Source: Obrimoposthia wandeli (Eukaryota). From it: a stretch of 64,000 bases of DNA. The DNA is taken from contig CDROCS010003230.1 of assembly GCA_977020255.1 (NCBI GenBank), forward strand, positions 62,001 to 126,000, given 5' to 3'. How positions within the stretch are numbered: position 1 is the stretch's first letter; every line of letters starts with the position of its first letter. The notes beneath the pieces are model-generated. The model saw only the letters and a list, made by a program, of their open reading frames with translations, did no database searches and was not told the origin of the DNA. The position numbers were made by a program, and so were the translations under genes. Of the stretch, positions 1 to 64,000 are shown piece after piece.

Positions 1-1
1 T

Positions 2-624
2 ATTGAAGCTAAACTTAAAGTCAGAAGAGTTAGAGTTGAGAATGATGTTTTAATGGGACATAATATTGGTCTTGAATCTAGGAATGCTGTATATCCCTAT
101 ACTCGCAGAAAGCTAATGTATCATACCTTAGCCATCGGTTCTACGAGTTTTTACAAGGATCAAGTGTTTGATGATGAACAATTGCCTAAATTTGTGCTGA
201 TTACGTTGCAAGCAGGTGAAAAACTTATCGGTAATGGTGCTACAGACTCTTCAACATTCGATCATTCTAATGTTAACACTATCAGTCTTGCTAGAAACAG
301 TGATTTTAACGAATCTTACAGTACAAACTTTGAAACAGGTGAAACCACCTTTGCATATGTCCAATCTATCATTAGAAATATGGGTAATTTGGATAAGAAT
401 ATAAACAATGGCGTATCACTGGATGAATTCAAAACCAAATATCCATTTTTCACGTTTGTTTAGCCCCTGACTTTGATATCACGCAAAACCAATTAGCAAA
501 ACAGGGTAATTTACGCCTTGACATCAAGTTTCACAAGTCATTAACAGTCCCAACAAACGTACTGATTTACGGGATTTTTGATTCTGAGTTTGAAATAACT
601 AAAGGCCGACGTGTGATTGTATGA
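2..624 (+). pseudogene. Double-jelly-roll major capsid protein (PY/hexon-like), C-terminal part, with a 1-nt frameshift near 460
   Basis: IEAKLKVRRVRVENDVLMGHNIG...PFFTFV, then after the shift LAPDFDITQNQLAKQGNLRLDIKF...LIYGIFDSEFEITKGRRVIV*. Collinear with the intact MCP at 20926-22155. Confidence 0.88.
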
Positions 625-1001
625 AGTGAGTTTTTAATTTATATTTTAAGATTTTATTAATCCAAAGTACTGTTCAGGTGAATGAAATAACTAGTTTGCT
701 GCTCGGACCGCGATTTAAGGGTGTATACCCGTTGGAAAAAAATCCCAACATTAACGCCTGGGGATATATTGTCAATACACATACCTCAAATCTTCCTGGA
801 GAACACTGGATTGCGTTATTCGTGAGACGGAATTCTGTACATGTGTATGACCCTCTTGGAGTATACTATCCGGGAAAACTTATCAAGCATGTAGAGTCTC
901 AAGGAAAACATGTATATTACAACAAAATTCGTTCTCAAAACCCACTGACTACTAATTGCGGTCCACTATGTATCTTATGGTTGTATGATCAAACTATATA
1001 A
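621..1001 (+). CDS. Adenain-like (C5) maturation cysteine protease, join(621..625,668..1001)
   Basis: Motifs NTH..LPGEHW (catalytic His), YDPLG and QNPLTTNCGPLC (Gln/Cys). Removing a 42-nt GT..AG intron (626-667) gives MNTVQVNEITSLLLGPRFKGVYP, collinear with the element B protease. The ATG overlaps the MCP stop (ATGA). Confidence 0.85.
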
Positions 1002-1250
1002 ATGTCTGTTTTTTATTTGTGTTGATTGTTAATAAAATTTGTATTCAAAATTGTATTTGTTTTATAAATAGCTGCCCCATTGAAATTTAAAAATTTTATT
1101 TTGAGTTTTGATAAATTAAAAAAGAGATTTAAAATCTACTAATTAAGAGAAAATTTATGGTGTTAATTATTTTTAAAAATTTAAACTCTAACGGTGTGAA
1201 TATCGGTTATGAAAATATTCATAATTGATTGACCGTAATTAACCTTTATG

Positions 1251-1405
1251 ATCACGTGTGTAGCAACTAGGGAATAAAGAGTCTTTATTACGCATTCCTA
1301 GTTTGTAAGTACACACGTGATGTGTGACGTGTACATCTAGGGCAGCAACTACACTGATTGTGAACCATATATAAACAATCAGTGTAGTGTCATTTATCAA
1401 TTTCA
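1251..1405 (+). promoter_or_regulatory. Putative promoter of the pPolB transcription unit: two hairpins, TATA box and Inr-like site
   Basis: Imperfect hairpin 1251-1321 with ATCACGTGTGTA/TACACACGTGAT arms. A 13-bp inverted repeat (1348-1360/1376-1388) encloses TATATAAA at 1368. TCAATT follows with its A at 1399, then a GTAAGT..TTTAG intron (1421-1470) directly before ATG 1471. Confidence 0.55.
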
Positions 1406-1470
1406 TTCACAATTCGAAAAGTAAGTTTTTTTTTATTTTATTTTAATTTTATTTAATTTTATTTCTTTAG

Positions 1471-1910
1471 ATGTCAAAAATTATTTTTGCCCGAAATGGA
1501 AAGAAAATATGGACCATAAAGCCTCCTTTAGTCGATATGGATGATGATGATGTCGACTTGGATGCGACACCGGTTAAAAAGTAATTTGTTTTATTAGTAT
1601 TTTTAATTTAATTTTCATTTAGCCCAGTGTCACAACAACACCAATATCGATTGCACCATGGATTGCGGATGATGCTACTAAGAAAATAAGAAGAAAACAG
1701 AAGATGCCGACAACATATGATGAGGATAATGATGATAAGAAGAATCCAAAAGTTTTTTTATCTCTTGAGAAATCTTCTCAACTTCCTTCTTCTTCTTCTT
1801 CATCTTATTCTCATTCTCATTCTCATGTTTTGTCTCCATACGACGATCATTTATATAAACTTTTTGGGGAATATAAGGGATATAAAATCTTATTCTCCCG
1901 ACTGCGATAG
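1471..1910 (+). pseudogene. Spliced low-complexity leader ORF upstream of pPolB (exons 1471-1580 and 1623-1910; needs one 1-nt indel)
   Basis: A 42-nt GTAATT..TTTAG intron lies at 1581-1622. The product has acidic, basic and Ser/His-rich tracts. Its position matches the spliced leader of element B. Confidence 0.45.
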
Positions 1911-1956
1911 CTGCCCGGTAACGCGGGGCAGTCTAACTCCTGGAATGGGGTCGCAG
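1902..1956 (+). ncRNA. Unidentified 55-nt structured motif, copy 1
   Basis: GC-rich three-stem fold (CTGCGA/TCGCAG, GCTGCCC/GGGCAGT, CTC/GGG). 51 of 55 nt are identical to the copy at 6787-6841. Confidence 0.4.
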
Positions 1957-1976
1957 AATAAGTTAATTAAATCAGA

Positions 1977-4900
1977 GGTTACCCCTTACTTTTTAAACCA
2001 GGAACACCTGTTGGGTCACCTGTTAATTCAGTAGAAAATTTCGACGTAAATGAAATATACTCGGGTTTTGAAAATATCCCGTTTAAAAATATTTTAACCA
2101 GTTAAAGAAAGCTAAAAATCAAAATATTGATTTAAGTAAACTTAAAACAGAAGGTAGGAAAGGTAAAAGATTTCGTCAGAAGCTGCGTAGATTGAGAAAA
2201 CTACCAGCAGACATAACAATATTTGCAAATTTATTAGGGTCTTGCAAACCCATTAATATTAGTCCAGGTCTGAAAATTACAGATCTGGCAAATAAATTAT
2301 ATAAAGTCTTTGAGACTGATCAAATTTATTTTAACCGTAATGGCATGCCCTTTGAAAGGGAAGCTATTATCGGTGATGTTTTACATGAGGGGCTATTATC
2401 CATGTATACCCTAAACTTCGTGGAGGAAGTAACTTATGTACATTGTACAAGTATTGCACAAACGTTAATCATGGAATAGAATGTCATAGTGTAATGCTTA
2501 AATATTATAAATTTAAAAGCGGTTTTATTTGTCCACATTGTGATGTGTTATATTGTATTGACTATCAAACATTTTATAACAATCATAAGGATCATCTGAC
2601 GTATTTTAAGTCTAAAAGGTCAGCATACAAACGTAAAGTAATGAGAGTACCAACAATAGACAACAATAAAATAGCAAAAACTAATAATTTTAATGAAGAG
2701 TTTGATGTGGTAGACTCGTGGGAACCGGATAGTGTTGTAGAAATTGATACTTATCCTGAAGTTGTAGAAATTATTGAGCCTTTAAGCCCTAATGAAATCT
2801 TAAATAATAATAATATTGATGAACTTATAGATCAGGACGAGTTTATAACAGAAAATGATTTTTTCGACTCACTCCTAACTATTACGGATGATGACTTTGA
2901 TAATATTGTTACAATTAATTCAGATAATACATTAACTTTTAACAATCAAATAGGAGGTGCAATTCAATCAAACCTTGTTTTTGATGTTAGTGGATTAAAC
3001 ATGCTTAAACTATACATTAACGATACTATGCTAACTGAACTTACTAGCAGTATAGATGTGTTTGGTCCCTGTAAAATACAGTTTGGTGTTGAAACCGAAT
3101 TTGTCAATAACGAGGGTCAACATAAAACATGGCATGTAAGCTGTAAAGCAAATATTTTTGAACTAGATTTTATCACTACAAGAACAGTTGAGCTCAACAA
3201 TAAAATTGAAATTTATAAGGATATGAGTTCGGGATGGTCAGTATTTAAAATTCTGTTGGTATCCTTTAAATTTACTGCACTTTCAAACGTAGCAGGATCA
3301 TCATTTATAAAAACCCCGGTTGCGCTTGCTAAAACACTATCTATAGTGAACGTAAATAATACTAATGATCAGTGTTTTAAATACGCTGTTCTCAGTATCC
3401 TACACTATAAAGATTTCAATCGAAACAGACAAAGAGTTGAAAACTATAATGATTATTTAAATGAACTTATATGTGAGCCTGGTCCTATGAGGATAGACGG
3501 CATCAAGACATTTGAAAAACTCAATAATATAGCGATAACAGTATTCTCCTATAAACCTACAAAGGTAGAGCCTCATAGTAGTCATCTAGTGTTTAAAAAC
3601 CCAGATGTTAATGTTATTTATAGAACGAGTCTTAAACAGTGCGAAAAAGTAGTAAACTTGTTGCTGTTGGAACAGAGCGGTAATTATCACTATACAGGGA
3701 TAACAAACCTGAATAGACTTTTAAATACTCAAAAATAAAATGTGCGTCTCTTTTGGTGTGAGAAATGTCTTTTTGGATTTCGAACCACGATTTCATATGA
3801 CAAACACAGGGCACATTGTAATATTAATACAGATTTAACAACCTTGTTTACAATGCCCAAAGAGATCAAGTGTCAATTTTCCGACTGGTCTAAATCTATT
3901 GCGCCACCATTTGTTGTATATGCCGACTTTGAGTCAATACTCGAGCCACATAATACTTTCAAACATATTCATAAACCAATATCTATAGGGATGATTTTGA
4001 AAAACAACACTAATAATTCAATACAATATTTCAGTTATTACGGTCTGCAGTGTGCTAAAAACTTTGTAGATAAATTAACTGAGTTGATAAATGGTGAAGT
4101 GGCAGATTTTTGGGTAAATAGTATTAATGTTCCTATGGTTTTTACTAATAATGACATGTTGAACTTTAGAGATTGCACTAATTGCTATCTTTGTAAAAAT
4201 TAAACGATCGTATGGTTAGAGATCATGATCATATCACGGGTAAATACTTGGGTGCGGCATGCAACAAATGCAATTTAAGTCGCAAGTTTGCAAAGAGACC
4301 GGTTTTACCTGTGGTGTTTCATAACCTTATGGGTTATGACATACATCATATTTTAAAATATGCCGACTTGAAAGGTAAATCCTTTTCAATTATCCCTAAA
4401 TCAAGTGAAAAGTTCATGTCCCTCCGTATAGAGATGAAGAGTGGGCCATTGAAATTCATTGATTCATACCTTTTACAACGTCAAGTCTTGAATCCTTAGT
4501 TTCATACTTACCAAGTTGTCCTTATACTACACAATACCTAAACCCTAATATTGCAACAAGTAAGGCGGTATTTCCGTATGAATATATTAGTGGTGTTGAT
4601 AGGCTTATGGAGACGCAGTTACCCGCTAAATCTGAGTTTCCTTCTCGAGTCACTGATCAACAATATAATGAAGCCCTAATGATGTGGACCGTATTAGGGT
4701 GTAATACTATTAAAGACTACATGCTTGAGTATATGAAACTTGACGTGTATCTCTTATGTGATGTTTTTGAGGCCTTTAGACAGAAAGTAAGGGATGATGA
4801 TAATCTAGAGGCGCTCAATTTCTTTAGTATCCCTGGTCTCAGTTGGGCTAGCGCATTAAAAACATTAGAGTATGATGTGGATTTATTGCATGATCCCGAA

Positions 4901-6238
4901 ATGTATAACATGTTTGAGGCAGGGATACGGGGAGGGATGACTTTCATCAACAAACATTACGTTAAAACAACAGATGAAACATTCCTTCTATATATTGACA
5001 TAAATAACTTATATGGTTGGGCCTTGAGTCAACCGTTACCACATACAGATTTTACATGGGTATATGACGGTTTTGAAGCGATAATTGAGCTTATAACTGA
5101 GAGGGATATTCACGGTAATATGCAGGACTTGAGTCTTAAAGAACATGGATACTTGTTGGAAATTGATTTAGGCATACCCATCAGTATTCATGATAAACTT
5201 GATGACTTACCGATTGCGCCTAATAGAGAAATCCCTCCCGGCTCAAAAGCTTCAAAGCTGTTGATGACCCATGAGGATAAAAATAATTACATCATACACT
5301 CACAACTACTACAATTTTACTTGTTTCTGGGTGCAGAAATTAAACAAGTGCATAGAGCAATAAAGTTTCATCAAGCTCCTATATTTAAAACATATATTGA
5401 TATCAATAGCCAGAAACGGGCAGAGGGTACTACTACATTTGATAAAGAGTTTTATAAACTCAAAAATAATTCAATATATGGTAAGACAGTGGAAAATCTT
5501 AAAAAGCGTAAAGATATCCGTCTTACCAAGATTGATCGTCAGTTTACTAAACTTGTTTCAAGCCCCTGGTTTAAGAAGCATACCCAAATAACCGACAATC
5601 TCAATCTTTTATTTATGCAAAAGAAAGAAATTTGTCTGGATCGCCCATCATATATTGGTCAAGCTGTGTTGGACTTATCTAAACTACGTATGTACCAACT
5701 ACAGTATAGTGATCTTGACCGGTATCGTAAGCAATATCATTGTGATATCAACATAGTTGCAATGGATACAGACTCGTTTTTCTTAGAGTGTAAGCATATA
5801 GATAAAGATGTCCTCTTAAAACAAATGATTAAAGATCAGATGTTAGATACGAGTAATTACCCGATCACACATGAGTTATTTAACGATTCTCATCGAAATG
5901 TGATTGGAAAGTTTAAAGATGAAAGCAAGGGGACAGTGCTTTATGATGAATGGGTATTTCTGAAACCTAAATGCTACTCATTGAAAACGAGTATGAGGGC
6001 TAAGGGTATCTCCCTTAAACAAACCGAAATCAGACATGAGCATTACATAAAGTGTTATGTTGATGATGAAATTATAACTGCCGGTCAGACACGTATTTTA
6101 GCTCGCAATCATCAATTATTTACAATGTATAATGATAAAATTGCGTTAAGGTGTTATGACGATAAAAGGGTTTGGCTTGAGAAAAACAAATCCGTCGCAT
6201 ATGGACACTATAGTCTAAAATCTGGGGTAACCTCTTGA
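1977..6238 (+). pseudogene. polB: Protein-primed family B DNA polymerase with N-terminal extension (ubiquitin-like, Cys/His-rich, acidic and terminal-protein regions); disrupted by several stops and frameshifts
   Basis: ExoI VVYADFES, DHDH..G..LGAACNKCN, ExoII FHNLMGYD, ExoIII YMKLDV, motif A YIDINNLYGWA, motif B KLKNNSIYGK, motif C MDTDS, KPKCY, DDKR, AYGH. Confidence 0.95.
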
Positions 6239-6487
6239 AAGTATTAACTAATATCCTCTTATTTTTAATGTGATAGTATGTATCTTTTTAATGCAATAGT
6301 ATGTATATATTTTTAATGCTATAGTATGTATATATTTTTATTGATGTTTATTTTTAATACATTGTATGTATCATAACCATGTCTTGACTTCCTACTAGCT
6401 ACTCATTGGATAATTTCATTGGATAATTTTAACAAATTCTCTATAAATATAAACACATTTCAATCAACCAATTTCTCATTATTTCAA

Positions 6488-6727
6488 ATGACTACTTCTA
6501 AAGAAAAATTGCAAGCTCTCTATGATAACCTGAGCCCTACCTTGATGGCCCAGTATACTGAAAAGTACTTTAGCTTATTTGTTGCACCAGAACTTTTTGT
6601 CTCAAGGATTGAAGAACTTTATATGTATCACCTGTTTAATGGAGACTTTAAACCTAAAGTTGCAACAATCATTAAAATAGAAGAAGAAGAAAGCATGGAT
6701 TGTGACAATGAATATAATTATGTATAA
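6488..6727 (+). CDS. Small hypothetical Polinton protein (79 aa, acidic C-terminus)
   Basis: ATG at 6488 is preceded by TATAAACA at 6448, the same spacing seen for element B genes. Confidence 0.45.
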   Translation: MTTSKEKLQALYDNLSPTLMAQYTEKYFSLFVAPELFVSRIEELYMYHLFNGDFKPKVATIIKIEEEESMDCDNEYNYV

Positions 6728-6786
6728 ACATAGACTTTTTTTTACTAAACTCCTACTATAAACAATAACGTTTCTTAAGATAAAAA

Positions 6787-6841
6787 CTGCGATAGCTGTC
6801 CGGTTATGCGGGGCAGTCTAACTCCTGGAATGAGGTCGCAG
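6787..6841 (+). ncRNA. Unidentified 55-nt structured motif, copy 2
   Basis: Direct repeat of 1902-1956. TATAAACAA begins exactly 30 nt upstream (6757) and AATTAAA follows downstream. Confidence 0.4.
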
Positions 6842-6928
6842 TACTAAGTAAATTAAATAGTTGCAAATAAAAATTTGGGACGGTCAATTATGTTTAATTT
6901 CAAAATTAAAATTTTTTAATTTCAAAAT

Positions 6929-7114
6929 NNNNNNNNNNNNNNNNNNNNNNNNNNNNNNNNNNNNNNNNNNNNNNNNNNNNNNNNNNNNNNNNNNNNNNNN
7001 NNNNNNNNNNNNNNNNNNNNNNNNNNNNNNNNNNNNNNNNNNNNNNNNNNNNNNNNNNNNNNNNNNNNNNNNNNNNNNNNNNNNNNNNNNNNNNNNNNNN
7101 NNNNNNNNNNNNNN
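6929..7114. other. Assembly gap (186 N)
   Basis: Run of N. Confidence 1.
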
Positions 7115-7195
7115 TTTTTAAACTATATACAAATGTTACAAAATATTAACCTACATAATCGTAAGTGACGCATAAGTCCAAACAAATTTCGAGAC

Positions 7196-7369
7196 GTAAA
7201 GTGTCGGTTCTAAAACAATAGCACACAAAGCCCCCCCCCCCCGAACAAGGCACAAGGAACAAAGCACATCTGTATGACTAATCAAATTTCAGATGTGCTT
7301 TGTTCCTTGTGCCTTGTTCGGGGGGGGGGGGGGGCTTTGTGTGCTATTGTTTTAGAACCGACACTTTAC
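7196..7369. repeat. Near-perfect palindrome (~77-bp arms, 17-nt loop) with poly-C/poly-G tracts; probably the subterminal hairpin of element A
   Basis: GTAAAGTGTCGG...GCACATCTG pairs with CAGATGTGC...CCGACACTTTAC; C12 versus G15 run. Confidence 0.9.
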
Positions 7370-8899
7370 ACTTCTTACGGAGTCTAAATTCTTTTTTGGG
7401 CCCTTTACTTTAATTTTAACCTCTATATATATCGCACACACTTACACATGACCTTCGTGGTCCTAATATTTTTCTGCTGATTTTATTTTAATAATATTTT
7501 AATTTCATAATTACTTTTATCTTAATTATAACCTTGCTTTCAAGGATTTTTATTTTAGTATAAAAACAATTAATTATTTTAAATTACTCAAAACCTAATC
7601 CTAACAAAAGAAATAATCGTATTTTCAAAAGAAAAGCTTCACCAAAAATTGTATATAAAATGGGACAAAATATAAAATCTTTCTGATATACTCACATGCA
7701 ACATTGTAAGATAAGCTTGGTAATCTGGGAATTTTAAAAATTGAAACATATTCACAATTTAATTTTTCATATTTTCAATATATTTATCGAAAATGAGACA
7801 AATTTTTAAAATGAAAAATAACTCTAAATGAAGCAATATATTTTGATGTTTATTAAAGAATCAGAATTTACTCTATTGATTGCAACAACAAAAAAGGACG
7901 GCAGCTTATAGTATCGCTTTCTCTATCTGCGTCCACGATTCATCTTAATTTTATTAGTTGGAGAAATGAGAAATCTTGATATACCGAGCTAGTGTAAATT
8001 TGCTCTAGGTCAATTTCACTGTCAGATATTTCGGTGCATGAGATCAAATTTGGCGAATAATTTCTAGTTGACTTGGCGTGATTTTTTGAGAATTTATTTT
8101 CACTACAATTTCACGCTGCGACTTTCTCTCCATCTAACGAAATATATTACCACGTCTACTGTGAAGAGGAATTTTCTGTCACAAACAATTAAATAGGTTC
8201 ATTTTCTAAAAAAGAACAACTTCCCCGTATTCATTGCCTCATAACTGGTGAATTTATGTTTCAAATCACATTCACTTTTACGATGTACTTTTAATTTAAT
8301 ACAATATTTATTATATGTAATGCTTGATAACGAAGTAGATAATTTTGACAACGATGTACAGGTGTGAAATCATAGATCAAACTGTTATTCATGTGGCTAG
8401 TCAGATTATTAGAAAATTCTAGTTAACTGTTTTAGATAACGCCATAACAAATAAAAACATATATTTAATCCCTTTAATGAAATAGAATATTTGTAGTCTG
8501 TGGTTTAGCTTATTACGAAAATATTATTTTAAAAAATCCAACTCATCGGGATTTTGGGATATCGACATGATTAGAAAACACATTTTATACACGAAATAAC
8601 GAGTTGACAAAAATATGAAACAACATACTTAGTTATAGCAATTAATTATTAGATACGATCTGTTATGAAATCATGAAATGTCTGTATTGGTTTCTACAAA
8701 TTTCCAATTGCTAATGTGAGCCAAGTATTTTAGCTTGTAACTTAGAAAGATATCCATATTTATCTAAGTCATGTAGCAGACTCTTACTAAAGGCAATTCC
8801 TAATATTTATCCGTATTATCATTATAAATAATAATCTCTTCAGCATCTCGTTACAGGAATAATTTGTACAAATATGTACGGAGATAATATTCGTTGTGT

Positions 8900-9800
8900 A
8901 TATCGTTGTATCTGAGATGTAGTGATTTATTTCTGGAGAATGGTGTTTTATTGCATGTATTGTTTGGTCTGCAATGTGGCGAGTTGTTCCTTGAGTAATT
9001 TCTCGAAAGGTTTCATAAATAGTTTCTTGAATTATGGCGATTTTCTATGGGTGATTTATTGTGGAAATTGTCGTTTTGTGTTTTATTGTAGTTTGTGTAG
9101 GTAAGTAATTGTAGTAATTTTCTGTTTTCTATTATGCTGTCAATGAAATTTTCGAGTATTATAGTTTGAATGTTATCTGATTCTGAATGTCGGTTTGATT
9201 GTTTTTAATTGTGCATTGAATTGATATGTTATATTTTGTTGTGTATTTTGTTTGCCATCTTATCTAAATGGTTGATGTTAGTATCTTGTGACTTGATAAA
9301 TATGTCCCTGGTGTGTTTTGGCAACTGTTTTGGGAATGTTTCTAATAAGATGTTAGTTTTCTTGTGGTTTATAAGAGGGTCTAAATGTATAAAAGTGTCT
9401 GGTGGTTTTGTTTCAGCGGTACCTTTTGGGTTGATTATGTTTTCTAATAGCTGTGTTGTTTGTGTCTGTTTTGTTTTTTTCTTGATGAGAGGTGTGAGCT
9501 TTTCTATGGGTGTATCTGAAAGGAGAATGTCGTTATTATCCTCAGCGATTTTTTTTTAAAAAATCTGCAGCTAATTTTGACAATACTTTCTGTATTAATT
9601 CGTGTTCTGATCTATCGTTTGTTTGTTTGAAAGTGTTGTGTGTGAGGTCTCACTTTTGGTTAGGGGTGTTGTTGTAGTAGGTGAAATAAGTTGATATTAT
9701 GATGTGTTTATTGTTGTTTGTGTTTATTTTTGGTAATGTAGATTTAATCGGTGTGTTGTTCTTTGATTGTACTTTTTTTCTTTTTGGCATGTTTGTTGTG
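8900..9800 (-). mobile_element. Degenerate Gypsy-type gag remnant
   Basis: The minus frame reads TTQLLENIINPKGTAETKPPDTF...ILLETFPKQLPKHTRDIF...INHLDKMANKIH, matching the QLL..KPS..L..F...LP....IL......L..LA..AD.I pattern of invertebrate Gypsy gag. Strong strand compositional skew. Confidence 0.35.
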
Positions 9801-12600
9801 ATCTTGTAAATGTATGATTAAAATTATCTCGAAGGAATATGAACGCATGTTAAAATGACGATAAAAGGTAAATGTTTTGTTTTAGAAGAAGAATGAGCGT
9901 ATCTTTAGGATACCCTATATGCTGTTTAAATTATGATTACAATGATGACTTATGATACTAATGACAAGAAATGACAACAACACTGTTGATGTTTCAGGGG
10001 ATTGAACTACCTCGGTCGTTGCTGTAGATATTGCAGAAGTAGGGGTTGAAAAGCTGTTGTGGTTTGTGGCTTGAAGTTATGATGACGTTGTTCTTTGTTT
10101 ATGATCAAATCTTCGATGGAAAACGCCCGGTTGATGGGGGTTGAAGCTTTTGAATCAAATAGATAGATTGAGAATTGCATTGAACGTTGATACTTCTGAC
10201 ACCAAATACTGGGAGGGTTTGAGGACGAGAAGAAAGAGAAGAGGATGAGGCGGGATTAATAACACAGATAGCACCATTGATTTAATTACCAAACATATTA
10301 TTATAACTTTGAACGTACATTCTTTTTGTATGACTAGCAATTGTAATTTGTACTTTTGTCTCAAACGCTTTTGATTTTTTATATTGTTTTTTTTAATCCA
10401 TTTGTTAGTTTTACCCAATTTTCATAATTAGGAATATTATTATTTTTAGTTTTACTTCTTCATGATAATATCATCGTCATTACATAGCATCGTCATCATC
10501 ATCAACATATATACATTTTGGAAGACCTCTCAATATTTTGTTTTTTGTATCACCAAAAAAATTCTAAACTCGTGTGCAGGGAAAAATAATGAAAATCAAA
10601 AGCATCAAAGGTTTTACATGATTTTTAAAGTATTTAGATCTTTAATTTAAAAAATATATTATCACTCTAAATAATGAAAATCTGATTTTTACCGATACTT
10701 TTATAATTCAATTGTTTTTCAACATATGCTGTATACTCGATAATCTTTTAATAAACATATATACTTAAATATCATACAAATAAATTAATTTTATCAATCA
10801 GGACCTAGGCATATCCAGATAATCAAAATACCAAAATAATTGATACAATTAAAAAAAACTACATCAGATATAACAAACGTGTGTAAACATAAATTTGTCA
10901 ATTATACATAATAAAAATTACATTTTCGTAAAGAAAAACTTAAGAAAGATTTTTAAGAATATTTGGTTTTGAAGTAGCTAAATCGCGAAAACATTTTAAA
11001 CATAGCAACTGTTGTATATTAAATTCCTGTTGTCTCTAGCGCCATCGAAAAGCGACGTCTAAACATTCAAAAACTACATCATTTTTCGGACAAACAACAT
11101 CAGTTATAATTTTTATCGCTGTGAAAGATTCAATTATTGCATCGTCATTAAACACCTTGAATCTGGGATTATTAATATCGAATTTAACCACGCAGACAAT
11201 TTTTTACGTTAAAAGCGTTTTAATATTTCAGTTACTCTTTGATTTATCGGTTATTTTAAGGATTCATGTCTGGGTGTTAAAAATATAACACGTACTATCC
11301 GATTAATCTCATTTAAAGACTCTAATGAAAGATGTAAAGGTGCATTATCAACCAGTAATCGATATTTTAATCTTTGTTTAAATATTTCACAAGTCATCCC
11401 TGCATTGTTTGCTAGGTTTTATTGATATACATGTGAATGTCCGAATGATCGAGGTTTATCAAGTTAATTAATTAAGCAAAATATGCCACTGTCTGAAGAA
11501 AAGGTTAAGAAACACAACTCTAGAACAGCTGTCGAAGAAATGTTTTGATTTAAAGATTTGAGTCCGTGTGTACTGTTCAATAAAGTAATGGTTTATATGA
11601 ATAAAATATAAATTTAACTGACAAATCTCTATTTTCGTATGTTAGAAAACCGTTTATGTATCAAATCAGTCTTAGAACGATTATGCAAATAAAACAAATC
11701 ATTCTACACTTTAAATAATTTAATAATTGAAGTCCTAAGATGGAAGTAAAAACGATTGCAGCGCCACTGAGATTAGAACGATTTTCAATGCGACTCACTT
11801 AACATCAAGAGCCACTTCAATAAAACGTCGATTTTTAAAGAAATCCATCCAGTACTATTTCTAAAACTCTTTACTTTGCATTATTTTATAAATTCTTTTC
11901 ATTGACTATTTTACAGCAAAATAACTGTTGTATTATATATTAATCATCAGTCGAATCTTCACTAATAATTTTAAATAAAATCTTTAGCTCAGGTTAATTT
12001 TCGTAAAAATACAAAATAACCTCAATTGATATATATATTCAAAGAAATATTAGAAAATTTTAATCTAAATCCTTTGTTATAATTATAATAGTTTATTTTC
12101 TTATTTTAGTTTGATAAACAATATTTTCCTTTACAGACCTGAGTTTTTAACTTTCTGCATTTCTCTTTTTTGCTACAAAATCAATTTTCAATGGTATTAT
12201 TTTCTTCCTTATGTTTAAGAAGTGCATATCTAGAAGTGTATCCAGTAATAAATATTGGTGAGGTCACATGAAATTTTGTCTGTTTCAAAGCATCTATCCA
12301 TAATAAATTCTTGTTGGGAAATGTTTGGAGCCGCTATTTTGATTATGTGTACAATCATACACTGTGATTCAAAATTTTCGAACATCTTGCTTTTCAAATA
12401 TTTCAACGATATGTACATTTTTATATATCCTTATTTAGAATTGAAACTATTAAAGAAATACTAAAAAACTGCATAATAAAATTTGAGAAAGTGTTAATAA
12501 ATATTGATATATAATTAACATTTTTCTAAAACCACTAAGTCAATAAATTACGAACAATAAGAAAACAATTTTAAAACATGCCAATATTTACAAGTAATTT

Positions 12601-12819
12601 AAATATATTTATTATTTACTGATACAGAGTGAAAAAGGTAGGCTGTGGAATTATGCTCTTTTTTGGGGGTGAAGGTTACGAATTATTTGAGTGGATATGT
12701 GTTACCATATCCACTGTCTTACCTTCTCCAATCCTTTTTCTACCAACCTTTAAATGCCCTTCAAATTTCCGTGTACATATGCTGACATTTGTGCACAGTC
12801 ATCGATATTATGGGCCCGG
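12601..12819 (+). repeat. ~220-bp interspersed repeat, copy 1 (inverted copy at 31706-31927)
   Basis: High identity to the reverse complement of 31706-31927, with the same boundaries. Internal TGGATAT/ATATCCA hairpin. Confidence 0.9.
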
Positions 12820-13420
12820 ATAATGCATTCTCTTTCCATTATACTTAAAACTTCAAATATGCAATCTTTATTGGAATTAATCAAATTTCAAAAAATTGTA
12901 TCGTCAATATTGTTTTATTTACGTTCAATAGCCTCTTTTGATTTAATTTTAGACAGGTATATGCAACTATTTGAGTAAACTTTACGCCTAATTATACCAC
13001 AGAAGCTATCTTCAAACACATATCTACCCAATCGTCTTCCAATTTCAATAACACTTACTCCAACACTCTTACATGCATATATCTTTACTAAAAACTAAAA
13101 ATCTTTTTATATCTCCTTTTTATCCAATGTTTTGCAAGTAAAATACATAAAATTAATCTTAAGTTAATGATCACAGACAAAATTAAATATTCTAAAATAA
13201 TTAAATAAAAATATGACCTTGCGAGTTCGTTGGTCGGGCTCACCAAATGGTTTAATGTTTTTAAAAATTGCTGACAAATTAGAAATGAATCATCTTGATT
13301 ACAGTAACAATTATTATTCCAATAACAGAGTTTTAATTACAGCATGTAACTGTAAGATCTGAAGACAAAGGGGATATATTTTGACTTGATTTTTATCATA
13401 AATTTTGTTGTTCAAATAAT

Positions 13421-14096
13421 TGTGACGTCACATAAAATAGTTTCAGCAGATTTAAATATTAATTAAACATTGTGTCAACGTCAATCTGTGTGTGAGAGAG
13501 AAAGCTGTTATATCATGGGGAAGCTCGCTACATCACAGTAGTCTAAGGCAATCAGAACCGCTTCTTCTGTGGGAGTGCACATTTGAAAGTAAGATAGAGA
13601 AAGTCTCAGCGTCAAATGTCGTTATCTCACAGCCACGCTGACAAGGAGAATCACAAAGGTGGGAGTTAGTGACAGGAGTGCAGCAAAGAGGTAGACACCA
13701 AATAAGGAGAAGGGAGAGAAGAGATACAACCGTACAGAAATAGGTAGGGAAGGAAATGTTCCAGTCCAGACTGGCCTTGTGCACTGGATGAATGGGATAG
13801 CTCGATCTGTGACTTTTCTGGAGAGACTAGCTCAGGATAAAATTATTTCTGCTTCGATTGCAGATTGAGTTGGCCCTCAGTGGTCTACTTGAACTACAAT
13901 CGACTATCCCTTGCTACACTGGTCACTTTTATTCAGTTGTTATCTACGGCTTCGCGGGTCTTCGATCACTGCGAAGTCAGAGATCACATTTGACATTCCC
14001 CTGATGAGCCTGACAGGGTGATAACGGTGATTAATTAACATTAAAAGTTTATATTAGTGCCTATTGCACTTTATAAATACATTACTAATTTGTACA
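13421..14096. mobile_element. Possible solo LTR
   Basis: GC-richer island that starts TGTGACGTCACA and ends near TGTACA. No TSD could be confirmed. Confidence 0.25.
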
Positions 14097-15200
14097 AATT
14101 AAAAATATTCAAATCCCACCACATTTGATTTGTGACCAGGTATATATAGCGATCAGAGCTGATGAAGAAGGCGTACCAGCGTCAGTTTCTGGACACACAT
14201 TTGGATTAAAGTTTCACCAGCACCTCAACTGGCAATGACTGAACTAAAACAATTATGAACGCGGTCATACAAAGGCTTTTTGTCGCTTAATTTAAAATTT
14301 ATTTGAAAATTGGATTGTTTAAGCTTTTATAATTTTAAATTAACAATTTTTGTTGTTGTAAATATTCTAATCAATGATATATTTGTTGATAGTTACAAGT
14401 TACTGACATAATTTTCTATTTAACATAGAAGATTCGTGACGAAGTTTTCCTTGTTTATTACACATTCTTCTAGTGTCACAAAAATATATACATTATTATT
14501 ATTAGTTATATAGTGTAGGCTATGTGAATTTTACTCGTTAGAAAAATGTTCGCTGTTTAAATGAGTTATATACCCTTGATGTACATTTTTCTTTAATACT
14601 CAATACGCTATTTGTGATTTTAGTGTCAGTCCGGATAGTAACACACAAGTTCACAAAACAATAAGTTTAAATTAATTAATTCTAGTTGTTTGTCATCATG
14701 CTGAACCAGTAGCGAGAACATATTCTTTGTGTATGTATGTCAACCATTATGAAAAGATATAACTTTCTTCTATTGAATCTCCAACTGTTAGTGTTTATTT
14801 TAAACAAGAAGTTAAATTTAAATCTTAAAATTTTAACATAATCGAATTTATAATAATGTAAAGATTATCTTTGATATAAATAGAGGATTATATCGTATGC
14901 TTTGTTTTAATATTCAAAAAGGCAATTTCCTGAATTGTAATTATTTTATTGAATTATAATTGATTCTCTTATTCTTATTCTTCGTTTGACAGACAAAATT
15001 TTCAAATATTATAACTAAATTAGATGTTCAAGGATATCAAGAAACGACAGTAGAAGAATAAGGTATTGCTTTATCCTTAAATTCTTGTAGGATTTTTTAT
15101 AATAAAAGTTGAAATCTTCAATTGTTCCATATATACATATATAAACTAACCTGAAGAACAATTATATAAACGTAACTTGCAGATTAACACGTTGCATTTG

Positions 15201-15369
15201 AGTAGGTGGATGTGTCCGGTCTACTCCACACCCCCCTCCCCCCTTGTCCTTTAAAACCGTGCATGTGTGTGGAGTGAAATTTCGTGTAGGTGTGTGGATT
15301 GAAATTTCGTGTAGGTGTGTGGAGTGAAATTTCAATCCACACACATGCACGGTTTTAAAGGACAAGGGG
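15201..15369 (+). repeat. Left TIR of element B, with an internal 34-bp-arm hairpin and two 25-bp tandem units
   Basis: Reverse complement of 26761-26904 plus one extra CGTGTAGGTGTGTGGA(T/G)TGAAATTT unit (169 versus 144 bp). Confidence 0.95.
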
Positions 15370-15508
15370 GGGCGGGATCCCCCTCCCTATAAATTTTTCG
15401 GGCGGGCTTCATTCTTGATCTACAGGCACGAAAAAACATCGGTCAGATCTATATAATTTAGAGGAGCAAAAACAAAATATGAGACAAAATTATTTTTCAA
15501 AATATTTA

Positions 15509-15913
15509 TTAAACATAAAACAACATATTGGCTTCACTCAAAGTCCAAAGAGGCTGCATTTTCCCGTCATCACCAAAATATCCATTGAGACGTATTGAGA
15601 TATTCCATAGTTCTTCATCTAGAATTGGAGCAATCAAATATCCTAGATCATCTTTAAAATCCAGACTGGGATCAGTTTCAAGCTCGAAACAATTTCCTTC
15701 ATATACATAATCAGGAATGTAAAATCCCAAAATATTTTTCAATTGATCAAAATCAGATGTTGTTAAAATTTCGATGAGATATTTTTTCTCCACTTTTGAT
15801 ATTTTCACAGGATTCATAACTCGTATAATTTGATGCCTCTTTAATATATTACATAGTTTTCCTTTTGAAATTCTTTCTGGATAATAAAAATTTGCTACAC
15901 ATCTCTTATCCAT
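15509..15913 (-). CDS. Hypothetical protein, paralog 1; possible T7 gp2.5-like OB-fold ssDNA-binding protein
   Basis: 134-aa ORF conserved in copy B2. Shares NPV.I, DF..LK, F.DD.G, W...IRL.GY and P.W with its neighbour. TATAAACA lies 37 nt upstream. The SSB call is inference from the pattern. Confidence 0.75.
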   Translation of the reverse strand: MDKRCVANFYYPERISKGKLCNILKRHQIIRVMNPVKISKVEKKYLIEILTTSDFDQLKNILGFYIPDYVYEGNCFELETDPSLDFKDDLGYLIAPILDEELWNISIRLNGYFGDDGKMQPLWTLSEANMLFYV

Positions 15914-16046
15914 TCTAAAATAAGAAAACTGATTAAAAACAATGTTTATAAAAAATACATATAAGATTCATATAAGATACAAATAAAACTGATTATTAAA
16001 TGAAAGAAACACAGTAAAACCGATTACAATTTATTACACGCAAAAG

Positions 16047-16493
16047 TTAAAACATAGAAATATGAGCACGTTCAATTTTCCACATAGGCAACTTTGTTCC
16101 CATTTCATCTTTCTTGTAACCATAAAGTCGAATTGTTAGAGTCCATTGCTTCTTTTTCGGAAACGCATCAATATCAACATATCTTCCATAGTCATCTAGA
16201 AATGCTTCATCGGGTCCTCGGATATAAAATTCGTTCTTATTGAAAGTAAAATTCGGAACTGCCTTTTCTAATTTCTGTTTAAGATATTGAAAATCTGGTT
16301 TTTGAATATTTGATAGATAGTAGCTGAACTTTCTTCTTTCAATTGTCACAGGATTTACTAAAGCAATCAGTTGAGCCTTCTTCAAGAATCTGACTTTGTA
16401 TTTGAAATATTGTTTCACTTCTTCATACATATCCTTATCCGATTCTTCAAACATTTTTTTATCATCGCTTAATACCCGTTGGCTATCGTCCAT
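16047..16493 (-). CDS. Hypothetical protein, paralog 2; possible gp2.5-like SSB (start uncertain)
   Basis: Open frame to 16523 with the first ATG at 16493. Conserved in B2 (50980-51420) and clearly paralogous to 15509-15913. Confidence 0.75.
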   Translation of the reverse strand: MDDSQRVLSDDKKMFEESDKDMYEEVKQYFKYKVRFLKKAQLIALVNPVTIERRKFSYYLSNIQKPDFQYLKQKLEKAVPNFTFNKNEFYIRGPDEAFLDDYGRYVDIDAFPKKKQWTLTIRLYGYKKDEMGTKLPMWKIERAHISMF

Positions 16494-16701
16494 CGTTGAT
16501 AATTGTATTTTATATGAATGCATTTACTGTGATTTGTCCTCCAATGGCGCATTCTTTTAAACTAATTTCTAACAAAAACATGAATCTCATTGGTTACTTT
16601 AACAAAAGCATTGAATTTGATTGGACAAATTATATCATTCAATTATAATAGGTTTGCAAGATAATTACAAGAAACGTGCAATAAAAAAGCAGGTTCAGAC
16701 A

Positions 16702-16737
16702 TATATAAAGAAGATTTTATAGAATACAATTTCAGTC
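16702..16737 (+). promoter_or_regulatory. Canonical TATA plus Inr core promoter of the TBP-like gene
   Basis: TATATAAAG at 16702 and TCAGTC with its A at 16734 (32-nt spacing); ATG at 16740. Confidence 0.65.
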
Positions 16738-16739
16738 TA

Positions 16740-17216
16740 ATGAAACTCGTAAATATAAATTATAAAGGTAGAACAGAAGATGATGTTTCGTACTTACCAT
16801 TCAATGAATGGAAGCCGAGACAATATGTGGAAAGGTTTGACAATTTCACAGTTGTTATTTTTCCTACAGGTTAGTTTTTTATTTTATTTTCATATTGAAT
16901 TCTTTTAGGAAATTGTCGTGTTATGGGATGCAAAATACCAATGCTTGGGTTCAATTTACCATTTGGAATTCAAATCACTGCAATACAATCAATCACGATT
17001 TCGGCTAATCTCGGGAAACAGATAAATCTTTTTAAAACTGCAGAGAAAATGAAAGAAGAATGCATGTTTGAACCAGAAATTTTTCCTGCTCTCAGTTATT
17101 TGAAGTTTAAACCGCTATGTGTAAATATATTTTCCAGTGGTAAAGTTATGATATTGGGATTGAAAAATTTTGATTATCCAAACATTGTTGATTTGATTTT
17201 AGAAAATATATCTTAA
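16740..17216 (+). CDS. TATA-binding-protein-like protein, 145 aa, join(16740..16869,16909..17216)
   Basis: Two TBP-type repeats: KLVNI...TVVIFPTGNCRVMGCK and IQSITISANLGKQINL...FEPEIFPALSYLKFKPLCVNIFSSGKVMILGLK (compare TBP YEPELFPGLIYRM..P.IVLLIFVSGKVVLTGAK). A 39-nt GTTAGT..TTTTAG phase-1 intron joins the exons in frame. Confidence 0.85.
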
Positions 17217-17268
17217 TACATCTTGTTATCTTTTCTATAAACAAACCCGTTTAAACTTATTGTTTTGA

Positions 17269-17541
17269 ATGAATAATACTATAAATAGAGACAATGAAGT
17301 GGATCGGCTTGCCGAAGAAATATTTTCTGGAAAAATTAGGGGTAAAGAAATTTTATCAGAATTAAAAAATAATGATATAACAAGAGATAACATTGAAATA
17401 TTGGTTAGATCACACGTTATTCGAGAATTTAGAAATCGTACACAAATAAATAAAATTATAGCCAAATATTCATTAATTAATTTTTGTATTTCATCTACAA
17501 TAGCTCTAACATTGTACATTTCAATAAGGAAACTTCTATGA
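17269..17541 (+). CDS. 90-aa hypothetical protein with a hydrophobic C-terminal segment
   Basis: ATG is preceded by TATAAACAA at 17236. C-terminus SLINFCISSTIALTLYISIRKLL. Confidence 0.55.
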   Translation: MNNTINRDNEVDRLAEEIFSGKIRGKEILSELKNNDITRDNIEILVRSHVIREFRNRTQINKIIAKYSLINFCISSTIALTLYISIRKLL

Positions 17542-17578
17542 TAATATAAACAATATTAAAAATGAAAGAGTATATGCA

Positions 17579-18226
17579 ATGGAGCTAAATAATAATGCTG
17601 TATTTCAAATAGTTGGCCCTAGTGGAAGTGGAAAGACACATTTCGTCTGTAAATTGTTGCAAAATGAATCTCTTTTCAACTCGAGTTTCAAAAATATTTA
17701 TTGGCATCATGGTGGAGGAGGGGAAAGCGGGTTAACCAAAACAGAAGTTTGCAAGTTGAAGGGTATAAAATTTATTGAAGGATTTGATGCAAATTGGTGT
17801 GAAAGATTGAAAAAAGAAGATGTAATAATAATTGATGATTTGTATGAGGAGGCTAACAAGGAATCGGACTTTAATAATTTATTTACAAAGATTGCAAGAC
17901 ATCGTGAAGTAACAGTTATATTTATCACTCAAAATCTGTTTCACCAAGGAGGTCACCATAGAACAAGAAATCTTAATGTACATTACTTAGTTTTATTTAA
18001 AAATCCTAGAGATCAAACAGTTGTTGATTTTGTGGCCAGACAGGCATTTCCTCGAAATAAGCACTTTCTAGTTGATTCATTCCACGATGCTGCTAAACAA
18101 GCACATGGGTATATATTTATTGACTTTACACAAGCTTTCCCAGATGATTTACGTGTTTTAACAGACATATTTAATTCTAAGGGAGTAAATGTTTATAAAC
18201 AAATCGAGAACAATTATAAAAAATAA
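17579..18226 (+). CDS. A32/FtsK-like genome packaging ATPase
   Basis: Walker A GPSGSGKT, Walker B IIIDDL, then ARH and ITQN motifs. Intact 215 aa. Confidence 0.93.
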   Translation: MELNNNAVFQIVGPSGSGKTHFVCKLLQNESLFNSSFKNIYWHHGGGGESGLTKTEVCKLKGIKFIEGFDANWCERLKKEDVIIIDDLYEEANKESDFNNLFTKIARHREVTVIFITQNLFHQGGHHRTRNLNVHYLVLFKNPRDQTVVDFVARQAFPRNKHFLVDSFHDAAKQAHGYIFIDFTQAFPDDLRVLTDIFNSKGVNVYKQIENNYKK

Positions 18227-18233
18227 ATTCGCA

Positions 18234-18385
18234 ATGCCTTTTACAAAGTTGATAGTAAAACGTAAAGTAAAATCTAAGAAATAAAAAAAAAGAATCATTA
18301 AGAAAAAAGAAGTGAAAAAGAAGTGAAAAAATTAATCATATCTGTAGTTAAAAATAAAAAAAAACTTAATTGGCTTCGAATATAA
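18234..18385 (+). pseudogene. Small Lys-rich protein (intact 48-aa version at 51724-51870)
   Basis: MPFTKLIVKRKVKSKK* here, versus MAFKELIVKRKRKAKPKKSEKRIIEKKEVNKLIKSVVRNKRKLKWLQI in B2. Confidence 0.55.
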
Positions 18386-18416
18386 ACAATATTTAAATTG
18401 AACCTTTTTTATTAAA

Positions 18417-18529
18417 ATGAAGAAAATACAAAGAAGCATACCCTATTTTAATGCTTTGGTCAAAGCCTCTTCTAATAAGAGAATGATTATTCTTAAAGCA
18501 TTTCCATCCTTTGTTGTAGATGATTTATT
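18417..18529 (+). pseudogene. N-terminus of a conserved small basic Polinton protein, fused to the integrase by a deletion
   Basis: B2 (51897-52225) keeps the missing part, which ends LKQNGGFIGAIFPVVASIISRIIAATRK. Confidence 0.7.
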
Positions 18530-19513
18530 TCAAGTTTCAAAATTAGCAAAAAGAACAAAACAAAATTACAAGAAAACGCAGAAATGGCTGAGCGACCAGT
18601 TAGCCTACAGTCTGAACAAGCCGATGAGAAGAAGGTTTCCAACTAGAGCTTACAAAACCAGCGGTCCTAATAATTTATGGCAAATGGATTTGATGGAGAT
18701 GATCCCATATTCTTCCATTAATAAGGGATATCGATATATTTTAACATGTATTGATGTATTTAGCAGGTTTGGTCGTGCAATTCCAGTTAAAGCAAAGTCT
18801 TCAATAGCTATGCTTGAAGCCATTAAAGAAATATTAAAAGAGGACATTCCACACAATTGCAAACTGATTTAGGAAAAGAATTTTATAATAAGCAAGTTCA
18901 ATCATTATTTAAACAAAATAATATAAATCATTACTCTGTGTTTTCACAATACAAAGCAGCAGTAGTAGAAAGATTTAATCGTACTCTAAGAAATCGAATA
19001 AAAAAGTATTTCACAAAAGAAGGAAATAAAAAATTGATCCAAGTTTTACCTAAAATAATACATGCATATAATCACTCTGAACATAGAGGTCTCAAGGGAA
19101 TGAGACCTGTTGATGTTACTAATAAAATCTCTATGGACATTTGGATGAACAGGAATAAAAAAGAAAAAATTAAAAAAGCTAAATATAAGAAAAACGAATA
19201 TGTTCGAATTTCGAAAATTAGCTCTACTCCATTTATTAAAAACTTTGATCAGAATTGGAGCGATGAAATATTTTGTATAAGTAAAATTGATCAAAAGAGT
19301 AATCCAATAATGTATACTATTAAAGATGCTGACAATAATATCGTTCACGGTAAATTTTACGAGCAAGAACTACAAGTAATATCAAATAAACCTAGCGTTT
19401 TCCGTATTCAAAAAATATTAAAATCTAAGGGTACAGGTAAACATAAACAATACTTTGTTAAATGGCATGGTTATTCAGACCCAACTTGGATATCAGCATC
19501 TAATATAATATGA
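18530..19513 (+). pseudogene. int: Retroviral-like (RVE) integrase with C-terminal chromodomain; N-terminus deleted, frameshift near 18858
   Basis: WQMDL (D), QTDLGKEF (D), AVVERFNRTL (E); YFVKWHGYSDPTWI chromodomain. Confidence 0.93.
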
Positions 19514-20575
19514 AATCTATGTATATGGTTTTACCTAGTAACGGATGTCCGAAGACTCAACCAGATAATTACGCTAGTAGCTTTATTATCGATTGGGAAA
19601 ATCCTATAAATCTCCAAGGAGAATGGGAAGCGGCTTTAACAGAATTTTCATTTTATTATTCACCAATTACTATCAGAAAAAACTCACATATTTCGTTTAC
19701 AAAAGAAGTTGATCATGAAAAATCAATTGAAGTTGTGATTGGGTTTGATAGTAAAGGAAAATTCTATTACAATTGTAAAGATAAAGAATTGAAAGTAATA
19801 TATGAAAAAAAACAAAGTCATATTTAAAAATAGACTAAAACTTTTTTTAAAACCTATTCAAATTATATTTGGATCTGATAGAGAAGCTCTTCAATTTGGG
19901 TTTGACAGTGGACATGTAGTAGGTATGAAGATATCTGATATAGCCTCATCTAAAATGTTTTAAAATGTTCCTGATAGAGTAACAAAAGTGTTTTTAGTTG
20001 AAACGAGACCAAAGTATGTAGTGGAACTGAAAATGTTTTCAAAAGATTATAAATTAGATAGTGAAGTGAATTTCTGTAAATTAATACAGAAGGAATGTAG
20101 TGAATATTTTGATAAATGTGTAACATTAAAAAATGGTAAAATAACGTTTACAGTAAAGAGCAATATAATACGAGTTTTATTTGATGATAAACTTGCTAAA
20201 AACCTTGGTTTAAACAGTAATACCTTTGAAACCGATACAATAAAAACCATAAAAGCTAAAAATAAGGCAAAACTTTTAAATGCTGTTAAGCATTTATATA
20301 TGTATACTAATTTAATAGAATCAACGCTTGTAGGAGGACAGCGAGTTCCACTTTTGAGAACAATATGGATATCTAAAAATGAAACTAGAGATGGAGATAC
20401 TGTCGGTATGTGTATAGATCAACCAATGTATCTTCCAGTTTCTCTCTTTTCTATAAACAATATTGAAGTAAATATTAGAGATGATTCTGGACAACTAATA
20501 GATTTCACGTACGGGGCCAAGACAAGTTTAACAATACATTTAAGAAAACAAAATGGCGAATCCAGCAATAATTGA
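19510..20575 (+). pseudogene. Minor capsid protein (penton/PX-like), disrupted at about 19820-19990
   Basis: YMVLPSN...F...NPINLQGEWEAALTEF N-terminus and LYMYTNLIE..LVGG..VPLLR...NNIEVNIRDDSG C-terminus. Confidence 0.85.
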
Positions 20576-20929
20576 AGCTTATAGTCAAAGCCAACAAGGT
20601 GGAGAATTACCATATATTGTTGGTAAACAATACGGATCTGGCTGGCTTAGAACATTAGGTAGATTTGCCTTTCCTCTTTTAATAGACTCAGGCGATTTAT
20701 ATCAAAATTAGGAAAGGATTACCTTTCATCTAAGGACAATAAACTAATACCAACTTTTAAGAAGCATGCGCTTGATGAACTTGATAATGTTTTACATGAA
20801 GTTGCTAATTTGATTAGAAAACGTAAATCAAATAAAAGCCAAGGAGGTAGTGGATTTAAAAGTAAAAAGAAGCAAAAAATCAATATAAACAAACGTAAGA
20901 ATGTTGAAGGAACAATATTTGCAAAATGA
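20553..20929 (+). pseudogene. Basic core-like protein with QxGG/QxGxG motifs; one frameshift near 20680
   Basis: MANPAIIEAYSQSQQGGELPYIVGKQYGSGWLRTLGRFAFP...SQGGSGFKSKKKQK. The stop overlaps the MCP ATG. Confidence 0.7.
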
Positions 20930-22155
20930 GTTGCGCCAAAACTGAATTGTGTATTTTTGATAAACCACTTCCACAAGTAGTTGTAGATAATGCTTCCTTT
21001 GAAGAAATATTTCTAGTTAACTCAGTTTCAGGAACCACTTTAACCGATTTAGAATTTAATATTAATGGTTCCAATAGCGAGTATTTAGATTTGAATGATA
21101 CTTTGCTTTATGTTCAAATAAAAGTATTAAATCGGGATGGTACTAATTTAGATGAAAATGCCGATGTAACACCTGTAAATTATCTCTTTAATTCTTTATT
21201 TAATGATGCCATTGTTACTCTTAATAATGTCAAAATTGAAGGTGGAAATTCTTCCTATGCTCATAAAGCTTTGATTGAAAGTCTTTTGAATTATAGTACT
21301 GATACTCAAAATACTAATTTGACAACCATTGGTTATGATAAAACGGTCGCAACTCACAAAGAATGGATTGCAGGTTCTAAAGCTTACGAAATGTGTGGGT
21401 CTTTGAGATTGAATTTCTTTGAACAACCGAAATATTTAATTCCCGGTGTTAATGTACATCTTCGTTTGAAACGTAATAAATGGAATTTTTCTTTGATAAG
21501 CACGGACGTTCTAAAACCTAGACTTGATATTTTGGATGCAAAATTGTATGTCCGAAGAGTTAAAACCGAGCAGTCAGTTTTAATGGCACATAATATAGGA
21601 ATGGAAAAAAACAATGCTTGTTATCCTATAATAGAAACTAAACTTATATCCTATTCTTTAGGTACGGGTACACAAGCTTTTAATAAGGATCAAATTTTTA
21701 TTGATGTAAGATTACCGAAATTCATTTTAATTTCTTTTCAAAAAACTGCAAAGTTTCTAGGAAATTATACGACAGATGCAACTCAATTTGACAATCTTAA
21801 TGTAGGTTCAGTGACACTTTCAAGAAATACTGATTATCGCGAAACATATAAAACAGATTTCGAAGGTGACGCTTATGCTTTGGCTTATACGCAATCTATT
21901 ATTCGGAATTTGGGTCAACTATATAAAAATATAAACAATGGTATTTATTTCACTGACTTTAAAAGCAACTGCCCGTTCTTCACATTTGTTTTGGCACCAG
22001 ACTTTGATATAAACCAATGTCAACTACCAAAGGATGAAAATTTACGACTAGAAATTAAGTTCAATGCAGCTTTAACACATCCTACTACGGTGCTTATTTA
22101 CGGAGTATTTGATTCGGAAATACAAATCAATAAAAACAGAACTGTCATATTATAG
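20926..22155 (+). CDS. Double-jelly-roll major capsid protein (PY), intact 409 aa
   Basis: MSCAKTELCIFD N-terminus, YLDLNDTLLYV, FEQPKYLIPGV.V.L.L.RN. Lies between the core protein and the protease. Confidence 0.92.
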   Translation: MSCAKTELCIFDKPLPQVVVDNASFEEIFLVNSVSGTTLTDLEFNINGSNSEYLDLNDTLLYVQIKVLNRDGTNLDENADVTPVNYLFNSLFNDAIVTLNNVKIEGGNSSYAHKALIESLLNYSTDTQNTNLTTIGYDKTVATHKEWIAGSKAYEMCGSLRLNFFEQPKYLIPGVNVHLRLKRNKWNFSLISTDVLKPRLDILDAKLYVRRVKTEQSVLMAHNIGMEKNNACYPIIETKLISYSLGTGTQAFNKDQIFIDVRLPKFILISFQKTAKFLGNYTTDATQFDNLNVGSVTLSRNTDYRETYKTDFEGDAYALAYTQSIIRNLGQLYKNINNGIYFTDFKSNCPFFTFVLAPDFDINQCQLPKDENLRLEIKFNAALTHPTTVLIYGVFDSEIQINKNRTVIL

Positions 22156-22156
22156 A

Positions 22157-22537
22157 ATGGAGTAAGACATATTTTAAATTTATATTTATTAATTTTTATT
22201 TAGTTCAAAACAAGTAAAAGAATCAGCAGAGAAGGTCCTGGGTGATAAATTCAATGGAGTTTATCCTATTGATATGATTCCATTTTTTCAATCTGGAGGA
22301 TACATTATCAATACTCATACTTCGAATTTACCAGGAGAACATTGGATAGCTATTTATGTTAGAGAGTGGACAATACATGTATTTGATCCACTTGCAATGT
22401 ATTATCCACACAAACTTGTTTCGACTATTCACAAAGGACGAAGAAGAGTATTTTACAACAAGATGCAATATCAGGATCCTGCGACGAGAAACTGTGGACA
22501 TTTATGTATTTTATGGTTATCGTTGCAAAACGATTAG
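22157..22537 (+). CDS. Adenain-like protease, join(22157..22161,22204..22537)
   Basis: A 42-nt GTAAGA..TTTAG intron gives MDSKQVKESAEKVLGDKFNGVYP...NTH.SNLPGEHW...FDPL...QDPATRNCGHLC. Confidence 0.9.
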
Positions 22538-22799
22538 TGTGTTATAAAAATAAATATTTTTAATGTTTTATTTTGAATAATTTTTTAAATCTCTAAAAAT
22601 ATAAGGGTAAAATAATAAAAGACATAAGACAAATTTTTTTAATACATTTATTAATCACAACATCACAATGAGATATGTCAGCAAAGATAAGGTCCAACCT
22701 AAAAAAGTATTGAAATAACAAAATGTTAGAGTCAAGGTGCCATAGGGATCTAAAATTTTAAAAAACTAAACTAAAAAAATCAAATAAAATGAAAATCGT

Positions 22800-25700
22800 T
22801 TAAATTCTGAAGTGTCCATAAGCCAGGCTAGCGTTCTTTTCTACCCAAAAGCGCTTGTCGTCATTACTACTCAAAGCGATTTTGGTTGATTTATGGGAAT
22901 ACAGTTGATGGGCTCTTGAAATAAATCTAGTTTGCTCAACGCTTTCAATACACCAAGTATCATAAACTTTCCGGTAGGTCTCATGTGTAAGATTGTTTCT
23001 TCCCACACCCTTTGCTCTCATTGAACATGTATTATTAGATGTATGTAAACTGTAGCATTTAGGGCGTAGGAAAATACAATCATCATGCGAAACCTGTCCC
23101 TCGCTTTCATCCTTAAATTTCCCGATAATGTCATTTAAACTCATAGAGTGTAGAGGATTGTTAGCGGGATATTTATGGGTATCTAGTAAGTTGTCGCTGG
23201 TAATAATTGATTATTTAAACTAACATTCCTACATTCTAAAAAAAAAGAGTCAGTGTCCCCTGCCGCGATTTTGATCTCACAATTAAATTCTTGTCGGTAT
23301 TTCTCCAATTCTATGTATTGAAGCTCATACATTCTGAGTTTAGAAATGTCTAAAACCGTTTGACCTATATAACTCGGTTGATCGAGACAAATACTCTGTT
23401 TTCCTAATAACACTGCTACCAAGTCATCTGCAATTGTAAAACTACGCTTGAAGTTGTACTTGCTAGTATATGTTATTAGTTTACGCTCATCATTGCAAAA
23501 CCGTAGACAAATACGTTTCCGCAAGTCCTCTACAGTTTTTCCAAAGAGACTATTACTTTTTAACTTGTAAAAATCTCGATCGAATTTGCAAGTGGCCAAA
23601 TTACGTTTTCTTGAATTCTTCTCAATATAGTCTTTAAACACAAAGTTTTGACTGAAGCTTATAGCACGATGAATTCGAGTAACTTTCGCTCCCAACTTTA
23701 AGTAGAATTGAAGAAGCCACCAATGCACAACATAATTCAACTTGTCTTCATGGGTTAACAATAATTTCTTAACCTTTGAATTAGGTGGGCATTGATGAAC
23801 AGGCGCTACTGGAAGATCATCTAATTTATCATGCACATTGGGAGGGATTTTTATGTCCACCTCAACCAAATAGCCGAAGTCAGATGAAACTGTATCAACT
23901 GTAGCCAAATCTGTCATCAACTTATTCAACTGATCCACATCATAAACCCACTTAAAGTTGACATGAGGTAGAGGTTGAGTAAGCGCCCACCCATACAAAT
24001 TATTAATATCGATGTACAGAATCTCCGTGGATTGATTTTTGACAACATGATGTTTGTTGACAAAAGTCATTCCACCGCGTATACCATAATCATACATTTG
24101 ATACATCGCGGGATCTTGCAGTAACTCGATATTAATTTTAAGAGTTTTTATTGCTGTTGTCTATGAAAGACCAGGTAAACTAAAGAAATACATGGGATCT
24201 AGCCCATCTTCTGCTAAAGATTTTACACGAAAGAATTCAAAAACATCAGCTAAAAGATAAATGTCTAACTTCATATAATAAAGCATATATTCTAAAAGAT
24301 TTCGACAATTATTCGCCCAAAATGTACGGGCCTCATTATAGTCTTGAAGACTTACACTTTCAAATTCAGTTATGGGTGGGATTTCAGTTGTATTTTCTAA
24401 ATCTGCAAAGGTTTTCGCAAATTTATACGGAAAAATCCCCTTATCGTTAACCGAAGCTGGGAACACTGACTGTGTAATTGGCCATGCATTTAAAGATGCC
24501 GTTAAATTTTTTAAAGAACCACTCAAAAACTGCAGAGAATCTATGAATCTTAAACTGCAGAATTCAGTATATGCAGTTAAAGATAAATATATCTCTGAAG
24601 TTTGAGGTATACATGAAATCTCCCAAGAGCTTAATGTACCCAACGCGTATTTAAGTATATGATGCAAATAATATCCTTTGAGGTTATGAAACACGATGGG
24701 AATGCGTGGTTTTTTAGGGAGACGACGGCCAAAGTTACAAAGGTTGCACGCCGCTCCCAAGTATCGCCCCATAACATGATCGTGATCTCTGATTAACTTA
24801 GACTGGGTTCCACAGAAATAACATAATCTACAAGAATTAAAATTAACCCAGTCTATGCCTGTCATGATCATTGCTTGATGAGCATTGAGATCATACCACG
24901 GTTTGACAATTGTTGTTCCTAATTCCTCTAATTTTAACATAAAATCTAAAATACAATTTGGACCGGAAAATTTATGATACTGGGTAATATTGGGGCCTAA
25001 GAATAGTAGTCCTGCCGAAGCCGGTAGGTGAATACTCTCATACTGGTCGTGCAATGCTAAAATTGACTCAAAATCTGAATACACCCTAAATTCCATGGGT
25101 ATGCATTTTGCCCAATCCCTGAATTTTTAATCCTTAGGCATGCTATATAGCGTATTGTCATCAGGATTCAGTGAACATAATGTCAGATGTTTGCTGTAAG
25201 AGAGCTCGGATCGGAACCCATGCAAACATCTATGCCACCACTTATATCTTATACTAACCGGTAAGGCTCCATTATCTAAATTTAGAAGACGATCTAAATT
25301 GGGAATTGCAGCATAATGGAATTTTTTATTATGTTCGAGCAAAATTAAGTTGACCTGAGTCCCCTCATTTTTGCTCCTATAAATTACATCTACAAAAGGA
25401 TTTTTAAAATTTTCTTCATCTGTTACTTTAACTGGGATATCAGTATTATATTTGAATACATTAATACTCAAGTTATTAAGATGTTCAAATCTTGATATCG
25501 CAGTTAATTTAACAGGAAAATATATTCCATGATACTGCAATTCATTTAAAAAAGGGGTATATTTACTGACATGCTCTCTATGCTCAGTAATTACATCCCT
25601 TTTGAGGATAGCCAACACGCTATACAGAAAGCAAAGGTTATCACTGTTTTGTACGTTAACAATGGAACGTGAAAGTTGAAGAGATCTAGGTGAAGGAATG

Positions 25701-26040
25701 TATGAACTCCCCGAAAGATATATCATGTCAGTGAACTTTGTTAGAACAAAGCTAACATCGTGAATTCTAACTAGAGTCCATCCACTACTTAACTCGCTAT
25801 AATTAGCAATTTTTTCATCCAGGTTTCTTCCAATTTCAGTTACAAAATTATCATAAAAAACAGTTGCTTTATGTGAAATTACCCAAGTTTTAGTTTCCTC
25901 ATTGACATTTTTAAACTGCACTGTTGCGCAAAATTGAACCTTAGCCTGTCCTAATTTAGTCACTTCTGATTTTAAAAGATTTTCAATATTTGAATCTACA
26001 CCTACGTTTAATAAAATTTCATTTCCTAATGGCACCTTAA
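22800..26040 (-). pseudogene. polB: Protein-primed PolB of element B (several stops and frameshifts)
   Basis: VYSDFES, DHDHVMGRYLGAACNLC, FHNLKGY, YMKLDI, YIDINNLYGWA, KLKSNSLFGK, GDTDS, RPKCY, DDKR, AYGH. Confidence 0.95.
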
Positions 26041-26086
26041 CTATAACACATTTATTATTTAGGTGATACTCTATAGTAGTACCGTT

Positions 26087-26724
26087 TTATCTACGTTTTT
26101 TGGGTGGGACCTTATTAAGAAATCGGCCTCGCCTCTTTCTTCCGTTTGTCGCTGACAAACCTCCCCCTAATTGAACGGGAAGACAACTATTTATATTAAT
26201 AGTTGAGACAATTGCAGCTGATGTTGAAGGTGCTGCTATTGGTGATGCTGCCGATGTTGAGGCAATTGCAGCTGATGTGGAAGGTGCTGCCGATGTTGAG
26301 GCAATCGTAGCTGATGTTGAAGGGGCTACTGTAGCAGGTGCTGCCGATGTTGATGAGACAGTGGCAGTTGTAGAGGCTGCATTTGAAGCTGACCTTGCCG
26401 ATGAAGAAGCGGCTGTTGTAGAGGCTGCATTTGAAGCTGATCTTGCCGATGAAGAAGCGGCTGTTGTAGAGGTTAGTGCTGCTGAAATAAATATATTAAA
26501 AAATAAATATATTTTTTTAAATTACCTCTAAGGCGTGCTAACATCGATGTAGGCACTCGCGATGGTGGAGGCATATCTGTTGTAGCAGATGACGATTGTA
26601 TAACGGTATTTCCTGAATAAAAAATAAAAATAAAATATATAATTTAAAAATAATAATAAAAAATACCTAATGAAGGAAATCCAAGTTGAGCTGGAATGAA
26701 GTCCTCTTCATTGATGGAATCCAT
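26087..26724 (-). CDS. Spliced Ala/Ser/Thr-rich leader of pPolB: exons 26724-26667, 26612-26526 and 26481-26087 (179 aa, ending in an NLS-like PPKKRR)
   Basis: Two phase-1 GT..CAG introns (54 and 44 nt) keep an open frame. Contains tandem STTAASSSARSASNAA repeats and QLGGG. A possible third intron (26094-26041) joins it in frame to polB. Confidence 0.7.
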
Positions 26725-26760
26725 CCAGCTGACGTCCGGTCTAATCCACACACCCCTCCA

Positions 26761-26904
26761 CCCCTTGTCCTTTAAAACCGTGCATGTGTGTGGAGTGAAA
26801 TTTCACTCCACACACCTACACGAAATTTCACTCCACACACATGCACGGTTTTAAAGGACAAGGGGGGAGGGGGGTGTGGATTAGACTGGACACATCCACC
26901 TACT
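26761..26904 (-). repeat. Right TIR of element B
   Basis: Ends ...CACATCCACCTACT; folds into a hairpin spanning 26734-26891. Confidence 0.95.
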
Positions 26905-28899
26905 TATTTGTATAAATGGCCGTCATACCAAGTTAACATTTTCAAGTATTTTCTGGAATTATAATTTATAAAGATTATTTATAATTATTATAATCAATTT
27001 TATTCAATTAACAAATTATATCTCAGTAAAATATGCATGAATCTAACACAATAAGCATACCATGCGTTCAATAGAAATCCCCAAAAATATGTCGTCATTT
27101 GTGTCGATTTAGTCAACGATTTTGTTTAGCAGTTCATATTTGCAATAAAAATACCAAATTGAGCTCATAATCATTCCATTGTTCTGCGTCAACAACAAAT
27201 CACCCATTTTGATGTTTCAGTGTTTTCAGAAAGAATCCAAAGTGATATAAGCACTCTTTACTGAATATCATGTGAGATGACTTAGTAAGACTTAAAGGTG
27301 AAAAGATGGTTAGTTCAAACAGTGTCTGTAAACTAAAGGCACAAAAAATAAGGCAAAAATTGATAAGAAAAAAGAGTTCAGTCAACAAAGTATTTCAGAA
27401 TTCATCCGTTTTCCTCAAATATCAAAGGAATGTAATGTCAGAGAACTAATTTTCATCAATCGCTTCACTTTTTCAATTTTGTATTTTCCGACAGAAATAA
27501 TCAAAAAAGAGCAGAGTTTGCAGTACGGGCAATTTAAAAATGTTTCTTTGATGGTGCTCTGTGGTCAGATGTAACTCATTTTGGACTAGATGATGCCCTA
27601 AAATCGCTTTGAGGATCCTACGAGTCTCAGGAAACTGTTGAGGTAGAGCTTGAATTTTTTCGTTATTCCACGATTTCTAGAACTCTAAGTATGACCTTCA
27701 AGTATTATATGAACGTGTAGTTCCATTTTGAGGTGGAAACAGACTCTAAGAAGACAGTAGTCATACAAGACGATGAGCCTCCACATATTAAAACGTCGAA
27801 GATTCCTTACAGTGCCCATTCAAAGAAAATGGTATTCAAATTCACAATTTAGAACATTAATAATAAATTGTAAACTATATTTGAATGATAAGCTGATTGG
27901 TAAATAGGGAATAAATCATTTTTGTATTGAAATTAATTTTTAAGAAATTTCAATAGAAATGAGAGGTTTGAAATTAGTCTAAAATTTGTTAGATTTGTTT
28001 AACTCCAATTTCGACTTTGAGTAATGGTTTTATTGCACATTTTTCAATTTCTGTGAAATGACCCGCCATTATTGACATGTTTACTATCTTAACAACAACC
28101 AGTAATATTGTTTCAAGAATTTCTTCCGAATTAAGTAGAACATATGGTATAGGATCATTTTATGGGTCGTAAATTTCGTCTGACATATAGAAGTTTTAAC
28201 GACAGTGATCCATTTTAAATGAAGTTAACAGTCTGAATATTATTATTTGGTACATATTGGTACATTGTTGGTATCTGAAATGTTTGACTATAGGCTATAT
28301 TTTGTTTTGAAATATGCGCCAAATATATTTGTAACGTTATAAACCATAGTTCGGGGTTTTGTGAGAGAATACAGTTTTTGATGATATGTACGATTTTGTC
28401 GCTAGTCAATAAAGCTTCATTGAATGTTCACTTGTACTAGCAATTTTATTTTATTTAAATATAATTCTGACGGATTTTTTTTTTTAATTTAAAACTATTT
28501 ATTTGATAAGCTGTAATATTAAAAGTAAAGAATTGTTGTTATCTCAGTAGTGAGGTGCTTTCTTATTAGATAATTAGTCTTGATAAAACTGTTACATGTT
28601 CTTTTCACTTTATGGTTTTGACAATTCATTGTACTGTTTTCATCGAGGACACAACCAATATTATTTATTTTACTTCGAAAATTAAGATTTTTTCATCAAA
28701 ATGTATGAAACATATTTTTATTCTTAGATTCAAATAATATTGAATTGGTTTTAATTTTATTTATCTTCAATTATCTTAATTTAATCCATATAGCTATTTT
28801 GTTAATACAATTTTACATATAGAAATCTTCATTCATAATCAAAAGAATCAAACTTAACATAAAGTAGTATGTCATGAGTATAAAGCTGGAAATGGATAT

Positions 28900-29210
28900 C
28901 GTATCTCTCAATAGGCTCTACGATTGATTAAGTATAAATCGAAAATAGGACAGGACTAAGAATCAAACCCTGAGGAACACCGCCTTTTAAGTATTCAGGA
29001 TCTAAGTCAGTGTCATCAACTATAGCAGATTGTTTGCCCAAAGTTAATTAAGTTTTAAACCAATGAATCTCCTTTCCTTTGATTTCAATATTTTCCCGAT
29101 CTTTAATAATATTTCATGAATAACAGTGTCAAATGCTTCCAATAGATCTAGATGTACAATTAATACACATGTTTCATTGCTTAAAGATTGAATATTTCTA
29201 ATTGTAAAAT
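28900..29210 (-). mobile_element. Non-LTR retrotransposon (CR1/L2-like) reverse transcriptase remnant
   Basis: LDLLEAFDTVIHEILLK and GVPQGLILSPVLFSIY on the minus strand. Confidence 0.75.
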
Positions 29211-30479
29211 TGTACAAAAAATAAATTTACAAAAAATTAATTTTATATTTTCCTGATTATAAATGAAACTGAATGCATATTGCAGTTGTATATTTTATTC
29301 TTCATTTGTATGTTTGACAATATTGCTTTAAAAGCTTTAGATTGTCTCTTAGGACATGTAGCTTTAAGTAAAATATTATGATATTGCTGTCTCCTTGTGG
29401 ATTATCTAATAGAAAATATTTAATATCATTAAAGAGAATAAGTTATTTTATTTCCATTGGGTCTTGATTCCACATCTTCCACATCTAATTTGTGTTGATT
29501 GAAAATGAGCATTAAGGAGAAGTCCTCATCTTCTTTATTATCTTTTTCATCACGATATCTGCATCTATGGCATTGTTTTCTTCTAGACATGCGTGTGGAA
29601 CAGTGGTAAAAGCATATAAGTTAGATGTATATTGCAAGTAAGATTAATACCATATATGAATTCTGTTTCATAGGACACATTACTGTTTCAATTACGTTAA
29701 CAATAAAATGTATTTAGTTTTTTAAATGGCTCTTTGACCCATTGGTTTTAATGTGATTTTTGTAAAAAATAAACTTTCTAGTAATAATACAGTATACTTT
29801 TTGATTAGGTTATTGAAGATCCCATAGTAGTTAGAAGGCTAAGAAACAATTAAATATTTATCAAATCTTAATGACTTGAATATTATATGTACACCAACAG
29901 ACTTAAGAACATTATTTAAAATAAAACTTAATATATAAATTTAATTGTCATATATTGCCATTTAATTTCGGTTACATAGGAGAGACGAATTGTAATATAA
30001 TAAATAAATATAGTGAACATTCACATTTGAGTAGAAATAGTTCAATTGGCGATCACCTAAAATCATATAAAATCAAATACTAAAGTGTTACAAAATTTAC
30101 AGAATTTACCATATTAAAAACAAATTTTAAAATTATTGTAAAATAAAAACTGCTGAAGTGAATTAAACTTCACTACAAAGTCTTAATTTGAACTATAAAA
30201 TAAGTTCATAAATGTATACAGGTTGACAGTAAACTAGTTGTGAAGTTGAAATCGAAATAGCTAAAAACGTAAAAGAGCTAATCGCGTTAATTTTTGGAAA
30301 TATATAGCATAGACATACGAATGTAGTTTTATCATATTAATTTAGTTAAACGTATTTTTATGCAACATTTACAATTTATACGAACAAGAAAATTAAATTT
30401 TAATCTACTACTTTACGATCCCACTGTATACTTAAATAGTTTTAATTATTTTATGGATCTTTGGTGATCATCTTGATGT

Positions 30480-30760
30480 ACACCATTTTTTTGTATTGTC
30501 CCCAAACGAAAAATCCATATAAAACAAGTCTGGTGATCGAGAGGGACATTTATTTATGCATCTTCTAACAATGGTTCTTCATCTGAAAACATTTTTAAAG
30601 ACACTATGTAACATCTTTTGCAAGAATGAGGATGAGCTTCATTGAAATACGGGTTGATTTATTAATCACAATGATTCGTTTTAAGGTATAACTCCTAAGA
30701 ACATCGAGCAGCATTGCCAGCATTGTGACAACATAACTTTATCATTTAATCACGGGTCGT
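30480..30760 (-). mobile_element. Tc1/mariner transposase remnant
   Basis: CPSRSPDLFYMDFSFG resembles WPPRSPDLxPxDFFLWG; contains stops. Confidence 0.5.
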
Positions 30761-31705
30761 TGTTCTTCATCTGCTTTTAAAGTCTGTATTTTAGACGAAA
30801 AATACGTATAATGCAAATGAATACCTAATAAGTAAATATCTAATTACTGAGATAACTTCAATGCAAATGCATGCAATTATTACAAGATTTCATTTTCAAA
30901 AATTCATTTATCAAAGCCATAAAGATTGATGTTCAAAATAAATAAATGTTCTAGTACAAGTGAAAATTTATTAAAGCTCTGTTGGATACCGATCAATGTT
31001 AGAATTGAATTTAAGATCATAATGTATTCTCTCACTAAAACCCAAATATTTATATGATCTTCTCGAATCTGGCGTAGGGAGCATGTACATGTATCTTAGG
31101 AGCAAATATGATGACTGCAGATTGGTTAAGAATTTGAAATGTATGTGCCTTTTCTTTACAAAAATATACTGATGGATATAAGAAAATGGTGATGTCATAC
31201 AAAATACGAGTCACATTTTTGAATGCAGAGTAGAACAAATATATAATCACCCTCTGAGGTCTCATAAAACAAAGCTCTTTTTGTGCACCAGTGTTATTAT
31301 TGTTAGTAAAATATGATGTTTGTTAAATCCGAAGTTCTTTCACTGACAAAAAATACAAACAGATACCGACGAAAAGTATGAATAAATCAAAGGATTCCAG
31401 AACAATGAGTTTGATGATAAACAAAGGAAACGTTTGTCGGGTAGATTAAAAAAGTCTAATGAAAGCACATTTATATTTCTTATAAAATATACGAGATAAT
31501 AAATCAGCAAATCTCTTTAGTTGAGTGTAGTAGTTTACTTTTGCAGCAACAGTAATAGATCTATACCAACACTAAATGACTAAAAATCTAACATGATACA
31601 GTACTTCCAAACGTGGCTCAGAAAAAGAAAACAAACAGAAGAAATAAAATTGAAAAATTCGTCAATATACAGTTGCAGTACAAATTCCAATATAAATCAA
31701 ATAAC

Positions 31706-31927
31706 CCGGGCCCATAATATCGATGACTGTGCACAAATGTCAGCATATGTACACGGAAATTTGAAGGGAATTTAAAGGTTGGCAGAAAAAAGGATTGGAG
31801 AAGGTAGGACAATGGATATGGTCACACCTATATCCACTCAAATAATTCGTAACCTTCACCCCCAAAAAAGAGCATAATTCCACAGCCTACCTTTTTCACT
31901 CTGTATCAGTAAATAATAAATATATTT
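31706..31927 (-). repeat. ~220-bp interspersed repeat, copy 2 (inverted relative to 12601-12819)
   Basis: Direct sequence comparison. Confidence 0.9.
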
Positions 31928-33311
31928 CACAATCATTGAATCTCGGAATTACAAGGCTTTGTCAGAAAATTACAAATAGTCAGTTAAAACCTTGAAATAT
32001 CAATGATCAATAAAGTGTAATTGAAACTTTAAATAATATTTTAAACACCCTTAAAATCGCAAAGGACAAAATTTACCATTACAATTTGGCATGAAGTAAT
32101 AAGAAGCTTTCTTTTGCATATTTTGTCGTATTTTATGTTTTAAATTGTCTTTTTATGCTACACGTTTTTGGCAAAACACCAAACCTTAATTTTAGTGAAG
32201 TTGGAACGAAAAATATCCAAACGAAAGTAGTATCTCAGATTCTTTAAATATATTGAGCAACAGTCGAGATCGAAGATACTATCAATAAAATCAGCTACAT
32301 TCACCATGAAAAGGAAATTTGACCATCGTAGCATTTGAAATAGAAAATAGCAATAAGAAATATATCTTTGTGTTCTGTCACAGCCGCCTGATAAACAGTT
32401 AATGAAGTTGTGTACACTTGTTCCCAATCAATCTGGCGTCATATTTTCACATTGACTATCAATATCGATTAACGAATGTATCAGATATTTAATCAAATTC
32501 TAATTGTGCACTCTGTCGCCAATCGATATTTCAAGTTAGCATGAAATTATATACCCAGTTTGAACAAGAATGACCGTGGAATAACTCGGTGTGAAATTGC
32601 ATAAATCTGAATTCTAAAAATTAATTTTGTCCTGTGCGATTTGAACCGTTTTTTGGCTTAACGTATGAAAAGTTTTCTCAAACAATTCTTAACGACATAC
32701 TTCAAGGTTAATTTGATTTTCGTAATATAACTTGATTGGTTGAATCTAAAAACTTATAGTTACCTGATATGAGACAATTGTCTGATGAGGATAAAGATGA
32801 AATTGTTTTGCGGTGTCAGGAAATAAAAAATACCGGTCTCAACGTGTTAACAGTCAATGATAGAATTGCAAAATTATTCTTTAAGTGACATGAATCAAAT
32901 TCAACGCAAAAAGGTTTTCTAGTAACACAGAATTGCTGAAATGAAGGGTGTTTACTGCGATACAAAGCAAAAATAGTGTAAGTCAATTTTTGTCTAATTT
33001 TTGTTGTTGTTTATTATGAACAAAGCGATAAAGTGAAAAAATTTAAACAACATTAAAGTGTTTATAGATTAACATTGTTTACTAAATTGTTTTATTTACA
33101 TAAATACGACAATCAAAATTTTCGAAAGTGTAAAACCAATCAATTTAAATAGTCTAGAAATAGGCAGATGATACTTTAAAAAATTATTCTACTTAATTAA
33201 AAAATCAATAAATTTCAAAGCTTGATTGCTACAGAATTGTGATATACACCACTCTTGCTTTATAATGCAGCTTGTGTACAGAGGAGCATTCTGCAGGGAG
33301 AAGGAACAAGG

Positions 33312-33653
33312 TCAGGGCACCAGGCGCTTACGACTGCGGCCGGTCCAGAGGAAGCACTTAGAGTCCCAGGAAGCACTGGCAATGGCGACGCCAGAAGGGT
33401 CAGTCTTTACGACGCTTACGCGGTTGTCATGCCCAGATAGAGTGCCGACATTCTCCTCTCGCAGCAGGTCCCAGAGGTGACAGGTGTAGTCGTCGTAGCC
33501 GGCACAAATGAGCCGACCAGACCTAGACACCGTCACACAAGTGCAGCCTGACTTGACGAAGTCGTCCCGGTAGATGGCGATGCACTGGTCCGATCGCAGG
33601 TCCCATAGACGACAGTCGCGATCGTCAGAGCCACTCACGAAGCCGAACGAGGC
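33312..33653 (-). CDS. GNB1: G-protein beta subunit, exon 3
   Basis: ASFGFVSGSDDRDCRLWDLRSDQ...AGYDD...GHDNRVS...SASWD. CTGCAG acceptor. GNB1-4 class rather than GNB5; exact orthology is uncertain. Confidence 0.93.
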   Translation of the reverse strand, partial: ASFGFVSGSDDRDCRLWDLRSDQCIAIYRDDFVKSGCTCVTVSRSGRLICAGYDDYTCHLWDLLREENVGTLSGHDNRVSVVKTDPSGVAIASASWDSKCFLWTGRSRKRLVP

Positions 33654-34999
33654 CTGCAGCAACAATGTAATAAAATGAAACGGCACGTAGAAGACTGTGG
33701 AAATACTAATGGACCTTGTTTTTAAAACAATACAGCGAGTTACAGCATCTTTGAGGATAATAATGTATTTTGTTCATATGTGAAAAAGCAAATTGTCTAT
33801 GCTAATGACCACCAAAAAAGCTTACATAACTTTACCCGAGGTATTAGTGGACATGGAAGGTTCTTTCTCTAAATAAATGTATATTCGCAATGAAATGATA
33901 TTGCTTAGCTAATAGAAATGAAGATTACTGCAAACTAACTTATAAATTGAAAAATAGAACTCAAAATATTAATCAATAATGTCGAACTCAACAATAACTT
34001 GTAGTATTCTATTCAGAGAACTAAATGTAAACATATTAAGAAACTAGATTGAAAAATAAAGTAGTTTTACTGTGGTTTCACAATCTGTATTGTTTTTCAT
34101 AGATAAATAGCTTCATTGTTTTTCAAAACCATATATAGGGGAGGATTTACAGGGAGGGCATAAAGAGTGTACACAAAGAGTGAACTCCTTTATTTTTTAA
34201 GCACACATATACAATCCGACTAAAATGTAATGAAGGTACTCCATCTATCTGCGCTGTATTATGTCTGTTCAGTCGAATGAAGAGCACAATGGGGGTAAAC
34301 AAAATTAGGGTTTAATCATCAACGTGCACGCTAATAAACATCCAAGGAAACAGGGTTTTGTTTCAAGCACTCTCATTGTTTACAAATAACTCCAAAAAAC
34401 ACTTCTATTACAAACTCTATGGCTTTTTTTTCTACTATACTATAACGTACTACTCATCATTGAAAATATCGAAAAAATATGCATAAAAGCCACTTAAAAT
34501 ACGGCCCTTGATTTAAATCGCTGTAACCGATATTAACTTTACAAAATAATTGTAGTGTTGTTTTAGTTGTAACTTGAATGTTTAAGTTTTGTGTAGAAAG
34601 ATATATACCTATACAAAATTTAAAAATAACTTATCTGTATAAAAAAGTTTGAATCTATATGATCGGTACAAACTATTTTGTCCGTAAAAAATAACACCGT
34701 GTGTGTCTAATGTATATATTTTTTACTGTTTGACACGGAAATGTAGTAGTAAAGCTGAAGCTAGTCTGATAATAGTATTAAGAGCAATTCGATAAAGTCC
34801 GAATAGTATGTACCCTAAGCTCTTGTTTGAAAACCGCAAATTATATAAAGATAAAAGTTGAAATATGAAAAACCAATCACTCAGCTTTTACACAAAATAG
34901 AATACATTTTTATAACTATACATTTTTATTAATCAAAGCCTTCAAAATCTTCATGAAAGATTCTTGAATTTAAGATTCGATTGGTTCGTCGAATTTTTC

Positions 35000-35700
35000 A
35001 GATTCCTCTTCACGACCAGTAGCATAAGATGTCACAGTTTTTCGCGCTTCGGGTGGATATTCACTTCATTTTTAAGGCATTTCACAGTTACTTCACTCCA
35101 ACATACTTTGATCCATTGAGAGTCTTCTGCATATGAATCATTTTTGATTAATCCAGACTTATTGAAAAAACCATCTAATCCTTCTTTTGTTCAAGCATGT
35201 TGTTTTAAAAGATTTATTGACTCTTACATTCAAAAAGTGTAATTGTGATGTCAGTCCTCCAAGAATGACAGCCAACTGTGAATACTTTTAATTCGACGTC
35301 TTCTGTGATGTGAGGTCGAGTGGAATCGTAAATTAAAAGTTATTTCAGAAAAATGATTAATTCTTTAATTTATGTTACATATTTTCTATCCATTAGCTGA
35401 CCAAATCTTCGTCGAGCCATCCTTTTTCGTTTGCAGTAACAACTACTCCCTTAGGAAAGCCACCTTTAGAAATCACTTTTCGTTTGTGTGTTTCCCCATC
35501 GGCTGTAGTACACAATACAACAGAAAACTCCCGACTGTAAATCCACTAGACATATCAAAACTAATGGAGACCTCATCCACATTCCCAATGTGCTGGAAAC
35601 TCTTTTCGCTTCTTGGGATTCATTGTTTCTATAATGGACTTTTGTTTTTTCCATCACTGGGTGTTTGGCGTGTGTTTCGAACTGTTTAGCAACGGCCGTA
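35000..35700 (-). mobile_element. pogo/Tigger-like DDE_1 transposase remnant in GNB intron 2
   Basis: FSVVLCTTADG, FPKGVVVTANEKGWLDEDLV and LAVILGGLTSQLH, with stops and frameshifts. Confidence 0.75.
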
Positions 35701-38700
35701 TTGTCGTACCTTCAGCATAACTTACAGCTTAAAATGTTCAAAGATTGAAATACGATTTTCGAGTCTCCTTTATATTGTCACCATTTGAATTCATTTTAAC
35801 ACGACAATTCACCAATTTCAAAATAGAGATAGTTGAAAACATACAATTACAAATTATCGTTAATTACAGATTCCGTTATAAAATATTGCTAATCAAAAGA
35901 TAAAAAATGTTTTGAAATCCAAATGTGCTATATACTTTACCAGTAAATGTGTCTTAAATATAATCTTATAAATGAATTCAACTTTAAAAATTAGAAAAAC
36001 AAAACACTAGAGAGATAAAAAAATTTAACATTTTTAATTTTAAGCATAATTTATTTTAAGATATAATATGATTTTTGGTCTCTCGCTTTTCCATAGTCCG
36101 GCTTAGAGATAGTACACAGGTATTAAAAAATTGCTTGTTTATAATTACGCTACGTTTATAATTTTTTAATAATTTTTTTTCAGAAAAACATGATTTTTAA
36201 AAATCTGAATGCTGTAGCGAAAGATGAAGGAAAAAACATACAGGCAGCATGGATGATAGAATATTTATTAAATAAAATTGGCAAAGCTAAAAATAATTGT
36301 AACTTTTTTAATTCTTTGTTGTTAGATCTATTTTGCTGATTTTGATGCAGTTAATAAAGGTTCGAATAAAGGTTGTTGAGAATTTGAGATTTTTAAATTG
36401 ATGAAGTTTAAAAAACCTTATATATTAAGCAATTTAAAAGTAAAGGCTTTTGTAAATTTCCAAAATGATTTTTTGTGATAAAATTGATTATTTTAATACT
36501 TCACATTAATTAAACAAAATTTATGACAGCTCCGAAAATTACTTGCCTTACAGTATTTAAATACTATTATGCCGGCAATGATTTTTAATTTTTTCAAATT
36601 TTTTTAATGATTTTTCAACAACTGTGTATCTATATTGAACTCATGAATGTTTTCAAAGGTTTATTAACTACTTATTACTTCAAAAAATCATCAGAGCGTA
36701 TTTTATTGACAATTTTTATTTTTTAAGTTTTTTAAATGACTTAAAACTTTCTAACCACAGCACTTTTAACAAAAAGAACATATTAGAACTCCAAAAATAC
36801 ATTTATTGTTAAACTGTGTTACCTTTATTTATCAAAACGTTACAAGGTTTATTATGAAATGATTTATATACGTTGAAACCAAATCATAAATTGATATGTA
36901 CTTCAAAATAGAATTTAGATCGAGAAAAAGTACATTAAAATGTTTTTGAAGTATATCTTGACTTTAGAACGTACATCTACTTATGTTGTTTCTTCCACTA
37001 AGCCAAAAATGAATCCTTCATATGTTCAAATTTCTGGAAAAAATAGATAATACTCTTGCTTCAATGTTGGGTTAACAATTTTATTAGATTACTACCTGCT
37101 ATTTTTGTCAAAGCACTAATCCCAAGAAGTATCCTCAAATCTGAATAATTTTATTTTATACGTTAAATATATTAAATTGAAGACGAATTAGAGTTTAATA
37201 TTTGTTAAATATATTTATTAGAAGAGGAAATAAATCATGATAAATGATCAAAAGTATTGTTTTAAGTTTTTATATTTCAAATTACTTGCCTTTGAAGTTA
37301 TATAAAAATGTGATTATATATAAATTTGAGTTTGAAAATAAAATAATTTTTTTATTAACCGTTGTACTACAAGAATAAATGTCACAAAATTTAATTTTAT
37401 TTTTTAAATAAGTCAAAAGCATAAGTATTGTTAACTTAATTTTGATTTATATGAAAATATTAATATCACATCTTTATTACTAAACATATATAATAATTGT
37501 TGAATTTTTTAAACAATTTAAAAGCATTAAAAAACAAATCATTTGTTTTTTTAGTTTACAATTCCTCAGGTATACAAGTATTTGGCAGTTATGAATGATT
37601 CTTATGAAATGATATCTTATAAATAGTTAAGTTTAATTATTATTGTTTATTTTTAAATTCAGATATGCCTAACTGGGATTACTCTCTTGTTAGAATGGCT
37701 ATCAAACTTGATTTTGGAAAGTATTCAAATTTGCTTACTTTTCAATTGTATGGGTTAGACAACATGATTAGGTTATGACAAAAATCCAAAATTATCCCGA
37801 TAAAAAATTTGGTTTAAACAAATTATTTAGTCAATCATGATGATAACGAAGACAATTAAATCTTTTCCCCGTATATCATCAGTCCATCTGTATTAAGTTA
37901 AAAATATATATTTACAATTTTTATTATAATTTATTTTTGTTTTGGTAACCATGTAAAATTACAAATCTAGCTTAAAAAGAATTTTAAGTGATTTTAAAAA
38001 AATATTCTACATATACTTAAACGCATGTTCAAGTAAAACTAATTAATTTTATTATTTTCCAAGTAAAAAATATCAAAACAACAATGATTTATTTAGTACT
38101 AGTTATAATCAGTACTAGTTATAATTTAAAAAATATTTCTGATATTTATTCTATAGTGAACTTTACAATAATCTGATATATATTATTAAATGAAAGTTAT
38201 CAAAAATCATCACATGCGTTATTATATATTTATACAATATTTTTTTTAAAAAAGTTTGAAATATATTAAAAATATAATATTTGTCAAATAGTTTCTAAAG
38301 TTATTTACTATGTTAATTTAATGTAACAAATTAATTTAAAAATATTTAAATTTAAGCATTAATAACTTTTAACATAATACAGATGGGATGATAAAGTTTT
38401 TACAGAAGTTCGTATAAAATTAACATAATTTTATAGTATGAATATAAAATCAAATCGTCATTTCAAGTCAAAAAGAACGTCAATACAACTTTAAAGCTGC
38501 GTATTGAAAGAATTTTTTTGCTACTTTTCTTTGTCACATATCGACTATTTGTACTTCTGAAACTGCTATGCTTATCAACTAAATGTTTTGGAGAAAAGAA
38601 CTATCATTCTTTACTATGTATTTTCTAAATTATTTCATCAATTTGAGAAAAAAAACTATATTTGGTTAAACCTACCCCATATTGTATTTAGTTAACTTTT

Positions 38701-38951
38701 TAAATTATGTATGAGATGCAATTATTCTGTATAGACAAAATTTACATTCTGTTAATAATTTACGCATGGGCTGGCCTTTTGTTTGCATCTTCCGTGAAGC
38801 AACATTTTCATAAACAATGCACGACAGTTTGGTATTGATATTAGAAGTTAATTTGACTTTTGGTTCATTAACTGATAAATTTAAATCGGCTATTATTCTG
38901 CCAATATAAACTGTTTCAGAACCATCGTCACATATGTAGTACGATCCTGAC

Positions 38952-39125
38952 CTGAGGAAAGAAGCAGACTCCATTGATGTCGCTCTCGTGGCCCACGAAC
39001 GTCTGGACGAAACCGTTCTTTATCCGTGTGTCCCACAATCTACAGGTTTTGTCTGTGGAGCTTGTCAAGAAGATATTCGGGTCCGTTTTGCTAATATCCA
39101 GACATGTCACATCTGTCTCGTGACC
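38952..39125 (-). CDS. GNB1: G-protein beta subunit, exon 2
   Basis: GHETDVTCLD...TSSTDKTCRLWD...GHESDINGVCFFPQ. TTCAG acceptor and GTCAGG donor, both phase 0. Confidence 0.93.
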
Positions 39126-39282
39126 CTGAATAGAAGAAACGACAAGTCAAAGTGAATGGGAAAAAGTCATTAATATGATGGAATTTTGCAGTCGCCCAGC
39201 TGCCAGTGGTGACTGAAAATAGGGTCGAACAACCAAACACTACTACGGCTGAGTTTTTTGAAAGCATTATATGTAGTATGGC

Positions 39283-39490
39283 TGGCCATCACATTTAAAG
39301 GTTTGTGGTCATCCATAAATCAAAGGGTCGGGCTAAAGACAAAATCAAGTTTAAAATATCAAGGTTTTAGTACATGGTTGGAATCATCTTTAGAAGACGA
39401 ATTCATCCATAAGGGTATGTCGTCCATAAATGAAGGGTTAAAAGAAGTTTGAATTTCATAGTTTTAAGTAGATGGTTGTATTTGTCAACA
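39283..39490. repeat. Repeat whose inverted copy lies at about 42890-43110 (both in GNB intron 1)
   Basis: TGGCCATCACA...AAGACAAAATCAAGTTTAAAATATCAA...AGTACATGGT is reverse-complementary to the 42.9-43.1 kb segment. Confidence 0.75.
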
Positions 39491-41431
39491 TATTACAAGT
39501 TTAATCATGTAAAACTTTTATGGTCGTATACAAGTTAAGGGTCAGATTTGGAACAAACTTGATAATTTTATTACATGGTCAATTATGTCAAAATGAAATC
39601 ATTTAACTAATACTTGAATAAACAAACTTATTATCTGTTAACACAAAATGATATTTAAAATAAAGAATAGTTTAAGACAAAGAATATAGTATACTCGAAT
39701 GCTTTAATTTTTTTATTGTAAACAGCAGTAAACTATCAATTACTCTTTATGTAATGGAATAATACAATAATCATTTTCAACATCATAAAGTAAATATATG
39801 CAAAAAAATTCATTTGACAAGTAATTTTAGAATATTTTATTTTAAAAAATTTAAATAACATGAAAAATCACGAATATTCAAAAAATAACATAACTTTGAA
39901 ATACATGTTATTAGCAGACCCCGCCATGCAGCAATTAATTTTATAATTAAATTTTTTTTTTTTAAAGATAAAATTCACTATACACAAAACACATAAATAA
40001 TAACGTATAATTTTTTATACTGTTGAAATATATTGAATATTCTTATTATGAAATATTTGATGTTGTCAACTAATAATTAAAGTTAAAAAATTAAATATTT
40101 ATTTTGCGTTGATTATTATTGAATCATAAACTTCCTCACTTACACTGTCGCTCAATTTCTGTAACTCTAATTTGTTTTCATATTCATTAGAGACTCATTA
40201 CTTGTTTTCAAAATACTTACTCTTGCTATCACTTTGCATCATTTGAATCCATACTCACTAACTCTTATTAACTCTTTATCACTTGAGACTCTTAATTTTA
40301 CTATTTTATACGATACTTTTTTTTTATTATTTAAAAAGTTGAATAATATATTGAGGTATTAAGATCATAATCTAATAGGTTTGAACAATTTGTTTTATTT
40401 ACATATTAAACAGTTTGATTAAAGATTTGGTATTATAATTTATTGACAAATCTTTCAGTTTGTTTACTATTATTTTCATGTTTTTGGAAATAATTTTGCA
40501 ATATTCAATACACAGAGAATAAAATTGTTTTGTTGAGTTAATTTACTAAATTTGATTATATAAATATATTTTCGAATACTTAAAAAGAGAAACGAATATT
40601 GATAATTTTCAAATTATATTTATGAATATATTTTTATAACCAAGTTATTTGAAAATAACGAATTCAAATTTATCTAATAATTTTAAAATATTTCAATAAA
40701 GGAATTTTATCAAACGAGATAAAAATTTTAATTATTTAATTGCGTGAGTGTGTATGAACTGTTAACTTTAGAGCAAGTATAGGAAAGTAAAATATGTGAA
40801 AATTCACATCTTAATTATTATAATTTTCATCAGATTGTTACATTATCTTCATTGATTGATAGTATTAATTTAATAATTAGCTAGTACTCACTTGCAGTTT
40901 TACATTCACTTGCCAAGACTCTAAGACTCTTGCAATCGTATTCTTTCTTACTTGTACTTGTAGCTGCATTCATTCATACTTGTACTTACATTCCTTGTTA
41001 ATTGTACTTGCTTTTATTTACATTTACACTTGCATTAATTAATACAATCGATAATTATTTTTATTTTTCTCTCAAGAGATTTTTATTATTTTAGAAAGTC
41101 GAATAATAAATAGAAATACTAAGTTGATAATCAAATATGTACATAATTTGATTTATTTACATATAAAACAATATAATTAAAAATTTGGTATTCTACTTTT
41201 AAAAAAATCCTTCAGTAACTTTGAATAACATGCGTTTGCAAATTAATTTTCATTATTCGATACAAATAAAATACATGTATAAAATTAATTTTTGCAGTTT
41301 TAAAAATAAAATGTTTAAAAATATTTTCGAATATATAAAGTGGAAATTGGAAAATATTAATACTCAAATTATATAAATAAATATTTCTTTGAAAATAAAG
41401 AATATAAATTTATCAGATTAAAAAAAATAAA

Positions 41432-41549
41432 TTAAGGAATGTTATCAAATGAGATAAGGAATGTTATCAAATAAGATAAGAAATGTTATCAATGAGATAA
41501 GAAATGTTATCAATGAGATACGGAATGTAATCAAATAAGATAAGGAATA
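41432..41549. repeat. Minisatellite, ~22-23-bp unit (ATAAGGAATGTTATCAAATGAG), about 5 copies
   Basis: Visible tandem units. Confidence 0.85.
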
Positions 41550-44500
41550 TATATTTTTAATATTTTCATCATTATTTTAAAGCATAAATTACAAGCATAA
41601 TATAATGCAATTTTAAAAGTTATAAATATTTAACATATTTAACTTAGAGTTATAATAAATAGGTTTGTGTCTAAAGATACATTGTTTAAATACTTCAAAA
41701 GTGATAATATTAAAAAACGCGGCAATTTAAAATTTTGTGAAAATTATTAATTTTACGAACTTTTATTAAAATTTAAATTATTAAAAATCTAAAAAGAGTT
41801 TGAAATAATTAATGCAACAATTTTTTTTTAAATAATTACAAGTGAGTTAATATTTTGTATTATTTTATTAATTTAAAATAAAAAATATAATTTAGTTATT
41901 GTTTGTTGTAATTTAAATACATTTTTTTTAATATAATCTTGTATATTGTTTTTATTTTAATAATTATTTAAAATTAATTTTGATAGCAATGCATTGAAAT
42001 ATAAAATTCTTGACATTATTTTAATACAATAATTGTAAATAATAAAACGCGCAAATAAAAAATATTTTTTAAAATTTAAATCAGATTTTACAATAATAAT
42101 ATTGATCTTTCGGCTATACGTCAATAGATCATATGAAAATACTTACAAGTAAGTTGATTATTTATTAAACATTATTGATTATTGCAATTTTTAAAATTTC
42201 AATAAATTATATATTATTCTTTTATTCTATAATTATATTTTTTGATATTTATGTTTAAAATCAAATTTGTTTAATTACATCAATAGAAACAATGAAAATT
42301 TTGCGTAAATTTAAATATTCACATAAAATATTTAAAGTTTTGATTAAACATTTTGCTTAGTTTTTTATATTTAAAAAAAGTTACATTTCAATATTATATT
42401 TTTTAAAAATGTTGATTTACAAATTATTTTTTGCTTAATATTTATTTAAAATAATGCTAATTTTATATATTTTTTAAAAAAACCCACATAAATTAAAATT
42501 TGTTTAATTTTAACAAAATAATTTGGCCCAAATTAAAAAAAATAATTTTATTTTTTAAATTACAAGTATTTTTACTTTTTTATCGGGATCCCTTAATTTT
42601 ATTAAACAAAATTGTTTAATTACATTAATAAAATTAATAAATATTTTGCGTAAATTATTTTATTTATAAAAAAAAATATTAGTAAGGTACTTTAATATTT
42701 TATTTTTAAAAAATCCGTTAAATTAAAATTTGTTTAACTTTAAAAAAACTAACAAAAGAATTTGGCACAAATTTAAATTAAAAAATATTATTGTTTTTGA
42801 AATTACAAGTATTTTTTTCATCAGGATACCTAACTTATGCACAACCATATGCTGACCATTAAATTTTTAAATTATTAAACCCACAATATTTTGACAATCA
42901 CAACCATGTACTTAAAACTTTTAAATTTCAACTTTTTTACTCTTTCATTTATGGTCAATCATACCTTTACGAATGAATTCGCTTTCTAAAGATGATTCAA
43001 ACCATGTACTATAACTTTGATATTTTAAACTTGATTTTGTCTTTATCCGAACTCCTTCATCTTTGGACAACCACAACCCTTTAGATGTGATGGCCAACTA
43101 TATATGGTCACAAACATACCTTCAAACCTACAAGTTATAACTGAGTCCTACCCTTTCATATATGGACAACCACAGCCCCTTGGGTATATTGGTCGACCAT
43201 AGACGATCATAACCATATCTTCAAACCCTCATAACCTTTATCAGTCAGACCCTTTATGGTGTGACACTCTTATGGTGTGGCAAGTCACCCTTGTGAGATT
43301 GTGTACGCACACAGTGGGGTCAAGTGTTCTAGACTCCATCCTTCCTCATACTTTCATACATAAGGCTGATACATAAGAATGATATGGCACATATTGCCAA
43401 AGTCACTTTATTCCGGTTAATCTTCTTGATCCAAAAAACATCGAAGTTTTCAACTTTGTATCTGATTTTAACAGTTGGGTAATTTAAGCATCATAATTTA
43501 ATTTCCGAATCCCTCTTATCGATATCCGAGTCAGAATCATCACCGTTTCTCGTCTGTTTAGTGATGATTCAGGCCTTATAATTCTTTATTATTCCTTCCC
43601 AGTTATATTTTGAAGTATTGATGTATAAATCACAGTATAAACCTCCGAAATTTTGAAGTCAAAATGTCAACGTGAATCGTAATTATCAGGCGCACTCAGC
43701 AGGTATATTTTAAGTAGGCAAGCATGTAAATAGATAGTTCGTGTTTGTAATTGGTGAGAAGGACAGACAGGCATGCAATCAGCATGGTACTTATTTATAG
43801 ATGCTTATTACCGTACTTTCATACAAAAGGTACACTGTCGATTTGGAAGGAAATTAATGTATTTTGAGTGCGCCTTATCGCCTAGAAAAAACGGTAATCA
43901 ATTTATTATAAAACTAATGGTATGTACCATAGAGGATGAAAATAAGAAAAAGCTTCAATTTCATGTGACTCTCCAAACAAAATTAAAAACGAAACATCTT
44001 TTAATATGATCTAAAGTTGCTTTGATTGAATCTCATTTTGTAACAAGTAGAAAACCGAGTGAGTAAAATGTAGGTGAACAGCGACAATAGAATCGTATTA
44101 TTCTTCTAACTGAGGCAAAACTTAGACATGAAAAGAAATGCCTAAAAGAAAATTATTTTTGTGTAGAAATTATTTTTCATTCAATTCAAGAATCAATGGC
44201 ATGTAAGCTTTTGTATCTTTATAAAGTTAATTTTTAATTCAGATTAGTTTAAAAAATTCCAAAATTATCGGGCTAATTATCAATTAATAAAACAAAATAA
44301 AGATTTATGAACTAATATATTTAAGTAAATTTAACATTTTTTTATACTGGTAAATTTAAAGAAATGATTTTTTTTAAAACAACAAATTTTTGAAGGAGTA
44401 TTTAAAAAAAAATTGTCAACTTTCTGTGATTTAAATAAATATTGTTAATTTATTTAACCTTATTTTTCTTTTTACATAATTTATTTTGTAATTTATGCAA

Positions 44501-47500
44501 AATATTGAAAATTGTAACTTAGGTTATACATAACTATATTACTTATATATAAAAGTAGTAATCAATAATAATTTTTATTCAAATTTTTTAAATATATCTG
44601 CTGGTTTCAACTCTATAACTTTGGTACATCTTGCTTAAGTAGAAAAGTTAAATTGCAGTCAAAGTTGCAGGTTCTAAAATATGTTTTGAATGACTTTTAT
44701 CAGGCATCAAAATGTATGTAATTTGTTAGATTAATTTGCTATATTTTAACTTTCAAAACTAAAAAAATTTTAAATTAGACATAAAATAGCTGTGTACAGA
44801 AATTTAGCCGATATCTAATGAAAAGAAAATTAAAGCTCGTAAGCTAAAAGAGTGAGTGTGATATAAATGGTCAGAACGATTGTTAAGAATAATGAAAATC
44901 GACCAGCGATATAATTTAAAGTGGTATGACACAACAAACACAGACGATGCAGATCAATACAACAATTGACTTACCATGACAGTTTGAAATGGCACTGACA
45001 GTTCAAATTCACTTTTGAAGATCATTAATCATGTGTAGTCAGATTATAGAAAACTCCAATTAAGTGTTGTATAAAACACTGAATAACAAATAATAACTTT
45101 TATATTTCCATTTAACAAAAAAGCATATTTATAATTTAAATGTGTTAAATTAGTACGGGAATTTTATTTTAAAAATTCCATCTAATTAGGACATTGACAT
45201 GGTCAGAAAACACATTTTATACACAAAATAACAATTTGAAAAGTATGAAATAATATATTGAGTTATAGCAATTAATTATTAGGGACGATTTGTTACGAAA
45301 ACACAAAATCTTTGCATTTGTTTCTAATAGATTCCATTGTTGCAAACATGATCCAAGTATTTCAGCTTGTTGTTTTGAAATATTCAAACTAGCCCTGATT
45401 CCTTAGTAAAGGTTCTCTAGATACCATAATTTCATAATCTGTATCCATAATATCCTTTTTACAAAATAATATCTTCAGTATCTAGCTCTGATACAAAAAC
45501 AATCCAAATTATGGTAAAAAATTAAATAAATAAGGATCGAAATATTAAAAATGCACTTTATTAGAGATAGATTCATGATTAAATTTTTTGAACGTGATAG
45601 TGCATTTAAGTCTTCGGAATAAGGATAACTTTTCCTAAAAATGTATTTCCATCCAATTGAAATCTTTCGTGATGCACTTGTAATTAAGTGCTGAATATAC
45701 TTTAGCAAACACCATCCACTTACAGGACGTTAAAATGTTATTCTTACTAAAATACAGACATAGAAAGATTAAGTGATAGTTTAGAAGTTATCATTGGTTA
45801 ATATTCAATAAAATATATATTATTGCACAGTATTTATGATTTACAGTATTAAAATCGTATTAAATTTGTCTAGAGATGTTAAATTCAAAATTTGAAATAA
45901 TACAAAAGGAAATCAATTCAATGAAATACAATTTATTACAAGCTCTTTACGAATTTACTCTTTCCTTACGAAATCATATTTTGCACAACAGGCATTGACA
46001 AGAAACAAGCAGAACAGCTAATTGAAAGTCAATCTTTTATAGAAATTTGAAATTCCTTTAAAATATCTAAATTTTTAATTTCAAATTTTCTGTATTTGCT
46101 TAAAAAGATGTCAACACCGACATTTTGTTTACAAATTTTCGGAGGCGGCATTATTAAAAAAAATCTAATAAACATAGGAACTTATTTACAACGACTAAAC
46201 TGTTAAATTTTCATTTCGTTGTCAACGCCGATGTAGAGACGAATATTTCTATATTGAGTGGAAAACGTTTGTGTAGAAATGCCAGTACTATTGAAAGAAT
46301 GTAACACTTTAGAATTTGAGCACAACATATACATAAAGGTTGTTAAAACAGAAAAAATAAAATTATTGAAATTGTAAGCTTTTTGGAGAGTTTCAAAACA
46401 ATGGTTTTATCATGTAACGAAATTGTTTGATAGGTGTCATAACCTTTTTTGTATTTCTATTAAAATCGATTATGAAAATAAGTGAGAAATGTATTGTCTA
46501 ATTTTAGAAGCACAAAATTTGTGAATAAAATTTGCAAAAATAACTACGCTCACACGTGACAGTTTTCTATAATCATTCCCATTGACCCATTCGTTTCAAC
46601 AGCTTCGTGAGTACATGAAAACTCACGATGAAAAGTATTATCATTGTTAGACAGCATGATCACTTCGGTCAAAAAATGCATATTTTTCTGCATATTTTTG
46701 GAAAAAAATGTGCATATTTCGCATAAAAATATGCGCATAATATTGGTTGCCCTAATGATCAGGTTATGACAACATACCAAAAGCAAAAATCCAAATTTAT
46801 CGCGACAAAAAATTTGGTCAAAACAAATTATTTAATCATTCCTTTTTCATTGTCTATTAATAGTTCTTTAAAATCAACCTACATGTGTAAACAAAATTTT
46901 AAATGAACAATTAGCCGATTACATAAACATATTTCGTAATTCCAATTTTAATTTCTAAGGTATACAATTTCATCACAATATCACTTTGATTTTATATAGC
47001 TTTTTCAACTCTCTAGTGCTCATCAAAAATGAGAAAGTATTAAAGATCAAAGTTTATTGGTTAAACTTTTCCTCTGTATAAAATTCTTGAAAACTAAAAA
47101 AAAACTATATTAACTTTTATTTCATCAGTCAAAAAGCATTTATATATAGGTGTGTATAGGCAGCAGAACTGATAAAGCTTTTTTTATTTTCATATATAAT
47201 GGGGTTTCTTTGAACTTTGGATTGAGTTGTAAATTTGATGTACCATATTTTGATGCATATTTTTATATAGATTTATATTTTGATGTTGCTGATTTAGTTT
47301 TACCTAATTTGTTCTACTTTACTCAGTTCTAATTTGCATATAACACAGACTTTAAATAAGTGGAAAATTACTTAATATTGTACTCTTTAGACAAAATACA
47401 GCAAAATAAAAGAGTATTTGTGCAACTTTCAACAAACAAAAATCTTTAAAATATCAGGTTTTCCTTCTCTATGTTTTATCTCTATGTTTTTTGGATGCTT

Positions 47501-48534
47501 TGCTAGTGAATGTGAAACTCCATTCTAAGCCTAATTTTGATGGATGTAAATTTCGGATGAAAAATACCAACAGTTGCTAATGAAATGAATAGGTTGAGTA
47601 CTAAAATCAATAAAAAGAAATATCAAAATGTTTCATACTTTACACCAAAAAAAGCATAACATAAAATATAATTGTTAGACATAAAAGTGAATATACGTTT
47701 TGAAATCTTGTACACAAATTAAAATCAACGTCCTATTGGTATATCGAACTGAACTTCAATTTCTTTTGCATTTGAAATATAAAGCAAATCGGTATCTGCT
47801 TCAAGAAAGCTTCCGAATTCTTGTTCTGAAGACGTCCTAAGGTATACAATAGAAAGGGAAAGAATGAGCAATTTAATTTTAATATAGTGTAAAAAAGCAA
47901 ATGACAACATCAAAAAATCCTCTGACAAATTTAAAAATTGTATTACTAGTGGTAACAGTTTTCTTTAAAGAACATTTTTACATGTATTAATAAAAATTCT
48001 TATTTAAAGTTCTTGTTTTTATTAAGACCCTTCAATTAAAAATTTGGATATATTTTAACTTGGTGATTAACTAAATTACTATTGCAAAAATAATCATTTC
48101 CATGTAACTTTGGATATTTTCCAGTAAAGCAGTGTATAACGAATATTATAGGAACTTATTCTTTATCAGAAAAACATGATGAATGAGAAACCAAGTTAAT
48201 TGAAAGATTTATTAATATTTTCGAAAACTTCAAATAACATTACTTTAAAAATGAAAACTAACAACAGATAATGTTTTGATTGAGACAAAAAGGTCAGACA
48301 GTGCAGTGAAACGTTCACCTTTGTGCATAACAATCCGTAAGATTAAAAATACTTCTAAAAGAACGTTTAACATTTTCTTATCTATGAAGCAATATGAAGA
48401 GTTACTGAGACATCTAATAGAAGTACCACAAGTTTCAGTTATAGAGTTCATGTAAATTAATGTTTGAATGCGCTTTTAAGTAATGTGACTATTAAATTCC
48501 GGTAATCTTTAAATACTTATTGTCATTGTCCCAC

Positions 48535-49104
48535 CTTGAACTCAGTCAGTGCGGTCGATGTCTCAAGATCCCAGTGAATGCAGTTCTTGTCGCCAGAGCC
48601 GCTGATCAACTTGTCATTTGACTGGTACTGCAGGTACGATATGTAGCCGGTGTGACCACGCAGCTGGGCACAGGACTGCTCGTCATTGGTCGCCTCGATC
48701 CCGTACACGCTGACCTCGTTGTCTAGTCCGCCGCTGCACACGAACCGGTTGTCAGGACAATAGGCACAGTTCATGACCCAGTTGTTGTTGAGCTTCTTCA
48801 TATGCAGCTTGTTCCCCGAGTGAGCGTCCCACACGATCATCTTGCCGTCCTGAGAAGCGGTAACCAAATGCTGACCATCAACAGCCCAATCTAGACCATT
48901 GATTTTCGACAGATGCGACCGTAGCTGCTTTGAGATACGCATCTTCACACAGCCGAACCCCACAACCTCGATGGTGGCATCATAGAAAGTTGTATCCTGA
49001 ACTTCAAATCGAGCAGTGTCCAGCTTGTCCTTCACGTCCTCGATTTCCTCGATTAGCTGCTTCTCTTCCGGTGAAAGCTCATCTTCGTCTGTCACCGACT
49101 CCAT
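48535..49104 (-). CDS. GNB1: G-protein beta subunit, exon 1 (361 aa in total over three exons)
   Basis: N-terminal coiled coil, HLSKI..LDW, ASQDGK.IVWD, WVMNCAY, SGGLDN, GHTGYIS, SGSGD. AAG/GTGGGA donor. Confidence 0.93.
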
Positions 49105-50359
49105 AGAAACAGTATGCACAGAAGAAGCCTAGTGAGAGTCACACAACACTGTCAAAGGTGTCAGATTTCTACTGGAGCACTGTCCAATTCATGGTCGTAC
49201 AACACAATCACCGTCAACAACAAACAGTGCGAAGGTAATCTCAAATAACATTTACCAACCAATTGTGTCTTTGGTGTTGTGCATTTCAGTCGAATTTGAC
49301 AAAATCAATAACAATATACAGTCTCGTCATCATTACATACATACACTGTCATGAGAGACACACCTACAACGACTCTGTAGAATTTGCATACAGACTTAAG
49401 ATGAATATGGTAGACACTTAATACACACACACAAGCATGTTGAAATCGTTGTTGAGAGTATACTCACTTAGTACAAAGTGAGACTAGTTTACTAATGAAA
49501 ATGTACGACTGATAATATTGAGTAGTACTGTCTTAATAAACATATATGAAAGTTTACTTTTTGGTTGTTATTTTCAACCACTTTTCTTAATTATTTGAAA
49601 ATTTGATGTTACAAAAATATTATTTTAAAAGAAAATGATGAGACTGAGAAAACGAAATTATTCATGAAGTGCAGAAATTTGCATTTTCTTCAACCATCGA
49701 CTCGACAAATATATGCAAATTGTTTATTGAAAAATACGAATTTTGATGAGTTGATCAGAAGTCAAAATATTTCTTTGATTTTTCTACTTTTTTCATTGAT
49801 ACTTTTAGAGTTCTTTGGATATTGCATTTTTTTTCATATTTGATCGAATTCGTTGGTTAAAACGTTAATTTATTATTGCTTTCAGTCAGCAGGACGTAAA
49901 CAATTTCCGCGAAAACTTCTGGACTTACAGACCTATAGTTAAATATATATTAAGTTAGATTCTGCGCAGATAACTACCAAAATCGCGCCCTCCGGGCGCT
50001 ACAGAATTTTTCATTAACTTTATCCATATACACATAACCCCTCTCACTATTACAACTACACGTGTACATATCGTGTCATATCACTATAAATTATGAATTC
50101 ATAAAGTCTATTTTTAACACATTTTTGAAAAAATTAATACCAATTATTTTACTTTAAATTTTACCGCTAATCTCAAAGGTGTTTAGAGAATACCACGGGA
50201 ATCCATATTGACCCCGCTGGCTTATCGCAGACGAGATTTCAAATAATATGTTTACGTGAATATATTATTACTATTTTAGAAAGATTTTAGATTAATAATT
50301 TATGAGATAAAAATTAGGTAAGATACGAGAAAATACGTTTAGGTAAGATTTATAAGAGA

Positions 50360-63589: not shown

Positions 63590-64000
63590 AAGTTTTGAAG
63601 GTTTTTGACCCTTGAAGGTGCACCCTTGAAGGTGCACCCTTGAAGGTCTAATCAAAGTCAGATCAACACTATTATATATAACTTTGAAAAGTAGAAAAAT
63701 AAAATTTTTGAAGGTTTTATACCCTTAAAGGTCAAGCCTCGAAGGTCTGATCAAGTTCTGGTCAAGCCTATTATATATAACTTTGATAAGTAGAAATATA
63801 CATTTTTTGAAAGTTTTAACCCTTTAAGACCCTTGAAGATTAACCTTCGAAGAACCATCTGCAAAGTTCGATGGGCTATCCTATAGTTAAGACTGCATGT
63901 CAATACGTCCTTTAGTTAAAAGGTTATTCAAGTTTGAAAATATGTTACTAAGAATAGAAGGAAAAATAACATGTTTAAAGGTTTTAACCCTTAAAGGTCA
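63590..64000. repeat. Satellite-like repeat (~115-bp unit) containing a 14-bp CCCTTGAAGGTGCA triplication
   Basis: Repeated CTATTATATATAACTTTGA.AAGTAGAAA and CCCTT.AAGGTC blocks. Confidence 0.8.

Follow-up and report, generated by a model that had tools for sequence, protein, structure and literature searches.

The window, a 64,000-nt stretch of the Obrimoposthia wandeli genome, carries an element that we identified as a Polinton/Maverick by its pPolB, retroviral-type integrase, A32-like ATPase, capsid, protease and terminal inverted repeats (TIRs), with the capsid, protease and A32 matches at modest E-values only. The carrier belongs to a high-copy family that is very common in this genome, at about a thousand copies. 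Within it lies a 55-nt motif with a predicted fold, accompanied by the following features.

1348 to 1388, plus strand: hairpin around a TATAAACAAT box (box at 1370), upstream of the leader-pPolB unit
1471 to 6238, plus strand: leader and pPolB region, with a predicted short intron near 1582-1622
1872 to 1876, plus strand: TATAA of the middle motif copy, 30 nt upstream of the motif, with codon-like variation; not a TATAAACA box
1902 to 1956, plus strand: middle motif copy, in most genomic copies inside the open frame linking the leader to the pPolB N-terminal region; AUG at 1945-1947 in frame
1957 to 1972, plus strand: conserved tail of the middle copy, ATTAAA at 1966-1971
6488 to 6727, plus strand: small terminal ORF, 79 aa, running outward, its stop 60 nt upstream of the motif
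6712 to 7375, plus strand: right TIR, inner edge approximate, ending in a hairpin of about 170 nt at 7196-7369
6757 to 6766, plus strand: TATAAACAAT promoter box on the inner margin of the right TIR, starting 30 nt ahead of the motif
6787 to 6841, plus strand: TIR motif copy, a predicted three-way junction; an AUG at 6830 opens 5 codons
6842 to 6871, plus strand: conserved tail of the TIR copy, TAAGT and ATTAAA (6852-6857), then AATAAA (6866-6871)

Comparison of the two window copies returned the coordinates and the four mismatches given in the original prediction, which fall at motif positions 13 (C/T), 19 (A/T), 21 (C/T) and 47 (G/A). The 23-nt motif core occurs twice in the window at ≤3 mismatches versus 0 times in 100 shuffles, and the GC content of the motif is 58-64% versus 33% element-wide. 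Exact core matches in the genome number 3320, mostly three per element: one in each TIR, facing outward, plus the middle copy. The two copies first described as bracketing pPolB are both real, but an element normally holds a third; the element in the window lacks its left copy, where the end of another Polinton family occupies the spot, while the inverted twin of the TIR copy is present in the left TIR of other element copies. All three placements share the sense of the overlying genes, and no inward-pointing motif cluster was found among the first 100 of the 3320 matches. The leader-pPolB region of the window copy is split into several frames, also on both sides of the motif. The 79-aa terminal ORF returned no Pfam match, and the peptide encoded by the motif had no match among the homologs retrieved. 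Stop-codon readthrough at the UAG at 1908-1910, one of the functions first suggested, fails as an explanation because this codon closes the long leader frame in only 2/30 copies, one of them the window's own; in 25/30, the frame that crosses the motif stays open for at least 100 codons on the upstream side.

The evidence on the motif covers one Polinton family in one genome. Searches with P2 length variants gave 34 and 24 genomic matches, and the 12 distinct copies inspected were decayed members of the carrier family plus one chance match; cores with an altered P2 arm lay in the carrier family in 9/9 cases. Since the inspected copies, that chance match aside, all lie inside the carrier Polinton, a host interspersed repeat is unsupported. 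Candidate processed, A-tailed motif copies turned out to be A-run expansions within the TIR context at 6/6 distinct loci. Sister Polinton families tested in the genome are without the motif, and a covariance model run against the window, the 18 kb upstream and 10 sister-family loci recovered only the two window copies. A spaced motif pattern gave 15 matches in viral contigs, none with the closing helix, and 39 in metagenome contigs, none convincing; the exact 18-nt motif core was absent from the viral contigs, and searches for related loci via pPolB returned none and then one distant locus, in which the motif is absent. Our literature searches, which covered the papers themselves, brought up neither a structured RNA nor a small RNA gene in Polintons.

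The TATA found in the TIR is the box with which the element starts its own genes. The TATAAACA box has 13 sites in 14 kb of the element versus about 2.3 expected, all in gene sense, and seven of them lie 31-46 nt upstream of an ORF start (P 4e-5; background 0.086); as two of the 13 sit deep within ORFs, the word need not mark a promoter everywhere. Only the TIR box among the 13 is followed by a GC-rich, stably folding stretch (-23.6 versus -2 to -10 kcal/mol). This box is exact in 20/30 old TIR copies, and TATAAA is kept in 26/30. Both of the TATAA words first noted 30 nt before the motif copies do begin there, at 1872 and 6757, but the word at -30 is conserved in the TIR (23/30 old copies) and mostly lost from old middle copies (8/30); it is present in 26/30 young middle copies. 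The middle-copy TATAA is likely a by-product of codons.

Downstream, a hexamer of one of the two canonical poly(A) signal forms, AATAAA or ATTAAA, follows 64/74 motif copies sampled independently of the hexamer, 9-10 nt behind the motif in all three placements. The AATTAAA said to follow both window copies is indeed there, with ATTAAA starting at 1966 and 6852. The hexamer of the middle copy is AATAAA in old lineages and ATTAAA in young ones, and the tail of this copy may be retained through protein constraint. In the TIR, the tail hexamers are the first canonical ones past the stop of the terminal gene, at the right end as well as in 7/7 left ends.

Because the TIR motif has a gene-start box on one side and a poly(A)-signal sequence on the other, we consider that the motif in the end repeats is likely, judged from sequence, a small RNA gene outside the catalogued RNA families. 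The suggestion of a small element-encoded RNA is therefore supported, indirectly, for the TIR copies, though these look unlike a VA-like polymerase III gene. No polymerase III B box was found within 600 nt of either copy and a strict A-box pattern was unmatched, with positions 7-17 similar by eye at two mismatches. The first TTTT lies at +89 behind the middle copy and at +126 behind the TIR copy, with no T4 at the end of the structure. The missing B box, the distant TTTT and its unequal positions give the unit the look of polymerase II rather than polymerase III.

The reading that we prefer, with a confidence just short of even, is a TATA-driven polymerase II RNA of about 90 nt, whose fold and hexamer would also end the terminal mRNAs and may shorten pPolB transcripts. 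A short transcript (about 85-100 nt) would run outward from each end, with the motif as its folded 5′ portion and initiation at or within 3 nt of the motif's first base; a start at G3 would account for the two outer P1 pairs being dispensable. The fold, TAAGT and the hexamer would act as one 3′-end cassette, most likely via a bound protein, in which case the TIR copies would also end the outward-running terminal mRNAs. The processing-signal idea of the original prediction is compatible with all three placements. The four sequence runs inspected, contigs of a single sample, reveal neither starts nor ends of transcripts nor the splice joints predicted for the element. In the least certain step, the middle copy would serve as an early poly(A) site keeping pPolB at a low level, a site that the short RNA from the TIR could tune by binding the same factor. 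Extended further, the Polinton would own a noncoding RNA gene, a polymerase II counterpart of VA RNA in both TIRs, with the fold in the polymerase mRNA as its operator, thus forming an RNA switch that sets replication; we regard this as rather unlikely, and in its boldest form the fold would be a new class of self-cleaving ribozyme. The motif bears on how Polintons control their genes and restrain their polymerase in a host genome, and as a 55-nt unit with a defined box, fold and hexamer it is directly testable as an isolated piece.

Several known systems resemble this arrangement. The retroviral R region combines a TATA, a TAR-sized 5′ structure and a poly(A) signal; like it, the motif is a predicted structure of about 55 nt that starts 30 nt past a TATA, is followed by a hexamer after another 10-15 nt and occurs at either end of a transcription unit. 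Unlike R, the motif belongs to a DNA element with inverted rather than direct repeats, is predicted to form a three-way junction rather than a hairpin, has no Rfam match and is carried by an element in whose scanned ORFs no reverse transcriptase was found. Adenovirus VA RNA and the EBV EBERs are polymerase III transcripts of about 160 nt that contain A and B boxes and finish in a U run. The motif shares with them a small (here predicted) structured RNA of a DNA virus-type element with paired 5′ and 3′ ends, but differs in having a partial A-box-like word, a TATA box and a poly(A)-type hexamer, with no B box and no fixed T4. Polintons are related to adenoviruses, according to passages of PMC11071296. 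Passages of PMC6723459 describe hairpin polyadenylation signals in mimivirus and the Sputnik virophage that are read by the giant-virus machinery; the likeness is a structure at transcript 3′ ends (as proposed here) in a Polinton relative, whereas our motif is a conserved sequence ahead of a canonical host-type hexamer and occupies only three places.

As to the fold itself, in both copies the predicted folding is better for the plus than for the minus strand (z -3.1 and -3.2 versus -1.1 and -1.7), bearing out the earlier strand preference, although a sliding fold scan of the element gave an unexceptional z-score for the motif. In isolated motifs, the predicted pairing probability is about 1 for P1 and P2 and 0.4-0.97 for P3, which has two registers; the proposed three-way junction is thus well predicted in its first two helices and weaker, with an ambiguous register, in the third. 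The argument that substitutions switch between Watson-Crick and G-U pairs is weak: position 21 falls within the P2 loop or beside it, the state of position 47 varies with the P3 register, and the outer P1 pair 2-54 is broken in one deep TIR lineage. Covariation within the family (9 very similar sequences) amounted to one double change, a score reached by 127/500 shuffles and not significant. Variants at P1 position 4 are C to T in 50/52, a CpG-type decay, and the partner is also changed in 4/30 copies fetched.

An improbable alternative is a purely cis-acting mRNA element for 3′-end formation, export or stability, present in the 3′ UTRs of the terminal genes and in the pPolB mRNA, with the TIR box silent. 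The three copies, sense to the overlying genes and upstream of the first or an internal hexamer, are placed as this would require, but the retention of the gene-start box upstream of the TIR copy is left unexplained. Position-flexible viral stability elements exist: passages of PMC11508327 place the HBV PRE near a 3′ end and HCMV SL2.7 near a 5′ end, and in passages of PMC11508327 and PMC4053848 CNGGN stem-loops, those of both elements included, recruit ZCCHC14-TENT4 or Smaug. Like these elements, the motif is short and stands at 5′ or 3′ positions, with CUGG in the P3 loop region; unlike them, it has no pentaloop, and a 7-nt CNGG loop is predicted to form only in the young TIR variant. Defined, after a passage of PMC4053848, as a hairpin loop of 4-8 nt that begins with CNGG, the loop forms with a predicted probability of 0.38-0.47 in the young TIR copy and of 0 in the middle copy and in 3/3 old TIR copies; a Smaug-type loop is thus unsupported.

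Less probable still, the middle copy could be a captured 5′ fragment that formerly supplied the gene ahead of pPolB with its promoter, structured 5′ UTR and start codon, and a duplicate of it would have been swept into the TIR, with little function there. The closest homolog to the domain that follows the motif starts a few residues past the motif's AUG, related pPolBs are without the leader, and old middle copies carry a donor-like GTAAGT immediately behind the motif, all in favor of capture. Conservation against local backgrounds is only moderate, which counts against our preferred reading: shared variant sites number 6/55 in the TIR copy versus 72/385 in its surroundings (P 0.09, by itself not significant, as capture would allow) and 1/55 in the middle copy versus 94/1443 in the downstream ORF (P 0.12), with other 55-nt coding bins equally conserved. 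Against capture, the TIR motif has gathered only 3 lineage-level changes on a tree whose backbone measures about 0.17 changes per column, and in neither placement is there a shared variant at positions 29-46. TIR and middle motifs, moreover, differ by only two fixed differences in the old lineages sampled (positions 19 and 21; P 0.001 when set against the TIR background rate, or 0.015 with all four differences counted), which disfavors both drift and ongoing conversion.

We give marginally less weight again to a self-cleaving ribozyme from a class not yet described, or else a substrate of RNase P/Z, cutting transcripts at the element ends and early in pPolB. The size, the sharp 5′ boundary at the closing helix, the invariant junction and loop residues 29-46 and the placement at transcript ends would suit it; a cut 5′ of the conserved hexamer would, however, strip the tail. 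Rfam, whose ribozyme families include HDV-like, twister, twister sister, pistol, hatchet and hairpin, gave no match over the motif at E≤10, and the hammerhead core (CUGANGA + GAAA) is absent from both strands of both copies, in agreement with the original judgement that neither hammerhead, HDV nor twister fits. ARAGORN found no tRNA gene in the window, and the best alignment to 40 tRNAs of bacterial type was not significant (P 0.36).

A DNA-level site (protein-binding or a single-stranded fold) for replication, packaging or integration is very improbable, given that the third copy is found within a coding frame, well away from the ends, the motif and the hexamer keep a fixed distance, sister families are without the motif and likeness to Polinton termini is unsupported (P 0.11-0.47), even though the motif stands in both TIRs, the element holds further strong hairpins and the plus strand is predicted to fold as DNA too (-13.7 and -11.2 kcal/mol).

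An apparent fourth, expanded motif copy in 1068-1346 was dismissed, as the 10-mer in common is found only in young lineages. The analysis also yielded, as a by-product, a gene-start box common to several Polinton families of this host: the genes of a neighboring Polinton family are preceded by the same TATAAACA box.

The 55-nt motif is a real, family-wide and uncatalogued element of a Polinton that encodes pPolB, integrase, an A32-like ATPase, capsid and protease. Sequence comparison confirmed the two copies originally noted in the window, with their four differences at motif positions 13, 19, 21 and 47; they and the terminal hairpin lie at:

1902-1956, + strand: motif, middle copy
6787-6841, + strand: motif, copy in the terminal inverted repeat (TIR)
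7196-7369: near-perfect hairpin of ~170 nt closing the TIR; other copies have it at either end too

The likeness between both copies continues for ~16 nt 3' of the motif, and their GC content is 64% (middle) and 58% (TIR) versus 33% element-wide. Chance does not account for the core in the window. A 21-nt core is matched exactly 3320 times across the 1.35-Gb genome, against 0 for a control. Of the first 100 matches listed, 91 were clustered and 61 stood in groups of at least three, and 0 of 44 clusters pointed inward. The outer motif copies belong to the inner part of the TIR, which is ~550-630 nt long (seven left/right pairs); the window's own element has no left motif copy. One TIR copy at another locus (L174:1497-1558) has a P2 arm whose sequence is rewritten and pairs more perfectly, as template switching at a hairpin would produce. 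Two Polintons of other families in the window (15201-26904 and 50394-59067) have their own TIRs without the motif, and no motif homologs outside the carrier family were found among viral and metagenome contigs, pPolB-related loci and sister-family loci.

As proposed, the motif folds on the plus strand (z ~ -3) and less well on the minus strand. Of the predicted three-way junction, P1 and P2 held up, with pair probabilities near 1 in isolated motifs, while P3 was split between two registers; in the middle copy, flanking sequence competes for P1. In a sliding scan the motif had the lowest energy among 458 windows, with a z-score that is not extreme. Nothing in Rfam matched over the motif, and covariation among 9 copies was not significant. 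In 30 old middle copies, picked by their 3' flank pattern, shared variant sites numbered 1/55 in the motif versus 56/202 just upstream (P 4e-7) and 94/1443 downstream (P 0.12); in 30 old TIR copies they numbered 6/55 versus 72/385 elsewhere in the TIR (P 0.09). A TIR-flank tree of 24 of the 30 old copies (six lacking the outer anchor were dropped) and 6 young ones placed three lineage-level changes in the motif, at positions 13, 47 and 54, the last breaking pair 2-54 in the deepest TIR clade, with bootstrap not settled. Positions 19 and 21 maintain separate states in the middle and TIR types. In the four-run contigs of one sample, the one variant at ≥5% in the middle motif, among the variants listed, was the TIR state at position 47. 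Constraint at the nucleotide level is therefore likely, with moderate support; the fold stays predicted rather than proven.

In 14 kb of the element, TATAAACA is found at 13 sites (~2.3 expected), all of them gene-sense. Of these boxes, seven precede an ORF start by 31-46 nt (P 4e-5), two stand ahead of genes that have longer 5' regions, another two sit deep within ORFs, and the last two lie in the TIR. Extended to TATAAACA(A), it is a gene-start box common to at least two Polinton families of the genome, 29-46 nt before ORFs:

L031:4159-9360 (upstream part of the same Polinton): TATAAACA(A) boxes
Window 1370, 6448 and 6757: TATAAACA(A) boxes
Window 15950-20884: TATAAACA(A) boxes of the neighbouring family

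The TATAA noted 30 nt before each copy stands as a gene-start box in the TIR only: old TIR copies carry exact TATAAACAAT there in 20/30, a TATAAA variant in 6/30 and neither in 4/30, whereas the word at -30 of the middle copy is not this box, TATAA being present in 8/30 old copies. By the generally known consensus words, neither a B box nor a fixed T4 is present, which makes polymerase II more likely than polymerase III. The Polinton also encodes a TBP-like protein (L031:3831-4163, +; Pfam TBP, E 2.9e-13), and a similar ORF start recurs in sister families; among the papers listed on Polintons and TATA-binding protein, none concerned animal Polintons by title. Next to it, at L031:4199-5104 (+), lies an inhibitor-of-apoptosis gene whose product has BIR and RING domains. 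The spacer between the protease and leader genes (1055-1405) is strongly structured (z -7.8), and includes both a pre-miRNA-like hairpin of ~70 nt (1251-1321) and a conserved one around the TATA box.

AATAAA or ATTAAA is kept behind 64 of 74 copies picked by motif variants and not by tail; counts of 30/30 came from tail-anchored sets and hence carry no weight. In old middle copies the hexamer is AATAAA, and GTAAGT stands directly behind the motif, 45 nt ahead of an acceptor-like stretch; young ones have ATTAAA without the GT. In each TIR, box, fold and hexamer together would make up a full short transcription unit. Since the element's ORFs begin 31-46 nt behind the box, transcription would be expected to begin near the first bases of the motif; if it began at G3, the two outermost P1 pairs would be dispensable, in keeping with the one lineage where pair 2-54 is broken. 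At all three placements the hexamer lies at a fixed distance, which suggests joint action with the fold in 3'-end formation; at the middle copy, inside the pPolB frame, this would cause early termination. We tentatively favor the motif as the folded part of a TATA-driven short polymerase II RNA with a 3'-end role, a reading now better supported than when a small element-encoded RNA was first proposed. The two terminal genes are transcribed outward, with stop codons 60-120 nt ahead of the motif, and past these stops the hexamer behind the motif is the first AATAAA/ATTAAA to be met. That the motif is solely a cis-acting mRNA element, its TIR box silent, is unlikely.

The proposed readthrough element was rejected, because UAG closes the leader's long frame in 2 of the 30 best-matching copies, one being the window's broken copy, and the frame through the motif is mostly open: in 25 of those 30 this other frame has no stop for 100 codons or more upstream, and often far downstream too. 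In the 30 older copies the coding frame is open for at least 40 codons in 17, the two remaining frames in 1 and 0. The motif-encoded peptide had no counterpart among the homologs retrieved, the closest pPolBs start further downstream, and one homolog of the following domain begins a few residues past the motif's AUG. A captured 5' gene fragment, its duplicate swept into the TIR, is doubtful. At 1945-2480 the pPolB frame of this family carries an additional domain at its N terminus, which by eye resembles ubiquitin and is missing from the closest pPolB relatives, with one homolog found (164 aa).

Viral small RNAs and retroviral TATA-structure-poly(A) cassettes offer analogies, and the motif may work like either. 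In membership tests it did not class with VA RNA, as first suggested, nor with catalogued ribozymes, tRNA or CNGGN loops. The papers drawn on were PMC11071296, PMC6431247, PMC6723459, PMC4053848, PMC11620745 and PMC11508327. No description of such an element turned up in the Polinton, Maverick and adintovirus literature covered, which includes few subscription papers. A self-cleaving ribozyme of an undescribed class or an RNase P/Z substrate is slightly more doubtful than gene capture, and a DNA-level site for replication, packaging or integration is the least probable of the alternatives.

The best tRNA matches of the assembly (L246-L275) are of bacterial type and have CCA encoded, and some stand in tandem arrays; the assembly therefore likely includes bacterial contigs. 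Elsewhere in the window, GC-rich host exons lie at 33274-33669, 38945-39037 and 48523-49104, the last matching a G-protein beta WD40 family.

Follow-up and report, generated by a model that had tools for sequence, protein, structure and literature searches.

A conserved box in the TATA slot of Polinton packaging and capsid genes of Obrimoposthia wandeli, and an element-encoded mini-TBP as its probable reader

The window, that is, the whole 64,000-nt stretch of Obrimoposthia wandeli DNA that was analysed, contains a Polinton/adintovirus element (element B). Pfam matches to pPolB, an rve integrase and a packaging ATPase were obtained, and these, together with 108-nt inverted ends, are the features by which such elements are assigned; a capsid fold and sister copies complement them. 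The capsid model is of low confidence (pLDDT 46), every structural match listed for it is a double-jelly-roll capsid, and the capsid profile found no sequence match in the PDB. The protease was recognized from a PF00770 match (adenain type) on the orthologue in L209, a TBP-positive element from another sample. The penton, core and SSB labels were given by position, as the libraries gave no match; that of SSB-like gene 1 was taken over from the first-pass annotation, and Pfam gives no match for it. For ORF 18417, the orthologue in element A has a weak PF05829 match, below the cut-off (E 3e-4). A TBP is encoded by four of this genome's Polinton families (A, B, D and E), while in family C a polymerase and an SSB-like gene were found and neither TBP nor capsid. 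The features, including a recurrent box with consensus TATAAACAAW (extended spelling TATAAACA(A)(A/T)), are as follows.

1368..1377, plus strand: dual site (canonical box plus TATAAACA) in element A, before the polymerase leader region, for which splicing is predicted from sequence
6442..6455, plus strand: dual site in element A; TATAAACA lies 40 nt upstream of ATG 6488
6757..6856, plus strand: element A, box and, 28-29 nt on, a structured element without ATG
15201..26904, no strand: Polinton/adintovirus element B; this copy has an internal deletion near 18533 and a shortened right end
15943..15950, minus strand: TATAAACA box 37 nt upstream of SSB-like gene 1 (ATG 15913)
16702..16709, plus strand: canonical TATAWAWR box of the TBP gene, TATATAAA, 38 nt upstream of ATG 16740
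16740..17216, plus strand: gene of the element mini-TBP, in which a 39-nt GT-AG intron is predicted (16870-16908)
17236..17243, plus strand: box 33 nt upstream of the 90-aa ORF 17269; the counterparts in A and E are at 31 and 32 nt, respectively
17545..17552, plus strand: box 34 nt upstream of the packaging ATPase (17579); the distance is 35 nt in A and E, and D has a variant at the first base
18194..18201, plus strand: box in Tyr-Lys-Gln codons at the 3' end of the ATPase gene, 40 nt upstream of the Lys-rich ORF 18234
18381..18388, plus strand: box 36 nt upstream of ORF 18417 (protein X-like core gene), including the preceding stop codon
20452..20459, plus strand: box in the penton-like gene, 101 nt upstream of the core-protein ATG (20553)
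20884..20891, plus strand: box in the core-gene 3' end, 42 nt upstream of the major capsid gene (20926); the distance is likewise 42 nt in A and E, and 39 nt in D
21930..21937, plus strand: capsid-internal match with the box spelling in A and B only, absent in D, E and the fifth family
50840..51873, no strand: degraded copy B2 with boxes at 50847(-), 51684 and 51866
62111..62153, minus strand: tandem boxes of family C before the polymerase first exon; the nearer box is at 39 nt in sister copies

The first-pass annotation had reported six boxes 33-42 nt before the ATGs of element genes. On recomputation all six positions and distances were reproduced, the distances from the start of TATAAACA being 37, 33, 34, 40, 36 and 42 nt for 15913(-), 17269, 17579, 18234, 18417 and 20926, respectively; the claims that B2 retains the box, that the TBP-like gene has a canonical one and that the element B protease start has none were equally borne out. 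Other points needed revision. The sites at 1370 and 6448 in element A are present but overlap canonical TATAWAWR boxes (1368, 6442) and are therefore dual sites, and the box at 6757 is followed by the structured element, for which Rfam gave no match, and not by a gene start. Three matches had been set aside as mere codons. For 21930 this is probably right, as a coding coincidence kept in two of five families, and the match given as 402, which in fact starts at 400, may still be read as chance. It probably does not hold for 20452, which in B, D, E and L209 (the fifth family) recurs with identical spelling 96-101 nt upstream of the core gene and is likely a genuine site with a longer leader; in A it is missing, and the core gene has a site at 41 nt in its place. 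The ATPase-end site (18194) recurs in A, D, E, L209 and L089, the last from another sample, where it lies 39 nt upstream of the next gene. As to their setting, 18194 and 20884 sit in the coding ends of the preceding genes, and the element A site at 6723 includes a preceding stop codon, as 18381 does.

The box is more frequent and better positioned than base composition predicts. The window contains 23 TATAAACA sites; shuffled sequence gave 10.9 on average and at most 18, none of 100 shuffles reaching 23. In element B the box stands at 6/11 annotated starts, whereas no more than three were obtained in any of 20,000 shuffles of the 60-mers upstream of these starts. It was found 28-46 nt upstream of genes in all four TBP-encoding families. 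Among 65 starts in A, B, D and E, which are automatic ORF calls and include false and internal starts, ATAAACAA (20) and TATAAACA (18) are the two most frequent 8-mers at 25-50 nt and occur 0 times at 55-80 nt. Viewed from the sites, an ORF start lies 28-47 nt downstream in 7/13 (A), 6/9 (B), 3/11 (D) and 3/10 (E), the background being 2-5% (P from 9e-7 to 2e-3). The protease start has a box in E and none in A, B, D or L209.

This positioning has outlived the surrounding sequence. The families share 58-60% of amino acids between them, 0.34-0.35 of four-fold silent sites and 5-14 of 30 bases in the box flanks; spacers and silent sites have thus fully diverged and the box has been kept. Among 19 young copies of family B the box is conserved at 0.978 and its flanks at 0.955, with one site lower than its flanks, which is weak evidence for function. 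L209 carries seven sites, all on one strand and in the virion block (1/200 shuffles), with spacings of 96 nt for the ATPase and 77 nt for the penton, and its TBP differs at several conserved residues. Relatives were sought by scans, which gave one useful locus of four from the metagenome (a 1.4-kb contig) and two of four from the genome; in IMG/VR, queries with the ATPase, the capsid and the TBP found no relative of this clade, and a PF04665 search of the organism's own genome at E 1e-8 returned nothing. That the box is a selected promoter element is well supported by these sequence comparisons.

The mini-TBP is predicted at 140-155 aa, entirely TBP fold. PF00352 matches exon 2 (E 3.5e-12), only repeat 2 passing the Pfam cut-off, and intronless homologues read through the junction of the predicted intron; contigs of four runs of one sample show even element coverage and no joint at that intron and are uninformative on expression. 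The predicted model (pLDDT 96.8) is a TBP saddle in which the repeat-1 helices are absent and two helices, both of repeat 2, remain; Foldseek aligns it with cellular TBP at E 6e-9 and TM 0.73. Using the DNA contacts in Table 1 of PMC12529657 (N69, V71, V122, T124, N159, V161 and L205), it was found that N69 is kept in 41/42 homologues and that the other six DNA-facing positions are replaced near-invariantly, by N, R, M, S, T and N; at V71, V122 and T124 the replacements are N (42), R (41) and M (42). Three of the four wedge phenylalanines are kept, the F99 position being Q or M in 38/42 (register set by eye), and so are the two stirrup glutamates (41/42 each). An altered repeat 1 had been proposed at first pass to explain the changed 3' half-site. 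Repeat 1 is indeed the more rebuilt half, but the explanation is incomplete, as repeat 2 also has invariant DNA-face changes although the box keeps its 5' half as in the canonical one.

Two conditions named at first pass as refuting, equal frequency at host promoters or in Polintons lacking a TBP and a want of positional enrichment, were checked, and neither arose. The box precedes 0/24 host starts (P 0.002), which comprise H3, actin and TBP-family genes only, as tubulin (30 loci) was not recovered by the search pattern, and 0/22 starts of the TBP-less Polinton family F (P 0.005), the Fisher tests counting homologous genes of related families as independent although they are not. Since F is a distant lineage, TBP-plus versus TBP-minus amounts to a single phylogenetic contrast. 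TBP matches in F2862, F1890 and F2441 fall outside F-like DNA, and F1559 has one weak match (E 0.048). The density per kb is 0.77-1.17 in the TBP families, 0.09 in F and 0.19 at host loci. The element TBP genes themselves have the box in 0/5 cases; four of the five have a canonical box 35-38 nt upstream of the ATG. Canonical boxes belong to TBP and most SSB-like genes, and TATAAACA to packaging and capsid genes; of 29 positioned sites, four overlap a canonical box.

We consider it probable that this conserved TATA-slot box of most packaging and capsid genes is read by the element's rebuilt mini-TBP, which would switch on a second tier of genes via host RNA polymerase II. As the box precedes most packaging and capsid genes and not the TBP gene, the element TBP is likely a one-gene switch for particle building. 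Host TBP would first have the TBP and SSB-like genes of the element transcribed, using the canonical boxes that stand 35-42 nt upstream of their ATGs. The mini-TBP would then bind the C-containing box, which ordinary TBP would use poorly, and recruit host TFIIB via its kept acidic stirrup. Transcripts would begin ~30 nt past the first T of this box, so that leaders would measure 0-15 nt, or ~70 nt in the case of the core gene. The two-tier programme of the first-pass annotation is visible in the gene sets, although the second tier is not strictly late, as users of the box also include the gene for an IAP, a single SSB-like gene and the polymerase of the satellite family C. Counter-evidence comes from this same family, which carries the box without a TBP; it may borrow the mini-TBP in trans.

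The identity of the reader is where a rival account has its best ground: the core promoter would be real and its reader host TBP or a paralogue, perhaps with a cell-type factor, the element TBP having another job, e.g., as decoy or repressor. The host genome has two canonical TBPs and divergent TBP-like genes from which such a reader could come. In favour of the mini-TBP as reader, passages in PMC3514670 relate that TATAAAcA was used in yeast to eliminate a TATA box and lowered expression. Nevertheless, wild-type TBP was crystallised on a C(-25) box, by the title of PDB 1QN3, and passages in PMC8643651 describe such a box bound by TBP with a Hoogsteen pair; on our reading of the numbering C(-25) is TATAAAC, and host TBP can therefore bind such a box. 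Its use by TBP-less family C and the dual nature of 4/29 sites fit as well. This account sits poorly with host starts that never carry the box, while 9/12 host actins have canonical boxes, and leaves unexplained its absence from the TBP genes and from F. It also leaves unexplained L210, where a two-repeat, near-canonical TBP goes with TATAAAAG 35 and 43 nt upstream of homologous genes (a single contig of 3.4 kb, with no box seen at the TBP gene itself). We regard a host reader as unlikely.

Less probable still is that the box is a forkhead-type or similar host activator site near the transcription start and no TATA substitute. The forkhead core is RYAAAYA, with variants GTAAA(C/T)A, in either orientation, and ATAAACA matches it. 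Seven of eight host H3 genes have the reverse word TGTTTA 35-67 nt upstream of the ATG, so a host factor reading this core may exist, and GATAAACAA words are repeated upstream of the family B polymerase leader. The usually stronger GTAAACA and GTAAATA, however, precede 0/65 starts over the same upstream interval, reverse-orientation sites precede 2/65, both from one palindromic site, and 25/29 sites have no accompanying canonical box.

That the box is the 3'-end signal (a TATAAA poly(A) variant) of the preceding gene in these tightly packed arrays is very improbable, even though 18381, 17545, 17236 and 6723 overlap or follow the preceding stop codon and no AATAAA lies within 60 nt of the stops of the TBP gene and ORF 17269. 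Genes that close an array (B SSB1, the proteases of B and A) mostly have AATAAA and no box, SSB2 and the ATPase each have an AATAAA of their own, and the box also occurs where no preceding same-strand gene is seen (E site 1082; C polymerase). Moreover, its distance is fixed to the next start and not to the preceding stop; a dual promoter and 3'-end role at some sites is possible. Chance in AT-rich DNA with favoured codons, to which the preferred Tyr-Lys-Gln codons (0.74, 0.72, 0.78) and the capsid-internal match lend something, is hardly credible against non-coding sites that survive between saturated families, an AT-richer family F with almost none and the rare Asn codon AAC (0.23) at the core and penton sites; positional counts and cross-family conservation reject it for the whole set, and it survives for individual sites, e.g., 400 and 21930.

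The closest parallel is the beta/gamma-herpesvirus vPIC, in which, in passages of PMC4893493 and PMC12529657, a TBP mimic (EBV BcRF1, KSHV ORF24, HCMV UL87) works with a TATT late box. As there, a virus-type TBP fold with a more polar DNA face is paired with a box that departs from TATA at one base and stands, at fixed spacing, in what would be the TATA slot of structural genes; host Pol II is assumed for the Polinton, whose side of the comparison comes from sequence and models. Set against these passages, the Polinton protein stands alone at 140-155 aa and is not a large protein with extra domains in a six-member complex (a Pfam scan of 23 window ORFs found no vPIC-type partner proteins), its box is TATAAACA and not TATT, being changed at position 7 (C) and not at position 4 (T), and the acidic TFIIB-contact residues missing in ORF24 are apparently kept. 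With cellular TBP (PF00352; PDB 1YTB, 1QN3) it shares the saddle and three of four wedge phenylalanines, and the box-to-ATG distance equals that of the elements' canonical, cellular-type TATAWAWR boxes; it differs in having two helices instead of four and an altered DNA face.

Single short motifs before many genes of small integrating dsDNA elements of the same broad group are described, in parts of 10.1101/2022.07.28.501842, for mavirus, Sputnik and PgVV-14T; those motifs copy promoters of helper giant viruses, whereas the candidate reader here is element-encoded, and the predicted GT-AG introns point to nuclear transcription. Resemblance to adintoviruses/Mavericks, as portrayed in the main text of PMC8502044 (Starrett et al. 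2021), extends to pPolB, rve integrase with chromodomain, packaging ATPase, double-jelly-roll capsid, adenain-type protease and, in some families, an IAP. In that text TBP occurs only as a figure-legend abbreviation, for elements from non-animal datasets, and "promoter" 0 times. Our literature search, made in the main texts of freely accessible papers, found no description of a Polinton that pairs a TBP with a box to match.

The literature found does not describe how the particle genes of integrated Polintons are activated, and a defined box with a single candidate reader makes the question testable. We give somewhat better than even chances to a bolder reading, that in animal Polintons the smallest known viral transcription switch has evolved: a 140-aa TBP whose DNA face would have co-evolved with a private TATA box, kept even inside coding sequence across >100 related ATPase genes. 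A capsid-less satellite would borrow this TBP and so activate its polymerase only when a helper makes the protein. The box could also mark gene starts, and helper versus satellite elements, in genomes with very many copies. If the mini-TBP reads it, the strategy of herpesvirus late promoters would have arisen independently, with one protein in place of six, and the element would offer a natural altered-specificity TBP, showing how the saddle can be rebuilt for a G:C pair.

The following Polinton element of the window carries the variant box TATAAACA:

15201-26904, element B, bounded by 108-nt inverted ends

Domain searches of element B revealed pPolB, an rve integrase with a chromodomain, a packaging ATPase and a TBP-like protein, and a low-confidence model of its 409-aa gene product suggests a double-jelly-roll capsid. 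The family has a very large copy number in this AT-rich, 1.35-Gb animal genome, and its TBP exon 2 shows at least 99% identity in all 150 scored matches. Element A, whose remaining part, with a TBP gene of its own, lies directly upstream of the window, holds 8 box sites in 10 kb, all on a single strand. A TBP family search of the same genome yielded two further TBP-positive families, D and E. The other TBP-positive families share 58–60% amino-acid identity with B. Spacers are randomised between families, since four-fold silent sites are only 0.34–0.35 identical and box flanks match at 5–14 of 30 bases. Element ends (15201-15376, 26734-26904, 7196-7369) hold internal hairpins, and the right end of B in the window stands in place of at least ~1.5 kb present in sister copies, comprising one more gene and a spliced polymerase leader. 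Between Polinton copies lie a host G-protein beta-like exon and Gypsy-type retrotransposon remnants (48523-49104; 54700-57800). In the satellite-like family C (58880-62200; L051-L066), genes were found for a polymerase and an SSB-like protein but none for TBP or a capsid; its copies often form head-to-head inverted pairs 8–11 kb apart, and it shares an end sequence with B.

The window contains 23 sites of TATAAACA against 10.9 expected, a count reached in none of 100 shuffles. The six box-to-ATG spacings given for element B by the first-pass annotation (37, 33, 34, 40, 36 and 42 nt) proved exact. Among orthologous genes of TBP-positive families the distance is 28–46 nt overall: 34 nt (B) or 35 nt (A, E) for the ATPase, 42 nt (B, A, E) or 39 nt (D) for the capsid gene, 29–40 nt for Lys-rich or protein X-like genes, 31–33 nt for a 90-aa ORF and 46 nt for the IAP gene. 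In 25 of 29 distinct positioned sites the box is followed by A and in 28 then by A or T, giving TATAAACAAW; a first-base variant occurs at three starts. ORF starts were called automatically and retained where common to several copies (clusters: A 12/43, B 20/77, D 13/61, E 20/20, C 2/16, F 22/56), false and internal starts included. Upstream of the 65 starts retained for A, B, D and E, the commonest 8-mers at 25–50 nt were ATAAACAA (20) and TATAAACA (18), and the motif count at 55–80 nt was 0, so that the positional enrichment proposed for examination earlier is borne out. An ORF start lies 28–47 nt downstream of 7/13 sites in A, 6/9 in B, 3/11 in D, 3/10 in E and 1/6 in C, the background being 2–5%. 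On sequence grounds, the box is a real, selected, promoter-like element.

Family F, a distant Polinton found in the same genome by a capsid family search, provided the one TBP-less contrast. One 15-kb copy has 365-nt inverted ends; neither it nor the F-like parts of nine others yielded a TBP, bar one weak match. The box precedes 0/22 starts in F (Fisher P 0.005), which has 8 sites in 88.9 kb, and 0/24 host starts, namely H3, actin and TBP-family genes (P 0.002), both P values making the contrast look stronger than it is because related genes were counted as independent. Equal frequency at host promoters or, as far as family F goes, in a TBP-lacking Polinton, raised by the first-pass annotation as an adverse outcome, was thus not observed. 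Canonical boxes (TATAWAWR) lie 43–84 nt upstream in 9 of 12 host actin genes. Family F (L113-L138, L213-L224) is older and lower-copy, with A/T-run leaders before its ATGs. Host H3 genes (L149-L156) carry TGTTTA 35–67 nt before the ATG in 7/8, mostly lacking a canonical TATA box there, and this word is possibly a host core-promoter element. Also present in the host are a head-to-head pair of canonical TBP genes and two TBP-like genes that are divergent and intronless (L069, L072, L073).

Some sites lie within coding sequence. The penton-internal site 20452, earlier put down to Ile-Asn-Asn codons, keeps the box spelling in B, D, E, a fifth family and L209, a TBP-positive element from another sample, at 96–101 nt before the core gene; in family A it has been lost, and a site lies 41 nt before the core ATG in 6/6 copies. 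The Asn codon AAC is rare in these elements (0.23), though it is retained at 12/24 conserved Asn overall, penton and core box sites counted in. Site 20452 is likely a promoter. The codon explanation probably holds for the capsid-internal match (21930, 400), which is kept in 2/5 families and is likely a coincidence. The ATPase-end site, 39 nt upstream of the next gene in another sample (L089), codes Tyr-Lys-Gln, as does that column in 110/117 related ATPases. The next residue is variable, and its codon starts with A/T in 73, C/G in 7 and is ambiguous in 29, as a constraint on the DNA would predict. After collapse at 70% identity, however, the skew is weaker (13, 4 and 2), and three further columns among the 29 that vary are just as skewed, so a protein constraint may also account for it.

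Element TBP genes lack the box in all five cases. That of B has a canonical box, as first annotated, and it lies 38 nt before the ATG; those of A, D and E have one at 35 nt, and the box of the L209 gene is near-canonical. A canonical box also stands 41–42 nt before the SSB-like genes of A, D and L209 and, spacing aside, before the second SSB-like paralogue of B in 6/7 copies. Since the spacings agree, variant and canonical boxes occupy one slot. The two tiers of the proposed programme show in the sequence, with the canonical box before TBP and the variant before mostly packaging or virion genes, but the latter tier also takes in IAP, one SSB-like gene and the family C polymerase.

L209 (12.4 kb; contig JANOGQ010000345.1) has 7 box sites on one strand in its ATPase-to-capsid stretch (shuffle mean 1.9; 1/200 shuffles). 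Three genes have it 37–46 nt before the homologue-matching ATG, two of them with earlier in-frame ATGs at 17 and 28 nt, and three others at 77–98 nt. L210 encodes a near-canonical two-repeat TBP of separate lineage, 42% identical to host TBP, and has TATAAAAG 35 and 43 nt upstream of the ATPase and the following gene; its layout matches that of the other elements but with a canonical box. Both Polinton-like elements are catalogued under bacterial MAGs and are probably mis-binned eukaryotic DNA.

In TBP, it is repeat 1 that contacts the 3′ half of a TATA box. The element TBPs form a broad family, with 49 clusters at 50% identity (E up to 1e-30), and the family D model (pLDDT 96.8), best matched by TBPs, predicts the TBP sheet but, of the helices, just the two in repeat 2. 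Compared with the yeast contacts in Table 1 of PMC12529657, with the first strand and F99 registered by eye, 42 homologues retain N69, F116, F190, P191, F207 and two stirrup Glu; the substitutions are V71N (42), V122R (41), T124M (42), N159S (42), V161T (35) and L205N (42). Both halves are hit, repeat 1 more so, and the earlier emphasis on an altered repeat 1 is right in degree but leaves out repeat 2.

Ordinary TBP probably uses the box poorly, because TATAAAcA served as a TATA-eliminating change in yeast (PMC3514670), though binding of TBP to a C(−25) box through a Hoogsteen pair is described in PMC8643651 (PDB 1QN3). A host factor reading the box is unlikely, though it would accommodate the box in TBP-less family C, the dual canonical-plus-variant sites and the host TBP paralogues. 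A forkhead site, whose letters fit and whose reverse word is present at host H3 genes, is quite improbable given the strict orientation and the lack of G-variants. A poly(A) signal fails at array ends and is hardly credible.

In family A, two copies of a structured element with a closing stem (6786-6856 and 1901-1971; 85% alike; fold z −2.5 and −2.2) have no Rfam match; a ribozyme or other non-coding RNA is possible. One begins, with no ATG, 28–29 nt after TATAAACA (site 6757) in all eight matches listed, a mere hint of a transcript start near +29.

No description of a mini-TBP/variant-box pairing was found in searches of the literature on Polintons, Mavericks and adintoviruses; in the available text of Starrett et al. 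2021 (PMC8502044), TBP occurs solely in a figure legend and promoters are absent from the main text. In operation the pairing would resemble the herpesvirus TBP mimic and TATT box (PMC4893493, PMC12529657), but with one small protein that appears to retain TFIIB-contact residues and a different box, and it falls outside that system. The simplest joint reading, which we consider probable, is that host TBP would initiate the element TBP gene and that element TBP would then serve the variant boxes.

What the first reader, a model, noticed from the sequence alone, without database searches (positions are those of the whole stretch)
16702..17216. A Polinton encodes its own spliced TATA-binding-protein-like factor
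Seen: removing a 39-nt intron gives a 145-aa ORF with two TBP-type repeats. Three of the four DNA-intercalating Phe positions are kept (VIFPTG, EIFPAL, NIFSSG). Repeat 1 is shortened and lacks the first Phe. The gene has a canonical TATA plus Inr promoter and is intact while neighbouring genes have decayed. Known: TBP homologs occur in large nucleocytoplasmic DNA viruses but are not part of the standard Polinton gene set (pPolB, INT, ATPase, PRO, MCP, mCP). Inference: this is a minimal viral TBP that redirects host Pol II to element promoters or competes with host TBP. The ORF track misses it because it is split by the intron.
Basis: partly seen in the sequence, partly recalled or inferred. 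Interest (0 to 1): 0.92.

Follow-up and report, generated by a model that had tools for sequence, protein, structure and literature searches.

The report
Polinton-encoded spliced mini TATA-binding protein
A virus-like Polinton element in this window carries an intron-split gene for a stripped-down TATA-binding protein that is a regular gene of this Polinton lineage, which suggests that these elements bring their own promoter-recognition factor.

Summary
Window 16740-17216 (+) is two reading-frame pieces separated by 39 nt (16870-16908) that start GT, end AG and hold two stops. Joined as they stand, the exons give 145 aa with no stop. Piece 2 alone passes Pfam TBP (46 bits against a cutoff of 22.9) and matches solved TBPs (E 3e-14). 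The protein is neither a chance match nor a host TBP fragment. An exhaustive profile search finds a family of 140-180 aa proteins (47 clusters at E<=1e-30). Members sit at the same place in syntenic Polintons from metagenomes (L005, L014, L025, L028, L035). Most relatives read straight through the junction. One (L028) has a 40-nt GT..AG stretch at the same codon and phase, so the intron is shared. A relative's AlphaFold model (pLDDT 96.7) aligns over the whole TBP saddle, but repeat 1 has lost both long helices. Three of the four intercalating Phe positions are 98-100% conserved. Function is inferred: an element-encoded promoter-recognition factor for host Pol II. A lineage-wide motif, TATAAACAA, lies 33-42 nt before many element genes and never before the TBP-like gene. 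The copy here sits in a dead element with broken PolB and integrase. A 2021 paper labelled "TBP" on related virus maps, so this is a new variant, not a new kind.

The parts
15202..26903 (.). Polinton copy A, the element that carries the gene
   Evidence: Inverted repeats 15201-15376 and 26754-26904 are 94-97% complementary. The termini read AGTAGGTGG..., and the flanks CATTTG / TATTTG give a 6-bp target duplication with 5 of 6 matching. It holds PolB, an rve integrase and an A32-type ATPase. Its gene order matches L005, L014, L025, L028 and L035.
16702..16710 (+). TATA-like box TATATAAAG of the TBP-like gene
   Evidence: Read directly from the sequence. TATAWAW starts 38 nt before the ATG. This is a consensus match only.
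16732..16738 (+). Inr-like TCAGTCT, with its A 30 nt after the T of TATAAA
   Evidence: Read directly from the sequence. The transcription start is not known.
16740..16869 (+). Exon 1 of the TBP-like gene (43 codons plus 1 base)
   Evidence: It matches the N-termini of family members at 35-61% identity and HMM positions 1-45.
16870..16908 (+). 39-nt phase-1 intron (GTTAGT...TTTTAG; 64% T, 15% G+C)
   Evidence: The stretch is absent from all uninterrupted relatives. A 40-nt GT..AG stretch lies at the same codon and phase in L028.
16909..17216 (+). Exon 2 of the TBP-like gene (end of repeat 1, all of repeat 2, stop codon)
   Evidence: Pfam TBP at 46.4 bits. PDB hits are TBPs at E 3e-14. It matches HMM positions 46-148.
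17236..17244 (+). TATAAACAA promoter-type motif, 33 nt before the orf90 ATG
17545..17553 (+). TATAAACAA motif, 34 nt before the ATPase ATG
18381..18389 (+). TATAAACAA motif, 36 nt before the ATG at 18417
20884..20892 (+). TATAAACAA motif, 42 nt before the ATG of the 409-aa ORF
   Evidence: The same motif lies at the same spot in L005, L014 and L025.
16047..16523 (-). orf158, divergently oriented neighbour of unknown function
   Evidence: 27% identical to L014 orf116, which also sits next to the TBP-like gene. It is a paralogue of orf134 at 15509-15913.
17269..17541 (+). orf90, a small ORF after the TBP-like gene
   Evidence: A small ORF occupies the same position in L005, L006 and L035.
17579..18226 (+). 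Packaging ATPase (A32-like), unbroken
   Evidence: Pfam Pox_A32 at 2e-6. It is 73% identical to the L014 ATPase, with no stop or frame change.
18417..19513 (+). Integrase region (rve plus chromodomain), broken: 1 stop and 1 frame change
19510..20575 (+). Homologue of the 340-aa ORF of L014 (penton position), broken: 1 frame change
20926..22155 (+). 409-aa ORF at the major-capsid position, unbroken; no family label obtained
   Evidence: 58% identical to the L014 408-aa ORF. No Pfam or PHROG hit.
22274..22537 (+). Adenain-like protease remnant (87 aa; relatives have 151-154 aa)
   Evidence: Pfam Peptidase_C5 is weak at E 0.015. The L002 homologue scores 3e-6.
22800..26110 (-). Protein-primed type B DNA polymerase, broken: 4 stops and 1 frame change
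   Evidence: Pfam DNA_pol_B_2 at 1.6e-16 and 1.2e-9.

Best explanation
The locus is a gene of an integrated Polinton (copy A, 15202-26903). It encodes a 145-aa 'mini-TBP', made by removing a 39-nt phase-1 intron. The protein keeps the ten-stranded DNA-binding saddle of TBP: repeat 2 is complete, while repeat 1 is reduced to its beta-strands and lacks both long helices. It also keeps three of the four intercalating Phe positions and the E-P-E-[LI]-F-P stirrup of repeat 2. In active members of this lineage it most likely works as an element-encoded promoter-recognition factor. It would sit on an A/T-rich box about 30 nt upstream of the start site and nucleate a host RNA polymerase II initiation complex through the stirrup that faces TFIIB in cellular TBP. 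Lacking the convex-side helices of repeat 1, it may be blind to host factors that dock there. Its probable targets are the element's own TATAAACAA-type promoters, which precede the ATPase, capsid-position and neighbouring genes. The factor's own gene uses a different promoter, often a canonical TATA box. This would give a two-step programme like the late-gene TBP mimics of beta- and gamma-herpesviruses. What is shown: the gene model, family membership, fold, Polinton context and the promoter dichotomy. What is inferred: DNA binding, the link to TFIIB and Pol II, and which promoters it serves. The copy in this window lies in a dead element, so its present activity is doubtful.
For: Gene model:
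- The junction is bridged without a gap by uninterrupted relatives.
- The spliced product fits the family HMM end to end at 180.9 bits.
- L028 has a 40-nt GT..AG stretch at the same codon and phase. Its length is not a multiple of 3, so only splicing gives the 148-aa protein.
- Short T-rich GT..AG stretches are enriched in the window (12 against 3.5+-2.2 in shuffles) and lie in sense in Polinton genes.

Family and fold:
- Pfam TBP scores 46 bits.
- A family profile against PDB returns 35 sequences, all TBP or TBP fusions, with E down to 4e-18.
- The AlphaFold model of relative P0003 has pLDDT 96.7 and pTM 0.87.
- In Foldseek against PDB the top 44 hits are all TBP chains or TBP fusion constructs, at E about 3e-9, TM 0.6-0.73 and 158-184 aligned columns.
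- In Foldseek against viral models the top hits are giant-virus TBPs, with weaker hits to herpesvirus BcRF1-type proteins.

Conservation:
- F41, F104 and F120 are 98-100% conserved; E100 is 92%, E102 100%, [LI]103 99% and P105 92%.
- The window protein keeps every near-invariant residue.

Lineage gene:
- The exhaustive search gives 47 clusters at E<=1e-30 and 381 at E<=1e-10.
- 27 metagenome loci were recovered.
- The gene holds the same position in L005, L014, L025, L028 and L035, next to the ATPase, rve integrase, capsid-position ORF and PolB.

Promoters:
- TATAAACAA occurs 15 times against 4.1 expected; 0 of 100 shuffles reach 15.
- It lies 33-42 nt before ATGs in the window and in L005, L014, L025, L028 and L023.
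- It is absent from all 27 distinct upstream regions of TBP-like genes, 12 of which have TATAWAW instead.

Analogy: herpesviral TBP mimics that read TATT late promoters (PMC4922670, PMC6541308, PMC12529657).
Against: - No expression, binding or start-site data exist here.
- Repeat 1 is invisible to sequence libraries and is recognised only by fold. The internal repeat is weak by hhalign (P 0.0026, low confidence).
- The structure was predicted for a relative that is 56% identical, not for the window protein.
- A saddle missing one Phe and both repeat-1 helices might bind DNA differently or not at all.
- The TATAAACAA motif could simply be a host-TBP TATA variant.
- Some related loci lack the motif (L009 has none).
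- In copy B the motif also precedes the PolB-strand gene, so an early/late split is not clean.
- Only 1 of about 35 related loci shares the intron, and it is not the closest relative (50% against 56% identity). Independent gain at a ..CAG|G site cannot be excluded.
- The element here is dead: PolB has 4 stops and 1 frame change, and the integrase has 1 stop and 1 frame change.
- The TFIIB-contact role of the E-P-E-L stirrup is taken from my own knowledge of the TBP literature and was not checked here.
Confidence: 0.55

Rival explanations
1. Fossil only. The gene was a working Polinton TBP homologue, but this copy is an inert remnant whose open frame survives by chance. Nothing is made from it today.
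For: The element's PolB, integrase and penton-position genes carry 8 breaks in about 5.4 kb. At that density, a 0.44-kb gene stays unbroken with probability of about 0.5. Sister copy C (87-98% identical) has lost the whole stretch that holds this gene. The exact 97-aa ORF is not on record in any public assembly.
Against: All 18 near-invariant family residues are kept. The intron signals, the promoter box and the ATG are intact. This rival concerns present activity only and is compatible with the best explanation for the family.
Confidence: 0.5
2. Decoy or competitor. The mini-TBP occupies TATA boxes, or titrates TFIIB, without building a productive complex. This would damp host transcription, or the element's own, rather than activate it.
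For: It lacks both helices of repeat 1. In cellular TBP these form part of the convex surface used by partner factors (established knowledge, not tested here). The region corresponding to the N-terminal stirrup is the most variable part of the family (positions 22-31). One Phe position is not kept.
Against: A pure decoy would not need a promoter class of its own that differs from those of the other element genes. The TFIIB-facing stirrup is almost invariant, which fits productive recruitment at least as well as titration.
Confidence: 0.15
3. Architectural DNA bender. The saddle is used for replication, integration or packaging (for example at the terminal repeats), not for transcription.
For: The TBP fold bends DNA sharply. 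The gene sits beside the packaging ATPase and integrase in all syntenic loci. The function of the partner ORFs (orf158, orf90) is unknown.
Against: The residues that are most conserved are those of the TFIIB-facing stirrup and the Phe pairs. A positional promoter motif exists in the same elements. The TIRs here are G/C-rich at their ends, a poor match for a TATA-type binder.
Confidence: 0.1
4. Not an intron. The 39 nt are a disabling insertion, and the resemblance to a splice unit is chance.
For: The stretch is in frame and carries 2 stops. Most relatives lack it. Exons of the host G-beta gene in the window lie more than 10 kb apart, so no short host intron is documented here.
Against: - The boundaries CAG|GTTAGT and TTTTAG|G are exact. 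Removing the stretch restores the family alignment with no gap.
- L028 has a 40-nt stretch at the same codon and phase.
- Four more 42-54-nt T-rich GT..AG stretches lie in sense in Polinton genes of copies A and B.
- The pattern is about 3.4-fold enriched over shuffles.
Confidence: 0.07
5. Recently captured piece of the host's own TBP or TBP-related factor gene.
For: Polintons do pick up host genes. Starrett et al. describe TBP among 'homologs of host proteins' in their preprint legend.
Against: - Identity to cellular TBPs is only 19-25% in structural alignments.
- The closest sequences are 45-56% identical proteins that sit in syntenic Polintons.
- The shortened architecture is shared by about 100 clusters.
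- No second TBP-like sequence exists in the window.
Confidence: 0.02

Closest known systems
Cellular TATA-binding protein (archaeal and eukaryotic TBP, Pfam PF00352)
   Same: Repeat 2 matches at sequence level: E 3e-14 to Sulfolobus TBP 1mp9 and about 1e-8 to human and yeast TBP. The whole saddle matches at fold level. The E-P-E-[LI]-F-P and [NL]-[IV]-F-S-[ST]-G-K motifs line up with both TBP repeats.
   Different: The protein is 145-160 aa instead of a core of about 180 aa. Repeat 1 has no H2 helix and only a 3-residue turn for H1. The first Phe position is not conserved. The residue aligned with the central Asn of repeat 2 is Ser in 94% of members. The gene is encoded by a mobile element.
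TBP-like proteins of giant viruses (Nucleocytoviricota), e.g. the putative TBP of Heterosigma akashiwo virus 01 and asfarvirus B263R homologues
   Same: These are virus-encoded TBP-fold proteins and the best viral fold hits (E 2e-8 to 3e-5).
   Different: They are 190-550 aa and work with a virus-encoded RNA polymerase (established knowledge). The Polinton encodes no RNA polymerase among the ORFs I scanned. Sequence identity is 12-20%.
Herpesviral TBP mimics of the late-gene pre-initiation complex (EBV BcRF1, KSHV ORF24, HCMV UL87)
   Same: The closest functional analogy. A nuclear DNA virus without its own polymerase encodes a TBP-fold factor that reads a non-canonical box (TATT) on late promoters and brings in host Pol II (PMC4922670, PMC6541308, PMC12529657). 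A weak fold hit to a macacine gammaherpesvirus BcRF1 was found (E 3e-3).
   Different: No sequence relationship was found. The herpes proteins are about 400-1000 aa and need five viral partners. Here the protein is tiny, and no partners have been identified.
'TBP' gene label on maps of MELD viruses / polinton-like elements (Starrett et al. 2021, PMC8502044, Fig. 5 legend)
   Same: A TBP-like gene in mid-size dsDNA elements with Polinton-type PolB and integrase. The same legends also list a TRAF label, and L035 has MATH/TRAF genes beside the element.
   Different: It is only a map label. The text I could read gives no description of architecture, intron, family size or promoters. I could not see the figure, so identity with this family is unproven.
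TBP-related factors of animals (TRF2/TLF)
   Same: Divergent TBP paralogues used for alternative promoter classes (established knowledge, not tested here).
   Different: They are host genes of full core length. Nothing in the searches placed the mini-TBP with them.

Membership tests
TBP family (Pfam PF00352) | Significant match to the TBP repeat profile above the curated cutoff | tested here: met
   Exon 2 alone scores 46.4 bits against a cutoff of 22.9, E 3.5e-12. Six of 7 rows of alignment A1 match. L014's 148-aa ORF scores 63 bits.
TBP family (Pfam PF00352) | Two tandem repeats forming one saddle | tested here: met
   The AlphaFold model of relative P0003 (pLDDT 96.7) aligns over 158-184 columns of TBP cores at TM 0.6-0.73. 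Repeat 1 is not detected by sequence profiles. hhalign of the two halves is weak (P 0.0026). The window protein itself was not folded.
TBP family (Pfam PF00352) | Each repeat carries two alpha-helices on the convex side | tested here: not met
   The model has only two helices of 4 or more residues (86-96 and 136-154), both in repeat 2. Repeat 1 has one 3-residue turn.
TBP family (Pfam PF00352) | Two pairs of intercalating Phe | tested here: not met
   Three are conserved: F41 100%, F104 98%, F120 100%. No column between positions 24 and 31 has a Phe majority. The window has Tyr at position 29 and Lys at position 25.
TBP family (Pfam PF00352) | C-terminal stirrup motif E-P-E-[LQ]-F-P | tested here: met
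   E100 is 92%, P101 85%, E102 100%, [LI]103 99%, F104 98% and P105 92% conserved. The window reads E-P-E-I-F-P. It aligns with the same motif of solved TBPs.
TBP family (Pfam PF00352) | Binds and bends TATA-type DNA and nucleates a pre-initiation complex | not testable with these tools
   No binding or expression data are available.
Polinton / Maverick element | Protein-primed type B DNA polymerase | tested here: met
   Pfam DNA_pol_B_2 at 1.6e-16 and 1.2e-9. The gene is broken by 4 stops and 1 frame change.
Polinton / Maverick element | Retroviral-type (rve) integrase | tested here: met
   rve scores E 2e-6 but only 28.4 bits, below Pfam's 32.6-bit cutoff, on the broken window ORF. The Chromo domain scores 1.3e-5. 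L014's intact integrase scores rve at 1.2e-12. The window gene is broken by 1 stop and 1 frame change.
Polinton / Maverick element | A32/FtsK-type packaging ATPase | tested here: met
   Pox_A32 at 2e-6, above the cutoff.
Polinton / Maverick element | Adenain-like cysteine protease | tested here: inconclusive
   The window ORF 22274-22537 scores Peptidase_C5 at E 0.015, below the cutoff. The related locus L002 scores 3.2e-6.
Polinton / Maverick element | Major and minor jelly-roll capsid proteins | tested here: inconclusive
   The ORFs at the expected positions are conserved among relatives (58% and 41% identity to L014) but get no Pfam or PHROG label. No fold was predicted.
Polinton / Maverick element | Terminal inverted repeats and a 6-bp target-site duplication | tested here: met
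   The TIRs are about 150-175 nt and 94-97% complementary. The flanks CATTTG / TATTTG match at 5 of 6 positions.
Spliceosomal intron | GT..AG boundaries with flanking consensus; removal restores the reading frame and the homology | tested here: met
   The boundaries are CAG|GTTAGT...TTTTAG|G. There is no gap at the junction against the family HMM.
Spliceosomal intron | Position shared by a relative | tested here: met
   L028 has a 40-nt GT..AG stretch at the same codon and the same phase. The other 30-odd loci lack an intron.
Spliceosomal intron | Spliced RNA observed | not testable with these tools
   No transcript data are at hand.
Herpesviral vPIC TBP mimic | Homology to BcRF1 / ORF24 / UL87 | tested here: not met
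   Only weak fold hits were found (E 3e-3 and worse, TM 0.37). No sequence hit appeared in any search. The likeness is functional analogy only.

The most novel reading that the evidence does not exclude
This Polinton lineage runs a two-tier transcription programme of its own. A helix-stripped mini-TBP, expressed from a host-type TATA promoter, is the specificity factor for a dedicated ATAAACA promoter class on the packaging and capsid genes. It recruits host Pol II through TFIIB while escaping host regulators that need the repeat-1 helices. That would be the smallest known TBP, and the first virus-encoded promoter-recognition factor described for Polintons, convergent with the herpesvirus late-gene complex.
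Probability: 0.3. Interest if true: 0.8.

Novelty: new variant of a known kind. Interest (0 to 1): 0.62.

Why it matters
Polintons are usually described as relying wholly on host transcription, and their gene expression is almost unstudied.

A conserved, element-encoded TBP homologue makes the question 'how does a Polinton time its genes?' directly testable with expression data. So does a positional promoter motif that marks the packaging and capsid genes but never the factor's own gene.

The protein is also a natural minimal TBP. It shows which parts of the saddle can be discarded (both helices of repeat 1 and one Phe) while the beta-sheet and the TFIIB-facing stirrup stay nearly invariant.

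For genome annotation, the gene is missed by ORF-based tracks because of the intron. In metagenomes it is auto-labelled as an ordinary cellular TBP.

Tried and rejected
- Exon 1 alone against Pfam and PDB gave nothing.
- The bacterial promoter/terminator scan was not informative for a eukaryotic element.
- Rfam on the whole window gave no hit.
- PHROGs on the neighbouring ORFs gave nothing useful.
- About a dozen relatives start at the Met just after the junction, and I tested whether they share the intron. They do not. L006 and L004 have an open upstream frame, L007 has a frameshift, and L005 has an open frame without an ATG. Those short calls are gene-calling artefacts.
- The junctions between the PolB and integrase ORF pieces do not look like introns. 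I treated them as breaks and did not join them.
- Exact look-up of the window's 97-aa ORF in public assemblies found nothing on record.
- The IMG/VR viral contig scan found no relative.
A narrower alignment worked.
- Cluster look-up of ten family members returned only metagenome sources and no named organism.
- hhalign of the two halves of the protein gave weak support only, and its register is uncertain.
- I did not fold the window's own spliced protein. It has no reference and would have had to be typed, so the closest uninterrupted relative (P0003) was folded instead.
- Phylogenetic placement relative to archaeal or eukaryotic TBP was not attempted. The scores differ too little for a short, fast-evolving protein.
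Full report

The second was a stretch of a mammalian G-beta protein. None of these letters went to a tool, and no conclusion rests on them. Every TBP motif comparison below comes from tool alignments. I noted the G-beta slip in the notebook, not the TBP-motif one.

**1. The observation**

The + strand at 16740-17216 holds two open pieces in the same frame.
- Piece 1 is 44 codons, from the ATG at 16740, ending ..VVIFPTG.
- Piece 2 starts NCRVMGCK.. and runs to the stop at 17214-17216.
- The 39 nt between them (16870-16908) begin GTTAGT, end TTTTAG and contain two stops. They are 64% T and 15% G+C.
- Joining the exons as they stand gives 145 aa with no stop.
- Only one such gene exists in the window.

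**2. Is the 39-nt stretch an intron?**

I first searched the pieces apart. Piece 2 retrieved five metagenome proteins of 119-157 aa that are 53-54% identical.
- All five are uninterrupted ORFs. The N-termini of four match piece 1 and read straight across the junction. The fifth call, P0004, starts after piece 1, but its contig L004 has the piece-1-like frame open upstream.
- A family HMM built without the window rows aligns the spliced product in one domain (180.9 bits, HMM 1-148) with no gap or insert around the junction.

About a dozen family members begin at the Met just after the junction, so I checked whether they hide the same intron. They do not, and the short calls are gene-calling artefacts.

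The metagenome scan then produced L028.
- It has a 40-nt stretch, GTATAA...GTCTTAG.
- The stretch sits after the same ..ACAG, inside the same Gly codon, in the same phase.
- Because 40 is not a multiple of three, only splicing yields its 148-aa protein.
- The intron position is therefore shared by a relative.

A pattern scan for short T-rich GT..AG units finds 12 hits in the window against 3.5+-2.2 in shuffles.
- Besides the TBP gene, four lie in sense within Polinton genes. Two are in copy A upstream of PolB (54 and 44 nt) and two in copy B (50 and 42 nt).
- By contrast, the joints between the PolB and integrase ORF pieces do not look like introns. I treated them as breaks.

One caveat applies. 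L028's protein is no closer to the window's (50%) than intron-less relatives are (up to 56%). The alternatives are an old intron lost many times, or two gains at a ..CAG|G site.

**3. What the protein is**

Sequence evidence:
- Piece 2 alone passes Pfam TBP at 46.4 bits against a cutoff of 22.9.
- Against solved structures it hits only TBPs or TBP fusions. The best are Sulfolobus 1mp9 (3.4e-14), Methanocaldococcus 2z8u and Pyrococcus. Human, yeast and plant TBPs score around 1e-8.
- A family profile raises this to 4e-18. Its C-terminal repeat aligns with both repeats of each TBP chain, but its N-terminal 58 positions find nothing.

Fold evidence:
- A 53-row alignment (A2) gave an AlphaFold model of the closest uninterrupted relative, P0003, with pLDDT 96.7 and pTM 0.87.
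- In Foldseek against the PDB, the top 44 hits are all TBP chains or TBP fusion constructs, at E about 3e-9, TM 0.6-0.73 and 158-184 aligned columns. The alignment therefore covers the whole two-repeat saddle.
- Against viral models the best hits are giant-virus TBPs, with weak hits to herpesvirus BcRF1-type proteins.

Architecture:
- The model's secondary structure shows strands for both halves.
- It has only two real helices, and both are in repeat 2.
- Repeat 1 has lost H2 and keeps a 3-residue vestige of H1.

Conservation:
- Column shares are F41 100%, F104 98% and F120 100%.
- No Phe majority exists anywhere in positions 24-31, where the first Phe would lie.
- The repeat-2 stirrup E-P-E-[LI]-F-P is 85-100% conserved.
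- The residue aligned with the central Asn of repeat 2 is Ser in 94% of members.
- The window protein keeps all 18 near-invariant residues.

**4. The gene belongs to the element**

Copy A (15202-26903) has the features of a Polinton.
- Its terminal inverted repeats are 94-97% complementary.
- Its ends read AG.., and it has a 5-of-6 six-bp target duplication.
- It carries a protein-primed PolB, an rve integrase with chromodomain and an A32-type ATPase.
- It has a weak adenain-like protease.
- It has conserved ORFs at the capsid positions.

The exhaustive profile search shows a real family.
- There are 2406 hits at E<=1e-3, 381 at <=1e-10 and 47 at <=1e-30.
- About 100 clusters of 140-180 aa match full length in one stretch.
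- Where context is available, the gene lies at the same place. The order is small ORF(s), mini-TBP, small ORF, ATPase, integrase, penton-position ORF, capsid-position ORF, protease-side ORFs, and PolB on the other strand. This holds in L005, L014, L025, L028 and L035, and next to an adenain-like protease in L002.
- L014 and L025 have these genes unbroken.

This excludes a recent host TBP fragment. All family members traced so far come from metagenomes, and JGI's pipeline labels them as ordinary TBP. IMG/VR holds none.

**5. State of this copy**

Measured against L014's proteins:

| Gene | State |
|---|---|
| PolB | 4 stops and 1 frame change |
| Integrase region | 1 stop and 1 frame change |
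| Penton-position gene | 1 frame change |
| ATPase | unbroken, 73% identity |
| 409-aa capsid-position ORF | unbroken, 58% identity |
| Mini-TBP | unbroken |

With 8 breaks in about 5.4 kb, a 0.44-kb gene escapes by chance about half the time. Intactness here is therefore no sign of selection or domestication. Copy C elsewhere in the window is 87-98% identical to A. It lacks the stretch 16486-17938, so it has lost this gene.

**6. Promoters**

- TATAAACAA occurs 15 times in the window against 4.1 expected, and 0 of 100 shuffles reach 15.
- In copy A it lies 33-42 nt before the ATGs of orf134 (TATAAACAT there), orf90, the ATPase, the integrase-region ORF and the capsid-position ORF.
- The same box, at the same distance, precedes the corresponding genes in L005, L014, L025, L028 and L023. 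These elements are only about 50% identical in protein.
- It is absent from all 27 distinct upstream regions of mini-TBP genes. Twelve of those have TATAWAW instead, including the window's TATATAAAG. One sub-group has another shared pattern.
- There are exceptions. L009 lacks the box altogether. In copy B the box precedes the PolB-strand gene.

**7. Mechanism**

The following is shown:
- a TBP-fold, TBP-family protein;
- the DNA-face Phe residues and the repeat-2 stirrup are preserved;
- the gene is encoded by a nuclear element that, among the ORFs scanned, has no RNA polymerase;
- the element has a positional A/T-rich promoter box on many genes and a different promoter on the factor's own gene.

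The following is inferred:
- The protein binds an A/T box and nucleates host Pol II initiation through TFIIB. The stirrup's role is from my knowledge of the TBP literature and was not checked here.
- It may be insensitive to host factors that use the repeat-1 helices.
- It may serve the ATAAACA class.

The best analogy is the beta/gamma-herpesvirus TBP mimic that reads TATT late promoters (PMC4922670, PMC6541308, PMC12529657). It is an analogy, not homology. The rivals are a fossil copy, a decoy, an architectural bender, a non-intron insertion and host capture. Each is weighed in its own section of this report.

**8. Novelty**

- Virus-encoded TBP homologues are known in giant viruses and herpesviruses.
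- For Polinton-type elements, the only mention I found is a 'TBP' map label in Starrett et al. 2021.
- Other searches for Polinton or Maverick with TBP, TATA or TFIID found nothing relevant.
- The helix-stripped architecture, the size and synteny of the family, the shared intron and the promoter dichotomy appear undescribed in the literature I could search.
- I rate it a new variant of a known kind, of solid interest to people working on Polintons and on minimal transcription machinery.

Noticed in passing
window 1-7370 and 50359-61731: Two further Polinton remnants are present. Copy B is cut by the window start, with a capsid-position C-terminus at 2-615 and PolB at 2944-6229. Copy C is 87-98% identical to copy A but lacks the stretch that holds the TBP-like gene, orf90 and the N-terminal half of the ATPase. 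It has a TIR-like end at 59004-59103.
   Followed up: partly
window 17236, 17545, 18194, 18381, 20452, 20884, 21930 (+); also 400, 1370, 6757, 51684, 51866 (+), 36135, 62110 and 62145 (-); loci L005, L014, L025, L028, L023: A lineage-wide positional promoter-type motif, [AT]ATAAACA[AT], lies 33-42 nt before many element ATGs. It never precedes the TBP-like gene.
   Followed up: yes
window 26088-26723 (-), with 26613-26666 and 26482-26525; window 1421-1470 and 1581-1622 (+): Short T-rich GT..AG stretches of 42-54 nt lie in sense at the 5' side of the PolB-strand genes of copies A and B. In copy A they sit in a Ser/Ala/Thr-rich repetitive ORF with a basic tail. In copy B the first looks like a 5'UTR intron just after a TATAAACAA box.
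   Followed up: partly
window 12601-12824 and 31701-31927: An outer inverted repeat, 96-100% complementary and 19 kb apart, brackets Polinton copy A. It may be a second element into which A inserted, or a larger composite.
   Followed up: no
window 48523-49119 (-) and 33312-33686 (-): Two exons of a host G-protein beta (WD40) gene lie more than 10 kb apart. The exons are much more G+C-rich than the surrounding 30% G+C DNA. The middle of the gene was not located, and the host could not be named.
   Followed up: partly
window 56998-57690 (+): A Ty3/gypsy-type fragment (RNase H and integrase zinc-binding domain) lies inside the span of Polinton copy C.
   Followed up: no
window 7196-7369 and 6929-7114: Perfect nested palindromes with C12/G12 runs lie at the right edge of copy B, next to a run of 186 N. 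I left the N run as it is.
   Followed up: no
window 15509-15913 (-) and 16047-16523 (-); 50980-51456 (-); L014 1788-2138: orf134 and orf158 look like tandem paralogues of unknown function (similar C-terminal stretches by eye). orf158 and a 158-aa ORF at 50980-51456 in copy C are distantly similar to the ORF beside the mini-TBP gene in L014 (27% and 25% identity).
   Followed up: partly
L035 854-6447: Two MATH/TRAF-domain genes lie beside a mini-TBP-bearing Polinton in a 16.2-kb metagenome contig. Starrett et al. list TRAF and TBP labels together on MELD virus maps.
   Followed up: no
L007 119-580: One metagenome relative has a frame change inside the mini-TBP gene at a run of A. It could be a sequencing error or a decayed copy.
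   Followed up: no
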